Below are positions 1 through 64,000 of a stretch of 64,000 nucleotides of DNA, in pieces. The position numbers were made by a program, and so were the translations under genes. Origin of the DNA: Macrostomum lignano (lineage: Eukaryota); the NCBI GenBank assembly GCA_002269645.1, contig NIVC01000044.1:119498-183497 (forward strand), written 5' to 3'. The notes under the pieces are model-generated. The model worked only from the letters and a program-made list of their open reading frames with translations. It did not search any database and was not told the origin of the DNA. Within the stretch, counting starts at the first letter, position 1. Each line of letters begins with the position of its first letter.

Positions 1-169
1 TTCACTCATTTATGCATTGATGAAGCCACAAGTTCTGGCATGAAATCATGAACTCTGTCAGAAAGCAATGAACTCAGTCATGAACCCAAAAACTCAATCA
101 TGAAGTCATGAATTCAGTTACGAATGAACTCAGACATAAACTGTCATGAAATCAATCATAGATTCTGTT

Positions 170-1215
170 ATGAACTCAGTATGATCACAAACTCAATCAT
201 ACTGTCATGAACTCAATCACTGTCATGAACTCAATCATACTGTCATGAACTCAATCATACTGTCATGAACTTAATCACTGTCATGAACTCAATCATACTG
301 TCATGAACTTAATCACTGTCATGAACTCAATCACTGTCATGAACTCAATCATACTGTCATGAACTCAATCATACTGTCATGAACTTAATCACTGTCATGA
401 ACTCAATCATACTGTCATGAACTTAATCACTGTCATGAACTCAATCATACTGTCATGAACTTAATCACTGTCATGAACTCAATCATACTGTCATGAACTC
501 AATCACTGTCATGAACTTAATCACTGTCATGAACTCAATCATACTGTCATGAACTCAATCACTGTCATGAACTCAATCATACTGTCATGAACTCAATCAT
601 ACTGTCATGAACTTAATCACTGTCATGAACTCAATCACTGTCATGAACTCAATCATACTGTCATGAACTCAATCATACTGTCATGAACTCAATCATACTG
701 TCATGAACTCAATCATACTGTCATGAACTCAATCATACTGTCATGAACTTAATCACTGTCATGAACTCAATCATACTGTCATGAACTTAATCACTGTCAT
801 GAACTCAATCATACTGTCATGAACTCAATCACTGTCATGAACTTAATCACTGTCATGAACTCAATCATACTGTCATGAACTCAATCACTGTCATGAACTT
901 AATCACTGTCATGAACTCAATCATACTGTCATGAACTCAATCATACTGTCATGAACTCAATCATACTGTCATGAACTCAATCACTGTCATGAACTCAATC
1001 ATACTGTCATGAACTCAATCACTGTCATGAACTCAATCATACTGTCATGAACTCAGTTATGGTCACTTACTCAGTCATGAATTCTGTCATGAACTCAATC
1101 ATACTGTCATGAACTCAATCACTGTCATGAACTCAATCATACTGTCATGAACTCAATCACTGTCATGAACTCAATCATACTGTCATGAACTCAGTTATGG
1201 TCACTTACTCAGTCA
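170..1215. repeat. Minisatellite, 18-20-bp unit ACTGTCATGAACTCAATC(AT)
   Basis: Direct inspection. Confidence 0.95.
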
Positions 1216-3051
1216 TGAATTCATGAATGCTTCAGTCAAGAACTCAAGAAATCAGTTCAGCCATGAACTTATTCACTCGCATGGAAGATATGCATAGGCT
1301 AATTCTGCCCGATGTCGATAAAAAAGCTTACAGTAAAGCCGTCACTTAAACTCTAAATAGACTGGAAGCCATACCCCATCCCTGCCATATAGAGCCCTCG
1401 CCTCACTAATGACAGGGTTGCAGCTCCTAAGCCTACGGCGCCACGCCCCCCCCCCCCAGGTGCATGGAAGCAACCGAGTGTGTCGCAATCTGGTGGTAGA
1501 GCTTCGATCAGATCCCCCATTGAATATACCAGCTGTATCTCCTTGGCTCGGTGGGAGGAGATCGTAGTATTAGCTAAGGAAAGATCCTCAACCAACTCCC
1601 CCAAAAAGTCGTATAGAGCCATTTAAGTATAAGCGCGTATTCACAATAGGCTGAATAGCTAATATATAGATAAAAAAGTTGTCATGGCGTAACACGAGAC
1701 CTTCAAGAGAGGGGGGATGCGAGTCACCGAGGCGTGGCCAGGAAGCGCTTCTCCAACCGGAAAAAAGCCCTGGAAAAAAAGCAGAGCTCCCAATACTCAG
1801 CCTGGTCGAGTGGGTCGCGCTAGCAAGCGTCAAGACACGCTGCACGCTTTCAAAATCAATTTTTGCTGATCATTTTGTAGTGGGACTTCCGTTTAAATCG
1901 GGATTGAAGCAGCGATTTTTAGCATAAATAGCTTTTTTGTAAGGGCCATGTTTATGCAGGCAGTGTATTTTGTTTTTGATTAATTAATTATAGCAGGATA
2001 CTCGAGGATTTTTTTAAACATTGGAACAGACAGGCTGCTATGAGAGCAATGTTTTGACTTGTACCAAAAAAGTTACACAGATATGTATAGAAATGCTAAC
2101 TAAACAAATGATGCACTTCTATGCGGGCTAATTAGCATGCACAATAACAAAATAACTATTGAATAAACAGAATAAAAATAAATAAAACTTGGGAATATTA
2201 TAAAACTACACAAAGACTGACGGATCAACATAAAAAAATGAAATTGAAAGTACACAGACACACAAGAACTAAATTGTAACGCACTAAAACAAACACGCTG
2301 TACAGAAAAATCAGGTTTAAGCCAGATAAACCATCTGGTCAAGGAGCAACCTTCTTTGTCCTTTTATGTTTCTTTAAATCGCAGATCATGAAATAAAATA
2401 AGGCAGTTGTTTCAGACTTTCAGTATAGAAAAATTATTAGAAAATCTTAGCACATGAAGACCTGCAGGTGGCTAATATAAACGCAATGCAAAAAATAAAC
2501 TTGAAACTACAAAGTTTCAAAGTAAAAAGAAATTATACATAAACCCGAGTCCAGTCCAGTGCAAGCAAGTAAGAGACAGGAACAGATTAGCAAGTACACC
2601 GTGTCCTTATTCACACAAAATGGATAAGAACAAGTTTGTGCAATCTGAAATAATTTTAATATTGTTTACTCAAACCGAGATTTTGCCTATATGAATAAAT
2701 ACTAAAACATAACAGTACAGTATAAAAAATCAATACTATTAGCAGTAGTATTATAAGTAAAATTAACGACAAAAACGATCGATACCAACAATAAAAACTA
2801 ACGAAATAACTAAATTTAACGAACGACGGGCTAAAAAACATAAAAAGTGGTTGAAATTTCTGTTTAGCTAGAAAGCTAGAAACCTGCAGGCAATGCTGGT
2901 GCTACTTATACAAATTAAAAGCTTGAATACAATATTATTCCCGATCGGGCTAGCCAAGTCTCTGGATATAGGCAGATTTAACAAATTATTAAAAAATACC
3001 TAAAGTACGCTTGTCTGCTTTCTAAGAAATAATGTTCGGATTTCCAGGAAA

Positions 3052-3795
3052 CTATTTAGTATAAACACCGCGTCTGGCCTTCACTGATGACAGAGCAGGC
3101 GGGACTCCGAGCAGCGAGGTGTCCTGTCCGCGGCTCAGCAGCTCCTCGTTCTGCAGGAACAAGTTGAACACCTCTGGGCTCAGCTTGGTTGCCGGGTCGT
3201 CAGGACTCGGAGGGATCACAGTCGGCGGCTGCTGTGCCACCAGATCGTCCAAGTAGGTCACCGCGTACAGAATGTAGCCGCCGTGAGCGCAGGGCACCAC
3301 GATGACGTCATCCTTGCTGAGCAGGGCCAGCACCTCTTCGATTGATGAGGCTCTGGGGAGGCTGGCCACGTCCTCCTTGCTGGCAAGAAGCTGCAGGTCC
3401 TTCAAGCCGGGCTGGCACCACCTGGCAGCCGCAGGCTTCTGGCCGTTGGGGGAGGCTGCACCACCAGCTGAGCTGCGAGATGAAGCTGATAAGGCGGACA
3501 CGCATGATGAGGATGAGGCGCCGGAGGAGTCTGAGGATGAGGATCCGGTCAGGGAGCAGGGCGATGATCGCTGCGTATCATCTGGTGAGGTCGCGGACTC
3601 GTGCCTCAGTTTTTGGTCATCGTTGAGCACAGTGAGAGCGCTGGAGATGGCGGGGAACAGACCGAGCAGATCCCGATCAGCTGATTCCCAAGTGCTCAGC
3701 TCAAAGATTCGCTCGTCAGCGTGTCTGCCAAGCCGCTTGATGAGATGCGACTCGGCTTTGCTGAACTGCTCGAATGGAGTCACTGCGGCTGGCAT
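3052..3795 (-). CDS. Orphan protein, 247 aa (copy 1 of inverted duplicate)
   Basis: ORF from MPAAVTPFEQ, with GC-rich codon usage like the conserved exons. Upstream are a small GTAAGC..CTGCAG 5'UTR intron and TATTAAA, CCAAT and GGGCGG motifs. No family recognised. Confidence 0.6.
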   Translation of the reverse strand: MPAAVTPFEQFSKAESHLIKRLGRHADERIFELSTWESADRDLLGLFPAISSALTVLNDDQKLRHESATSPDDTQRSSPCSLTGSSSSDSSGASSSSCVSALSASSRSSAGGAASPNGQKPAAARWCQPGLKDLQLLASKEDVASLPRASSIEEVLALLSKDDVIVVPCAHGGYILYAVTYLDDLVAQQPPTVIPPSPDDPATKLSPEVFNLFLQNEELLSRGQDTSLLGVPPALSSVKARRGVYTK

Positions 3796-4053
3796 CGTGC
3801 AGGCAGAGATGCTGAAGTTAGCAGGGCTTTGGTGAAACTGCAGATCAAACACCGTTGATGCTCTGTGCTTACTGGCAGCCTTTGGTCTTGGTGTAATTTG
3901 GAAGCCTTCGCTTGGATCGCAACTTTAATAGCCCTGCCCGCGCCCTCTGCCTGGGGGAGAGAGAGCGATTTCGGAACAGCGCGCCTGCCTGCCCTCCAAC
4001 CCCCACCCCCATGGATCCGCCCAGCCAATGGGCGCGCGACCTGGCTGGCGGCC
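3087..4053 (-). repeat. ~967-bp inverted segmental duplication, copy 1 (partner 51995-52961)
   Basis: The reverse complement aligns by eye end to end with 51995-52961, with scattered substitutions. Confidence 0.95.
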
Positions 4054-4960
4054 CACCCCACAACCCCATTTTACTCCAACAAACCGACAACACCTCGCAA
4101 GCGGCCGTCCAAGTTCCAACAGGCGGCGCCTTGCCTTTCCCCTCAAGGCCTTCTCACCCACCACATCTTGCATAAGAGGACTTGCGCAAGCTGATTTAGC
4201 GTAACTAAACCCCCGCCGCGGCCGCAAGTCGGCCTCCTCCCCTTTCTCTAATGCGCCCCTTGTTGTCTTCTCTCTTATATAGTTTTAGTTTAGTCCCGTC
4301 CTTATACATACGCCACGAACACAATACTACTATGAAAACTAAACCAAAGGCAGCTGCGCCCACCCCAACCACCCGGCGGCTTGTCACATCATTTTCACTT
4401 CGCTCCCTGGGTGGGAGGGTGTCGAGGGGAGTCGGAGACGAAATAAGGGGGGGGATAAAATGCTGGTCTATGGAGGGAAGGAAGGAATGCCTTAAAATCC
4501 CCAGAGGCCATGACAATCGCCTTGGCGGCTTGTGCAACTCGTGTGCCTTTATGACCCATTAAGCTAAACATTCAGCGCTTCGGCCATGAATATCCTCAGA
4601 TATTCATTCCCAACCCTTCCCAATTCCCAATTCCCAATCCCATTCCATTCCCCTGGTTCCACCCCGCCCCTAGCTCTCTCGGTTAGATCAGATCCTCTTA
4701 CTCCTCTAAGTAATAATAATACTAAATGCTCGTGTATTCTATAAGGATTTAGTAGATTAACTATTAGTAGTTCGTATGAGATATCTAAGTGAAATATTGT
4801 GGGCTTACTACATGTAAATACGTCAGGAATGTCAAAGGAGCCACTTGGGAATGTCAGAGCAAACTACTTCGAATGTCAGGGTCAAATTGCTTATCTCACC
4901 TTATGGATTTCCAAATCCAAATGAATGAAGCAAGCATCGTCCGAGGTTCTCAAGTTTATC

Positions 4961-5243
4961 GAGGTTGTAGTTACGCTCGTAGAACGTTGGACTCACGACT
5001 TAAACGTCGGGGGTTCGATTCCAGATCACACTGGAACAACTTGTGTCCTTGAGCAAGAGCTGTAAAATGGGTGCCAGCATTAGCTGCGGTAATTGAGGGT
5101 GTGTTTTGCGATACTCCCCAGACCTTGGACTGAACAGCCGTACGCAGCCTTCAGATGCGCCGCGCAATAGCTGCGGCTGAGCTGTCAGTTGCACAGCTGG
5201 CCCAATTGGGGCAGGTGTAATCAATTATTATTATTATTATTAT
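4961..5243 (+). mobile_element. tRNA-derived SINE with CORE-like segment and (ATT)n tail
   Basis: tRNA-like head with B box GGTTCGATTCC (5012-5022); TTGTGTCCTTGAGCAAG..CTGTAAAATGGG resembles the CORE-SINE domain; (ATT)n at 5224-5243. Confidence 0.7.
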
Positions 5244-5954
5244 CAAGAAAAACTATCAATTCTGGAGAAAGTGCATGGCAATTCTCATAACAGATTTGTT
5301 TTTTTGCCCAGCGCTTCATGGGGTTTTGCCATAGACAAATTTGGTCGAGAAAAACCCTTCTATAGAAAAAAGCGTTCTTCTAAGTAAGTTGTCCATGGAC
5401 CCATTGACACCATTTGCAGTGAATAATTAACTTTCCTTGATTAACTCATGAGGTTTTGTTTAAAGGCTCAAATAAAGTGTCGTGTCTAGAGATGTGTGCA
5501 CAGCGCATCATATGTTAGTTATATCATGATCGAATAAATATTGATATTATATTAAAGTCGTCATTAAGCAAGTCAAATATCAAGCATCATGGATGCAATT
5601 CCCTCGCGGGTGGGCCCGACTGATTCGAATGGACCCAACCAGCAAAAGGCCACGAAAGTTTGAGGCTTAAGCGCGTGAGAAACAAAGAGAATTTGTAAAG
5701 TAATTAGCGCGACTGTCACCTTTGCACCACCTCAAGAAAACCTATAGGTGCGAAAGCTTGAAGCCCAACGAGTGTCAAAGGCTGACTGACTCATTCGGCT
5801 TTTGCTATACACGCGACTATTCGTTTTTGAAAGCTAAAAAATTCTTAAATAATGTTAAGTCGCTCCAAGGCCTATACTCGTATTATACACGTAATTAATA
5901 TATTATTTTAGGCGCTTCAACCTTGAGGCGGCGAGTCGCAATAGCCAGGAGCTG

Positions 5955-6315
5955 CCGATCTACGATCTAGGGGTTGCCAATCTAGGGGTTGCCGATCTAG
6001 GGGTTGCCAATCTAGGGGTTGCCAATCTAGGGGTTGCCGATCTAGGGGTTGCCAATCTAGGGGTTGCCAATCTAGGGGTTGCCGATCTAGGGGTTGCCAA
6101 TCTAGGGGTTGCCGATCTAGAGGTTGCCAATCTATGGGTTGCCAATCTAGGGGTTGCCGATCTAGGGGTTGCCAATCTAGGGGTTGCCGATCTAGAGGTT
6201 GCCAATCTAGGGGTTGCCGATCTAGGGGTTGCCGATCTAGGGGTTGCCGATCTAGAGGTTGCCAATCTAGGGGTTGCCGATCTAGAGTTTGCCAATCTAA
6301 TAAGCGCCAATCTAG
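5955..6315. repeat. Minisatellite, 15-bp unit TCTAGGGGTTGCC(A/G)A
   Basis: Direct inspection. Confidence 0.95.
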
Positions 6316-7074
6316 GTGGGGAAGAAAAAATCTAAGAGGTGATAAATAATTTATTTAGACAGGTGCCAAACCAAATCACAGCTCTGCCAATGCCAAAAGA
6401 CTTACTGATGGGGCCTGTTAGTTGACCTGGATTTCACTCTATTTGGTAAAATGAAATTCAAGCGATCAGATATTTGTCTGTCAGTCCCCTGCCCGGATTC
6501 GTGCCACAACCATAGGGTAAGGGGAATTCGGGGAAAAAATCCCCTCCAAAGCAAACAAATGCCAATGCGAAGGTGGGAATAGCTATAGGCCATGGAATAA
6601 AGTTTCCTCCTAAAGTCGAAAACCCGTTTTTAAGCGTCTGATGAAGATCAGTGACTCGAACTTCCATAGCCAACGCACGGCCCATCTTGACAACGAATCC
6701 CAAACCTGTCTTTCCATGAGTTTGAGTCACGGTTTTTGTCAAAATAAAATAAATGAGCACAATTCTCAAATCGAACAGTCAGAAATGATGGATTGATTAA
6801 CTGACTGATTTGGTTTTCAGTTGAATTGTAGGTATTCGTTAAACGGTCGGTATACCCCATTAGAAATAGATATGTGAAAACTTGCACGGATAGTGTGCTA
6901 CAGTCTTTGTTTGAACTGGCTTAAAATAAAACAAAGTTGAAATCCTTCAAAGTTGTCGCATCGATTACATCAGTTAAGTGCAGAGCTTTGATTTCTCTTT
7001 AGTCAATAATCATATATATTCTCTTTTTAGTTCTGCAATTTCCTTCGAAACACAAGAATCATAAAGTATGATAA

Positions 7075-7825
7075 TCAGAGTGTGAGAATCATAAAATGAG
7101 ATTCTCATTCGATGCGTGAGACTCATACAGTGAGATTCTTATTCAATTCGTGAGACTCATACAGTGAGATTCTCATTCAATTCGTGAGACTCATACAGTG
7201 AGATTCTCATTCAAAGTGTGAGAATCATGCAGTGAGATTCTCAATTCAAAGCGTGAGAATCATGCAGTGAGATTCTCATTTAAAGCGTGAGAATCATGTA
7301 GTGAGATTCTCATTTAAAGCGTGAGAATCATGCAGTGAGATTCTCATTCAAAGCGTGAGAATCACAGTGAGATTCTCATTCAAAGAATCATAGAGTGAGA
7401 TTCTCATTCAAAGAATCATAGAGTGAGATTCTCATTCAAAGAATCATAGAGTGAGATTATCATTCAAATAATCATAGAGTGAGATTCTCATTCAAAGAAT
7501 CATAGAGTGAGATTCTCATTCAAAGAATCATAGAGTGAGATTCTCATTCAAAGAATCATAGAGTGAGATTATCATTCAAATAATCATATACAGTGAGATT
7601 CTCATTCAAAGAATCATAGAGTGAGATTCTCATTCAAAGAATCATAGAGTGAGATTATCATTCAAATAATCATATACAGTGAGATTCTCATTCAAAGAAT
7701 CATAGAGTGAGATTATCATTCAAAGAATCATATACAGTGAGATTCTCATTCAAAGAATCATAGAGTGAGATTATCATTCAAAGAATCATAGAGTGAGATT
7801 CTCATTCAAAGCGTGAGAATCATAC
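7075..7825. repeat. Minisatellite, ~28-bp unit GTGAGATTCTCATTCAAAGAATCATAGA
   Basis: Direct inspection; each unit has a TGAGA-T-TCTCA dyad. Confidence 0.95.
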
Positions 7826-8374
7826 ATGGCGAGATCATTTTTCAGGCAGGATTTTATAGCCTATAGGTTGAGTCTTGCCTGTCTGATTCTGCTAATTACG
7901 TAAGACTGACAGCATTTAACAACACATCCACCTTGCGTAACGATCTCATTGCTGAATGTTCATGGAAAACTTGCCTATTTTCGTATAGAGCTGCAATGCA
8001 AAGAATATCTATAATAACTGATTTTAGTCAGCGAGACCGCCGCCCACCTTTAATCTCTCATCATCTGAGTGTCGGACTGGTTTTCCTGTTCCAGGCTTCA
8101 GTGTTTCTCACAGTCCCTCATACCCAATCTTTTATGCAGAACTTCTGCAGAGCTGGAATCCATTAGCATTCAATAGTTTAAAATTAATTTCTTAATTACT
8201 TTTGGCTTTGTGCCAGGCGTGCATTTCAAGTGCAATGAAAGTAGAAATTTCTGGCGCTCGGCTTGTGCACGGTTTCAATAAAAGTACAAAACAAATAATT
8301 CGGAGTACTTTTGATGCCAACTGTGTATTTGAATAGTAGCAGAATGTGATACTTGAGTAGCTTTCATTTTCTCA

Positions 8375-8995
8375 TTTTTCGGATTTCTCATTTAGTGGAG
8401 CCGACTTCTCATTTAGTGGCGCCGATTTCTCATTTTGTGGCGCCGATTTCTCATTTAGTGGCGCCGATTTCTCATTTAGTGGCGCCGATTTCTCATTTAG
8501 TGGAGCCGATTTCTCATTTAGTGGAGCCGATTTCTCATTTAGTGGAGCCGATTTCTCATTTAGTGGAGCCGATTTCTCATTTAGTGGAGCCGATTTCTCA
8601 TTTAAGTGGCGCCGATTTCTCATTTAGTGGAGCCGATTTCTCATTTAAGTGGCGCCGATTTCTCATTTAGTGGAGCCGATTTCTCATTTAAGTGGCGCCG
8701 ATTTCTCATTTAGTGGAGCCGATTTCTCATTTAGTGGAGCCGATTTCTCATTTAAGTGGCGCCGATTTCTCATTTAGTGGAGCCGATTTCTCATTTAAGT
8801 GGCGCCGATTTCTCATTTAGTGGAGCCGATTTCTCATTTAGTGGCGCCTATTTCTCATTTTGTGGCGCCGATTTCTCATTTTGTGGCGCCGATTTCTCAT
8901 TTTGTGGCGCCGATTTCTCAGTTTGTGGCGCCGATTTCTCAGTTTGTGGCGCCGATTTCTCATCCTGCGGCGTCGATTTCTCAGTTTGTGGCGCT
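8375..8995. repeat. Minisatellite, 21-22-bp unit GCCGATTTCTCATTTAGTGG(A/C)
   Basis: Direct inspection. Confidence 0.95.
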
Positions 8996-9667
8996 GATTG
9001 CTTGACTAGCTTCGAATTTCAGCATTCTCCTTTGACATCGCATTATCAAGGTGCTAATAAGGTTAAGGTCAATAAGCTTAGCAATGAGCTCAGTACCGTC
9101 CCCATTGACGTAGGCGCAGCATTATTAAAAATTTGTTTTAAAATAAAATTTCGCGTCACAGGCCCACACGCGCTTCTGACAGCTGACTCGCGCATTGCAT
9201 CACTCGCGCATTGCCCACCGAGCCCAAGCTTAAAGCAGATTAATAATAAACTCGCGTCCATAAACACGGGCAGGCCACTTGGTCGCTCCTTGTTGGTTCT
9301 TTTTATATTCGAGAAACTTTTTTTGCTTTGTTTCGTCTGACGTGTGACATGCACCCCATGCACCCCATGCACCCCATGAACCCCATTGCGTCACAGCTCT
9401 ACGCAACTGTCTGGGCCTGTCTGTCTGCCTGTCCGCAAACGAAGACAATTTATTGCGATAGCAGGCTGGAGAGGAAAACTGATACACGAACTGTTTGCAG
9501 CTCGGGGTGGGCAGGTTTTTTACTTTCGATTGACTATTGAAACATATATAGGTGTAGGTTTGGGTGAAACTTTAAGCTGCCTGTACCCTATTTGTTCATG
9601 ACGGGCTCAGAAGTGACGGTGATTGATTTATTGCCCCAATTCATTGCTTATCTACTTGACGTGCCTT

Positions 9668-10265
<598 letters not shown>

Positions 10266-11159
10266 TCTTCTCTTGATTCTAGCACTACCGAGAGTAGTAT
10301 TTTTAGCATCTTTGAACTATTTCCTGTCGTATCTAACAAAAGTTTGTTAGCCATTTAACTTACCCAGCAAAAGCTACAGATGATTTCCCAGCGGGATTGA
10401 GAAGCTCCGAAATTTCCCGCGCACAGTTAGAATAGAATCTGTTAGACATTTATCATTTCCCAGTGATTAAGATTTTGAATGAAAGGAAGTTCCGTTGAGG
10501 CTGCGGCAGTGGATACTCGTATAAACTTTCGGAGTGCAGCCTCATCCAAGTACAGTCATGGTCGATACTTGTGGGCAAAAATCAGAAGCAGCCCGTATAT
10601 AGTACAAGCTGTACATTAATTCTCGGATATCAGACCAGGCAGGAAGAAGGAAGGAAATACATGTTGGGGGAAAAATATCCCAATCTGTTGCTACACGCTC
10701 CGATTACTTTGGTACAGACAAACATCCGCTCACGGATCGATTCGGTTGAGAGAGAAGCAAACTGCATGAAAAAAAGATGGAAAATTTTGCATCTCGATTT
10801 CCGATATATGAGGCACATGGGCTGCCACTCTACATGCACATGATATGCATTAAGCCCTTCTCGAGAGGCTTATCAATCTAAGCGTGACTGTCGGTTGAGT
10901 CTATTCATTTTTTATAGAAAATCTCTTGGGGCTTAAGTTTAAGTCGCTAGATTTCTTCGACTGTAAATCTGTATGCAAAGATTAGAACCTATAAGTAGTA
11001 TGAAGCGCGGCGCGTTATCTTAGGAATGTCTTCTATGAAATTACTTTTAATTTTTAGAGTTTGGGCTTTCCTTTAGACAAAAATGGAAATTCTTCTGTTA
11101 GTTTAGAGAAATTTGTTACATTTATATTATTTAGCGGCACATTTCAATTCAACAAAAGA

Positions 11160-11340
11160 TACTTCTCTCATATTTCCTCTTTCCGCTCTCCCCTCCTCTC
11201 TCCTTTCGTCTCTCCCCTCTCGTCTCTTTCCTCCCTTCTCCCCTCTCTCTCTCTCCTCCCCTCCCTCCTCTCTCTCGTCTCCCTCTCTCCACTCTCCTCT
11301 CTCCCCTCACCTCTCTCCTCTCTTCTCACGCCTCTCCCAT
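11160..11340. repeat. CT-rich low-complexity tract
   Basis: Direct inspection. Confidence 0.85.
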
Positions 11341-11911
11341 TCGACCTTTCTAGGATGTCCATCCCCACCGAGTGAGCAGTTGCTCGCAGCCCAGCCAGTC
11401 GCACGGAGGACTCAGCAACAGCAGCGCATAAGTGAGAGGAGCAATCAAACCCTTCCTGGAGGCGCTCCGAGGCAATTGCTGAGCTAATTCTGGCTCTCTC
11501 TCTGAGCAGCCCCAGAGCTTCATTGCGCCAGCACGAGTAGCCCATATAGTCAATAACTGACAGGGCTTGGATAGCTCATGGGACTGAGGGTTGGAGAGGG
11601 GAGGCCACAGTCGGATATTATTACAAACTGCCTAGCATAAACAGACAGCCCTCTAGGACTTCTGAGTCCCAGTTCTTTCCAATCCCCCAGCAACTTCCCC
11701 TAAACCCATCGAGAAGGGAGTTAATCAATTTCCACCCTCTTGTTGTTGCGAGAGGCGTGAGGACGGAGCGACTCAACTTGAGGGGAAAAATGTGCTCAAG
11801 CGCGCGCTGCATCGGGCGAAAGAGATGCAAGTGGCTAGAGTAGGGAACGCTGCATCATCATAGCTTGAAAATTGTAAGTTGTCCAGCTCGACCCTCTGCT
11901 CAGTGAGTAGA

Positions 11912-12205
11912 TGCTTCCGGTCATGCAGAGGGGATAATTAATATCTGCTTCCGGTCATGCAGAGGGGATAATTAATATCTGCTTCCGGTCATGCAGAGGG
12001 GATAATTAATATCTGCTTCCGGTCATGCAGAGGGGATAATTAATATCTGCTTCCGGTCATGCAGAGGGGATAATTAATATCTGCTTCCGGTCATGCAGTG
12101 GGGTAGTTAATATCTGCTTCCGGTCATGCAGAGGGGATAATTAATATCTGCTTCCGGTCATGCAGTGGGGTGGTCAGTATCTGCTTCCGTTCATGCAGTG
12201 GGATG
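11912..12205. repeat. Minisatellite, 34-bp unit ATCTGCTTCCGGTCATGCAGAGGGGATAATTAAT
   Basis: Period 34 (11943, 11977). Confidence 0.95.
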
Positions 12206-12729
12206 AAATAGCTGCTGTAAGAGATGTTCACTATTCGAATTTCAGTTATATATGTGAGCCTCTGCCTCGAGTTCATTAGAGTATAGAATTTCCTGTAGAA
12301 ACGTGACTCAAAAATCGCAAAAGTCCGATGTGACCCCATTGCCCCGTGAAGCTCTGCTCAGCTTGCAACTTTTCCGTCTTTCTGACAATTCAACTCATGG
12401 CGAGGTGGCCATCAAAGCGGATGAAATGACAACGCGGCGCGCATGACACTTCAGCGGATTAGCAGGATGTAGCCCAAGGATTATATATTTCCGATAATTA
12501 CCCTATCGCGAATTAGCTAATTGATGGGCGAAAGTAAGACTGGCTTCAAGACTGTGACGCACGGAGGAAAGGTCAACCAGTGAAATGGCAAATATAATTA
12601 ATTATTCATTAATTAGTAGATTTGTCTTGCTTTGGACATTTGCTAGAAGTTATTAATTATTACAGCTATTGGTTATATAGAGGTGTGTCTGAATATTGAG
12701 ATCTAGGATGGCTGTTTGATGATTAGAGT

Positions 12730-13545
12730 TGCTGTGTGAATATTCCGGTGTGAATGCATTGCAAGAAATGAGTGAATAAGGAACGGGAACTGTGTGACTG
12801 CATTGCAAGAAATGAGTGAATAAGGAAGGGGAACTGTGTGACTGCATTGCGAGAAATGAGTGAATAAGGAAGGGGAACTGTGTGACTGCATTGCAAGAAA
12901 TGAGTGAATAAGGAAGGGGAACTGTGTGACTGCATTGCGAGAAATGAGTGAATAAGGAAAGGGAACTGTGTGACTGCATTGCAAGAAATGAGTGAATAAG
13001 GAACGGGAACTGTGTGAATGCATTGCGAGAAATGAGTGAATAAGGAACGGGAACTGTGTGACTGCATTGCGAGAAATGAGTGAATAAGGAACGGGAACTG
13101 TGTGAATGCATTGCGAGAAATGAGTGAATAAGGAAGGGGAACTGTGTGAATGCATTGCGAGAAATGAGTGAATAAGGAACGGGAACTGTGTGACTGCATT
13201 GCGAGAAATGAGTGAATAAGGAACGGGAACTGTGTGACTGCATTGCAAGAAATGAGTGAATAAGGAAGGGGAACTGTGTGACTGCATTGCGAGAAATGAG
13301 TGAATAAGGAAGGGGAACTGTGTGACTGCATTGCAAGAAATGAGTGAATAAGGAACGGGAACTGTGTGAATGCATTGCGAGAAATGAGTGAATAAGGAAG
13401 GGGAACTGTGTGAATGCCTTGCGAGAAATGAGTGAATAAGGAAGGGGAACTGTGTGACTGCATTGCGAGAAATGAGTGAATAAGGAAGGGGAACTGTGTG
13501 ACTGCATTGCGAGAAATGAGTGAATAAGGAAGGGGAACTGTGTAG
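12730..13545. repeat. Minisatellite, 44-bp unit GTGACTGCATTGCGAGAAATGAGTGAATAAGGAAGGGGAACTGT
   Basis: Direct inspection; explains the three ~280-aa minus-strand ORFs. Confidence 0.95.
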
Positions 13546-13924
13546 TCGATATGAAAGCATTTGTAAAAACCAGCTGTTCTAAAAGAACTTGTCTAACAAG
13601 AAAAAAGAAACCAATTACGCATTCAACTTTGAATTGGCGCCATTAGTTTTCATGGCAACGAGGGTAGGGAGAGCCTTGAAGTGGGGCTTGAGGCAGAGGC
13701 AGCAGTGGCCAAGCAGCATTGTTCTATTTTAGCTGGCAGCAAAATAAAGCTTCGATTTTCTATTTTCAAGAGCTTGGAAGACTGGCAGATGTGAGATGCT
13801 GCAATGAAAACAGTGCACTGAGCAGAACTGAGAACTTCTAGCAGCAATGCAGCTGAAAAAGCCCCGCTAATGCTTTATTCATCGTGAAATACTATATAGA
13901 AGTATACATGGAGTAGAAGATGGT

Positions 13925-14310
13925 TTCCCCAAGCCAGATTCTATGTCTAGAACTCCATAGACTAAATTAAGCATTGACAGTTTCCCCAGCCAGATTTTAT
14001 GCCTAGAACTCCATAGTTTAGGCTTGAGCACTAACAGCTCCGTCAACCAGATTTTATGCCTAGAACTCCATAGTTTAGGCTTGAGCACTAACAGCTCCCT
14101 CAACCAGATTCTATGTCTAGAACTCCATGGTTTAGGCTTGAGCACAACAGCTCCCTCAACCAGATTCTATGTCTAGAACTCCATGGTTTAGGCTTGAGCA
14201 CTAACAGCTCCCTCAACCAGATTCTATGTCTAGAACTCCATGGTTTAGGCTTGAGCACTAACAGCTCCCTCAACCAGATTCTATGTCTAGAACTCCATGG
14301 TTTAGGCTTG
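13925..14310. repeat. Minisatellite, 57-bp unit
   Basis: CAGATTCTATGTCTAGAACTCCATGGTTTAGGCTTGAGCACTAACAGCTCCCTCAAC repeated. Confidence 0.95.
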
Positions 14311-14697
14311 ATTCTGTCAAGAAATTCACGGTAAAGCATTCTAAGTTTTTCTCTTGCTTTTTTCTGAGGTTGAAGCCGGTGCAGGAGGCAGAGAGGTAAA
14401 AAGAAAAAAGACAATAGACTCAATTTTCAGGCAAGAGAGGATTTCTGTCGCGTGCCTTTGCTTGGGGATTCTGGAGCTTAATTGGTGCCTCATTTGCTAT
14501 TCCGAAGACGCGCGGGCCCAGTTTCTCAATCCCAATCTAATTATAAAAAGTTGGCGCGCTGTTTTCTCTGCAGTTAATGGAAAAGTGCAAACGCAAGGGA
14601 CAAAGGAAGGGGACAAGGGAGATTGGGAGAGGGAGAAGTAGACAGCTGAATTCCAACGGATGGCGTGCGCTGCTCCTCCATGGCAAAGACTGCAAAT

Positions 14698-14753
14698 GAA
14701 CAATGTAGGTAAGGGAAGTCGGCAAAATGGATCCGTAACTTCGGGAAAAGGAT
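14698..14753 (+). rRNA. Isolated 56-nt fragment of 28S rRNA (pseudogenic)
   Basis: GAACAATGTAGGTAAGGGAAGTCGGCAAAATGGATCCGTAACTTCGGGAAAAGGAT is a conserved eukaryotic LSU segment; the flanks are not rDNA. Confidence 0.85.
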
Positions 14754-14989
14754 ACTTAAAGAGAAGTCAAGAAAATGCAGTTGTAATATGCTCAACAATT
14801 GATTAGTTTTATTTACTCAAACGGCGGACCCGACGGTCGTGCCCTGCGTTTAGATGCTCGCTTGGGCGATTGCAAGGGATTTTATCAACTGGGGGGGGGG
14901 GGGGAGGAGGCTGAAGCTGTAAAATATGCCGCTTGGATTGCATCGCGCTGCTGCGGAGGTTGAAGTAAAAAATATAGATGGTAAACGCC

Positions 14990-15230
14990 AGTCTGTCCAC
15001 CTGTCTGTCTACCTGTCTGTCTACCTGTCTGTCTACCTATCCGTATACCTGTCCGTCTACCTGTCCGTCTAACCGTCCGTCTACCTGTCCGTCTACCTGT
15101 CCGTCTACCTGTCTGTCTACCTGTCCGTCTACCTGTCTGTCTACCTGTCCGTCTACCTGTCTGTCTACCTGTCCGTCTACCTGTCTGTCTACCTGTCCGT
15201 CTACCTGTCTGTCTACCTGTCCGTCTAGCT
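14990..15230. repeat. 12-bp unit CTACCTGTC(T/C)GT
   Basis: Direct inspection. Confidence 0.95.
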
Positions 15231-15329
15231 ATTTATAGTCAAGGGGCAGAGTTTCAGTAAAGCGCGATCAATGTGTTCCGTCAGTTATTAATGTTTGTCC
15301 GCCAGAGCATCGGTAATTTCTACTGTTTC

Positions 15330-18176
15330 TCAATTGCTGGCCTTCTTCTTCTTTTTCTTGTCTTCGTCCTTGCCGTGACTGTCTTCGTCGTGATGGCGGC
15401 CGTGATGCTTCGCCGACTTCTTGCCTCGGGCGGCCCGGCGATAGTAGCGGCTGTAGTAGTCGCCAAGCAGGTCGTCAATGCCCTGATAGTTGCAGTCGGA
15501 GTCGCAGGAGGCTACAAGGCTGCCTCGGAATCCAACTGGACGGCGGTTGCAGCACTGGCCGGCCGGACAGTCCGAGTCCTGGGTGCAGCTGCGGGACAGG
15601 AAGCTGGGCTGGGCCGGCAGCTCGTAGCTCGAACTGGATGACGAGGCGGCGGAGACGGGCGGCGACGAATCGCCGTGACCGCGTCGGCGACAGAAGCCGC
15701 CCATGCCTGATGCGCATGAAAAAGAGGTAGATGTGTGAATCGGGTTGGAGGTGTGTGAATCCGGTAGGATATGTGTGAATCGGGTAGGTGTGTGAATTGG
15801 GTAGGAGATGTTGTGAATTGGAAAGCTGTAGGAATCGGGAAGGTGTCTGTGTGTGTGTGTGTGTGTGTGTGAATCGGGTAGGAGATGTTGTGAATTTGGA
15901 AGGAGATGTGTGAGTCGGGAAGGAGATGTGAATCGGGAAGAAAAAGTGTGAATCAGGAAGCAGATGTGTGAATCGGATAGGTGTGTGAATCGGGAAGGAG
16001 ATGTGAATCGGGAAGGAAGATGTGAATCGTATAGTTGCGTGAATCAGGTAGGTGCGTGAATCGGGAAGGAGATGTTTGGATTTGGAAGATGTGAATCGGG
16101 AAGGAGATGTGAATTGGGAAGGAGATGTGTGAATCGGGAAGGAGATGTGAATCGGGTAGGAGATGTGAATCGGGAAGGAGATGTGAATCGGGAAGGAGAT
16201 GTGTGAATCGGGAATGAGATGTGTGAATCGGGAAGGAGATGTGTGAATTCAGTAAGTGTGTGAATTTGGTAGGTGTGTGAATCGGGAAGGAGATGTTTGA
16301 ATTTGGAGGATGTGTGTTTTGGGTAGGTGTGTGAATCGGATATGTGTGTTTCGGCTAGGTGTGTGAATTGGGTAATGTGTGAATCAGGATGGAGATGTGA
16401 ATCGGGAAGATGTGTGAATTGGGTGGGTGTGTGAATCGGGAAGGAGATGTGTGAGTCGGGAAGGAGATGTTTGAATTTGCATGGGTACGAGCTCGTAGGT
16501 GTGTGAATCGATTAGATTCGATCAAGTTCGAAATGCACTGCTAGGCTGGCTGATCAGCAGTGATAGTTGAATTTGCTCATTCGCTCATAGCTCAGACATT
16601 TAACTAGCAAATCCGACCCCAGCTAGAACTCGACGAGTTCCCCCGTCAATCAGAAGTCTGCGAACTGCGAAAAAATATATAGGAGAGGATGGAGAGGGTG
16701 CAGTGAGGGGAAGGGAAGGAGGAATCCCAATTGGGAATAGGCAATTGGGGAATATAACAGCCCTCGCGGTGTCGTCTCTCTCCGTTCGCCAGAGTGGGTG
16801 GGGGCACCACAGCGCCTGCGACCGAATTCAATTACCTCGAATTACCCGGAATGAGAGTCCGATGGCCAGAGTGGGAAGTGTCCCCTAGGGCGGGCTGCTT
16901 AAGCTGGGCTACTTGTTCTTGTGCGGTCAGCTGGCTCTGCACTATTTATGTATACACGTATAGCCCCAGTATAAGAGTAAAGAGCCGCTCCACCAGAGAG
17001 CAGAAACTCGAATTTCTGCAGCCAAGGGAGACTCAATTGGCGGGCGAATAAGTAGGGGTTGGAGGGTTGGGGTATTCCCTACTGATGAGTGTTTGAAGGG
17101 CTGGGGTATTCCCTAGTGAGTGCTTGGAGTGCTAGGGTATTCCCTACTGAGTGTTTGAAGGGCTGGGGTATTCCCTACTGAAGGTGCTTGGAGGGCTGGG
17201 GCATTCCCTACTGAGAGTGTTTGAAAGGCTAGGGTATTCCCTACTGAGTGTATGGAGGGCTGGGGTATTCCCTACTGAGTGTATGGAAGGCTGAGGTATT
17301 CCCTACTGAGTGTATGGAGGGCTGAGGTATTCCCTACTGAGTGTATGGAGGGCTGAGGTATTCCCTACTGAGTGTATGGAGGGCTGAGGTATTCCCTACT
17401 GAGTGTATGGAGGGCTGGGGTATTCCCTACTGAGTGTATGGAGGGCTGGGGTATTCCCTACTGAGTGTATGGAGGGCTGGGGTATTCCTAGTGAGAGTGC
17501 TCGGAGGGCTGGGGTATTCCTAGTGAGGATGCTCGGAGGGCTGGGGTATTCCTAGTGAGGATGCTCGGAGGGCTGGGGTATTCCTAGTGAGGGTGCTCGG
17601 AGGGCTGAGGTATTCCTAGTGAGGATGCTCGGAGGGCTGGGGTATTCCTAGTGAGGGTGCTCGGAGGGCTGGGGTATTCCTAGTGAGGGTGCTCGGAGGG
17701 CTGAGGTATTCCTAGTGAGGGTGCTCGGAGGGCTGGGGTATTCCTAGTGAGGGTGCTCGGAGGGCTGAGGTATTCCTAGTGAGGGTGCTTGGAGGGCTGA
17801 GGTATTCCTAGTGAGGGTGCTTGGAGGGCTGAGGTATTCCTAGTGAGGGTGCTTGGAGGGCTGGGGTATTCCCTACGGATAGAATAATCGAACCGACCTT
17901 GCAGGTTGCTGTTGCCAACGGCGCACTGCAGTCCCTCGCAGCAGCCGCTGTCGCTCACGCAGTACGAGCCCTCGGCTTCGCACTGCAAAATTACAAAACG
18001 CCAATTTTTTGAGAAATCAGCCCCGTATTTACCAGAGTTCATGGTATGAAAACAGTCAAAATCTGTCATGAATAATGCAGGTTCACCTGGACGTAGAAGT
18101 CAGAGTTGCCATTGAGTCGAACGAAAGCTTGGGCAGAGCCAGCGACCAGCAGGACGATGGCCAGAACAGCCGACAT
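15330..18176 (-). CDS. Secreted cysteine-rich precursor, 183 aa: signal peptide, two six-Cys (knottin-like) modules, His/Lys-rich tail
   Basis: Exons 18176-18087 (MSAVLAIVLLVAGSAQA/FVRLNGNSDFYVQ, donor GTGAAC), 17982-17898 (CEAEGSYCVSDSGCCEGLQCAVGNSNLQ, donor GTCGGT) and 15706-15330 (GMGGFCRRR..CTQDSDCPAGQCCNRR..CDSDC..YYRR..KKKKKKASN*). Phases 0/1 are consistent. A possible 5'UTR exon lies near 18800-18853. Confidence 0.8.
15725..16510. repeat. Degenerate ~18-20-bp unit GTGTGAATCGGGAAGGAGAT (intronic)
   Basis: Begins right next to the acceptor at 15707. Confidence 0.9.
17065..17875. repeat. 31-32-bp unit GGAGGGCTGGGGTATTCC(C)TA.. (intronic)
   Basis: Two variant blocks with periods 31 and 32. 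Confidence 0.95.
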
Positions 18177-18429
18177 AGCTAGCTAAACTTTTAGCTTGAG
18201 ATTCTATGCGCGGGTTTGAGAGATTTGGCGAAGAAGCAGTCCCGGTTGCTGGGACAATTCCGCCTGTTTTGTAGCTACTCAAGCTCAAGACAGCCAATGG
18301 GGCCATTGAGGCGCGGATGAAGGAAGCTGGGGGAGGCCCTGTCATTGGACCAAGCAGGCGGACACGGATCCTCTTTTATCAAGGAGTACGGTATGGGAAG
18401 TCATTGCCTGTCTTTGAGTATCTCTTTAG

Positions 18430-18446
18430 TGTCTGGCTGTCTGTCC

Positions 18447-18493
<47 letters not shown>

Positions 18494-18770
18494 CGACTGT
18501 CTGTCCGTCTGTCTGACTGTCTGTCCGTCTGTCTGACTGTCTGTCCGTCTTAGTGTGTCTGTTTGTCAATCTGTCTGTCTGTCTGTCTGCCTGTCTGTCT
18601 GTCTGTCTGTCTGTGTCTGTCCGTCTGTCTGTGTCTGTCCGTCTGTCTGTCTGTCTGTCTGTCGGTCTGTCTGTCTGTCTGTCTGTCGAAGTTTGTCTTA
18701 GTGTCTATCTGTTTACAATAAATCTGACTGCCTTATCTGTCTCAGATTATGTCTGCCTGTGTCTGTCCAC
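18430..18770. repeat. (GTCT)n microsatellite
   Basis: Direct inspection. Confidence 0.95.
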
Positions 18771-19919
18771 TTCGCGATAGACAGGAAACCAAGCATTTCA
18801 CCCTAAGAGGAAGGCTATGCTGAGTGGCAGCAGTGGGGAGGCGGCGGCCCAGCTGCAAATCAAAGAGAAAGTGAAAATAAAAAGTCAATTAACAATCAAT
18901 CAATCCTCTTATAGCTGATAGGCCAACAAGTCGAGCAAGACTCAGTGCCTGTTCGAGAGAATAAAAGCAATATTAATGTATTAGTGGAGCATAGCAACCA
19001 ATATCATGATCTAATAAAAAATTATCATTTATAAATATTACATCAATAAACATAACATAAGCAGAACGATTGCACGGGCACCAATAGAACAGATAAATTC
19101 ACAATCAAATGGGCCACTATCTATTCGTTTACTGCATGCTTAAGGCGATTGACTAAAATGACACAATAAAACGCGTATTAAGCAAAGAATGCAATAAATA
19201 ATTAATTAGATGTAAAATATTTGTCCCAGAATTGTAAAATAAGCAATTACAAAGCTTGCTACACAGAAGATAGAATTTCACAATGTACATGCAATTCAAC
19301 TGATAAAATTTGTTGCTCAAAGTACATTAAAAAGTAAACTTTTTTAAGCCGGACAGTAAAAGTAGTATATCAGTAGCATATATTCTACACAAGAAGATTA
19401 TAATAGAAATAATTTAAGCATGCAATTCGAATACTGATCGAGCGACTTCGGCGAATGAAGCGCGGTGTTGTTTGTTTAAAAGCACGAATTGAAACAAAGT
19501 AAAAAATTCCGAAATTTTGTTATAAACACGTAAGAGAAATAAAAACCTGTACTGGGTAGTCTGTCGTTTGTTCTTTGTGTCAGCATCAACAATAGCATTC
19601 ATCTCTACGCTAAATAAAATACAATTAGAGAAAGCACAACGTCAAATCAAGGCTTCTTATTTATAATAATAACGAATGAATAAAATCGCCCGCTGAAAAA
19701 AAAATTTTACTACTTTTTTCAACACAATACTACTCGCCATTGACGTCATAAGTAGAATAAACGAATTTCTGCGTTACTTTTAATGAAGCGCAAATTAAAT
19801 TAAACTTCTTAGTAATTTAAATCAATATTTATACTACTCGCTAATAACGTCAGCAGTAGAAGAAATAGACTAATTTGCTATTTCAATCGGATCGGGAAAA
19901 ATCGGAAAAAAAATAAGAT

Positions 19920-22900
19920 TCAAATCTCTACTCCGCGCATTAGCTGAGGATCCAGCTGGATTCGGTATTCCCGCAGCGAGTTCAACAATCCCAACAGTTG
20001 ATCGCGCAGAGCCGGGTCGCGCATAAAACTGCCCGGCTCGTAGAACTGGCCGGCGTGCGGACTCTCGGACAGCAGCGACAGCCAGCCGGACAGTTGGTGG
20101 TCGCGTAGGCCGACACAGAGCCACACCTTTGGGCGAAAGAAATTTTAATTCGTAAATAATTTAACTCAAGATTAGACAGTGACAGACATTCTATTCCATA
20201 TTAGTAGCTTCTTAAACTATTGACCTAACCAACCTATTAAACTTAAAATGCTGAAACAAAACTACATATCTATAAAAGGAAGGTGGGAAGACATTGTAGG
20301 TCAGATAAGTAGAAAACAGTGGGTAGTGTGTGGGTGGGTGGGTAAGATAACTAAGGTTGGGTAGGTAGGGAGGCTGAAAGGCAGATAGGTAGACTAGGTA
20401 GGGAGATAGGTAGACTGGGTATGCAAACAGGTAGACAGGGTAGATAGACCCTACGGATAGACTGGGTAGGCAGATAGCTAAGCTGGGTAGGCAGATAGGT
20501 AGACTAGGTAGGCAGATGAGGTAGGCTGGGTAGACAATAGGTAGGTTAGGTAGGCAGATAGGTAGGCAGCTAGCTAAGCTAGGTAGGCAGATAGGTAGAC
20601 TAGGTAGGCAGATAGGTAGGCTGGGTGGGCAGATAGGTAGGCTACGTAGGCAGATAGGTAGGATATGTAGGCAGATAGGTAGGCTAGGTAGGCAGATAGG
20701 TAGGCTAGGTAGGCTACGTAGGCAGATAGGTAGGCTAGGTAGGCAGATAGGTAGGCTAGGTAGGCAGATAGGTAGGCTGGGTAGGCAGACAGAGCGGCAT
20801 ACATCAGATTCTCACCTGCAATTTGCTATCCTTGCCCAGACTGGCCGCATTATCAATCCGTTTAGCCGATCGGCAGAACACGGTAGCCTGCAGCTTCCTG
20901 CCCGTCTCCATGGTAACCAGCTGGCCCAGACAATGATGCACAGCTTTGTCAACAAAATCCCAGACGTACAGCTTGCGCATGTGAAAGAACCTGGCTGACC
21001 GGAAGCCCAGATGCAGAGCGGTCTCCAGGGCGGGCACCAGGCCAGCCTCGCCGCACAGCAGCAGGGTCAGCTGGTGCAGCGGAGACTCCCGGCCGTGGAA
21101 GAACTTCACAACGGCATTGACGGCGTCGCTAAGGCCTTGCTGGGCGGATTCGGCCGTGGCTCCGGCGGCTGCGGCAGCAGAGGAGGACGACGAGGCAGCG
21201 GCGGCGGCTGGCCCGGCCGGGTTGCCTCCGACGCCTCCGCCAGGCCCGACTTCCCCAGATGAGGTGGCGGTGGAGCCGCGCCTGCTCAGGCTGGGACTGC
21301 GGCAGCGGCTGGGCGGAGTTCTGTAGCCGTCGAACAGGCCGCCTCCGGCCGGCTCCTCGCTCTGGCCGCGCTCCCGGCCAAGGGTGCCGCCGCCGCCGCT
21401 GCCACCGGACACAGAACCGGACGGCCGGCCGGGACAGGACGAGCGGAGCAGTTCGGCCACTAGCAGACGCTCCGAGCTGCCGTCATCAACGTCGCGGCCG
21501 AGCCACCTGCCGCAGTGGAACCGGTACACGTGGCCGGTGTAGGCGTTCTGCACCAGCACGAATTCGACAAACCAGCGAGGCGAGATGCCGGTGTTGTCGT
21601 GACCGATGCGCAGGGTGGTGAGGCCGCCCAGGTTGGGGTGCTCGAATTGGAATTGCATCTGGCCTTTGGGCAGGGCTAGCAGGCCCGTGTCGGCCAGCTG
21701 GCCGTTGAGGCAGAACCAGGCGGTGGCTGAGGTGCTCGCGCCGCTGTACTTTTTGCCTATTGGGGCGGCATGGGTTGATGGGTTGACAGGTTTGATGGGT
21801 TGGTAGATTTGAAGGGTTGACAGGATTGATGGGTTGATAAGATTTGATGGGTTGGTAGATTTGATGGGTTGACAGGTTTGATGGGTTGATAAGATTTGAT
21901 GGGTTGGTAGATTTGATGGGTTGACAGGTTTGATGGGTTGATAAGATTTGATGGGTTGGTAGATTTGATGGGTTGATAGGTTTGATGGGTTGGTAGATTT
22001 GATGGGTTGATAGGTTTGAAAAGGAACGAAAAGGAACGAACATACAGCAGTGAAAGTCTGTGAAATCATGTGCTAATGCAGAAGTATACAAAAATTGTAT
22101 AATGTATGATAGACACCGATTTTATAAGAGCTACTAATTAAGTATAACAAACAAATTGCAAGCAATTACTGGTATTTTAATTGAAGATAGTTCGATTATT
22201 AAACAGAAATTTTAATAATGACACTGTTTCGATAAGCAAACAAATGACCCAAAGATGCCAACGAGCCAGATTGATGACCCAGAGATGCCAATGAGCCAGA
22301 TTGATGACCCAGAGATGCCAATGAGCCAGATTGATGACCCAGAGATGCCGATGAGCCAGATTAATGACCCAGAGATGCCAATGAGCCAGATTAATGACCC
22401 AGAGATGCCGAAGAGCCAGATTGATGACCCAGAGATGCCAATGAGCCAGATTGATGACCCAGAGATTCCAATGAGCCAGATTGATGACCCAGAGATTCCA
22501 ATGAGCCAGATTGATGACCCAGAGATGCCGATGAGCCAGATTGATGACCCAGAGATGCCGATGAGCCAGATTGATGACCCAGAGATGCCAATGAGCTAGA
22601 TTGATGGCCAGATTGATGACCCAGAGATGCCAATGAGCCAGATTGATGACCCAGAGATTCCAATGAGCCAGATTGATGACCCAGAGATGCCAATGAGCCA
22701 GATTGATGACCCAGAGATGCCAATGAGCCATATCGATAACCCAGAGATGCCAATGAGCCAGATCGATGACCCAGAGGTTTTAATGGCTCAGACTGGTGAC
22801 GCAGGTTGTAAAAGATGGCTATTATGAGTGACAGAAATTTTCCGCACGCACAAAGAAATTAGCCAAACACCTACCAGGATTAAGCTGCTGCACTCGCTGA

Positions 22901-25878
22901 GGCTGGGGAATCTGCCGCTTCAGTTTAGTCAACTCCATCTCCTTATTATAGAACAGGTTTAGGTGAGACCACAGCGCAGATTTGCCGTGCCTGGTGCTCA
23001 AACCGTGCGACCAGATTCGCTCCAACAGGTCGCACAGACCCGCCACCAGAGTGTTCTCTTCGACCCCGTTCAGCTCAATGTCCGTGTGACCGAGCTCCAG
23101 AGCCTCGTGTCCCATCTTTTCCACCACCATGCGTTTAGTCTGGGATTCAATGATGGGCGAGGGCGCTGCTTACAATGAGTAGCATGCGATGATGAGGTGG
23201 GTCATTTGGGAATTTAACTCTTGAGATTGAGGATCCGAGAGTCATTTTGGAATCGATATTACAAATGGGGATCTCGGAAGCCAGTGGGGAATTGATATTA
23301 ACAAATGGGGATCTCGGAAGCCAGAGGGGAAATGATATTAACAAATGGGGATCTCGGAAGCCAGTGGGGAATTGATATTAACAAATGGGGATCTGGGAAG
23401 CCGGTGGGGAATTGATATTACAAATGGGGATCTCGGAAGCCAGTGGGGAATTGATATTAACAAATGGGGATCTCGGAAGCCAGTGGGGAATTGATATTAA
23501 CAAATGGGGATCTCGGAAGCCAGTGGGGAATTGATATTAACAAATGGGGATCTCGGAAGCCAGTGGGGAATTGATATTAACAAATGGGGATCTGGAAAGC
23601 TAGTGGGGAATTGATATTAACAAATGGGGATCTGGGAAGCCGGTGGGGAATTGATATTACAAATGGGGATCTCGGAAGCCAGTGGGGAATTGATATTACA
23701 AATGGGGATCTGGGAAGCCAGTGGGGAATTGATATTAACAAATGGGGATCTCGGAAGCCAGTGGGGAATTGATATTAACAAATGGGGATCTCGGAAGCCA
23801 GTGGGGAATTGATATTAACAAATGGGGATCTCGGAAGCCAGTGGGGAATTGATATTAACAAATGGGGATCTCGGAAGCCGGTGGGGAATTGATATTAATA
23901 AATGGGGATCTGGGAAGCCGGTGGGGAATTGATATTAACAAATGGGGATCTGGGAAGCCGGTGGGGAATTGATATTAATAAATGGGGATCTGGGAAGCCG
24001 GTGGGGAATTGATATTACAAATGGGGATCTGGGAAGCCGGTGGGGAATTGATATTAACAAATGGGGATCTGGAAAGCTAGTGGGGAATTGATATTAACAA
24101 ATGGGGATCTCGGAAGCCAGTGGGGAATTGATATTAACAAATGGGGATCTGGGAAGCCAGTGGGGAATTGATATTAACAAATGGGGATCTCGGAAGCCAG
24201 TGGGGAATTGATATTAACAAATGGGGATCTGGGAAGCTAGTGGGGAATTGATATTAACAAATGGGGATCTCGGAAGCCAGTGGGGAATTGATATTAACAA
24301 ATGGGGATCTCGGAAGCCAGTGGGGAATTGATATTAACAAATGGGGATCTGGAAAGCTAGTGGGGAATTGATATTAACAAATGGGGATCTGGGAAGCTAG
24401 TGGGGAATTGATATTAACAAATGGGGATCTCGGAAGCCAGTGGGGAATTGATATTAACAAATGGGGATCTGGGAAGCCGGTGGGGAATTGATATTACAAA
24501 TGGGGATCTCGGAAGCCAGTGGGGAATTGATATTAACAAATGGGGATCTGGGAAGCCAGTGGGGAATTGATATTAACAAATGGGGATCTCGGAAGCCAGT
24601 GGGGAATTGATATTAACAAATGGGGATCTCGGAAGCCAGTGGGGAATTGATATTAACAAATGGGGATCTCGGAAGCCGGTGGGGAATTGATATTAATAAA
24701 TGGGGATCTGGAAAGCTAGTGGGGAATTGATATTAACAAATGGGGATCTCGGAAGCCAGTGGGGAATTGATATTAACAAATGGGGATCTGGGAAGCCAGT
24801 GGGGAATTGATATTACAAATGGGGATCTGGGAAGCCGGTGGGGAATTGATATTAACAAATGGGGATCTGGAAAGCTTGTGGGGAATTGATATTAACAAAT
24901 GGGGATCTCGGAAGCCAGTGGGGAATTGATATTAACAAATGGGGATCTGGGAAGCCAGTGGGGAATTGATATTAACAAATAGGGATCTCGGAAGCCAGTG
25001 GGGAATTGATAACAAATGGGGATCTGGGAAGCTAGTGGGGAGTTGATAATAACAAATGGGGACCTGGGAAGCCGGTGGGGAATTGATAATAACAAATGGG
25101 GATCTGGGAAGCTAGTGGGGAATTGATAATAACAAATGGGGATCTGGGAAGCCGGTGGGGAATTGATATTAATAAATGGGGATCTGGGAAGCTAGTGGGG
25201 AATTGATATTAACAAATGGGGATCTGGGAAGGTGGGGAATTGATATTAACAAATGGGGACCTGGGAAGCCGGTGGGGAATTGATAATAACAAATGGGGAT
25301 CTGGGAAGCTAGTGGGGAATTGATAATAACAAATGGGGATCTGGGAAGGTGGGGAATTGATATTAATAAATGGGGATCTGGGAAGCTAGTGGGGAATTGA
25401 TATTAACAAATGGGGATCTGGGAAGGTGGGGAATTGATAACAAATGGGGATCTAGGAAGCTGGTGAGGAAGTGATTGTTAGAAATGGGGAGCGGCTAACC
25501 TTGCTCTTGCACTCTTTGAGCAGGGCCTCCACAAATTTCCAGTTGGTCTGCGCCATCACCGAGGGCGCCATGTCGGACAAGTTTGGCTGGCGCAACGATT
25601 TCACTCGATTTTCTTGCATGTATTTCTGGAGGTTGGCGAAACAAAGGCAAAGGAGAGTGTAGGATGTATAGATTAATAATACCTACGCAAGTAGTCGGCA
25701 AAAATAAAGTACGGGCTAGCAACAACAGGCTGTGTATAACAAAAAATGTAAATTAAAAAAATAAGAAATCATAGCTTTTAATTTTATTAAGCAAACAGTT
25801 TAAGATACTACTACTAGCTTTTTAGTAGTTCTTGAGTAGTTTATCATTACTCGCTTGCTATTACTATTATACTATTAC

Positions 25879-25913
<35 letters not shown>

Positions 25914-28900
25914 GTAGTAGTAGTAGTAGTAGTAGTAGTGGAAGTAGTAGGATGATTCGAGTATTTGAGCAATATTCTCCATCAAATGCACTGCTAAATT
26001 CGAAGTACAGGTCGGCTTCGTTAAACATGCTATAAATTAAACAAATAAGTTTAGCAAATATTAATTTTTCATTGGGGATAAGCTTAGCAAAAATATAGCA
26101 AACAGATAACTAAAAACTCTATTTACACGGTGAACTTCACCCAAACAAATACCATAGCATAGGCAAACAGTTACACGCATTATGCGTTTAAAGTGGACAG
26201 GGGGTGAGAGGAGACGAAGAAGAGTGGGGGGAAAGAGAGGGAAATGGGAGAAGATCGAGGGGAAGGGAGAATAGGGGGAAGTGAGAAGAGGGGCGGAGAA
26301 GAGAATGAGAGGGGAGAAGAGGGGGAAGGGGAAAGAGAGGGAAAGAGGAGAAAAGAGGGGAAGGGGAGAAGAGAGGGGAAGAGGAGAAGAGAGGGGAAGA
26401 GGAGAAAAGAGGGGAAGAGGAGAAGAGAGGGGAAGAGGAGAAGAGAGGGGAAGAGGAGAAAAGAGGGGAAGGGGAGAAGAGAGGGGAAGAGGAGAAGAGA
26501 GGGGAAGAGGAGAAAAGAGGGGAAGAGGAGAAGAGAGGGGAAGAGGAGAAAAGAGGTGGAAGGGCAGAAGAGAGGGGAAGAGGAGAAGAGAGGGGAAGAG
26601 GAGAAGAGAGGGGAAGAGGAGAAGAGAGGGGAAGAGGAGAAGAGAGGGGAAGAGGAGAAGAGAGGGGAAGGGGAGTAAAGAGGTGGAAGGGCAGAAGAGA
26701 GGGGAAGAGGAGAAGAGAGGGGAAGAGGAGAAGAGAGGGGAAGGGGAGAAGAGAGGGGAAGAGGAGAAAAGAGGTGGAAGGGCAGAAGAGAGGGGAAGAG
26801 GAGAAGAGAGGGGAAGAGGAGAAGAGAGGGGAAGAGGAGAAAAGAGGTGGAAGGGCAGAAGAGAGGGGAAGAGGAGAAGAGAGGGGAAGAGGAGAAAAAG
26901 AGGGGAAGAGGAGAAGAGAGGGGAAGAGGAGAAGAGAGGGGAAGAGGAGAAGAGAGGGGAAGAGGAGAAGAGAGGGGAAGAGGAGAAGAGAGGGGGAGAG
27001 GAGAAAAGAGGGGAAGAGGAGAAGAGAGGGGAAGAGGAGAAGAGAGGGGGAGAGGAGAAAAGAGGTGGAAGGGGAGAAGAGGGAAACGAGGGAAGTCAAG
27101 AAAAGGAGAGGGAAGAAGAGACTACAAATCGGTAGCAGAAACAGGAGAGATAAGAGAAAACTGGGTGAGCTCTAGAGTAAAAATAATTCATCCTGACACC
27201 TGATTAAAGGCTCATAGGTGACACGGAGGGCGGGAAGCGGACACACGTACTCACTCCAGCGGCAGCAGAAAAAGTCGTGAATAAAGAAATAAAACAGATA
27301 CAACGAAGAAAAGCCAAAATAATTAAGGAGAGCGCGGGGACTTACAATCCACATCTTGGCGTGTTTTTCCGCCAATTCCTTCTGCACAGGAATTTGGATT
27401 AGAAAACAGGTAAACAAAGTTAATCAAAACTGATTAAATGGTTCGGGCTTGTAATTTTTAGGTAGCAAAACGAAAAGTAACCTTTAAAGCAAAAGTTAAG
27501 TCAAACCTAAACAATTGCGTTGTTAAAGTAAAGGCAACCAATACAAACAAAACGAAACTGGCAACTTGAACTGTGTTGCAACTTCAACTGGAACAGATAA
27601 TACCACACCGTGAATACCTACGATGTTGGTGAACAGTGAGATTATAGCTGTGATATTGGTAAATAGTGAGATTATAACTGTGATGTTGGTGAACAGTGAG
27701 ATTATAGCTGTGATGTTGGTGAACAGTGAGATTATAGCTGTGATGTTGGTGAACAGTGAGATTATAGCTGTGATATTGGTGAACAGTGAGATTATAACTG
27801 TGATGTTGGTGAACAGTGAGATTATAGCTGTGATGTTGGTGAACAGTGAGATTATAACTGTGATGTTGGTGAACAGTGAGATTATAACTGTGATGTTGGT
27901 GAACAGTGAGATTACAGCTGTGATGTTGGTGAACAGTGAGATTATAACTGTGATGTTGGTGAACAGTGAGATTACAGCTGTGATGTTGGTGAACAGTGAG
28001 ATTATAACTGTGATGTTGGTGAACAGTGAGATTATAGCTGTGATGTTGGTGAACAGTGAGATTATAGCTGTGATATTGGTGAACAGTGAGATTATAACTG
28101 TGATGTTGGTGAACAGTGAGATTATAGCTGTGATGTTGGTGAACAGTGAGATTACAGCTGTGATGTTGGTGAACGGTGAGATTATAGCTGTGATGTTGGT
28201 GAATAGTGAGATTATAGCTGTGATGTTGGTGAACAGTGAGATTACAGCTGTGATGTTGGTGAACAGTGAGATTATAACTGTGATGTTGGTGAACAGTGAG
28301 ATAATAACTGTGATGTTGGTGAACAGTGAGATTATAGCTGTGATGTTGGTGAATAGGAGATTATAGCTGTGATGTTGGTGAATAGTGAGATTATAGCTGT
28401 GATGTTGGTGAACAGTGAGATTATAACTGTGATGTTGGTGAACGGATAGCAATATGTTAGTGAACAAGTGAACGCTAAGAAGCATTATGTGAATAAATAA
28501 TAAATGCAAACAGTGACACGCGCTGGCTAGTGAACACTGTGCGTGAACATGTGTGAGCATGCCCTTCCGAGTGCATAGTCGTGGTAACTACATGAAATTA
28601 CTACATACAGTACTGTAATGTAAAATCAGTGTCAAGTTTACATACCTCGCGTCGCTCGGACAGGATCTTGAGATGTTGAACAGCTCGAACTCGCTGACTA
28701 ACCCGCTTCACCCGCTTCCAATCCTTGGTCTGCAGAACCGAATAATGCGAGCACAATGGCCGATGGCGCAGAAAATCTTCATTTAGTTTTCCCAACTGAC
28801 CGGGCACGCGGTCAGCCTGCTGCCAGCCGGATGGAAAACCTTCCAATAGGTGCGGCGCCGGACATTGCGTATCCGGGTGCCGTCGCTTCTCGATTAATAG

Positions 28901-31900
28901 ACTCTCTGCATTGGAATTTGCATTTAATATAACCTTGAAAAATAAGCGATATTATGTTTACTTTTCTACTTATAGTAGGTGAAATGATTAACACCATTAA
29001 ATAGACGCTTCCATTCGACTATCTAGTAAGTCGCGATGGCCGAGTGGTTAAGGCGTTGGACTCGAAATCCAATGGGGTTTCCCCGCGCAGGTTCGAATCC
29101 TGCTCGCGACGAATTTTTTTACGGTCTATTTTTTAGAGAAGTTGTAATATTTTATAATGCTGACCGAGAATACTATAAATGAAGAAGATCATGCAGCAGC
29201 AATCATCGTGACAATAAAAACATTAATATTTATAGTACTAGTGCTAGCTCTTATGCTTTATTTCTCTCGTATCGTTTTGCTGTTTGAGTTTTCAGCTAAA
29301 GATAAGCCGGGCAAATCCCTGAAGTCCAAAAGTCGGGTCGCTGTATGCTCGCTGCACTGTTGCTACGCCTTCTCTTCCCTCTTCCTTGCAAATTCCTGGC
29401 TTCCCTATTCACTCGAGTTGAGCTAAGGCCTAGGAGAGACGCTCATATGATGATAAGTCCCAAATAAAATAGGAGCGGCAATGAAATGCATTCAGACAAA
29501 CTCGCTTTTATAGACCCTTTCGATCCCCCGTCTTATCTGAGCACCCGTTGCCTCCCTCTCTATAATAGTCTATATTTCATCAGTTCTGTACACACAATAA
29601 TCGATCCATACCAAATACCATCGCATCAACTCAACTCCCGTCTTAGATAGAATTTCGAATAACAACTAACTTAGTTCAGAAATGAGGAAAAGTATAAAAC
29701 ACAAGTTCGGCCATTGGTTTTATAAAAGTTAGAAAACGATTCCTATATAGTCATGAATCTATATGCCATCAAATATTTCAACGTAATTTCAACTTGAAAA
29801 AATAATTTGTCCATATAATTTAGCCCTTTATAAAGTAGTTTTCGATACATATCGGCATTATAAAAATGCCTTTTCGCACTTTTTTTAAACCAGAAAAACC
29901 TTTATGAAATAACAGAATACTACTAGGGCATATAAAAAATAAAATGCCGAAGTAATAGCGTCCTGTTTGAAAAAAGACCAATATTGAATTTAGAATAGCC
30001 TCTTTTCACATAATTTTAAACAATGCGCAAATTATACTACTACCCACTCGCAACCCTTAGAAGAAATTAAGGGTTCATCAGCCCGGTAGTCAGACGGACT
30101 AGCATATATTGGACTGCTTGTCACCTGATGGAATGCAGAAACTGGGGATAGGAAATATTTAGGAATACTAGACTATGCACTACAGCAGAGCATGGTCAAC
30201 AAAGGATATGTAAATTGCTGCGAGGCAGAACCCATTTATAAAACTAACAAGATATTAATCTATCCAAGCGAAAGAGAAAGTTCTGTTTCTATTTTTATCC
30301 AATATTATTACTATATAGTAATTGCGAATTCATTCGAATGTGGAAGGCTGGAAAAATGACTATATGCATAGGCTACATAGCCTCCTCTTTACCTAAAAAA
30401 CCTCAGGTAGGTGCAACAGATGCGCAAAAGCGGGTTTTCCAATATGAAACATTCCACAGACGCTAGGAAATCGAACTGTGACTAAGCTAACATTGAAAAC
30501 AATAACTAAGTATTCTAACAATAACTAAGAGAATATTTATATGACGAATCAGTTTATTTATCTACTACAGTCATAGTTACTCCCGCCGTTTACCTCGAGT
30601 CATACAGGAAACCTATATTTTCTACTATTCAATCATTCATTCTATCGAAGCTCTTTCACCCCCTGACAACAGGCGCAAAGCGACCGCAGGATAGATTATA
30701 TTTAGTAATATTATTACGAGTATTATCGTGCAAGTTGCTTAGAATGGGACAGCGCTTGCAACCTGATGATGGATGCTGACTGACCCCGACCTGGAATGAC
30801 CTCAACAGCAACACTGCGCCTATACACACGCTCGGGTCTGAAAAAGGGAAGTCTGAAGTCTCTCATTTCTTTCTGCACTACTGAGGAAATTTGGGGAGAA
30901 AAGGTTTCATACATCCCCCACACATTGTGGCAAACTGCAGTAAACACAAAATCTCACAAATAGACGAAAATCAGATTCAAAATCCTCGCCCGTACAAATC
31001 TCTCCCCAAGATTAACAACCCAACAAATCTCTCCACAAAATAAAAAAGACAGATCTCTCCTTTAAATGAAAAAATCTCATCTATAGATAGACAGGTCTGA
31101 AATCTCACCTAAAGATTAATTGACCCAAAATCTCATCCTTAGACTCATAGGACTCGAAACCTCACAAACATTGCCTTTTCAAACTATAAATCTCCATATA
31201 TCACTCAAAGGCAAGCGACACCGAATCCATAATTTATTTTGCAAATCTCTACTAGGATAAAAAAGATGAAAAGGAAAAGTTCAATCTGCGCTGTAATAAC
31301 TTTCTATACATATCGGTAGACACAAAACTACTACTAACCAGACTCGGGTATGCAGGCCACAGGCTGGTAGATTTTCATGCCCAGCCGGTCCGCGTTGGGG
31401 CCGCCTTCAAGCCGCTGCTGCTGCATTTTGCGCTGCTCGATTCTATCGTGAAATAGTCGCAAGTTCGAATCCTCCTGATTCGATAGCTTGGACAAAATCT
31501 TCAAATCTAGCAGAGTGGCAAACATTTGCGTCTCGAGAAACGGCGACAAGAAGGCGAGATAAGCGTTGGGGAAGTCGTTGACGAAGGCGCTCTTGTCGAA
31601 TTTGTTCGTGTCCCGGCCGGACACCATGTCGCTGACGTCCTGCTCGCCGTCCTTTACGTACTCGTCGTAGTCCTTGAAGGCGGTTGGATGAGGAGTGCTG
31701 ACGGATTGGAGGAAAAGCTCAGAGATAAGCAAAATTCAGACACTAAGACTGTCTGAGTCCTTTGTTTGGGCGGTGTCTTAGAAAGACAGACAGACGGACA
31801 CTAGGACAGCCAGAGCTGCCAGACCGATACTAAGACAGACATACAGACAGATAGACAGACAGACAGACAGTCAGACAGTCAGACAGACAGACAGACACTA

Positions 31901-31948
31901 AGACAGACAGACAGACACTAAGACAGACACTAAGACAGACAGACAGAA

Positions 31949-31989
<41 letters not shown>

Positions 31990-31992
31990 GTC

Positions 31993-32023
<31 letters not shown>

Positions 32024-32180
32024 TAGACAGACAGTCAGACAGACAGACAGACACTAAGACAGACAGACAGACACTAAGACAGACACTAAGACAGACAGAC
32101 ACTAAGACAGACAGGCAGACAGACAGACAGACACTAAGACAGACACTAAGACAGACAGACAGACAGACAGGCAGACAGGC

Positions 32181-32225
<45 letters not shown>

Positions 32226-32228
32226 CTA

Positions 32229-32269
<41 letters not shown>

Positions 32270-32296
32270 CTAAGACAGACAGACAGACAGACACTA

Positions 32297-32385
<89 letters not shown>

Positions 32386-35300
32386 CACAGACAGACAGAC
32401 AGACAGACAGACAGTCAAGAGCAACACTTAAGAGCAACTCTGTTAAAATTCCCCGTGCTTCATCAATATCCTGGAATTCAGAAAGAATCAGCTACAGACG
32501 AACGGACTAATGCAAAACAGGTGACCGGCTTTACAAGACTAGAGAAATCTAAAAGTTCAAGCAGGCCATAAACATGATCACATTTCGTGAACGGTATCAG
32601 CAGTTTTCAAGACAGACAAACTCTATCGAGGGTCGCATAAAACACTTGGAAAGCCCGTGAACTGCGCAAATTTCCTGGTGAACAGAAATTTTGCCAGCTC
32701 GCCAGCTTTGCAGGAAAACAAAAGCGGATGGAAAGGAGAAATTCTGCTGCTTATGTACTTTAACATTGATTTTAGGACAGATGGGCACACTTCTTTAGAG
32801 TTAGAGAGGCTGCAGTGCGAAGATTATGGCTAGAAAAATGTTATGATTTAAGAGAGAGCCGTGTCCACCAGCTTAACTCTGATCTTCCCTGAGCTAGATG
32901 GAACTGACCTGAAACCACATGCCCACATTTTTCTAAGACCGCACTGGACATCTGAAATCCCACTCTCTGAGGAAAATTAATTGAACTTTTCTTCTTTCTG
33001 CTTGAAGCACTGTATAGGAGGGCTAGCATGGAGCAGCCCTCAGGGTTGGATTGGGGCGATTCTCAGGGTTGGATTGGGGCGATTTTCAGCGTTGGATTGG
33101 GGCGATTCTCAGGGCTGGATTGGGGCGATTCTCAGGGTTGGGTTGGGGCGATTCTCAGGGCTGGATTGGGGCGATTTTCAGCGTTGGATTGGGGCGATTC
33201 TCAGGGCTGGATTGGGGCGATTCTCAGGGTTGGGTTGGGGCGATTCTCAGGCTTGGATTGGGCCGATTCTCAGGCTTGGATTGGGCCGATTCTCAGGGTT
33301 GGATTGGGGCGATTCTCAGGGTTGGATTGGGGCGATTCTCAGGCTTGGATTGGGCCGATTCTCAGGGTTGGATTGGGGCGATTCTCAGGGCTGGATTGGG
33401 GCGATTCTCAGGGTTGAATTGGGGCGATTCTCAGGGCTGGATTAAGGCGATTCTCAGGGTTGAATTGGGGCGATTCTCAGGGTTGGATTGGGGCGATTCT
33501 CAGGATTGGATTGGGGCGATTCTCAGGGTTGGATTGGGCCGATTCTCAGGGTTGGATTGGGGCGATTCTCAGGGTTGGATTGGGGCGATTCTCAGAGTTG
33601 GATTGGGGCGATTCTCAGGGCTGGATTGGGGCGATTCTCAGGGTTGGATTGGGGCGATTCTCAGGGTTGGATTGGGGCAATTTCTCAGGGCTGGATTGGG
33701 GCGATTCTCAGGGTTGGATTGGGGCGATTCTCAGGATTGGATTGGGGCGATTCTCAGGGTTGGATTGGGGCGATTCTCAGGGTTGGATTGGGCCGATTCT
33801 CAGGGTTGGATTGGGGCGATTCTCAGGATTGGATTGGGGCGATTCTCAGGATTGGATTGGGGCGATTCTCAGGGCTGGATTGGGGCGATTCTCAAATTGA
33901 ACCAGAGACACGGAAAGAAATTCGAAATGAAATAGACCTGTACTACGACAATCAGCAGACACTGCGACTCACCTGCAGCAGGAAGGCGAAGTGATTAAGG
34001 AAAATCTCTCGCATGGCATTGTTAAACTTCAGCATCGAATGGTAGCGCTTCTCGTACATCTCCTCGTTTGGCGAGGCCGACTTTTTCATCATCAGAGACG
34101 ACGACGTCGTTGCAGTCGAAGATGGCGGCGGAGTCGCCGAGTCGCCGGGGCGGCCAGCCGCGGGGTCAGCTGCGCCAGTCTTGGCGCCAGTCGAGTTGTT
34201 ATTGGAAGAGGCATTGGCAGCGGCCGCGGCCGCCAGCCGTTCGGTGAGATTCTCCAGCGACACATTAGCGGTCCTAGCCAGCATGTACACGTGCTCCAGG
34301 GTGTCGCTGCGATTGAAGCCGTCAGCGGCGGCGGCGGCGGCGGCGGCGGCAGCAGCAGCGGATGCCGACGCAGAGGCTTGCAGATTGGCTTCAGAATGTA
34401 CGCTGTGCCGATAGGAGCTTCTAGTGGAACTCATGCCACTGTCCGCGTCAAAACTCTGCGACTTGACGATGCCGCCTGGCGCCGCCGCGGGTGCAACACC
34501 GACTGCGGCAGCGGCTTCGGCGCCGGACGGACCAGCTTGATGATGATCGGTGTCGCCCGAAGGGCCCAGAGACAGCCTGGACATCTGCTGCTGCTGCTGT
34601 TGTTGCTGCTGCAGTTGGTTCCGCCAATCAGAGGCTAGATGATCATCGCAGTCCACCGGGTACAGTCTCAGGATGTTAGTGATTTCCTGTTTCAGTTCGC
34701 GTTCGTTTGGCAACTTCGGCAGATCGTCGGGAGCTTTCACCCGGCGCTGGTCGATGTAGACGAAGCACACGTTTGCCTGGAGAGGGCGGGACAGGGAGTG
34801 AAAATCTCACAGTATTTTTAGTAAGCAGGCTACGCCCTTCGTGTAGAGTGAATTTTAAACTAGACGCTCACCTCGCTAGGCAGGTGAACATCCTCAGGAT
34901 CTTCGTCCTCTTGCAGACGGAGTCCCATAATGAAGGGCACGGGCGCCTCCAGGAAGTGCTTCAACGAGGCCGGCAGTATTGGCACGTAGACGTGGGGCCA
35001 AACGAAAGGAAATAGCAGGGTAGTGATGGACTCGGCGACCAGGATCAGATTGCGGTAGTCTGCGAGTTATCAAACCAAACCAAGATAGGGATATTTATGA
35101 ATACAAGGATTTCAGAATCAGTAATAGTAAAGTAATTTATAATGATGATTTATAAAGTAAGCTAAATGGGCTGCAGCTGAAAGGTGAGGAGAGATAAGAA
35201 GAGACGAGGGGAGATAAGAGATGGGAGAAAAAGGGAAGATAGATAAGAGAAAGGAGATAAGAGATGAGATAAGAGAAATGAGAATAAGAGGTAAGATAAG

Positions 35301-38300
35301 AATCAAGAGAAGAGACGAGAGATAAGAGACAAGAGAGATGAGGGATGGATGAGAGGAGCGGGGAGGCAGCAAGTAGGAGGGAAATTGGGATAAAAACATG
35401 ATTCACACACCACAAAACTATGAGGGTTGTCAGAAAAGTTCTGTGTATTAGAGAATAGCTCAGCTCTATGAATAGCTGAAGAGTTGGGGTTGTAGCCATG
35501 GATATATACATATATAAAGAGTTGCTAGCTTCAGTCTTAGAGCACCAGATCATTTCTAGCCTGTGTAGGAGTAATTATTCAACCACACCCATGGCGCATT
35601 CGGTCCCGCGAGATAGTTTTTCTAAACGCGACAATCGAGCGATCATCAAGTTTCATGGCCTTCAGGGGCGTTCAGCAACCGAGATTTTTGAAGAAATGCG
35701 GCAGACCATAGGAGACTTTTGCCCATCTTATGAGACGATTCGCCGCTGGGCTATTGCCATTCGCAACGGCAAAGAAGACCTCGACGACAAGCCACGCAGT
35801 GGACGACCAACGAGTGCTCGGCCTGACAGCCTGGTGAGTCAGATGGAGGCAGCCGTGTTGCAGGACTGGAGACTGACCACCAGGCAGCTGGCTGATGCCA
35901 TAGGGGTGTCCCACGACTCAGTCCACAAGATCCTGACCGAGGACCTTGGGATGCGCAAGGTCTGTGCCAAGTGGGTGCCGCATCTGCTCACTGACGATCA
36001 GCGGGCTCGGCGGGTCGCCATGTGCGCATCCAACCTGCAGCGGTGTCGGCGGGAGGGCATGGCGTTCCTGCAAAGGATCGTTGCCTGCGACGAAACCTGG
36101 GCGCATTCTTGGGAGGCGGAGTTGAAGCGGCAGAGTGCCACATGGTGCAGGCCAGGTTCTCCGCGACCTCAAAAGGCCATCTGGAGCATCGGCCAGCTGA
36201 AGGTCATGCACGTGACTTTCTTCGACCGGGAGGGTCTGTTGTTCGATCAGCCTGTGCCAGTGGGGCAGACGGTCAATGGTGATTTCTACCTGTCGGTTCT
36301 GGTGAAAGTTCGGCGTGCCATTCGGGACAAAAGGCCTGCACTTCACGCGGCTGGCCCGATTCTGCTTCACGACAACGCAGCCCCGCACCGAAAGCAAAGC
36401 GTGCTGGCTACGATCGAGTCGTGGGGGTGGCAAATTCTTCCGCATCCGCCTTATTCCCCGGACTTAAGTCCATGCGACTTTTTCCTCTTCCCTCGCATCA
36501 AGGAGTCGAAAGGAAGACGTGAATCGGGCCTACAAGGCTGGCATTGCCGCCGTGACGAACAATGGCATGACTGCAGGCATTGATGGGCTGGTGCGGCGTT
36601 GGGAGAAGTGCAGTGAAGCTGAGGGCTCATACTTTGAGTGAATAGATGTTAAGGAAGACATTTGTAACTTTTCATGTTTCTACTGTTTATCGTTCTCAAG
36701 TTATTACAATATGCACAGAACTTTTCTGACAACCCTTCGTAACTCACCCTCGGAGAACAGCACAACCCGGTACTCCAACAGTACGCAGGTGTAAACTTGC
36801 AGCAGATTGTCCAACTGCAGCATATCAACCAGATGTCTCAGGCTGAACTCGAACGGCGGCAGCTCGTGCTGTCCGGGACTGTGCGCCAGCAGGTCGCGAT
36901 AGACGCCGCGAAATGCAACTGAACGGCCGGCTGGCGGCAGAGGCACCTCGAACAGCAGGTTGTACACGTACGACTCCAATGGCAGAGGCGGAGGCCTGGG
37001 CCAACGGACAGCCGATAGCAGATCCCAGAGCCAGTGCTCCAGCGAGTGCAACAGGGGAGCTCTGGTCAACAGGCCGACGGCTTTGGCGGCGAACAGCCGG
37101 TCGGAGGTCTCGCTGTAGCAGTTCAACGAGTGCAGCGACACCGTGTCCATCGCGGCTCGAGATTCGTAATCAACAAAACCGGTGGCTCGCTCTTGAGAGT
37201 AGATCGATTGCAGAGTAGATATTGCGCTGGTCACCTGGCTGGCGCTCACCTCCTCGTAATAGATGATGCACACGCCGTGTACTCGAGTACCGTCCTCCCG
37301 TGTGATCAGGAAATGGTGCGCCACGGGATGGGCGGCCTCTGTGCTGCGGTCTGTGCGCAGCGTCAGGCCGTGCGGCATCGTCATCTGCGGGTTGGATGCC
37401 AGTTCCCATCTCACAGTCTGTCAGTTCCAATCTCACAGTCTGCCAGTTCCCATTTCACAGTCTGTCAGTTCCAATCTCACAGTCTGCCAGTTCTCATCTC
37501 ACAGTCTGTCAGTTCCAATCTCACAGTCTGTCAGTTCCGATCTCACAGACTGTCAGTTCCAATCTCACAGTCTGTCAGTTCCAATCTCACAGTCTGTCAG
37601 TTCTGATTTTACTGTCTGTCAGTTCCCATTTCACAGTCTGTCAGTTCCCATCTCACAGTCTGTCAGTTCCGATCTCACAGCCTGTCAGTTCCAATCTCAC
37701 AGTCTGTCAGTTCCCATCTCACAGTCTGTCAGTTCCGATCTCACAGACTGTCAGTTCCAATCTCACAGTCTGTCAGTTCCCATTTCACAGTCTGTCAGTT
37801 CCCATCTCACAGTCTGTCAGTTCCCATCTCACAGTCTGTCAGTTCCAATCTCACAGTCTGTCAGTTCCAATCTCACAGTCTGTCAGTTCCAATTCTACAG
37901 TCTGTCAGTTCCAATCTCACAGTCTGTCAGTTCCCATCTCACAGTCTGTCAGTTCCGATCTCACAGCCTGTCAGTTCCGATCTCACAGACCGTCAGTTCC
38001 CATCTCACAGTCTGTCAGTTCCGATCTCACAGTCTGTCAGTTCCAATCCCACAGTCTGTCAGTTCTGATCTTACAGTCTGTCAGTTCTGATCTTACAGTC
38101 TGTCAGTTCCAATCTCACAGTCTGTCAGTTCCAATTCTACAGTCTGTCAGTTCTGATTTTACTGTCTGTCAGTTCCCATTTCACAGTCTGTCAGTTCCCA
38201 TCTCACAGTCTGTCAGTTCCGATCTCACAGCCTGTCAGTTCCAATCTCACAGTCTGTCAGTTCCCATCTCACAGTCTGTCAGTTCCGATCTCACAGCCTG

Positions 38301-39012
38301 TCAGTTCCAATCTCACAGTCTGTCAGTTCCCATCTCACAGTCTGTCAGTTCCAATCTCACAGTCTGTCAGTTCCAATCTCACAGTCTGTCAGTTCCCATC
38401 TCACAGTCTGTCAGTTCCAATCTCACAGTCTGTCAGTTCCAATTCTACAGTCTGTCAGTTCCCATCCCCCAGTCGGTCAGTTCCCATCCCCCAGTCTGTC
38501 AGGGAATTAGCCAGACTCCCCAGAAGTGAGCACAGCAAGCAGCCCATACTGACCATGGCAATGGAATCCTTATCAAACTGATTGCCGGGCGTGTGCTCGG
38601 GGAAATGATGCAGCACTTTGCACTTGTAGCTCCGTTCCAAGGGTGGAGTGCGCAGCAGCTCGGCTTCGGAATCGCCTTCGCCTGATGGTACAGAAATTGT
38701 TTATTGATTCTAGTCTCTTTCAGGCAAGATTTAAAGCGCTAAATATGGAAAGATTTTCCAAGAAACACTACACTACACTAAACTCTGTCAGTTCGAATCT
38801 CACAGGGTTGGCACTCATGGCTGTGAATCGCACAACCCCCCCTGAGCTGCCTTGACAAATTACCCAGCCCTCCTACCTGTGGCATTGAAGTGCTCCAGTC
38901 CCATCTCCAGATCCAAGCCAACAACATAAAAATAGTCGACAAGATTCTGGGACTCGGCTGGTTCATCATCAGCTGTGGAAGCAGTGGACTGTTGTTGCTG
39001 CCTCTGCGACAT
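19920..39012 (-). CDS. DENND5: DENN domain-containing protein 5 (RAB6IP1) homologue: uDENN-cDENN-dDENN-RUN1(partial)-PLAT-RUN2, ~1341 aa
   Basis: Exons with canonical splice dinucleotides and consistent phases: 39012-38877 ([17 protein letters not shown]), 38681-38554 ([16 protein letters not shown]), 37384-36748 ([35 protein letters not shown]), 35059-34872 ([26 protein letters not shown]), 34776-33973, 31672-31339 (FDKSAF..FLETQMF), 28905-28646, 25625-25500 ([15 protein letters not shown]), 23139-22875 ([21 protein letters not shown]), 21756-20816 (PLAT: [15 protein letters not shown]; RUN2), 20126-19920 (ends [11 protein letters not shown]). Motifs match DENND5A/B as I recall them. Confidence 0.93.
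20330..20790. repeat. GGTAGGCAGATA-type degenerate repeat (DENND5 last intron)
   Basis: Direct inspection. Confidence 0.9.
21770..22020. repeat. GATTTGATGGGTTG-based repeat (intronic)
   Basis: Direct inspection. Confidence 0.9.
22245..22790. repeat. 30-bp unit GAGCCAGATTGATGACCCAGAGATGCCAAT (intronic)
   Basis: Direct inspection. Confidence 0.95.
23255..25460. repeat. 40-bp unit GTGGGGAATTGATATTAACAAATGGGGATCTCGGAAGCCA, ~2.2 kb (intronic)
   Basis: Period 40 (23761, 23801). Confidence 0.97.
25855..25940. repeat. (TTA)n(TAG)n compound microsatellite
   Basis: Direct inspection. Confidence 0.9.
26200..27120. repeat. Polypurine 18-bp unit GAAGAGGAGAAGAGAGGG (intronic)
   Basis: Almost pure G/A for ~900 bp. 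Confidence 0.95.
27346..27381 (-). CDS. DENND5: Candidate 36-nt frame-preserving microexon of DENND5 ([12 protein letters not shown])
   Basis: Pyrimidine tract plus TGCAG acceptor at 27382 and GTAAGT donor at 27345. Phase 0-0 matches the flanking exons. It lies between two intronic satellites. Confidence 0.5.
27620..28445. repeat. 30-bp unit GTGATGTTGGTGAACAGTGAGATTATAGCT (intronic)
   Basis: Direct inspection. Confidence 0.97.
29030..29111 (+). tRNA. tRNA-Ser (CGA)
   Basis: Acceptor stem GTCGCGA/TCGCGAC, A box TGGCCGAGTGG, anticodon arm TTGGA-CT CGA AA-TCCAA, long variable arm, T-loop GGTTCGAATCC, followed by an oligo-T Pol III terminator. Confidence 0.97.
30569..30594 (-). rRNA. Isolated 26-nt fragment of 28S rRNA (pseudogenic)
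   Basis: The reverse complement GGTAAACGGCGGGAGTAACTATGACT is the conserved LSU segment immediately 5' of the R2/I-PpoI site. Confidence 0.7.
31790..32415. repeat. (GACA)n microsatellite with CTAA interruptions (intronic)
   Basis: Direct inspection. Confidence 0.95.
33035..33895. repeat. 23-bp unit GGATTGGGGCGATTCTCAGGGTT (intronic)
   Basis: Direct inspection. Confidence 0.97.
35421..36739 (+). mobile_element. Mariner (DD34D) DNA transposon, near full length, in a DENND5 intron
   Basis: TA target duplication at 35419-20 and 36740-41. TIRs of ~28 bp (GGGTTGTCAGAAAAGTTCTGTG core). Transposase motifs WVPHLL, DETW, HDNA and YSPDLSPCD, with D34D spacing (36371 to 36476). Confidence 0.96.
35591..36641 (+). 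pseudogene. Mariner transposase with a small frameshifting deletion near 36510
   Basis: Open from MAHSVP to PRIKES. The expected C-terminus ([21 protein letters not shown]) lies in another frame and ends at 36641. Confidence 0.85.
37400..38500. repeat. 22-bp unit TCTCACAGTCTGTCAGTTCC(A/C/G)A (intronic)
   Basis: Fills almost all of DENND5 intron 2. Confidence 0.97.
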
Positions 39013-39330
39013 GGTCTGATTTGAACACTTTCCACTGGGCGCGTTGACGAAATCAGAAAATCAGATCTTTAGTACAGTGCCACCAACAGCACTAGTTAAA
39101 GCGAGTACTGCTTGTAACTCGAACTTCCGAGTATAGAACAGACAGTTTCCTGAACAGTCACTGAAGTTGATATTATTTAAAGCATTAAATAATTAAAAAT
39201 ATTTACAGGTCTCCAATTAGATAAAATAAAGCAAATGCTGTAAAATTATTATTCATTAGTACATATTTAAATTATATACTTACATATATTGGTGTATATT
39301 ATCTGCTTAACTAAAAACAACAAAAACTAT

Positions 39331-39523
39331 GGGCCGTATGCAGAAAGCTCTGTCTAGGGTAGTCCGGTCTTGAAAAGCTAGTCTAGACTTGGATTTGGTA
39401 TGCAGAAACACAAAGTTAGACCAGTCTACTATAGCAGAACTAGGCTAGCTAGACCATAGACTATAGACTGAACTACCCAAGTCCGGACTAGCTAGTCTGG
39501 ACTAGGCTTTCTGCATACGGCCC
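39331..39523. mobile_element. MITE (Harbinger/Tourist-like), 193 bp
   Basis: TIR GGGCCGTATGCAGAAAGC / GCTTTCTGCATACGGCCC; TAT flanks on both sides. Confidence 0.85.
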
Positions 39524-39743
39524 TATATGTCATAAAACAATGATACTCATTGCAGATGAGTCCATAAACTATTGGGGATTCCTCTCAAATATGACCTCAA
39601 GTTTGGGACTTGGTCAAGCCTAGACTAAGCTAGATTCTTCTTTTTTCCACCTTGCCATCTTTTAGTTAATTGATAGATAAAATGACTTTTCAAAAAATCA
39701 AAGAATTTATTAGGACGATATTAGATATTGAATGCTACAGTAA

Positions 39744-40962
39744 ACGGCCGCAACGCGGTACAGTGACACAGATCCTCGCACTCCGCCGTGTCATCGAGGA
39801 GGCGCGCATCCGCCAGTCTACGCTGATCATTGTCTTCGTTGACTTCCGAAAGGCGTTTGACTCGGTGTTGAGAGCCGCTCTCCCCTTTGTCCTTCGAGCC
39901 TACCGGGTGCCCCAGCAGCTAATCGACGCTGTCATGGCGCTGTATCGCGATACTCGAGCTGCTGTGGTGACGGCGGACGGCCTGTCTGACCTGTTCGACA
40001 CTTCATCAGGAGTTCTGCAGGGAGACACCTTGGCGCCGTTCCTCTTCGTGCTGCTCCTGGACTGGGTGCTTCGGACCGCACTCCCCTCGGCTAACGACGG
40101 CTTCCTGCTGCGCAGACGCATCGGTCGCCGCCACGGCGAAAAGCTTGGCTACGCCGACGACCTCGCCCTCCTGTCCTCGTCTGTTGGAGGCGCCCAGCGC
40201 CAGATCGACAGGCTGGTCGAGGTAGCATCGAGCGTCGGTCTGGTTGTCAACACGCTAAAGACCAAGGTGCTGACTGTGCCGGCCGACATCCCAGCAGACC
40301 TGACATGCCGCGGCGCAGACGGGCAGACGACCAGGCTCGCACGCTGCCAGCGGTTCACCTACCTCGGCGGTCTGGTGCCCCACGTGGAAGAAGACCTCCG
40401 GCGGCGCAGAGGACTTGCCTGGGCGGCCTTTCGTTCGATCCGAGCCGTCCTCCAGTCCGAAGCGCTGCCCGACCGCCAGAGGGCTCGGCTGTGGCAGGCG
40501 GTGGTCGAAACCGTCCTGCTCTACAACGCCGAGACGTGGACGCTGACGGCTACGCTGGAGCGGCAGCTGGACTCGGCGCACTCGGGCTGCTCCGTGCGGC
40601 CTTTCGAGCTGACGAGAGCGTCGGGACCGAGGCCCTGTACGATCGGGCCAAGCTGCAGCGCCCGTCCACCATCCTGCGCCGACGGCGACTCCAACTGGCG
40701 GGCCACGTGATCCGGGCCGAGGGCTACTGCCCCCAACCCGTTCAGGACGTCCTGCTGCTCACCTTGCAGGGCCCGTTCAGGCGGGATCAGGCCCGAACCC
40801 GTCGATACGTGGACTGCCTGCTGTGCGACGCTGGGGCGCCCGACACTGCCAACGGAGCGGATTTCGTTCGCTCCCAGGCTCTGCGGCGCGCCATCTGACG
40901 CGCCCTGCTCTAACTGACCTTGCTTGCGGGGCCGCGTATTTTGTTGTTGTTGTTGTTGTTGT
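39744..40962 (+). mobile_element. 5'-truncated non-LTR retrotransposon (RTE-like RT) with (GTT)n tail
   Basis: RT motifs FVDFRKAFDSV, GVLQGDTLAPFLF and YADD. Frameshift at ~40585; ORF ends 40898. (GTT)n tail at ~40942-40962. 11-bp TSD TGCTACAGTAA at 39733-39743 and 40963-40973. Confidence 0.92.
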
Positions 40963-41980
40963 TGCTACAGTAATAATTCATGGATTTTTTGCATTTGTTG
41001 TAAGTGTTATATGAGTTTTTAACTCTTGGGGTCAACTATATATCTCTAGTATAGTGCATAGGCATATAGTAGTAACCAAATAATTTTTAATGTTTTTTGC
41101 ATTTATCTATGACTTATATCATCTTGCCAATTTTAAGTCATGGTTTCAATATTATTTATTGCAGATGGAACACATATCAGATTTTACCAAATCTGAATAC
41201 CAAATATTTATATATAAACTTTCTGAATAATGAATACCAAATACTGAATATCAAATACTGAATACTGAATACCAAATACCAAATATTTATAGACACAACC
41301 TTCGAATGAATTGACATTTTTATCCCATTTAAAAAGCAAAACAACTGTTGGATTTTTTCAACTTATGACACAAGTTGCACCAAATTCAAATATCACAGTC
41401 AGCCTCTATACCAGTTTTTCCCACTATTTCTGGGACAACCCTTGTACTTTAAAATCTTTAAAATTGGACTGTATGTTAGACTGATAAACATAAAGAATAT
41501 ATTGCTTTTTAATGCTGTCAATTTTTTATATCTATAGCCATTTTGTGTGCTTTATATATTATATTTATATATAAATATTTATTTTCATATCTAACAATAT
41601 ACTTTTATACTTATGATAAGGCATCAAAAAATCTTTGCTGATCATAAATAGTAACTTTATATTCAATGTGACTATACTGTATAGTACTTTCCCTGTTATA
41701 ATAAATATCAATGCAAAGGTCATTATTATTATAGATGAAATATATTTATAATTCTAAAGAAAAATGACACTTACTTAGTCTTGAATTTAATTTCAATATG
41801 ACTAAAAGCTATTAGTTTTTCTAATACTATTACATTGCATTTGAAAATTTCTATAAATATACTTAACTTGATAATATTATAGCTATAAATAGGCCTACCT
41901 ATTGAATAGGCCTAATATCAATGTTTAATATGATGTCTTAGTTATTTAATTACATTTATAGATTATAAATTTACATATAT

Positions 41981-43390
41981 ACAAGGGTCATCCAAAAATT
42001 TCAACAATTGAATGGTTTTGTGCCATAGACAACTTTTGGGACTATAGCACTTAGACCACAATAAAGATAAACATATTTTGGAATTTGGATATCTGAGTAA
42101 GTTTTTGCATTCTAGTTGTCAAATGCTATTTTCTAAAGAACATTTTGTGAGATATTAAATCAAACATTGGCTAACAATGATTGATCAGAATTTCTGTTGA
42201 ACTTGGAGCAGCATTCTTATAATAAAACAGAATGCCTTTGTGGTGTCCCTGCAGCTCAAGTTCATCATCAGTTGCTGCAAGCTCATGGGCCAAATGGGAT
42301 AAGCCAGTAAGCTATGTACAACTAGTACAGTAAATTCAAGAATAGCTGCTTTGATGTCAAGGATGATCTACAATTTGGAAGGCCAAAGGGAACTTGCATA
42401 GATTTAAACATTGAATTTATCCAAAGGCTGCTAAACATTGATCACCATTGGAAATGCAAAGGAATAACAGAGCTATTCTATGGAATTCCTTTGTCGAGTG
42501 TGCATTAGATCCTTATCCAAGATCTTAGACTGCAGAAGGTCATAGCCAAGTGGGTGCCATACGAGCTCGTACTATCTCACAGATGACAACAAGGCACACC
42601 AGGTGACAACTGCTTAGTAGCTTCTACATTGGTTCAAGAAAGAGTTCAGCTTTCTTAGACCATGTTGACTTAGATCAGCTTGTACAAGACCAACCTCAAG
42701 AGATAGAACTCTGAGTGGCAGTCAAAAAAGTTCTGCCTAGCTATCAAGTCAAGACCATCAGTTCTACGATGCACCAAGAAAACTAGCAAGATGATGATCA
42801 TTGCATGCTACTATAGTTTTGGTATTATTTTCATCCACTGCATTCCTGAGGGCCAAAACATCAACCAGCAATATTATTGGAGCTTTATAATTGATTATCT
42901 TTGGCCTGCCCTATGCAAAAAGTGGCCATAGATCCTGGAACTTGGTCTACTCCTGCATAACAATGCCAGTTTATATATAACCCACATTGTGTAGGACCTA
43001 CTGCGGGACTACTAGTGGGATGTGCTGCCTCATCCTCCTTACTCTTCAGACCTCAGTCTTTATGATTTTGACCTTTTCCAAAGCTTAAAATCTAGTTCCA
43101 AGGTGTTGTTTCCATTGCCTAGATAGTTTCAACCTAGGCCTACTTTGGCAAAATAATTTATTTTACATCTATTTTAAACTAAAAATTCACTTTCGCCAAA
43201 GAATTCCTTCATTGAAATGGGCTGCACCCGCCTAGATAACCTGTTTACTGTGTTTAGTGAGGTTAGCTGCATTGCAAAAGACATAGGGCCTATATAAATC
43301 TGGCCCTGCTAACAGCATCCAGAAGTTGCCTGGCTGCTGGGAGCACACAATTCAAACCAACAGAAGTTATTTTGAAAGGTTTTTGAGCTG
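41981..43390 (+). mobile_element. Old degenerate mariner
   Basis: Left end TA-CAAGGGTCATCCAAAAA. Remnant motifs KVIAKWVPYEL (~42540), LLHNNA (~42950) and LPHPPYSSDLSLYDF (~43025), with many stops. Right TIR not found. Confidence 0.8.
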
Positions 43391-44235
43391 TAGACAACCT
43401 TGGCTACTAGCCTGCTACTAAGCCCTACACCATTACAACTAAAGGGTCTAAACTAGGGTCTATGAAATTTTGTTAAAAATCTAAGCCAGGTTTTAACTTT
43501 TAGGTTTATGTAAATGTTAAAAAATAGAATTCTAACAATGAAACTATTACTCTTATTGCTCTATTTTTACTAAAGCATGTAGCATCTAGTGATCTAGGCA
43601 TAGGCATAGCATAGATCTAGACTGATACAGTGATACTGATAGATCATAGACCTAGTATATGGTCCAGATTTTTTATCTTTGACTATAGTAAAATTTAGAT
43701 TTAACTGATTGAGCCAAAAATATTTTACAAAAAAACAAAACAAGTTAAAGATAAAACAAACTATTTTTAAAACTGAATCTGGAGGCCTCAAGCCTGCTCT
43801 ATAACCTCTATCTCTATTCTATGGTAAAAAACCATTGGCATTATCTACCTCAAATAGACTTGAAGAATTTATTTATTATATGCCACATCACTTTCTGTAC
43901 TAACAAAAATATATCATAATTGGTCCTGTTCTTTGAGAAACTTACTTACTTTAACTTTGCATGTCGGTGTGGTTGCAGTGCATGAGTTAGCTAATATTGT
44001 AGTCTTTAAAGACGTGTACACAATTGTCGTACAAGTTCTTGGAAATCGAGTTTTAAAATGACGTTTCAAATCGTTAACTTTTGCGTCTTTCATGCGTGAA
44101 GACTTTCTGCTTCCAATGAGTGAATTTCTTAGTATTACAGGCGAAATGCAAGATACATTTCCAATTATACTGACTTTTTATGGTAAAATTATGTTTTGTA
44201 ATTTAGAGCGCTCAAGGGATGCCAATCTGACCATA

Positions 44236-44450
44236 TCTAGGGATGAAACCTGGATCCCATTTTTGACCCTGAAACAAGGGATGAGACGCCGTGTTTGGGC
44301 GAGAAGAGGATCCAATCCCCTGGTCAAGGCTCACCGCGACAAGCACTCCAAGAGATCATCATCATCAGAAACTCAAGTCGGACATCCAGAACAAGCGTCG
44401 GTCAGGTGAGAAGCCGTACCTTTTGCACCATGACAACGCACGTCCCCCCC
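44236..44450 (+). mobile_element. Internally deleted mariner transposase fragment
   Basis: DETWIP at 44242 and LHHDNARP at ~44425 are only 190 nt apart, versus 282 nt in the intact copy at 35421. Confidence 0.75.
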
Positions 44451-44454
44451 AGTG

Positions 44455-44790
44455 TCCGCATTGTCGGAATAATGCCGGAATATTATGTCAGCATCATGCC
44501 AGACTGAATGTCGCGACGAGATCCAGGCATAATGTTAGCATGAAGTGCCAGTGTAATGCTGCTTTTATGCCAACTATATGCGACTGATATGCCTGTTCAA
44601 TTACGTAGTTAACCAATGTACTTCGTAGCATTGTGGCTGCATTGTTGGAATAATGCTGGCATATCATGCCAGACTGAATGTCGCGACGGGATCCAGGCAT
44701 TATGTTAGCATGAAATGCCAGTGTAATGCTGCTTTTATGCCAACTATATGCGACTGATATGCCTGTTCAATTATATAGTAAACCAATGTA
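44455..44790. repeat. Two-copy ~170-bp tandem duplication
   Basis: ATCATGCCAGACTGAATGTCGCGAC at 44493 and 44663. Confidence 0.85.
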
Positions 44791-45109
44791 CGCCGTAGCT
44801 TTCTGTGGCTCATAAATAATGCAATTGTTGTCCAATTATTACAATGAAGCACTTAACCCTTTTTGAACTCCACAAGGCTTTAATTAGGCTTTAGGAAATG
44901 GTACAAAAGAACTAAATACGAGTGTATTGTAAAAAAGACGGCGCAGAAAAGTATTTTTTTAACATCGAAAACAATGGTAGGAACATGTTTTTAGTTCTTT
45001 AATTCTTTTATAATTTAACTTAAATAGTAACTTAAATAGCATGGGAAAACAGAAACATAACAACATAAAAATATAAACAGAATATAGCAACAAAAACAAC
45101 ATACAAAAG

Positions 45110-45580
45110 TTATAAGCAGATACTTCTTTAAAAGATAGGGTCCCAAATACAGCAAAGAGTCTGAATTCTGTTGCCTTAAAATGAGAAAGCTTGGTATCAA
45201 ATCGCCTTGGCCGTCACTGAAACTCATTTGGTATAAATTTTGCCAAAGAAATCGACTTTTCAGACAGCTCAGCCAAAGCAGTTGGGTGTAATTTACAACG
45301 AAGACAAAAACCCTTTACAGTGGAGAAAAAACTTTAACAATTGGCGAACAACTCCCAAACAAACAGAATGTTAGTAATCAACAGGGAAACCAGACTGCAA
45401 GTTTGCATTGTCAATGAGTGGCGAAATCTGCAGTTGGTTATTCTCAAGACCAGATTTGTAGTCTGCATCTGTTCTTTTAATGCCTACAAAAGTTTTGTAA
45501 ACCACCCTATCTTCAGCGAAACTTCTTCAACCTTGACAGTAATTGCATCCCAGCTTCGAAGCATGTGACTTTGAATTTGC
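45110..45580 (-). mobile_element. Fossil EnSpm/CACTA-type transposase fragment
   Basis: Manual translation: GCNYC..RTD..SPL..FPVDY*HSVCLGVVRQLL..EFQ*RPR..FKATEFR..LLYLGP, matching the DY(M/L)HxVCLGV and KATEFR motifs of animal EnSpm-like transposases as I recall them. Confidence 0.65.
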
Positions 45581-48500
45581 ATTGTTCAAATTGAATGCTC
45601 ATCTGAAATAAGAAATAATGCATGAATTGGACTTTAGATAACATGTTTATTTGGCTTTTAACTCCCACTTACAAACTTTTCTTTTTTCAATTCCCATAGT
45701 CTTCTCCTCTCCTTTCTACCACTTATATAGTTGTCTAATATATATCTATTATTCTTTTCCAATCCCTGTCTTTCCTTCTCTTAGAATCTTAGATAAACTG
45801 ACTATTAAGGAAGAAAATACTTAATACTACTCAATACTTAATATTTAATATTATATACTATAGAATATTTTCCCAATTGGCATAGAATTATGTAGATAAT
45901 GCTGCTCCTAGTCCTAGTCTTATCCACATAGTAAACTAATAAAATTGATTGATCTTTGTCAATATATACCATGAAAATAATGTCCCTCTTTAACAACATG
46001 CTATACTTGCAATATATAAAAATATTAAACTACACATTAACATAATACACTGCATATTAACTGCCTTTGCTATACTTAATATTGTATCAATATATCGTAT
46101 TTAGACATTTAATCATGAAAATATCATGAACATTACAATATAAAAAATAAAAAATTAGAATTTAAAAAGCCATAATAAAGTCTTAAACTATGATGGAAAA
46201 AATATATTTATCACATTTTTAATATTGCTAAAAAATTGATATTCAATTTAAATTTTTTGTTTATAGAATTTGCCTTTATATATTATTATATTATATTTAT
46301 TTTTTGTAGGTAACCAAATAAATCCTATTAAATCAAAATAAATTGGCACTTTATAGTTAAATTAGTAATTAAATAACAATAATATAAGATATAATGCCTA
46401 GGTTTATTTTTTGGCCATATGGGATTTTTTGGCCCCTTGAAAATCTCATTGGCAATTGGATTTTTGGCATCAGAGGCCAATCTAGCAACTTTATTTCCCT
46501 GTGCCAGTTGCCACTTTCAGAAAATGATTTTACAAGTATAATAAAAATGTTATAGGCCTATTAATCTAAGTTGATGCAAAAACAAAGTTGCAAAAATGGA
46601 CAATTTCAATGTCAATTTAATACCAAGTCCCAAACTGTTTCATTCACATAGTCATATAGTGTATCCATGTTTTAATGAGCCCTAGAAATATCTAGATCCT
46701 CAAGAATGCGGGTAGTTAGGTTGCCAGTGGGCAACCAAAAATAGCCATTGGCAACTGGATTTCTAACCTTAAAAAAACCTAGGCTTTATATATATACAGA
46801 GTAAATTAAGGGCCTATTCATTAGGCCTAACTTATAAATATAAAAGGTTAAACCTTTTTTTGCCTTATACAATAATATACTATAGGCCTAGCTATGTTTA
46901 TAACCTATAATTAGGCCTACAATGAATTATTATTCTGTCTATAGATATTTAGATAAGTACTTTACTATAAGTAGACCTCTTAAAGGCTTAAGTGTCCCAG
47001 TAAATAAAATAGTTAAGAAACTGGAAAAAGCCTATTGTCTGATTTCAACATTTGTTTCATTGATTTAGATAAAACTTAAAATTAGTTTTATCCTTTTTTG
47101 ACAACTGAATATGTAATTGTTTGCTATTTGCAATATAAACTACAAGGAACAGTATTATATCATATCATATTTTAACAGCAATTTATACAACAAAGCAACT
47201 AAAAACTGGTGTAGGCCCTATATAAAATATGACAAGTACAATATTTCACATAGGCCTATGCCTATAGAGCCTAGGCTAGTACATTAACATATATAACTTC
47301 GTAATATCATATACAGCCTTAGAAAATTGTCAGACTGCACCCACTACTATTGCTAGAAACTAATATACAAATGCCTTGTTAGAAAAGGTATTTTTCTGCG
47401 CATACATATAAAAGCCAGTACAATTGATCGAGACAGACTAGGCCTAAGACAAATGAGTGTAAAAAGCATCAATTAAAAATGTGCTATATTTTTGTTCAAT
47501 ATTGTTTAATATTTATTATTATAACAAAAAATAAAAACATGTATAACTACTATAGCCAAAAGATAACATAGCTTAAAATAAACCATCTAAATATTACTTG
47601 TATGACTACTATTTGTAGTCCATTCAGTATATATAAGAAACATGTACAATTCAAATTATATCAAATCGACGAAATGAACAAGCATTTGCATGCTGTATAT
47701 ATGCAAAAATTATGAAGACAGTAAAATTTGTCAATGGGTATCTTTGAAGACTATTATAAATTTGGGACTATTCAGGAACCTGCATAAAATCTTTTCCTTC
47801 TAAGTTTCTCAAAGTCATATTTTTAGCACTTAATGCCTTAATTGTGCCGTGGCATGCACAGGCCAAATTTATTCCAGTTTGATGCTGCGCCTAAAAAAGA
47901 AAGAATTGCTGGCAAAACTGAAAGCACTTTCAATAAATATCAAACAGATATCAATGCAACACAAATTTGGAATTTTTTTGCTTGTCAAAAATATGCTGAC
48001 GCGTCAGCATAATTACGGCATAATGCTGACATCATGGACACTGGGCCACGCGGCCAAGACGACAGAGGAGACGATCGAGGCTCAGGCAAATTTTGAGCTG
48101 CTCTCACCCACCCTTACTCTCCGGATATCTCAGCAATCCCCCCCCCCCAAGCCTTGACATCTCAAGACATAAACACTTTTAAATGACACTTCTAATATGT
48201 TTGACTTGACGCTTCTTGCATTCTTGCGTACTCCTGCAGAAGGCTCCTGCAGAAACTTTTATACTCCCTGCAGGAGTACAAAAGTACACTCAATTTTGCA
48301 CTTTTCTATACATTTTAAACAATCTATACAATTACGAGTATCTTTCAGTGCACATTTGGCTTGGCACATTCATGCTAATGTTTCATGCTAAATACTTCTT
48401 GCGCCTAAACAATTGACCGTGAACTATTGGTCCTATTATTCTATTTACTATAACAGAACTGCTAATTCTGCCTTATGCGAGGATATTGAAAGGTGCTAAA

Positions 48501-49029
48501 TTTTTGTTGAAAAAATACACAAGCTCCAATCTACCGTATATACAGCTGGAAGAAGTTGCATTGGTGACAATGACGCAATCAATTTTGATGCATTTATAGT
48601 TAGCGAAGATCTGTTGTTGGTGCCATTGTTCCACACACCACAGGCAATGCCGAGAATTCGCACCTCAGTGTGTTTACACGTTAAGGAACCAAGCATCCCA
48701 AGGGGCTATAATATTGCACAGGTATTCTATTCATAAGTTACGCAAGCCTATGCAATATTATCATTAGAGTTTGCAGCAGATGTGCGATTTCAGTCTAAAT
48801 AAAATTACTGTTTAAAACAGACGGTCAATTTTATATGGCTACATAATACGAGCGTAGTAAATCAAATTTACCTTGAATTGTTTCAGTGTTTCTCCCGAGA
48901 GTTTGACGCCTGGCTACCTTTATCACCCGAAACACCTCAAAATTGGGCTCTGAGCTGTGTTTATCTCGAGGCATTTTGACTTTTAATATTTATTAGGGCA
49001 CTGCACTGATCAAGTTTGTGAGACGCCAG

Positions 49030-49650
49030 TTTATGGAAGACCAAAGGGGTTTATGAGCCGTCAAATTGGTTTATGGAAGATCTTTATGAGCCGCCAAATT
49101 GGTTTATGGAAGACCAAAGGGGTTTATGAGCCGCCAAATTGGTTTATGGAAGATCAAAGTGGTTTATGAGCCGCCAAATTGGTTTATGGAAGACCAAAGG
49201 GGTTTATGAGCCGCCAAATTGGTTTATGGACGACCAAAGGGGTTTATGAGCCGCCAAATTGGTTTATGGAAGATCAAAGTGGTTTATGAGCCGCCAAATT
49301 GGTTTATGGAAGATCAAAGTGGTTTATGAGCCGCCAAATTGGTTTATGGAAGATCAAAGTGGTTTATGAGCCGCCAAATTGGTTTATGGAAGACCAAAGT
49401 GGTTTATGAGCCGCCAAATTGGTTTATGGAAGATCAAAGTGGTTTATGAGCCGCCAAATTGGTTTATGGAAGATCAAAGGGGTTTATGAGCCGCCAAATT
49501 GGTTTATGGAAGATCAAAGTGGTTTATGAGACGTCAAATTGGTTTATGGAAGATCAAAGTGGTTTATGAGCCGCCAAATTGGTTTATGGAAGATCAAAGT
49601 GGTTTATGAGCCGCCAAATTGGTTTATGAGATGCAAACTTGGTTTATGGA
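49030..49650. repeat. 40-bp unit TTTATGGAAGATCAAAGTGGTTTATGAGCCGCCAAATTGG
   Basis: Period 40. Confidence 0.95.
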
Positions 49651-50107
49651 AGAGTAGGAAGACCAAAAAACTTTTAGAGGGTTGGATTCGCTTCTAAGAA
49701 ATTATTCCTGATTCTAGGGTTTATTATGTACTGGGCAAGCGAAGCGATTGTGCCTAAGTAGACGAAATACAGGTTTAATTACAGGTGAAACCTATTAGAG
49801 AACCTTTAAGACTTAACTAATTATTCAATTTTGGGGGTTGCGATTCTATATTATACTTAAAAGCTTTCCTATATAGATTGTGGCAACCCCTTACCCAGCT
49901 GGTATAGACACCTGTTCAATGTGCAGTCAAGGATTTCAGATGCGATTCTATAATTGCATGCCTGCATACATATATACCGAATTGCAAATGCAGCTAAATG
50001 TATGGCTAATATAAATCTAAGATGTTAAAACAAACCCATGCAGTTTTAAATCACAATTAAGATCTGTCATTCAAAAGTCACACACTTTACTAGACTTTAA
50101 ATCTATA

Positions 50108-51560
50108 GAGTCAGATCCCGACTCTATATTGTGTCAGATCCCGACTCTATATTGTGTCAGATCCCGACTCTATATTGTGTCAGATCCCGACTCTATATTG
50201 TGTCAGATCCCGACTCTATATTGTGTCAGATCCCGACTCTATATTGTGTCAGATCCTGACTCTATATTGTGTCAGATCCCGACTCTATATTGTGTCAGAT
50301 CCCGACTCTATATTGTGTCAGATCCCGAATCTATACTATGTCAGATCCCGACTCTATATTGTGTCAGATCCCGATTCTATATTGTGTCAGATCCCGACTC
50401 TATATTGTGTCAGATCCCGAATCTATACTATGTCAGATCCCGACTCTATACTATGTCAGATCCCGACTCTATAATGTGTCAGACTCCAACTCTATACTGT
50501 CAGACCCCGACTCTATATTATGTCAGATCCCGACTCTATACTATGTCAGATCCCCCACTCTATATTGTGTCAGATCCCGACTCTATATTGTGTCAGATCC
50601 CGATTCTATATTGTGTCAGATCCCGACTCTATATTGTGTCAGATCCCGACTCTATATTGTGTCAGATCCCGACTCTAAATTGTGTCAGATCCCGACTCTA
50701 TACTGTGTCAGATCCCGACTCTATATTGTGTCAGATCCCGACTCTATATTCTGTCAGATCCCGACTCTAAATTGTGTCAGATCCCGACTCTAAATTGTGT
50801 CAGATCCCGACTCTATATTGTGTCAGATCCTGACTCTATATTGTGTCAGATCCCGACTCTATACTGTGTCAGATCCCGACTCTATATTGTGTCAGATCCC
50901 GACTCTATATTGTGTCAGATCCCGACTCTATATTGTGTCAGATCCCGACTCTATATTGTGTCAGATCCCGACTCTATATTGTGTCAGATCCCGATTCTAT
51001 ATTGTGTCAGATCCCGACTCTATATTGTGTCAGATCCCGACTCTATATTGTGTCAGATCCCGAATCTATACTATGTCAGATCCCGACTCTATATTGTGTC
51101 AGATCCCGACTCTATATTGTGTCAGATCCCGACTCTATATTGTGTCAGATCCCGAATCTATACTATGTCAGATCCCGACTCTATATTGTGTCAGATCCCG
51201 ATTCTATATTGTGTCAGATCCCGACTCTATATTGTGTCAGATCCCGAATCTATACTATGTCAGATCCCGACTCTATACTATGTCAGATCCCGACTCTATA
51301 ATGTGTCAGACTCCGACTCTATACTGTCAGACCCCGACTCTATATTATGTCAGATCCCGACTCTATACTATGTCAGATCCCCCACTCTATATTGTGTCAG
51401 ATCCCGACTCTAAATTGTGTCAGATCCCGACTCTAAATTGTGTCAGATCCCGACTCTATTGTGTCAGATCCTGACTCTATATATTATGTCAGATCCCGAC
51501 TCTATATTATGTCAGATCCCGACTCTATATTGTGTCAGATCCCGACTCTATATTATGTCA
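50108..51560. repeat. 23-bp unit TGTGTCAGATCCCGACTCTATAT with a higher-order duplication
   Basis: Direct inspection; a rare variant block recurs at 50470 and 51297. Confidence 0.97.
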
Positions 51561-51729
51561 GAGGCTGCATACTGTGGCTCTATGCTCAATACTATTGTAG
51601 ATGTGTAAGTCTGAGTCTATCCGTGTCAAAAGTAGAAAAAATACAGTGTAGCGATCAAATACTATTATTATATATTTTCTGCACGTCCTCCCGGCCCCCA
51701 GTTCATAAGGTCAGAAAGAGTAGGGCTAA

Positions 51730-51859
51730 AGGCTCATTCACAATGCCATCAAACGAGCCACCAAATCACACGACCAATTTACAAAGGAATCAAATTTGAT
51801 GTATAAATTGTGTGATCAAACCTAATTTGGTATTATTTGATGGCAGTGTGAACGAGCCT
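51730..51859. mobile_element. MITE (Harbinger/Tourist-like), 130 bp
   Basis: Imperfect TIR AGGCTCATTCACAATGCCATCAAA / TTTGATGGCAGTGTGAACGAGCCT; TAA target duplication. Confidence 0.85.
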
Positions 51860-51994
51860 TAAATTAGTGGAACCCTTCGCAATGTCGGTCCGAGTGACTG
51901 AGACGAGTCAGGCCAGTGAGTTAACGCCAACGCCAATTCTGAATGAACAAGTTCAGAGTGCAGAAAGTCCGAGGAGAAGGGGAGGGTGATGGGC

Positions 51995-52140
51995 GGCCGC
52001 CAGCCAGGTCGCGCGCCCATTGGCTGGGCGGATCCATGGGGGTGGGGGTTGGAGGGCAGGCAGGCGCGCTGTTCCAAAATCGCTCTCTCTCCCCCAGGCA
52101 GAGGGCGCGGGCAGGGCTATTAAAGTTGCGATCCGAGCGA
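51995..52140 (+). promoter_or_regulatory. Putative Pol II promoter of orphan gene copy 2 (reverse CCAAT, GC box, TATA-like)
   Basis: CCCATTGGCT (~52017), GGGCGG (~52025) and GGCTATTAAAGT (~52115) in the canonical order upstream of the 5'UTR intron. The same motifs are mirrored at 3920-4053. Confidence 0.4.
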
Positions 52141-52961
52141 AGGCTTCCAAATTACACCAAGGCCAAAGGCTGCCAGTAAGCACAGAGCATCAACGGTGTT
52201 TGACCTGCAGTGACACCAAAGCCCTGCTAACTTCAGCATCTCTGCCTGCACGATGCCAGCCGCAGTGACTCCATTCGAGCAGTTCAGCAAAGCCGAGTCG
52301 CATCTCATCAAGCGGCTTGGCAGACACGCTGACGAGCGAATCTTTGAGCTGAGCACTTGGGAATCAGCTGATCGGGATCTGCTCGGTCTGTTCCCCGCCA
52401 TCTCCAGCGCTCTCACTGTGCTCAACGATGACCAAAAACAGAGGCACGAGTCCGCGACCTCACCAGATGATACGCAGCGATCATCGCCCTGCTCCCTGAC
52501 CGGATCCTCATCCTCAGACTCCTCTGGTGCCTCATCCTCATCATACGTGTCCGCCTTCTCAGCTTCATCTCGCAGCTCAGCTGGTGGTGCAGCCTCCCCC
52601 AACGGCCAGAAGCCTGCGGCTGCCAGGTGGTGCCAGCCCGGCTTGAAGGACCTGCAGCTTCTTGCCAGCAAGGAGGACGTGGCCAGCCTCCCCAGAGCCT
52701 CATCAATCGAAGAGGTGCTGGCCCTGCTCAGCAAGGATGACGTCATCGTGGTGCCCTGCGCTCACGGCGGCTACATTCTGTACGCGGTGACCTACTTGGA
52801 CGATCTGGTGGCACAGCAGCCGCCGACTGTGATCCCTCCGAGTCCTGACGACCCGGCAACCAAGCTGAGCCCCGAGGTGTTCAACTTGTTCCTGCAGAAC
52901 GAGGAGCTGCTGAGCCACGGACAGGACGCCTCGCTGCTCGGAGCCCCGCCTGCTCTGCCAT
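51995..52961 (+). repeat. ~967-bp inverted segmental duplication, copy 2
   Basis: Partner of 3087-4053; similarity stops abruptly at both ends. Confidence 0.95.
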
Positions 52962-52978
52962 GCCTGCAGCATTTCTAG
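52253..52978 (+). CDS. Orphan protein, 241 aa (copy 2 of inverted duplicate)
   Basis: Near-identical to the 3052-3795 ORF except for a few substitutions and a different C-terminus (ALPCLQHF*). Confidence 0.6.
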   Translation: MPAAVTPFEQFSKAESHLIKRLGRHADERIFELSTWESADRDLLGLFPAISSALTVLNDDQKQRHESATSPDDTQRSSPCSLTGSSSSDSSGASSSSYVSAFSASSRSSAGGAASPNGQKPAAARWCQPGLKDLQLLASKEDVASLPRASSIEEVLALLSKDDVIVVPCAHGGYILYAVTYLDDLVAQQPPTVIPPSPDDPATKLSPEVFNLFLQNEELLSHGQDASLLGAPPALPCLQHF

Positions 52979-53829
52979 AACTGTTACAAAAGTAACTTTT
53001 TATCTTCACAGGTCCTGGCATTTCTCAGAAAATCAATTTGTTTTAAAAAGTCGCGCATTTTGCACCAGCTATTCATTGTGGAAATTATCCAGTCTGCTCC
53101 ATTAATTACGCATGCTATGGTTTGCTAAAATATTTTAACTGGTTGTATTGACTGTTTTATTTTTTATTTGGTATAGTAATGGCAGTTTTGTACTGTACTA
53201 TTTAATGTAGTAGTATCCATGCGGAAATACCCTATTCTTCTATTGCAATCAGTTTTTTTGAGTCTGTTAATTTGTTGTAAGTTTATTTGTTTATTTATTT
53301 ATTTAGCTTTTTGTCTGTATTTATAAGTTTCTATTTTGTTATAGCTAAGTTAGTTGTTTTGATGTACGCTCGTATAGCTGGTAGCCAGCTAGCTACTATC
53401 GAATGCTTATTGAATAACATGCATTGTAGCATTATTATTTATTGTTGTTTATAGTTATAGTGTAGTGTATTGCTGCATTGCCTGTGAGTTTTTATAATAA
53501 CTGCTATTTGTCGCTAGCTCCACTTCTATTGTATAGAATTTGTAAACATTTTCTTTTATTTTTTGCTATCAAAAAAACCTTCGACCAGCAATGCTGTAAC
53601 CAACAGTCTCGATCGGGTGCAAAGCCTGCTGACTCGACAATGATTCGATGTTTATTAAAATAAAAAAATAGTTGCTATAATGCCATAATACATGCTCTGT
53701 AGGTGTTATTATTACTGTTTAAGTTAGTAACGTTTCTTATCTACTAATATATATGGTACATTTGAGTATGTTGTTTGATTAATACAGATCTACAGACGTA
53801 AAGTTCTGCATAGGGAGGTCAGATAGGAG

Positions 53830-54030
53830 AGGTGAAGAGGGAAAGAGAAGAGAGAAGAGATTAGGGGTTGAGAAAGAAAAGATAAGAGAAGAGGAGAGAT
53901 AGAGAAGAGAGAATAGAGAAGAGAGAGAATTAGAGGGAAGAGAAGAGAGAAGGGAAGAGAGAAGGGGAAGGAGAGGAGAATAAGGAGTTAGAGTACATCG
54001 AGGGGGAGAGAAGAGAAAAATGGGGGTAAA
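53830..54030. repeat. GA-rich low-complexity tract
   Basis: Direct inspection. Confidence 0.85.
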
Positions 54031-54659
54031 AAGAGAGAATATGGTACAGGCAGAGAGATGTGGGTAGAGACTTGATTATGTTTGGCGGAAAAACTCATCT
54101 ATTTCATGCGAGAAGTGCAAAACTTCAAAGTTGAAAACCCAGCATTTGAATGAAGACTTATTTTGTAGCCAGCCCTGAAGTACGCAACGGTTCCAACTTT
54201 CAATCCAATGTTATGGCTACCCTAGCAACTGCCTAGAAACAGAGACTATACGTATAAGACTTTGATTATCCGTTATCTTAATAACCCATCAGGCCCCACA
54301 CACGCATGTAAATTGCAGTTCCGAAGACCTTTTCATGCGATAATTGTTTGCGCAACCAATCCCGCTTAAACCGGGCGAGTTCGAAGAATCTCCATCGAAG
54401 ATTTATACTTTATCTATGCGGCATGTTTTTCTCTCCACGGGTATTTGAACGAGGACGCGCGAGCCTTGACAACAAGATGACAACGGTTTTATCGGCTTGT
54501 CAAGCGACATTTTTATAAAGCTGGCTTTGCTATGCGTACCAATTAGCCATCGTATTGCCCTGAAGCTTAATTAAGGAGAGAATTGAAGTGTGAAAGGCGA
54601 CGCAATACGTAATTTTATACTAGCATACCTATGGAAGAGTGCTCGGACGAAAACAGAAA

Positions 54660-55330
54660 GGACGGCACCAAAATGGAAATCGTAGCGCCAGAAAAAAATC
54701 GACGGCGCCAATAAAGAATTGACGGCGCTAGAAAAGAATCAGTGGCGCCAAAATGGAATCGACGGCGCCAAAATGGAATCGACGGCGCCAAATGGAATCG
54801 ATGGCGCCAAAATTGAATCAGTGGCGCTAAAACGGAATCGACGGCGCCAAAATGGAAACGACGGCGCCAAAATTGAATTAGTGGCGCTAAAATGAAATCG
54901 ACGGCGCCAAAATTGAATCAGTGGCGCTAAAATGAAATCGACGGCGCCAAATGGAATCGATGGCGCCAAAATTGAATCAGTGGCGCTAAAACGGAATCGA
55001 CGGCGCCAAAATTGAATCAGTGGCGCTAAAATGAAATCGACGGCGCCAAATGGAATCGATGGCGCCAAAATGGAAACGACGGCGCCAAAATTGAATCAGT
55101 GGCGCTAAAATGAAATCGACGGCGCCAAAATTGAATCAGTGGCGCTAAAATGGAATCGACGGCGCCAAATGGAATCGATGGCGCCAAAATTGAATCGGTT
55201 GGAGCCAAAAAAGAATTGGTTGCACCAAAATGAAATCGGTGGCGCCAAAATGGAATCGACGGCGCCAAAATGGAAGCGTCAGCGCCAATGTAGAATCGGT
55301 GGTGCCAAAATGGAATTTACGCCGACAAAA
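54660..55330. repeat. ~20-bp unit AATCGACGGCGCCAAAAT(G/T)G
   Basis: Direct inspection. Confidence 0.95.
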
Positions 55331-56677
55331 AGAAACGATGAAGAATCGAGAAGGCCAGCATTCCTCTAAATCAGAGCAGGAAAACCTCATTAAAATGATT
55401 GCAAACCGATGCTAAAGACAGTCCTACACACGTATTCATTAAAACAGTGGAAATTCAGTGCAGACCCTCAGACTAATTAGTGTCACTGTATACTTGAAAA
55501 CTGCTGGCGGTCCTCAAGACTTACAAATTGGCGGACACCACAAACAGCTCACTTGAAGGCCACACAACCGTGAACGCTGGACGTTTCTACATAATACACC
55601 CGACAACAAATACTACAATTCTTAGTTGTTAGGTGCGCAAAGGCTGGAGTACGTGACACTTGATAAGTATGTGATTGATTGGCAGTGTCACTGACCGTAT
55701 CCTGGTGGGGTTGAATAAGCGCCCAAAGTTACATATACGAGAGCTAGATGGATATAAATTAGTGTAGAGAGCGTCCTTCGGCGACAGGGTCCCACAGCCA
55801 GCGCTGATTGCGCCCATTTCGCTGACTCCAGAGCACAGGAGCACATTCATGTAAAAGCGCGCCACGTGCGTCTTGAGCTTCTATGCCCCAAATTACTGTG
55901 GCTAATCTACAGATGTTGATTGACTAATCACTAGAAAAATCTCCAGCCAGAAATATACCGGATTTAAAAACACCCTGTTGAGTTTTGACACTACTGTCAG
56001 TCTGCTACTAAGTAGGCCAGTAAGTTTTAGTTGGTTCAAAATCAAACAAATGAAATAAAATCAACACAGAATTTAAATGATAATAAGTACTCGCTGATTA
56101 TATTCCAGTGCCAATTGCAAATTTCAACAGGCACGCAGTTAAACAAATCATGTAAGCTTTTTGGGGTTTATATTTTTATATGCAAGGACAAATTGTGACA
56201 AACAGTCATTGAAGAGTGCCTGTATATATTGGCATACTTACTTAATTTTGCACGCATATTTTACTTACCATGTTAGCCTTGTACTACTAAACTGGTTTAT
56301 TTATTGAATAGATTTGCATTTTAATATAACCGCGCCTACTAACTACTGTAAGTAGCTGCTACGCTAAATAAACAAAATTCACAGACGCACAAAGTTAATC
56401 AATCGCAAATAAAGGCTCAGAGAGAAGCAGTTAAAAACACAGTAGATGAGGAGCGCAAATTCTCAGGGACAACTAATTAATACTCGGCCAGACAGGCGGA
56501 ATTACTATAATATATTGTAACACACTGAGAGGCATTCGGAGGTGCAGATGGAGATGGAGAGTGATACAGACACACAGCAGCAGTGTAAATTCACTACCGA
56601 CACTAGCAACTACAGCTATACTAGTAATAATAGTAATAATAATAATAATAATAATCTGATTTGCAACCATCCAACCA

Positions 56678-59600
56678 TCACATCTGGTGCCGGAATCTGC
56701 AGTCGGTTCGTCGGCACTCGCCGGTGGAAAACCAGGCTCGACAGACGCCTCGCGGAGCCTGCTGCTGCTGGCCGGGTGGCCCTGGAGGCCGGTGATGCCG
56801 CTGCCTGGGCGGACCCGTTGGCGGCGGCCTGTGCAGCACTGGAGGCGGATGCGGATACCGTTGATGTTGCTGCGGAGGCTGCTGAGGCGGCGGCCGGTAG
56901 GACGGATAGGAGGCTACGCCGGGCGGCGGATGGCTGAACGCGGAGGCCGGCGGTAGCGATGAGGACTGCGGCAGCATCTGCGGATGAGGCAGATTCTGCT
57001 GCTGCTGCTGCTGCTGCTGACAGGCGGGCAGGCTGGCCAGGACCTGCGAAATAGAAGGGGGGAATAGTTCTTTAATAATTGATTCAAATTGATGGGCGAT
57101 TCTTGATGAATTTGATGGGCGATTCTTAGAGAATTTGATGGGCGATTCTTGATGAATTTGATGGGCGATTCTTGATGAATTTGATGGGCGATTCTTGATG
57201 AATTTGAGGGGCGATTCTTGATGAATTTGAGGGGCGATTCTTGATGAATTTGATGGGCGATTCTTGATGAATTTGATGGGCGATTCTTGATGAATTTGAT
57301 GGGCGATTCTTGATGAATTTGATGGGCGATTCTTGATGAATTTGATGGGCGATTCTTGATGAATTTGATGGGCGATTCTTAGAGAATTTGATGGGCGATT
57401 CTTGATGAATTTGATGGGCGATTCTTGATGAATTTGATGGGCGATTCTTGATGAATTTGATGGGCGATTCTTAGAGAATTTGATGGGCGATTCTTGATGA
57501 ATTTGATGGGCGATTCTTGATGAATTTGATGGGCGATTCTTGATGAATTTGATGGGCGATTCTTGATGAATTTGATGGGCGATTCTTGATGAATTTGATG
57601 GGCGATTCTTGGGGAATTTGATGGGCGATTCTTGGGGAATTTAACAGGCGATTCTTGATGAATTTGATGGGCGATTCTTGATGAATTTGATGGGCGATTC
57701 TTGATGAATTTGATGGGCGATTCTTAGAGAATTTGATGGGCGATTCTTGGGGAATTTGATGGGCGATTCTTGATGAATTTGATGGGTGATTCTTGGGGAA
57801 TTTGATGGGCGATTCTTGGGGAATTTAACAGGCGATACTTGATGAATTTGATGGGCGATTCTTAGAGAATTTGATGGGCGATTCTTGATGAATTTGATGG
57901 GCGATTCTTGATGAATTTGATGGGCGATTCTTGATGAATTTGATGGGCGATTCTTGGGAATTTGATGGGGTTTGTAGAGCGCAGGAAAAAAGCAGCAAAA
58001 TTTGGTGCACAGCAATTCTTTTTGAGATGTGACAAAGGCAAATTTCGCTTCAAAAAGTTGGCATAGCGGTCACTGAATCGGCCGAGTTAAAATTAAGCAT
58101 CCAATTACCTGCGGGAACATGCCGCTGGCGGCCAATTCCTCTTTCAACGGTTCAAGCAGGCTTCGAATTCTATCCACAGTAAGATCCTCGGTTCTCTGCA
58201 GGTGCAAATCTGGATACCTCGAACGCAGCAGTCGCCAAAGAGCCTCTTTGGGCGTCTGGTTGGCGGCAGCGGTGGCAGAGGTGGAGGCGGCGGCGGAGGC
58301 GGCGGTGTCAACTGCGGGCGACGGCTGGTTCGGGACACCGGCGGACGCCGTGGTGAGGTTGCGGGTGACCTGTTTGAGAATGTCGGCCACCTGCGAGGTG
58401 GGGGGATGGAGTTTCAGTTTTCCGGTTGGTTATGAAATTACTACTAACGCTCGCTTCCGCTTCCAGCTTCCGCTTCCAGCTTCCGCTTCCAGCTTCCGCT
58501 TCCAGCTTCCGCTTTCAGCTTCTGCTTCCAGCTTCCGCTTCCAGCTTCCGCTTCCAGCTTCCGCTTCCAGCTTCCGCTTCCAGCTTCCGCTTCCAGCTTC
58601 CGCTTCCAGCTTCCGCTTCCAGCTTCCGCTTCCAGCTTCCGCTTCCAGCTTCCGCTTCCAGCTTCCGCTTCCAGCTTCCGCTTCCAGCTTCCGCTTCCAG
58701 CTTCCGCTTCCAGCTTCCGCTTCCAGCTTCCGCTTCCAGCTTCCGCTTCCAGCTTCCGCTTCCAGCTTCCGCTTCCAGCTTCCGCTTCCAGCTTACGCTT
58801 CCAGCTTCCGCTTCCAGCTTACGCTTCCAGCTTACGCTTCCAGCTTCCGCTTCCAGCTTCCGCTTCCAGCTACTATTAGTTCCCTTCCTAGCCTGACAAT
58901 ATAGACCTCGCTAATTCGGCTCTCGCAATGACTCACCTCGTCTTTCAAAGCCAAACCGCCGTCCGAAGATCTGCTAATCGTCATCAGAAGGTCGGAGACG
59001 CTGCTGGCCACTGATGCTGCCGTGGAGGCGGCTGTCGTAGTCAATGTCGACGTTGCTGTAACAGCCGACGACGCTGCTGAGGACAGCGCTGCTGACGTTG
59101 GTGCAGCTGTCGAAGTTGAAGACGTTGAAGATACCGCCGCAGCCACTGCCACAGCGACCGAATCCGGCGATGGAAGAATTGATGCAGAAACAGTAGCAGA
59201 TGGAGTACCGGCACTAGAAGCCACCGGTTGCTCCTGCTTCGGCTTCTGCTGTTGCTCTGGCTTTGCCTGCTGCTGAGGCGTCGCTGCAGAAGTCGTAGGC
59301 GGCGGCGACGCAGGCTTGGATACCTCTTCGAGCGGGATAATTTTTGGCTCCTCAGCGTCCGCATGCTCAACGTCAGGCTCAGCCGGACTGGGTGGCACCG
59401 CTTCGCGGCTAAAATAAATCACCTGCAGAATGGCCTCCTGGCGCTTGGCCTGGCGGGCCCGCTCGGTGGATTTCCGGCCGCTATTGGACTCGGCAGCGAA
59501 CGGCGGCAGGTCGCTGATTGGCCGCGGCCGGTACCACTGCGGCGGCCGGCCCAGCTGCAGACGGTGCGAAGCCGCCGGGTTGCTTGAAGACAAATCGGAC

Positions 59601-61011
59601 GACGAATCGTCCATGGCGCCGTCCATCAGGCCCTCTTTGCGGGCCTTATTAAGCAATTCGCGCTCCCTGACGTGCTCCTGCTTGGACATCTCTTCAACGC
59701 TCTGCCGATTGACATTGACTCGTTCGGTTTCGTCCAGCTCGAAGTAGGACACCTGCTCCAGCTCGCCGGCTGGCGCCCAGCTGACCCGCCGGCCGGACTT
59801 CTTGTTGCCGGAGGAGGCGGCAGCAGCTAACTCAGGCTTCTTCGGGCTTGTCGCCGATGATGAGTCAGGCTGAGCTGTCGTCGATTGCAGCGCCGGCACC
59901 GCAGGCGGCTCGGGCGTTGTTGGCGTTGTTGCGTTGCTGTTGCCGCCGCTGTCCTTCTTCCGTTTTCGCACCAGCTTGGCGGCCACCGGCTGCGTGCTGT
60001 TGCTGCTGCTCAGTGCCGCCACCAGCGCCAGAATGGCCGCCATTGGAGAACAGCGAGTCCATAAAGCCGGAGTCCAGATGCAGCTCACCGGCTGGCCGTT
60101 TCTTTTGCTGTTGCTGCTGTTGCTGCTGCTGCTGGTTGTTGCTGCTGCCGGTATGCTTTTAGGAGAATCTGACGGCGTTGGCTTGACGCTGATAGACGCG
60201 TGAATAGACTCCAGGTCCGTGTCCGGTCGCTTCCGTTTCGCCGCGGACGGACCTTCGACGGCTTCGCTTTTAAATTTTGACGAGGAAGCAGCGGCGCCAG
60301 CTCCGGATGACGACGACGACGACGGCGAGGACGATGTCAGCTCGTCCGAGGCGAGCAGGTTGGTGTCGCGAAAATGCGACGGAGCGGTGCGGGCAGTCGA
60401 TGGTATCTTACGCGGCTGCTGTTGCTTCTTCTCAGACTGCTTCTCAGTTGAACGTCGCTGCTGCTGCTGCTGCTGCTCTTCGCCACCGCTGTCCAGCCGT
60501 TTTCTCTTGTGCTCGGAAGGACCGGTGCCTTTCTCGCTAGCCGGCAACGACGCCTGCTGCGGCTGAGGCGGCAGTTCCGCTTTGATCTGGTCCATCCACT
60601 TGTCAACTAGGCTGGCGGCCAGGTCAGACAGCTCGGCCTGGTTCTTGGCCTTGGCAATCTGCTTCACCATCTTGGCTGAATCGTTGCTCCTTAGCATGTC
60701 CAGAGTGACGGGCAGGCGGTGGAACACCTCGAGCAGCAGCTTCTCCAGGGCCCGGTTCTCATCTCGCCGGGCCTCCGCTAGCCACTGATTTAACAGCTGC
60801 CAGCCACCGTTCTTGCACAGCGCGGCCATCTTGTCCGCCTGGTCGGTGTACTTGATCACGTTCAGCATGATGGCCTTGGCCACGAGTTTATTAGCCGACA
60901 GCATTCTGTCGTAGAGTTTCGGCACGAGTCTGCCGCCCGGATGCCGCCATTTGAGTCGATCAGGCCGTCTCTGGCCAGCGACTTAAAATACTCAAGTCTT
61001 TGTTCGGTTGC
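56678..61011 (-). CDS. PPP1R10: PP1 nuclear targeting subunit (PNUTS/PPP1R10) homologue; first exon not found; 1-nt frameshift near 60930
   Basis: Exons 61011-58937, 58390-58109 and 57043-56678. N-terminal TFIIS-N-like region (GGWQLLNQWL..LLEVFHRLPVTLDMLRSN..AKMVKQ), PP1-binding RVxW motif (KSGRRVSWA..LEQVSYFELDETERVNVN), Pro-rich region and C-terminal CCCH finger (CRAWFSTGECRRTDCRFRH). Confidence 0.9.
57085..57970. repeat. 23-bp unit GATGGGCGATTCTTGATGAATTT (PPP1R10 intron)
   Basis: Period 23 (57241, 57264). Confidence 0.97.
58450..58870. repeat. 13-bp unit CTTCCGCTTCCAG (PPP1R10 intron)
   Basis: Direct inspection. Confidence 0.97.
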
Positions 61012-61249
61012 CTGAAATATGCAGCGAATGAGGATTTAGCTCGTAGTTCAGACTTTGAAATTTAGCTTATTCTTTGTGGCGTCATATTTACGATACATGC
61101 GACTTTTACAACTCAGTGACGGAAAACTGTTTAGTATATTAATATAACTAAAATGTCAATTCTAATTAATATAGCTAGCATTATAGACAGGAAACCTAGC
61201 AACCTTCCTGGCCAATAGCGAAGCAATTCAAATAACACACAAATATGGA

Positions 61250-62280
61250 GGGGCGGCTGTGATGGAGGGCCAGTTGTAAATAGAAAGAAGCTGTAAATGA
61301 AGAGGAAACTGTGAATGGGGGGAAGCTGTGAATGGAGCGGCAGGTGTGAATGGGGAGGAAGCTGTAAATGGAGAGGAAACTGTGAATAGAGGGAAGCTGT
61401 GAATGGGGGAAAGCTGTGAATGGGGGGAAGCTGTGAATGGGAGAAAGCTGTGAATGGGGGGAAGCTGTGAATGGGGGAGCTGTGAATGGGGGGAAGCTGT
61501 GAATGGAGCGACAGATGTGAATGGGGAGGAAGCTGTAAATGGAGAGGAAACTGTAAATAGAGGGAAGGTGTGAATAAAGGGAAGCTGTGAATGGGGGAAG
61601 CTGTGAATGGGAGGAAGCTGTAAATGGAGCGGCAGATGTGAATGGGGAGGAAGCTGTAAATGGAGAGGAAACTGTGAATAGAGAGGAAACTGTGAATAGA
61701 GGGAAGGTGTGAATAAAGAGAAGCTGTGAATGGGGGAATATGTGAATGGAACGGCAGATGTGAATGGGGAGGAAGCTGTAAATGGAGAGGAAGCTGTAAA
61801 TAGAGGGAAGGTGTGAATTCAGGAAGCTGTGAATGGAGTGGAACCTGTGAATGGAAGGGAAGTTGTGAATGCAGGGAAGCTGTTAATGGGGGAGCTGTGA
61901 ATGGAGGGCCAGTTGTGAAGAGTAGAAAGTTGTGAACAGAGAGAATCTGTGAATACAGAGGAGCCGTGAATGGAGGGCCAGTTGTGAAGAGAAGGAAGCT
62001 GTGAAAGAGGGAAGCTGTGAATACAGGGAAGCTGTGAACAGAGGGAAGCTGTGAATCAAAAGCTGTGAATGAAAGGATGCTGTGAATGGAGGGAAGCTGG
62101 GAACAGGAAGCTGTGGATGAAGGGATGCTGTGATTGGAAGGATGTTGTAAATAGGGGAAGTTGTAAATGGGGGATACTGTGAATGGAGGGGAAGCTGCAA
62201 AGCAGAGAAGCTGTTAATGAAGGGCCAGTTGTGAAGAGAAGTAAGCTGTGAATGTAGGGGAAGCTGTGAATGGTGCTATA
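61250..62280. repeat. Degenerate GAAGCTGTGAATGGGG repeat
   Basis: Direct inspection; probably in PPP1R10 intron 1. Confidence 0.9.
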
Positions 62281-62326
62281 GTCAATAACATTACATATGT
62301 ACGCTAATAACAAGATTTGGTTGAAT

Positions 62327-62432
62327 GGTCGTTCACACCGCCATCAATGAAATCAATAAAAGTTATGAAGTGATGCATACATGAACTTTGCATACAAAGC
62401 GTTTTCAATTTATTGGCGGCGTGAACAAGCCT
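62327..62432. mobile_element. Degenerate MITE related to 51730-51859
   Basis: Ends GTCGTTCACACCGCCATCAA / TTGGCGGCGTGAACAAGCC resemble the TIRs at 51730-51859. Confidence 0.6.
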
Positions 62433-63639
62433 TTATAATATATTTACTTACTATATAAGTTCTTAGTTAATAGAATTTAAAACTGATTACTTTCGACTTA
62501 TTTCGATGACAATACTTTTGCCTAATTTTCTTACTCTAAAGCCGACAGAAAGCCAATTAAAAATAGCGCTACAGATCACTAATCTACTAACCATATACAT
62601 GGTATATATAAAGATTAGTTAAGTTCGCTTATTTATAACAGTACAATCGCTGATTGAATTTGATAAATATATTCAACACTGATGTCCCATACTAACTACT
62701 GTTAGGCATAGCGGGTGTTCCACAATAGCTCGAAATTCCATAAGCTCGAAATTGATGCGTGACTTTGATTAGTGATATTGATATTATGACGCAATAATAT
62801 ATATTTTCTGGTTTCAGAGCTGTGAATTGCACCTCAAGATATTGTTATATTTTGTCCATGTGTGAAATCATTCAGCCCTTTCGCATATAGTCAGTCTACA
62901 ATATAGCCTAAGCAAAAGCTGTGACAGAACACGGATATATAGCCAACAAATAAATATTCTTCAAACAAGAAACTAAACATCTAACTCAACAAGCTAGGTA
63001 TATGATAAACCAGATAATAATTGGCAAATGCAACTCTGCTTCGAACAGCGTCAGGTAGTACCGTATACTGTCATTACGGTAGCGGAATGCGATCCCGACC
63101 TGACTCAATATTTTATCAAATAGCCAAGGGTTTAAAAAAACATTCTGCACTACTTGCTACTAAAAGTAGGCAAAATAGTACCTGCCAAGAAAAAGGTTAA
63201 CTTATGGCATTGTAGCCAAGCAACTGTGATATGTAGCCCTTTAACATACTATTTTTTATGGTGAATGTGACTACCTTCTGAGACCTCAACAGAACAATAA
63301 TGTGATAGGACCGGAAGACACATAAATGTAATGCAAGAAACGTGAGAATGTACATTGGAGTAAAAGTACGTTTATTGCTTTTATTCAAAAATTACTTCAA
63401 AGATTAGAGTATTGTCAATAAATAAACTGGACACCCATTATTTCATTATTTACGACAGTATAGCCAAGGCAATAAAATGTATGCTGAGTTCCTCAAGATT
63501 AAACTAAAAATAAACCTGATGGAAGTACTTAAATGCAATTTATAGTACGATTTTTCTTCAAGACTGATTCAAATAAATCAACCGAGTAAATTACGCAGAA
63601 AAATACACGAAGACTACAGTAAGACTTTCAAGAATAGAT

Positions 63640-64000
63640 GAGGGTATCATAACGAAGGATTAGAGGGTATCATAAGGAAGGGTGAGAGGGCAGCTAGAGG
63701 GTATCATAACGAAGGATAGAGGGTAGCTAGAGGGTATCATATGGAAGGGTGAGAGGGCAGCTAGAGGGTATCATAACGAAGGAATAGAGGGTAGCTGGAG
63801 GGTATCATATGGAAGGGTGAGAGGGCAGCTAGAGGGTATCATAACGAAGGAATAGAGGGTAGCTAGAGGGTATCATATGGAAGGGTGAGAGGGCAGCTAG
63901 AGGGTATCATAACGAAGGAATAGAGGGTAGCTGGAGGGTATCATAAGGAAGGTGAGAGGGCAGCTAGAGGGTATCATAAGGAAGGATTAGAGGGCAGCTA
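63640..64000. repeat. ~33-34-bp unit AGAGGGTATCATAACGAAGGAATAGAGGGTAGCT, running off the window
   Basis: Direct inspection. Confidence 0.9.

Follow-up and report, generated by a model that had tools for sequence, protein, structure and literature searches.

A three-exon macrostomid gene predicted to encode a secreted protein with an inhibitor cystine knot and a second six-cysteine module

The closest described counterparts of the protein presented here are the inhibitor cystine knot (ICK) peptides of arthropod venoms, among them phi-Xibalbin3-Xt3a (PDB 7RZ3), a ryanodine-receptor activator from a remipede, and the spider toxins of the Toxin_12/huwentoxin type, such as DkTx. A looser comparison can be made with the Dickkopf/colipase/prokineticin superfamily (including MIT1 and astakine), within which the prokineticin N-terminus is functionally essential. 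We analysed a 64-kb stretch of flatworm DNA (the window), in which a gene for a protein comparable in part with each of these lies on the minus strand.

Gene structure at the locus

An open reading frame (ORF) listing of the locus gives merely three fragments, of 36, 97 and 124 aa. When the minus-strand segments 18176-18087, 17982-17898 and 15706-15330 are joined via GT..AG introns, a 552-nt ORF encoding 183 aa with 12 Cys is obtained, and the spliced segments (90 + 85 + 377 nt) run in frame from ATG to TGA. There is an in-frame TAG at 18183-18185, 9 nt 5' of the ATG. The features of the gene are as follows.

18087..18176, minus strand: exon 1 (90 nt, residues 1-30), with the start codon, the signal peptide and the FVRLNG mature N-terminus
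18126-18176, minus strand: signal peptide (residues 1-17)
17983..18086, minus strand: intron 1 (104 nt, GTGAAC...TTTTGCAG, GC 0.37)
17898..17982, minus strand: exon 2 (85 nt), with Cys1-Cys5 of the ICK module (CEAEGSYCVSDSGCCEGLQC...), ending in phase 1
15707..17897, minus strand: intron 2 (2191 nt, GTCGGT...CTCTTTTTCATGCGCATCAG, ending CATCAG)
15330..15706, minus strand: exon 3 (377 nt with the stop), containing the 124-aa ORF at 15330-15704
15492..15587, minus strand: module 2 (residues 99-130), C-x5-C-x4-CC-x14-C-x3-C, with the conserved motif C-x-x-D-x-D-C-P
15417..15491, minus strand: conserved C-terminal segment (residues 131-155), a predicted helix with LLGDYYSRYYRR, then the basic cluster RRAARGKK
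15330..15416, minus strand: His/Lys/Asp-rich tail (residues 156-183, pI 9.5) and TGA stop

Exon 1 ends in phase 0 directly ahead of Cys1, a position and phase also seen in M. lignano genes; exon 3 encodes Cys6 of module 1 and all the elements that follow it (RRR, Ser-rich linker, module 2, Tyr-rich helix, basic cluster and tail). Intron 2 is filled by minisatellites, one with a 32-bp unit repeated 25.6 times (17061-17875) and one with a unit of about 18-20 bp repeated 33-40 times (15732-16476). The GC3 of the coding sequence is 0.78, and values of 0.69-0.78 were found for the adjoining DENND5-like and PNUTS-like exons; the GC content of the upstream spacer is 0.39 and that of intron 1 is 0.37. 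Only non-canonical poly(A) signals are present (AATAAC and TATAAA). We rejected the idea that the DENND5-like gene upstream extends into these segments as its 3' exons, since that gene has its own stop at 19920. No paralogue was found within the 64-kb window, and an exact-sequence look-up with the exon-3 ORF gave no match.

The predicted signal peptide, MSAVLAIVLLVAGSAQA, has A-x-A at -3/-1 and, by the von Heijne rule, a hydrophobic core AVLAIVLLVA with AQA at -3..-1. After module 1, the order of elements is RRR, Ser-rich linker, module 2, DYYSRYYRR, GKK and HHGRHHDEDSHGKDEDKKKKKKASN. An earlier note on this DNA had proposed a hidden three-exon gene for 183 aa, and this is borne out by in-frame splicing and by homologues that are collinear over the three exons; the motifs it listed (signal peptide, both Cys modules, RRR, linker, YYRR, GKK and tail) are all found. 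We conclude that the three-exon gene is real and that its product, as predicted from sequence, is secreted and disulfide-rich. ORF scanning overlooks this gene, which first-pass splicing by eye had correctly picked out.

The two cysteine modules

The cysteine spacing of module 1, C-x6-C-x5-CC-x4-C-x13-C, fits the ICK type C-x(2-7)-C-x(3-11)-CC-x(0-7)-C-x(4-13)-C and is kept in the homologues. When a module-1 profile was searched against the PDB, the best match was the remipede double-ICK toxin Xt3a (7RZ3; E 4.7e-8, per-domain i-Evalues 0.015 and 2.6e-4), with many spider ICKs listed below it; a PDB search by single sequence returned only noise (myoglobin). Pfam gave sub-threshold matches to Toxin_12 (17.6 bits, threshold 21) and Conotoxin_I2 (17.6 bits, threshold 27). 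The AF2 model has a pLDDT of 70-80 in both modules, and a Foldseek search with the full model listed the spider ICK toxin Magi4 with a non-significant E of 3.6 (TM 0.56; rmsd 1.9 across 34 columns). At the level of sequence, module 1 is an ICK domain of the spider/remipede-toxin type.

Module 2 differs in its predicted topology. The β-hairpin of a canonical ICK lies between Cys5 and Cys6, whereas the one predicted for module 2, at 110-116 and 121-127, falls in the Cys4-Cys5 interval and is modelled as disulfide-braced. Searches of module 2 against the PDB gave no significant ICK match (best sequence E 0.2, best Foldseek E 1.2), and Foldseek searches with the full model and with module 2 gave every E > 0.5. 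In Pfam, neither the complete protein nor its separate modules nor the homologues scored at or above a gathering threshold. The only module-2 matches were sub-threshold ones, to WAP, Dickkopf_N, Squash and DKK1; for the eight-Cys Pfam WAP family, which requires at least 20.8 bits, the homologues reached 15.6-16 bits and the window protein gave zero matches. We also considered module 2 as an internal duplicate of module 1, and this was rejected at an hhalign probability of 3.6%. The earlier description of the product as a two-knottin protein holds for module 1, with its ICK spacing and its match to 7RZ3, and not for module 2, which is not demonstrably a knottin and is at best colipase/Dickkopf-like.

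A macrostomid family and its conserved features

A word-indexed search with the 183-aa protein gave no match, and an exhaustive HMMER search over 1.84 billion representatives (E <= 1e-3) was needed. The only collinear homologues that it found are M. lignano hypothetical proteins, namely P0002 (Mlig005172, E 6e-16; BOX15_Mlig005172g1/g2, PAA53895.1, PAA74677.1, PAA82649.1, UniProt A0A1I8GME6) and P0003 (Mlig031025/Mlig019154, E 9e-8; the paralogues BOX15_Mlig031025g2 / Mlig019154g1, PAA46256.1, PAA94324.1). A profile search added P0011, which reads uninterrupted on an intron-less 925-nt Logan contig, as fits a spliced transcript. Two other matches were rejected: P0001 (6326 aa), the top match at E 2e-26, consists of Gly/Ala-rich repeats, has 4 Cys and owes its spurious score to the sum of 30 weak stretches, and P0004 from Tetrahymena (E 1e-4) shares only the module-1 ICK cysteine pattern. 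No further relatives emerged from a second profile search, nor from a scan of JGI metagenomes with module 2 plus the helix.

The homologues P0002, P0003 and P0011 align with the window protein collinearly over all three exons. The family is known from four distinct proteins in about three species, so that the 29 invariant columns of their alignment give only a thin statistical basis. Variation is absent or almost absent at the 12 Cys, in the N-terminal motif and in YYxRYY. The features conserved family-wide are the motif F/Y-x-R-[LI]-x-G at the mature N-terminus, the full set of 12 Cys, and a YYxRYY helix with a basic cluster behind it. The M. lignano proteins have the same layout (signal peptide, F/Y-x-R-[LI]-M-G, 6-Cys ICK, linker, 6-Cys module 2, YYxRYY helix, basic cluster) and are 33-49% identical to the window protein, differing from it in their shorter linkers and in lacking the RRR and the His/Lys tail. 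In the three genomic genes, both introns fall at the same alignment columns and phases (phase 0 before Cys1; in the Cys5-Cys6 loop, phase 1). The P0003 gene also has an exon 2 of 85 nt. At 2.1-2.6 kb, intron 2 of the M. lignano orthologue is long too, and it contains a minisatellite of its own, 26 copies of an unrelated 44-bp unit. The homologues and shared introns place the window in a macrostomid flatworm and not in an arthropod.

The alignment also distinguishes between the putative processing sites. Of the sites in the window protein, the RRR after module 1 is missing from P0002, P0003 and P0011, and the Gly of GKK is not conserved, while the C-terminal basic cluster is. The earlier note had read the RRR as a cleavage site, and as a conserved one it is not supported, being present in none of the three homologues; the basic processing cluster behind the Tyr-rich segment is kept across the family. 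The counterparts of the helix/basic segment in the homologues are YYSRYYRSSYRKKR, YYNRYYRTSYRKKR and YYPRRFGR, and the cluster itself varies by member, being RKKR in two M. lignano-type homologues, RRAARGKK in the window protein and PRRFGR in the remaining member. RRAARGKK is a candidate proprotein-convertase site and, in the window protein alone among family members, a possible amidation site; because the cluster differs among members, the exact cleavage point is one that we infer. The His/Lys tail, for which the earlier note suggested metal or surface binding, is not supported as a functional hallmark, as it is found in the window protein only and is absent in P0002, P0011 and P0003.

The window locus and the Mlig005172 locus each have a PNUTS-like gene on the same strand, upstream of the knottin gene; in the window, unlike at the Mlig005172 locus, a DENND5-like gene lies between the two. 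The last exon of this DENND5-like gene reads as a DENND5-type C-terminal exon. The PNUTS-like neighbours are 39% identical over 261 aa, compared to 43-49% for the knottin protein, which indicates that divergence of the knottin protein is not accelerated.

The database names of the M. lignano members conflict, with Ixodegrin, WAP, Calglandulin, Prokineticin domain and CC domain all in use. The M. lignano gene IDs were mentioned in no paper reached by a full-text literature search, and they were not found in the supplementary data of several M. lignano studies. Nothing relevant to flatworm knottins or to neuropeptide precursors of Macrostomum emerged from the literature searches, nor did any knottin domain of arthropod-toxin-like sequence from a free-living flatworm. 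The family is small and uncharacterised, and has so far been seen only in the macrostomid lineage. What the added orthologue contributes is a definition of its conserved features (N-terminus, 12 Cys, YYxRYY helix, basic cluster).

Proposed function and comparison with known systems

Our preferred reading, to which we assign a probability of roughly 0.6, is that this is a single-copy, three-exon macrostomid gene for a secreted protein that combines an ICK with a colipase/Dickkopf-finger-like module, is trimmed at its C-terminus, and acts as an extracellular ligand or blocker. The 17-residue signal peptide would direct the product to the secretory pathway. The mature protein would then consist of the conserved N-terminus, an acidic ICK, a variable Ser/Pro linker, the six-Cys β-hairpin module and a Tyr-rich amphipathic helix. 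An enzyme of the furin/prohormone-convertase type probably cuts at the conserved basic cluster behind the helix, which in the window protein would take off the His/Lys tail. Outside the cell, the folded two-domain protein would most likely bind an ion channel or membrane receptor, either as its ligand or to block it, which is how ICK domains generally act. Single copy, conserved synteny, a conserved N-terminus and ordinary divergence together weakly favour an endogenous signalling or cytokine-like role over that of a fast-evolving venom-array toxin. A more specific version, drawn by analogy, is speculative: the protein may be an endogenous flatworm knottin hormone or cytokine (ICK plus colipase-like finger), in which F/Y-x-R-[LI]-M-G would be a receptor-activating motif like the AVITGA of prokineticin. 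If so, this lineage would possess a signalling system of its own, based on a fold that is otherwise familiar mainly from venoms, and this would suggest that the arthropod-venom-type ICK motif predates, or recurs outside, venomous lineages.

A gland toxin or defence peptide, used in prey capture, predator deterrence or as an antimicrobial, with the ICK targeting the ion channels of other organisms, is unlikely but retains a real chance. Module 1 is best matched in sequence by venom ICKs (Xt3a of a remipede, DkTx-type toxins of spiders, Ms11a of a sea anemone) and by the antimicrobial tachystatins of horseshoe crabs, and the layout of the protein matches a known venom design of two-domain cysteine-rich secreted peptides (PMC9950431). 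However, the gene is single-copy with no tandem array in the 64-kb window, its orthology and synteny are kept, it diverges at a rate no higher than a nuclear neighbour gene does, and the product has no N-terminal propeptide with a basic end. To our knowledge, no venom apparatus has been described for macrostomids.

We consider it doubtful that the product is, in the reading named first in the earlier note, a classical neuropeptide or prohormone precursor, expressed in neurons and cut at RRR, RR and GKK to yield several small bioactive peptides, one of them amidated. The signal peptide and basic clusters would suit such a precursor, as would the GKK of the window protein (a canonical amidation-plus-cleavage signal), the RRFGR end of P0003, which could give an RF-amide, and the perfect furin site RKKR in P0002 and P0011. 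Against this, the post-module-1 RRR occurs in no homologue, the amidation Gly is not conserved, and conservation falls on the two disulfide domains rather than on short peptides between dibasic sites; the exhaustive and Pfam searches also failed to connect the protein with any known neuropeptide family, ITG-like and prohormone-3 included.

Less likely again is a product of reproductive or adhesive glands (prostate/seminal fluid, cement, shell or adhesive), whose Tyr-rich helix and cationic tail would bind surfaces, matrix or metal. The Tyr/Arg/Lys/His-rich C-terminus does resemble surface-binding motifs, with a tail pI of 9.5, and putative seminal-fluid proteins and the adhesive duo-gland system of M. 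lignano are the subject of published studies (PMC5977470, PMC4016567). But the tail is confined to the window protein and lies C-terminal to the conserved cleavage cluster, and divergence is not accelerated, whereas acceleration is typical of reproductive proteins. The family IDs are also not in the supplementary data of a neoblast/germline re-analysis or of a three-species Macrostomum RNA-seq study, a weak argument as other IDs may apply.

We regard it as very unlikely that the protein belongs to the Dickkopf/colipase/prokineticin superfamily as a divergent antagonist or cytokine acting outside the cell. The architecture of two cysteine-rich domains and a variable linker is shared with that superfamily, sub-threshold Dickkopf_N matches fall on both modules, DKK1, DKK2 and DKK4 chains are among the weak PDB sequence and fold matches, one M. 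lignano member carries the UniProt auto-name 'Prokineticin domain-containing protein', and the conserved mature N-terminus is reminiscent of that of prokineticin. However, each module has 6 Cys rather than 10, Dickkopf_N reaches at most 17.9 bits against a threshold of 25, there is no Prokineticin Pfam match even at E 10, and the fold matches are non-significant. Finally, a chance ORF assembly or pseudogene, to which the non-canonical poly(A) signal and the fact that the window gene is known from genomic sequence might point, is effectively refuted by the intact ORF, canonical splice sites, gene-like codon bias, the keeping of all 12 Cys, and introns placed as in annotated M. lignano genes.

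At present the predicted product is an ordinary lineage-specific secreted cysteine-rich protein. Because transgenesis and RNAi are both available in the model M. lignano, what the family does can be tested there directly: an endogenous ligand would be a new signalling peptide, while a gland toxin would offer a rare molecular handle on flatworm chemical ecology.

The earlier note had suggested a resemblance to arthropod ITG-like/prohormone-3 precursors, for which neither the exhaustive search (0 arthropod proteins at E <= 1e-3 among 1.84 billion representatives) nor profile searches gave any similarity; the host is a flatworm, of a different phylum, and only a generic signal peptide and basic sites are in common. 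The Dickkopf/colipase/prokineticin proteins share with module 2 the spacing C-x5-C-x4-CC followed by a long β-hairpin closed by a Cys, and differ in the number of cysteines; the window protein has no AVIT motif, and no match to them is significant. Unlike in Xt3a and DkTx-type toxins, the second domain of the window protein is no ICK repeat. The linker, long in this family at 15-34 aa, is variable and probably disordered, and no venom system is known for the flatworm host. Like Xt3a, the window protein is a two-domain cysteine-rich protein with a predicted secretory route, and module 1 and the venom ICKs have in common the spacing C-x6-C-x5/6-CC-x4-C-x9-13-C and the consensus C-x-x-EG-x-x-C-x-S-D-x-x-CC-x-GL-x-C, a likeness that may be convergent.

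Gene structure and homologues

Joining three minus-strand segments gives a 552-nt ORF from ATG to TGA that encodes 183 aa with 12 Cys. The earlier note had proposed this splicing, and it was borne out by translation, joining and canonical intron ends; its remark that the ORF track shows only fragments also held, as the mechanical list carries the knottin gene as three disconnected ORFs of 36, 97 and 124 aa. Because an in-frame TAG precedes the ATG by 9 nt, the frame cannot begin earlier within exon 1.

Elements of the knottin gene
18176-18087, minus strand, exon 1
Intron 1, minus strand, 104 nt, GTGAAC...TTTTGCAG, canonical ends, GC 0.37
17982-17898, minus strand, exon 2
Intron 2, minus strand, 2191 nt, GTCGGT...CTCTTTTTCATGCGCATCAG, canonical ends
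15706-15330, minus strand, exon 3

Minisatellite arrays of a 32-bp unit (25.6 copies) and of an 18-20-bp unit (33-40 copies) take up nearly all of intron 2. The spliced CDS has a GC3 of 0.78, with 0.69-0.78 in the flanking DENND5-like and PNUTS-like exons, and GC of the upstream spacer is 0.39. The knottin gene is real. A 122-aa antisense ORF overlapping exon 3 (15273-15641, plus strand) is not a gene; GC3-rich coding strands commonly give rise to such ORFs.

A word-indexed search with the window protein gave no match; phmmer, run exhaustively over 1.84 billion cluster representatives, matched 4 proteins. The top match, P0001 (6326 aa, four Cys), is a protein of Gly/Ala repeats and was rejected as a summed-score artefact. 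Two M. lignano hypothetical proteins are true homologues, collinear with the window protein: P0002 (BOX15_Mlig005172g1/g2, 149 aa, E 6e-16) and P0003 (Mlig031025g2/Mlig019154g1, 166 aa, E 9e-8). The automatic UniProt names within the homologue cluster disagree (Ixodegrin, WAP domain, Calglandulin, Prokineticin domain, CC domain). A profile search added P0011 (154 aa), whose coding sequence is uninterrupted on a 925-nt contig (Logan, run SRR28338164), in line with a spliced transcript. It also returned P0010, apparently a mis-model of P0002 in which an intron is retained. No further relatives came from another profile search or from scanning metagenomes, and the homologues found come only from M. 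lignano and the P0011 contig. A ciliate 'transmembrane protein', P0004 (Tetrahymena thermophila XP_001031946.2), has two copies of C-x6-C-x5-CC-x4-C-x13-14-C that match module 1, the first six-Cys unit, at E 1e-4; this probably reflects convergent cysteine patterning.

Exon structures of the M. lignano homologues were rebuilt by exact matching of genes to their proteins, and every reconstructed gene has three exons. In the window gene and the M. lignano genes alike, intron 1 falls directly before Cys1, in phase 0. Intron 2 is in phase 1 within the Cys5-Cys6 loop, at the same alignment column in the window, P0002 and P0003 genes, where it splits the codons for Gly59, Arg63 and Arg74, respectively. 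Exon 2 is 85 nt in both the window and P0003 genes, and intron 2 of the P0002 gene is also long (2.1-2.6 kb) and minisatellite-bearing. As far as comparative data allow, this shared exon structure settles the splice model.

The P0003 gene (L004 10001-11010) spans a compact 1010 bp and shares these intron positions. Older M. lignano models of the knottin-homologue locus, P0005 and P0010 (UniProt A0A1I8FAU1 and A0A1I8JNY7), look mis-built, the former fused to an upstream Pro/Gln/His-rich protein and the latter running into intron 2. Automatic annotation evidently struggles with this family.

Genomic neighbourhood

Two genes lie upstream of the knottin gene on the same strand.

Neighbouring genes in the window
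58832-60925, minus strand, PNUTS-like ORF, 697 aa, TFIIS/Med26 domain
19920-37414, minus strand, DENND5-like gene, ~17 kb, between the PNUTS-like and knottin genes
36704-37414, minus strand, uDENN/DENN
31334-31732, minus strand, dDENN
20804-22069, minus strand, PLAT domain
19920-20126, minus strand, final exon with its own stop

On visual inspection, the last exon together with the end of the 20804-22069 ORF resembles a RUN domain. The DENND5-like stop is followed after 1.7 kb by the start of the knottin gene, which is an independent gene. The conserved PNUTS-like exons are 70-73% identical in DNA to an M. lignano gene (L002 2773-6300) that shares its strand with the P0002 gene and precedes it by ~7 kb, which gives loose microsynteny around both knottin genes. 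Over their first 261 aa the two PNUTS-like proteins share only 39% identity (75% in one 52-aa block), so the 43-49% identity of the window protein does not signal accelerated evolution. No knottin paralogue was found elsewhere within the 64-kb window.

Minisatellite density is extreme across the window (for example 9592-10203, 12653-13560, 22177-22753, 26188-27175, 27523-28560, 33051-33994, 37263-38529, 50129-51474 and 58426-58904), and tandem repeats in translation account for most of the long 'ORFs' that the mechanical list contains; the M. lignano loci look equally minisatellite-rich. The DENND5-like introns are full of minisatellites, and a mariner-type transposase ORF (35498-36583, plus strand) lies within the gene. 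A reverse-transcriptase fragment (RVT_1; 39670-40710, plus strand) is 81-94% identical in DNA to an element at L004 13037-14156, which points to a retroelement family common to the window and this M. lignano contig. Together with the range of the homologues and the PNUTS-like exons, this fragment places the window in a macrostomid flatworm. A 967-bp inverted duplication (3087-4053 and 51995-52961, 98.3% identical, ~48 kb apart) carries in each copy an ORF of 241-266 aa with a Ser-rich centre (3052-3852, minus; 52253-52978, plus), neither matching Pfam. Finally, 4980-5151 aligns with L002 6753-6965 over 213 bp (71% identical, non-coding context); this may be a SINE-like repeat, in which ARAGORN found no tRNA.

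Two cysteine modules

No Pfam model scored above threshold for the window protein or its homologues; the best sub-threshold scores (bits against cut-off) were Dickkopf_N 17.9/25, Toxin_12 17.6/21, Conotoxin_I2 17.6/27 and WAP 16/20.8. Against all PDB sequences, the module-1 profile matched the remipede double-ICK toxin phi-Xibalbin3-Xt3a (7RZ3, E 4.7e-8; described in PMC9950431), both ICK repeats of which fit the module-1 consensus C-x-x-EG-x-x-C-x-S-D-x-x-CC-x-GL-x-C. Further matches at E 0.05-1 were spider ICKs (DkTx domain, ProTx-II class), sea-anemone Ms11a, tachystatins and DKK domains. Spacing and this profile match thus identify module 1 as an ICK domain at the sequence level.

For module 2 (aa 99-130), neither sequence nor fold searches gave a significant match; the DKK1 C-domain (E 1.2) and U21-hexatoxin (E 2) ranked best, and comparison with module 1 detected no relationship. 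The prediction places the module-2 hairpin between the CC pair and Cys5. Colipase/Dkk-type fingers have their hairpin in this position, whereas ICKs have theirs between Cys5 and Cys6. The 'two-knottin' description in the earlier note therefore stands for module 1 but is not supported for module 2, given the hairpin position, the absence of significant matches and the lack of a detectable relationship between the modules; an ICK plus a second six-Cys hairpin module is the accurate description. AF2, run on a four-sequence alignment, gave pLDDT 70-80 in both modules and <50 in the signal peptide, linker and tail. All Foldseek matches to the full predicted model were non-significant; the small proteins among them (draxin Cys-rich domain, Dkk4, SIBD-1 and the spider ICK Magi4, the last with TM 0.56, rmsd 1.9 over 34 columns) are of the kind such a model would be expected to retrieve.

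Conservation, processing and likely role

Protein anatomy, window protein; homologues (P0002, P0011, P0003)
Signal peptide: aa 1-17, AQA at -3..-1; all with hydrophobic N-terminus
Mature N-terminus: FVRLNG; FIRIMG, FIRIMG, YLRLMG
Module 1: C-x6-C-x5-CC-x4-C-x13-C; spacing kept
After module 1: RRR; CERE... or CQSP..., without basic site
Linker: Ser/Pro-rich, 34 aa; 15-34 aa, not conserved
Module 2: C-x5-C-x4-CC-x14-C-x3-C; kept, with C-x-x-D-x-D-C-P and R-G in hairpin
Predicted helix: LLGDYYSRYYRR; YYSRYYR, YYNRYYR, YENYYPRR
Basic cluster: RRAARGKK; RKKR, RKKR, RRFGR
C-terminal tail: 28 aa, His/Lys/Asp-rich; SVNEN, SSGSSDDRN, or none

The N-terminus is secretory, and the disulfide architecture and basic cluster are conserved. 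In the alignment, the conserved core comprises the disulfide domains, N-terminus, helix and C-terminal basic cluster. Two features stressed in the earlier note, an RRR cleavage site after module 1 and a His/Lys tail, occur in the window protein and in none of its homologues, so they are lineage-specific additions. The paralogue P0003 differs from other members in ending ...YYPRRFGR, which could yield an RF-amide C-terminus after carboxypeptidase trimming and amidation.

In the processing route that we propose, the signal peptide would be cut after Ala17, and a furin/PC-type enzyme would trim the protein at the C-terminal basic cluster, freeing the tail found only in the window protein. Two homologues carry a textbook furin site, RKKR with S directly after it; the window-protein candidates are RRAAR and GKK. 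The two-domain core would then act extracellularly on a receptor or ion channel. Because the gene is single-copy, with conserved synteny, a conserved mature N-terminus and an ordinary divergence rate, we lean weakly towards an endogenous ligand over a venom-array toxin or a fast-evolving reproductive protein. A classical multi-peptide neuropeptide precursor is disfavoured, since conservation extends neither to the internal RRR nor to the amidation Gly. The likeness to ITG-like/prohormone-3 precursors that the earlier note drew found no support in the exhaustive search of 1.84 billion representatives.

In short, the knottin gene belongs to an unnamed macrostomid family, as a new member that is probably the orthologue of Mlig005172. 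If the protein served as an endogenous knottin hormone, or as a toxin of the flatworm, its significance would be greater, a question that the RNAi, in situ and transgenic tools of M. lignano make directly testable. The family falls within the well-known secreted cysteine-rich mini-domain proteins; its nearest relatives are annotated, unstudied M. lignano hypothetical proteins, and the nearest characterised sequences are arthropod venom ICKs.
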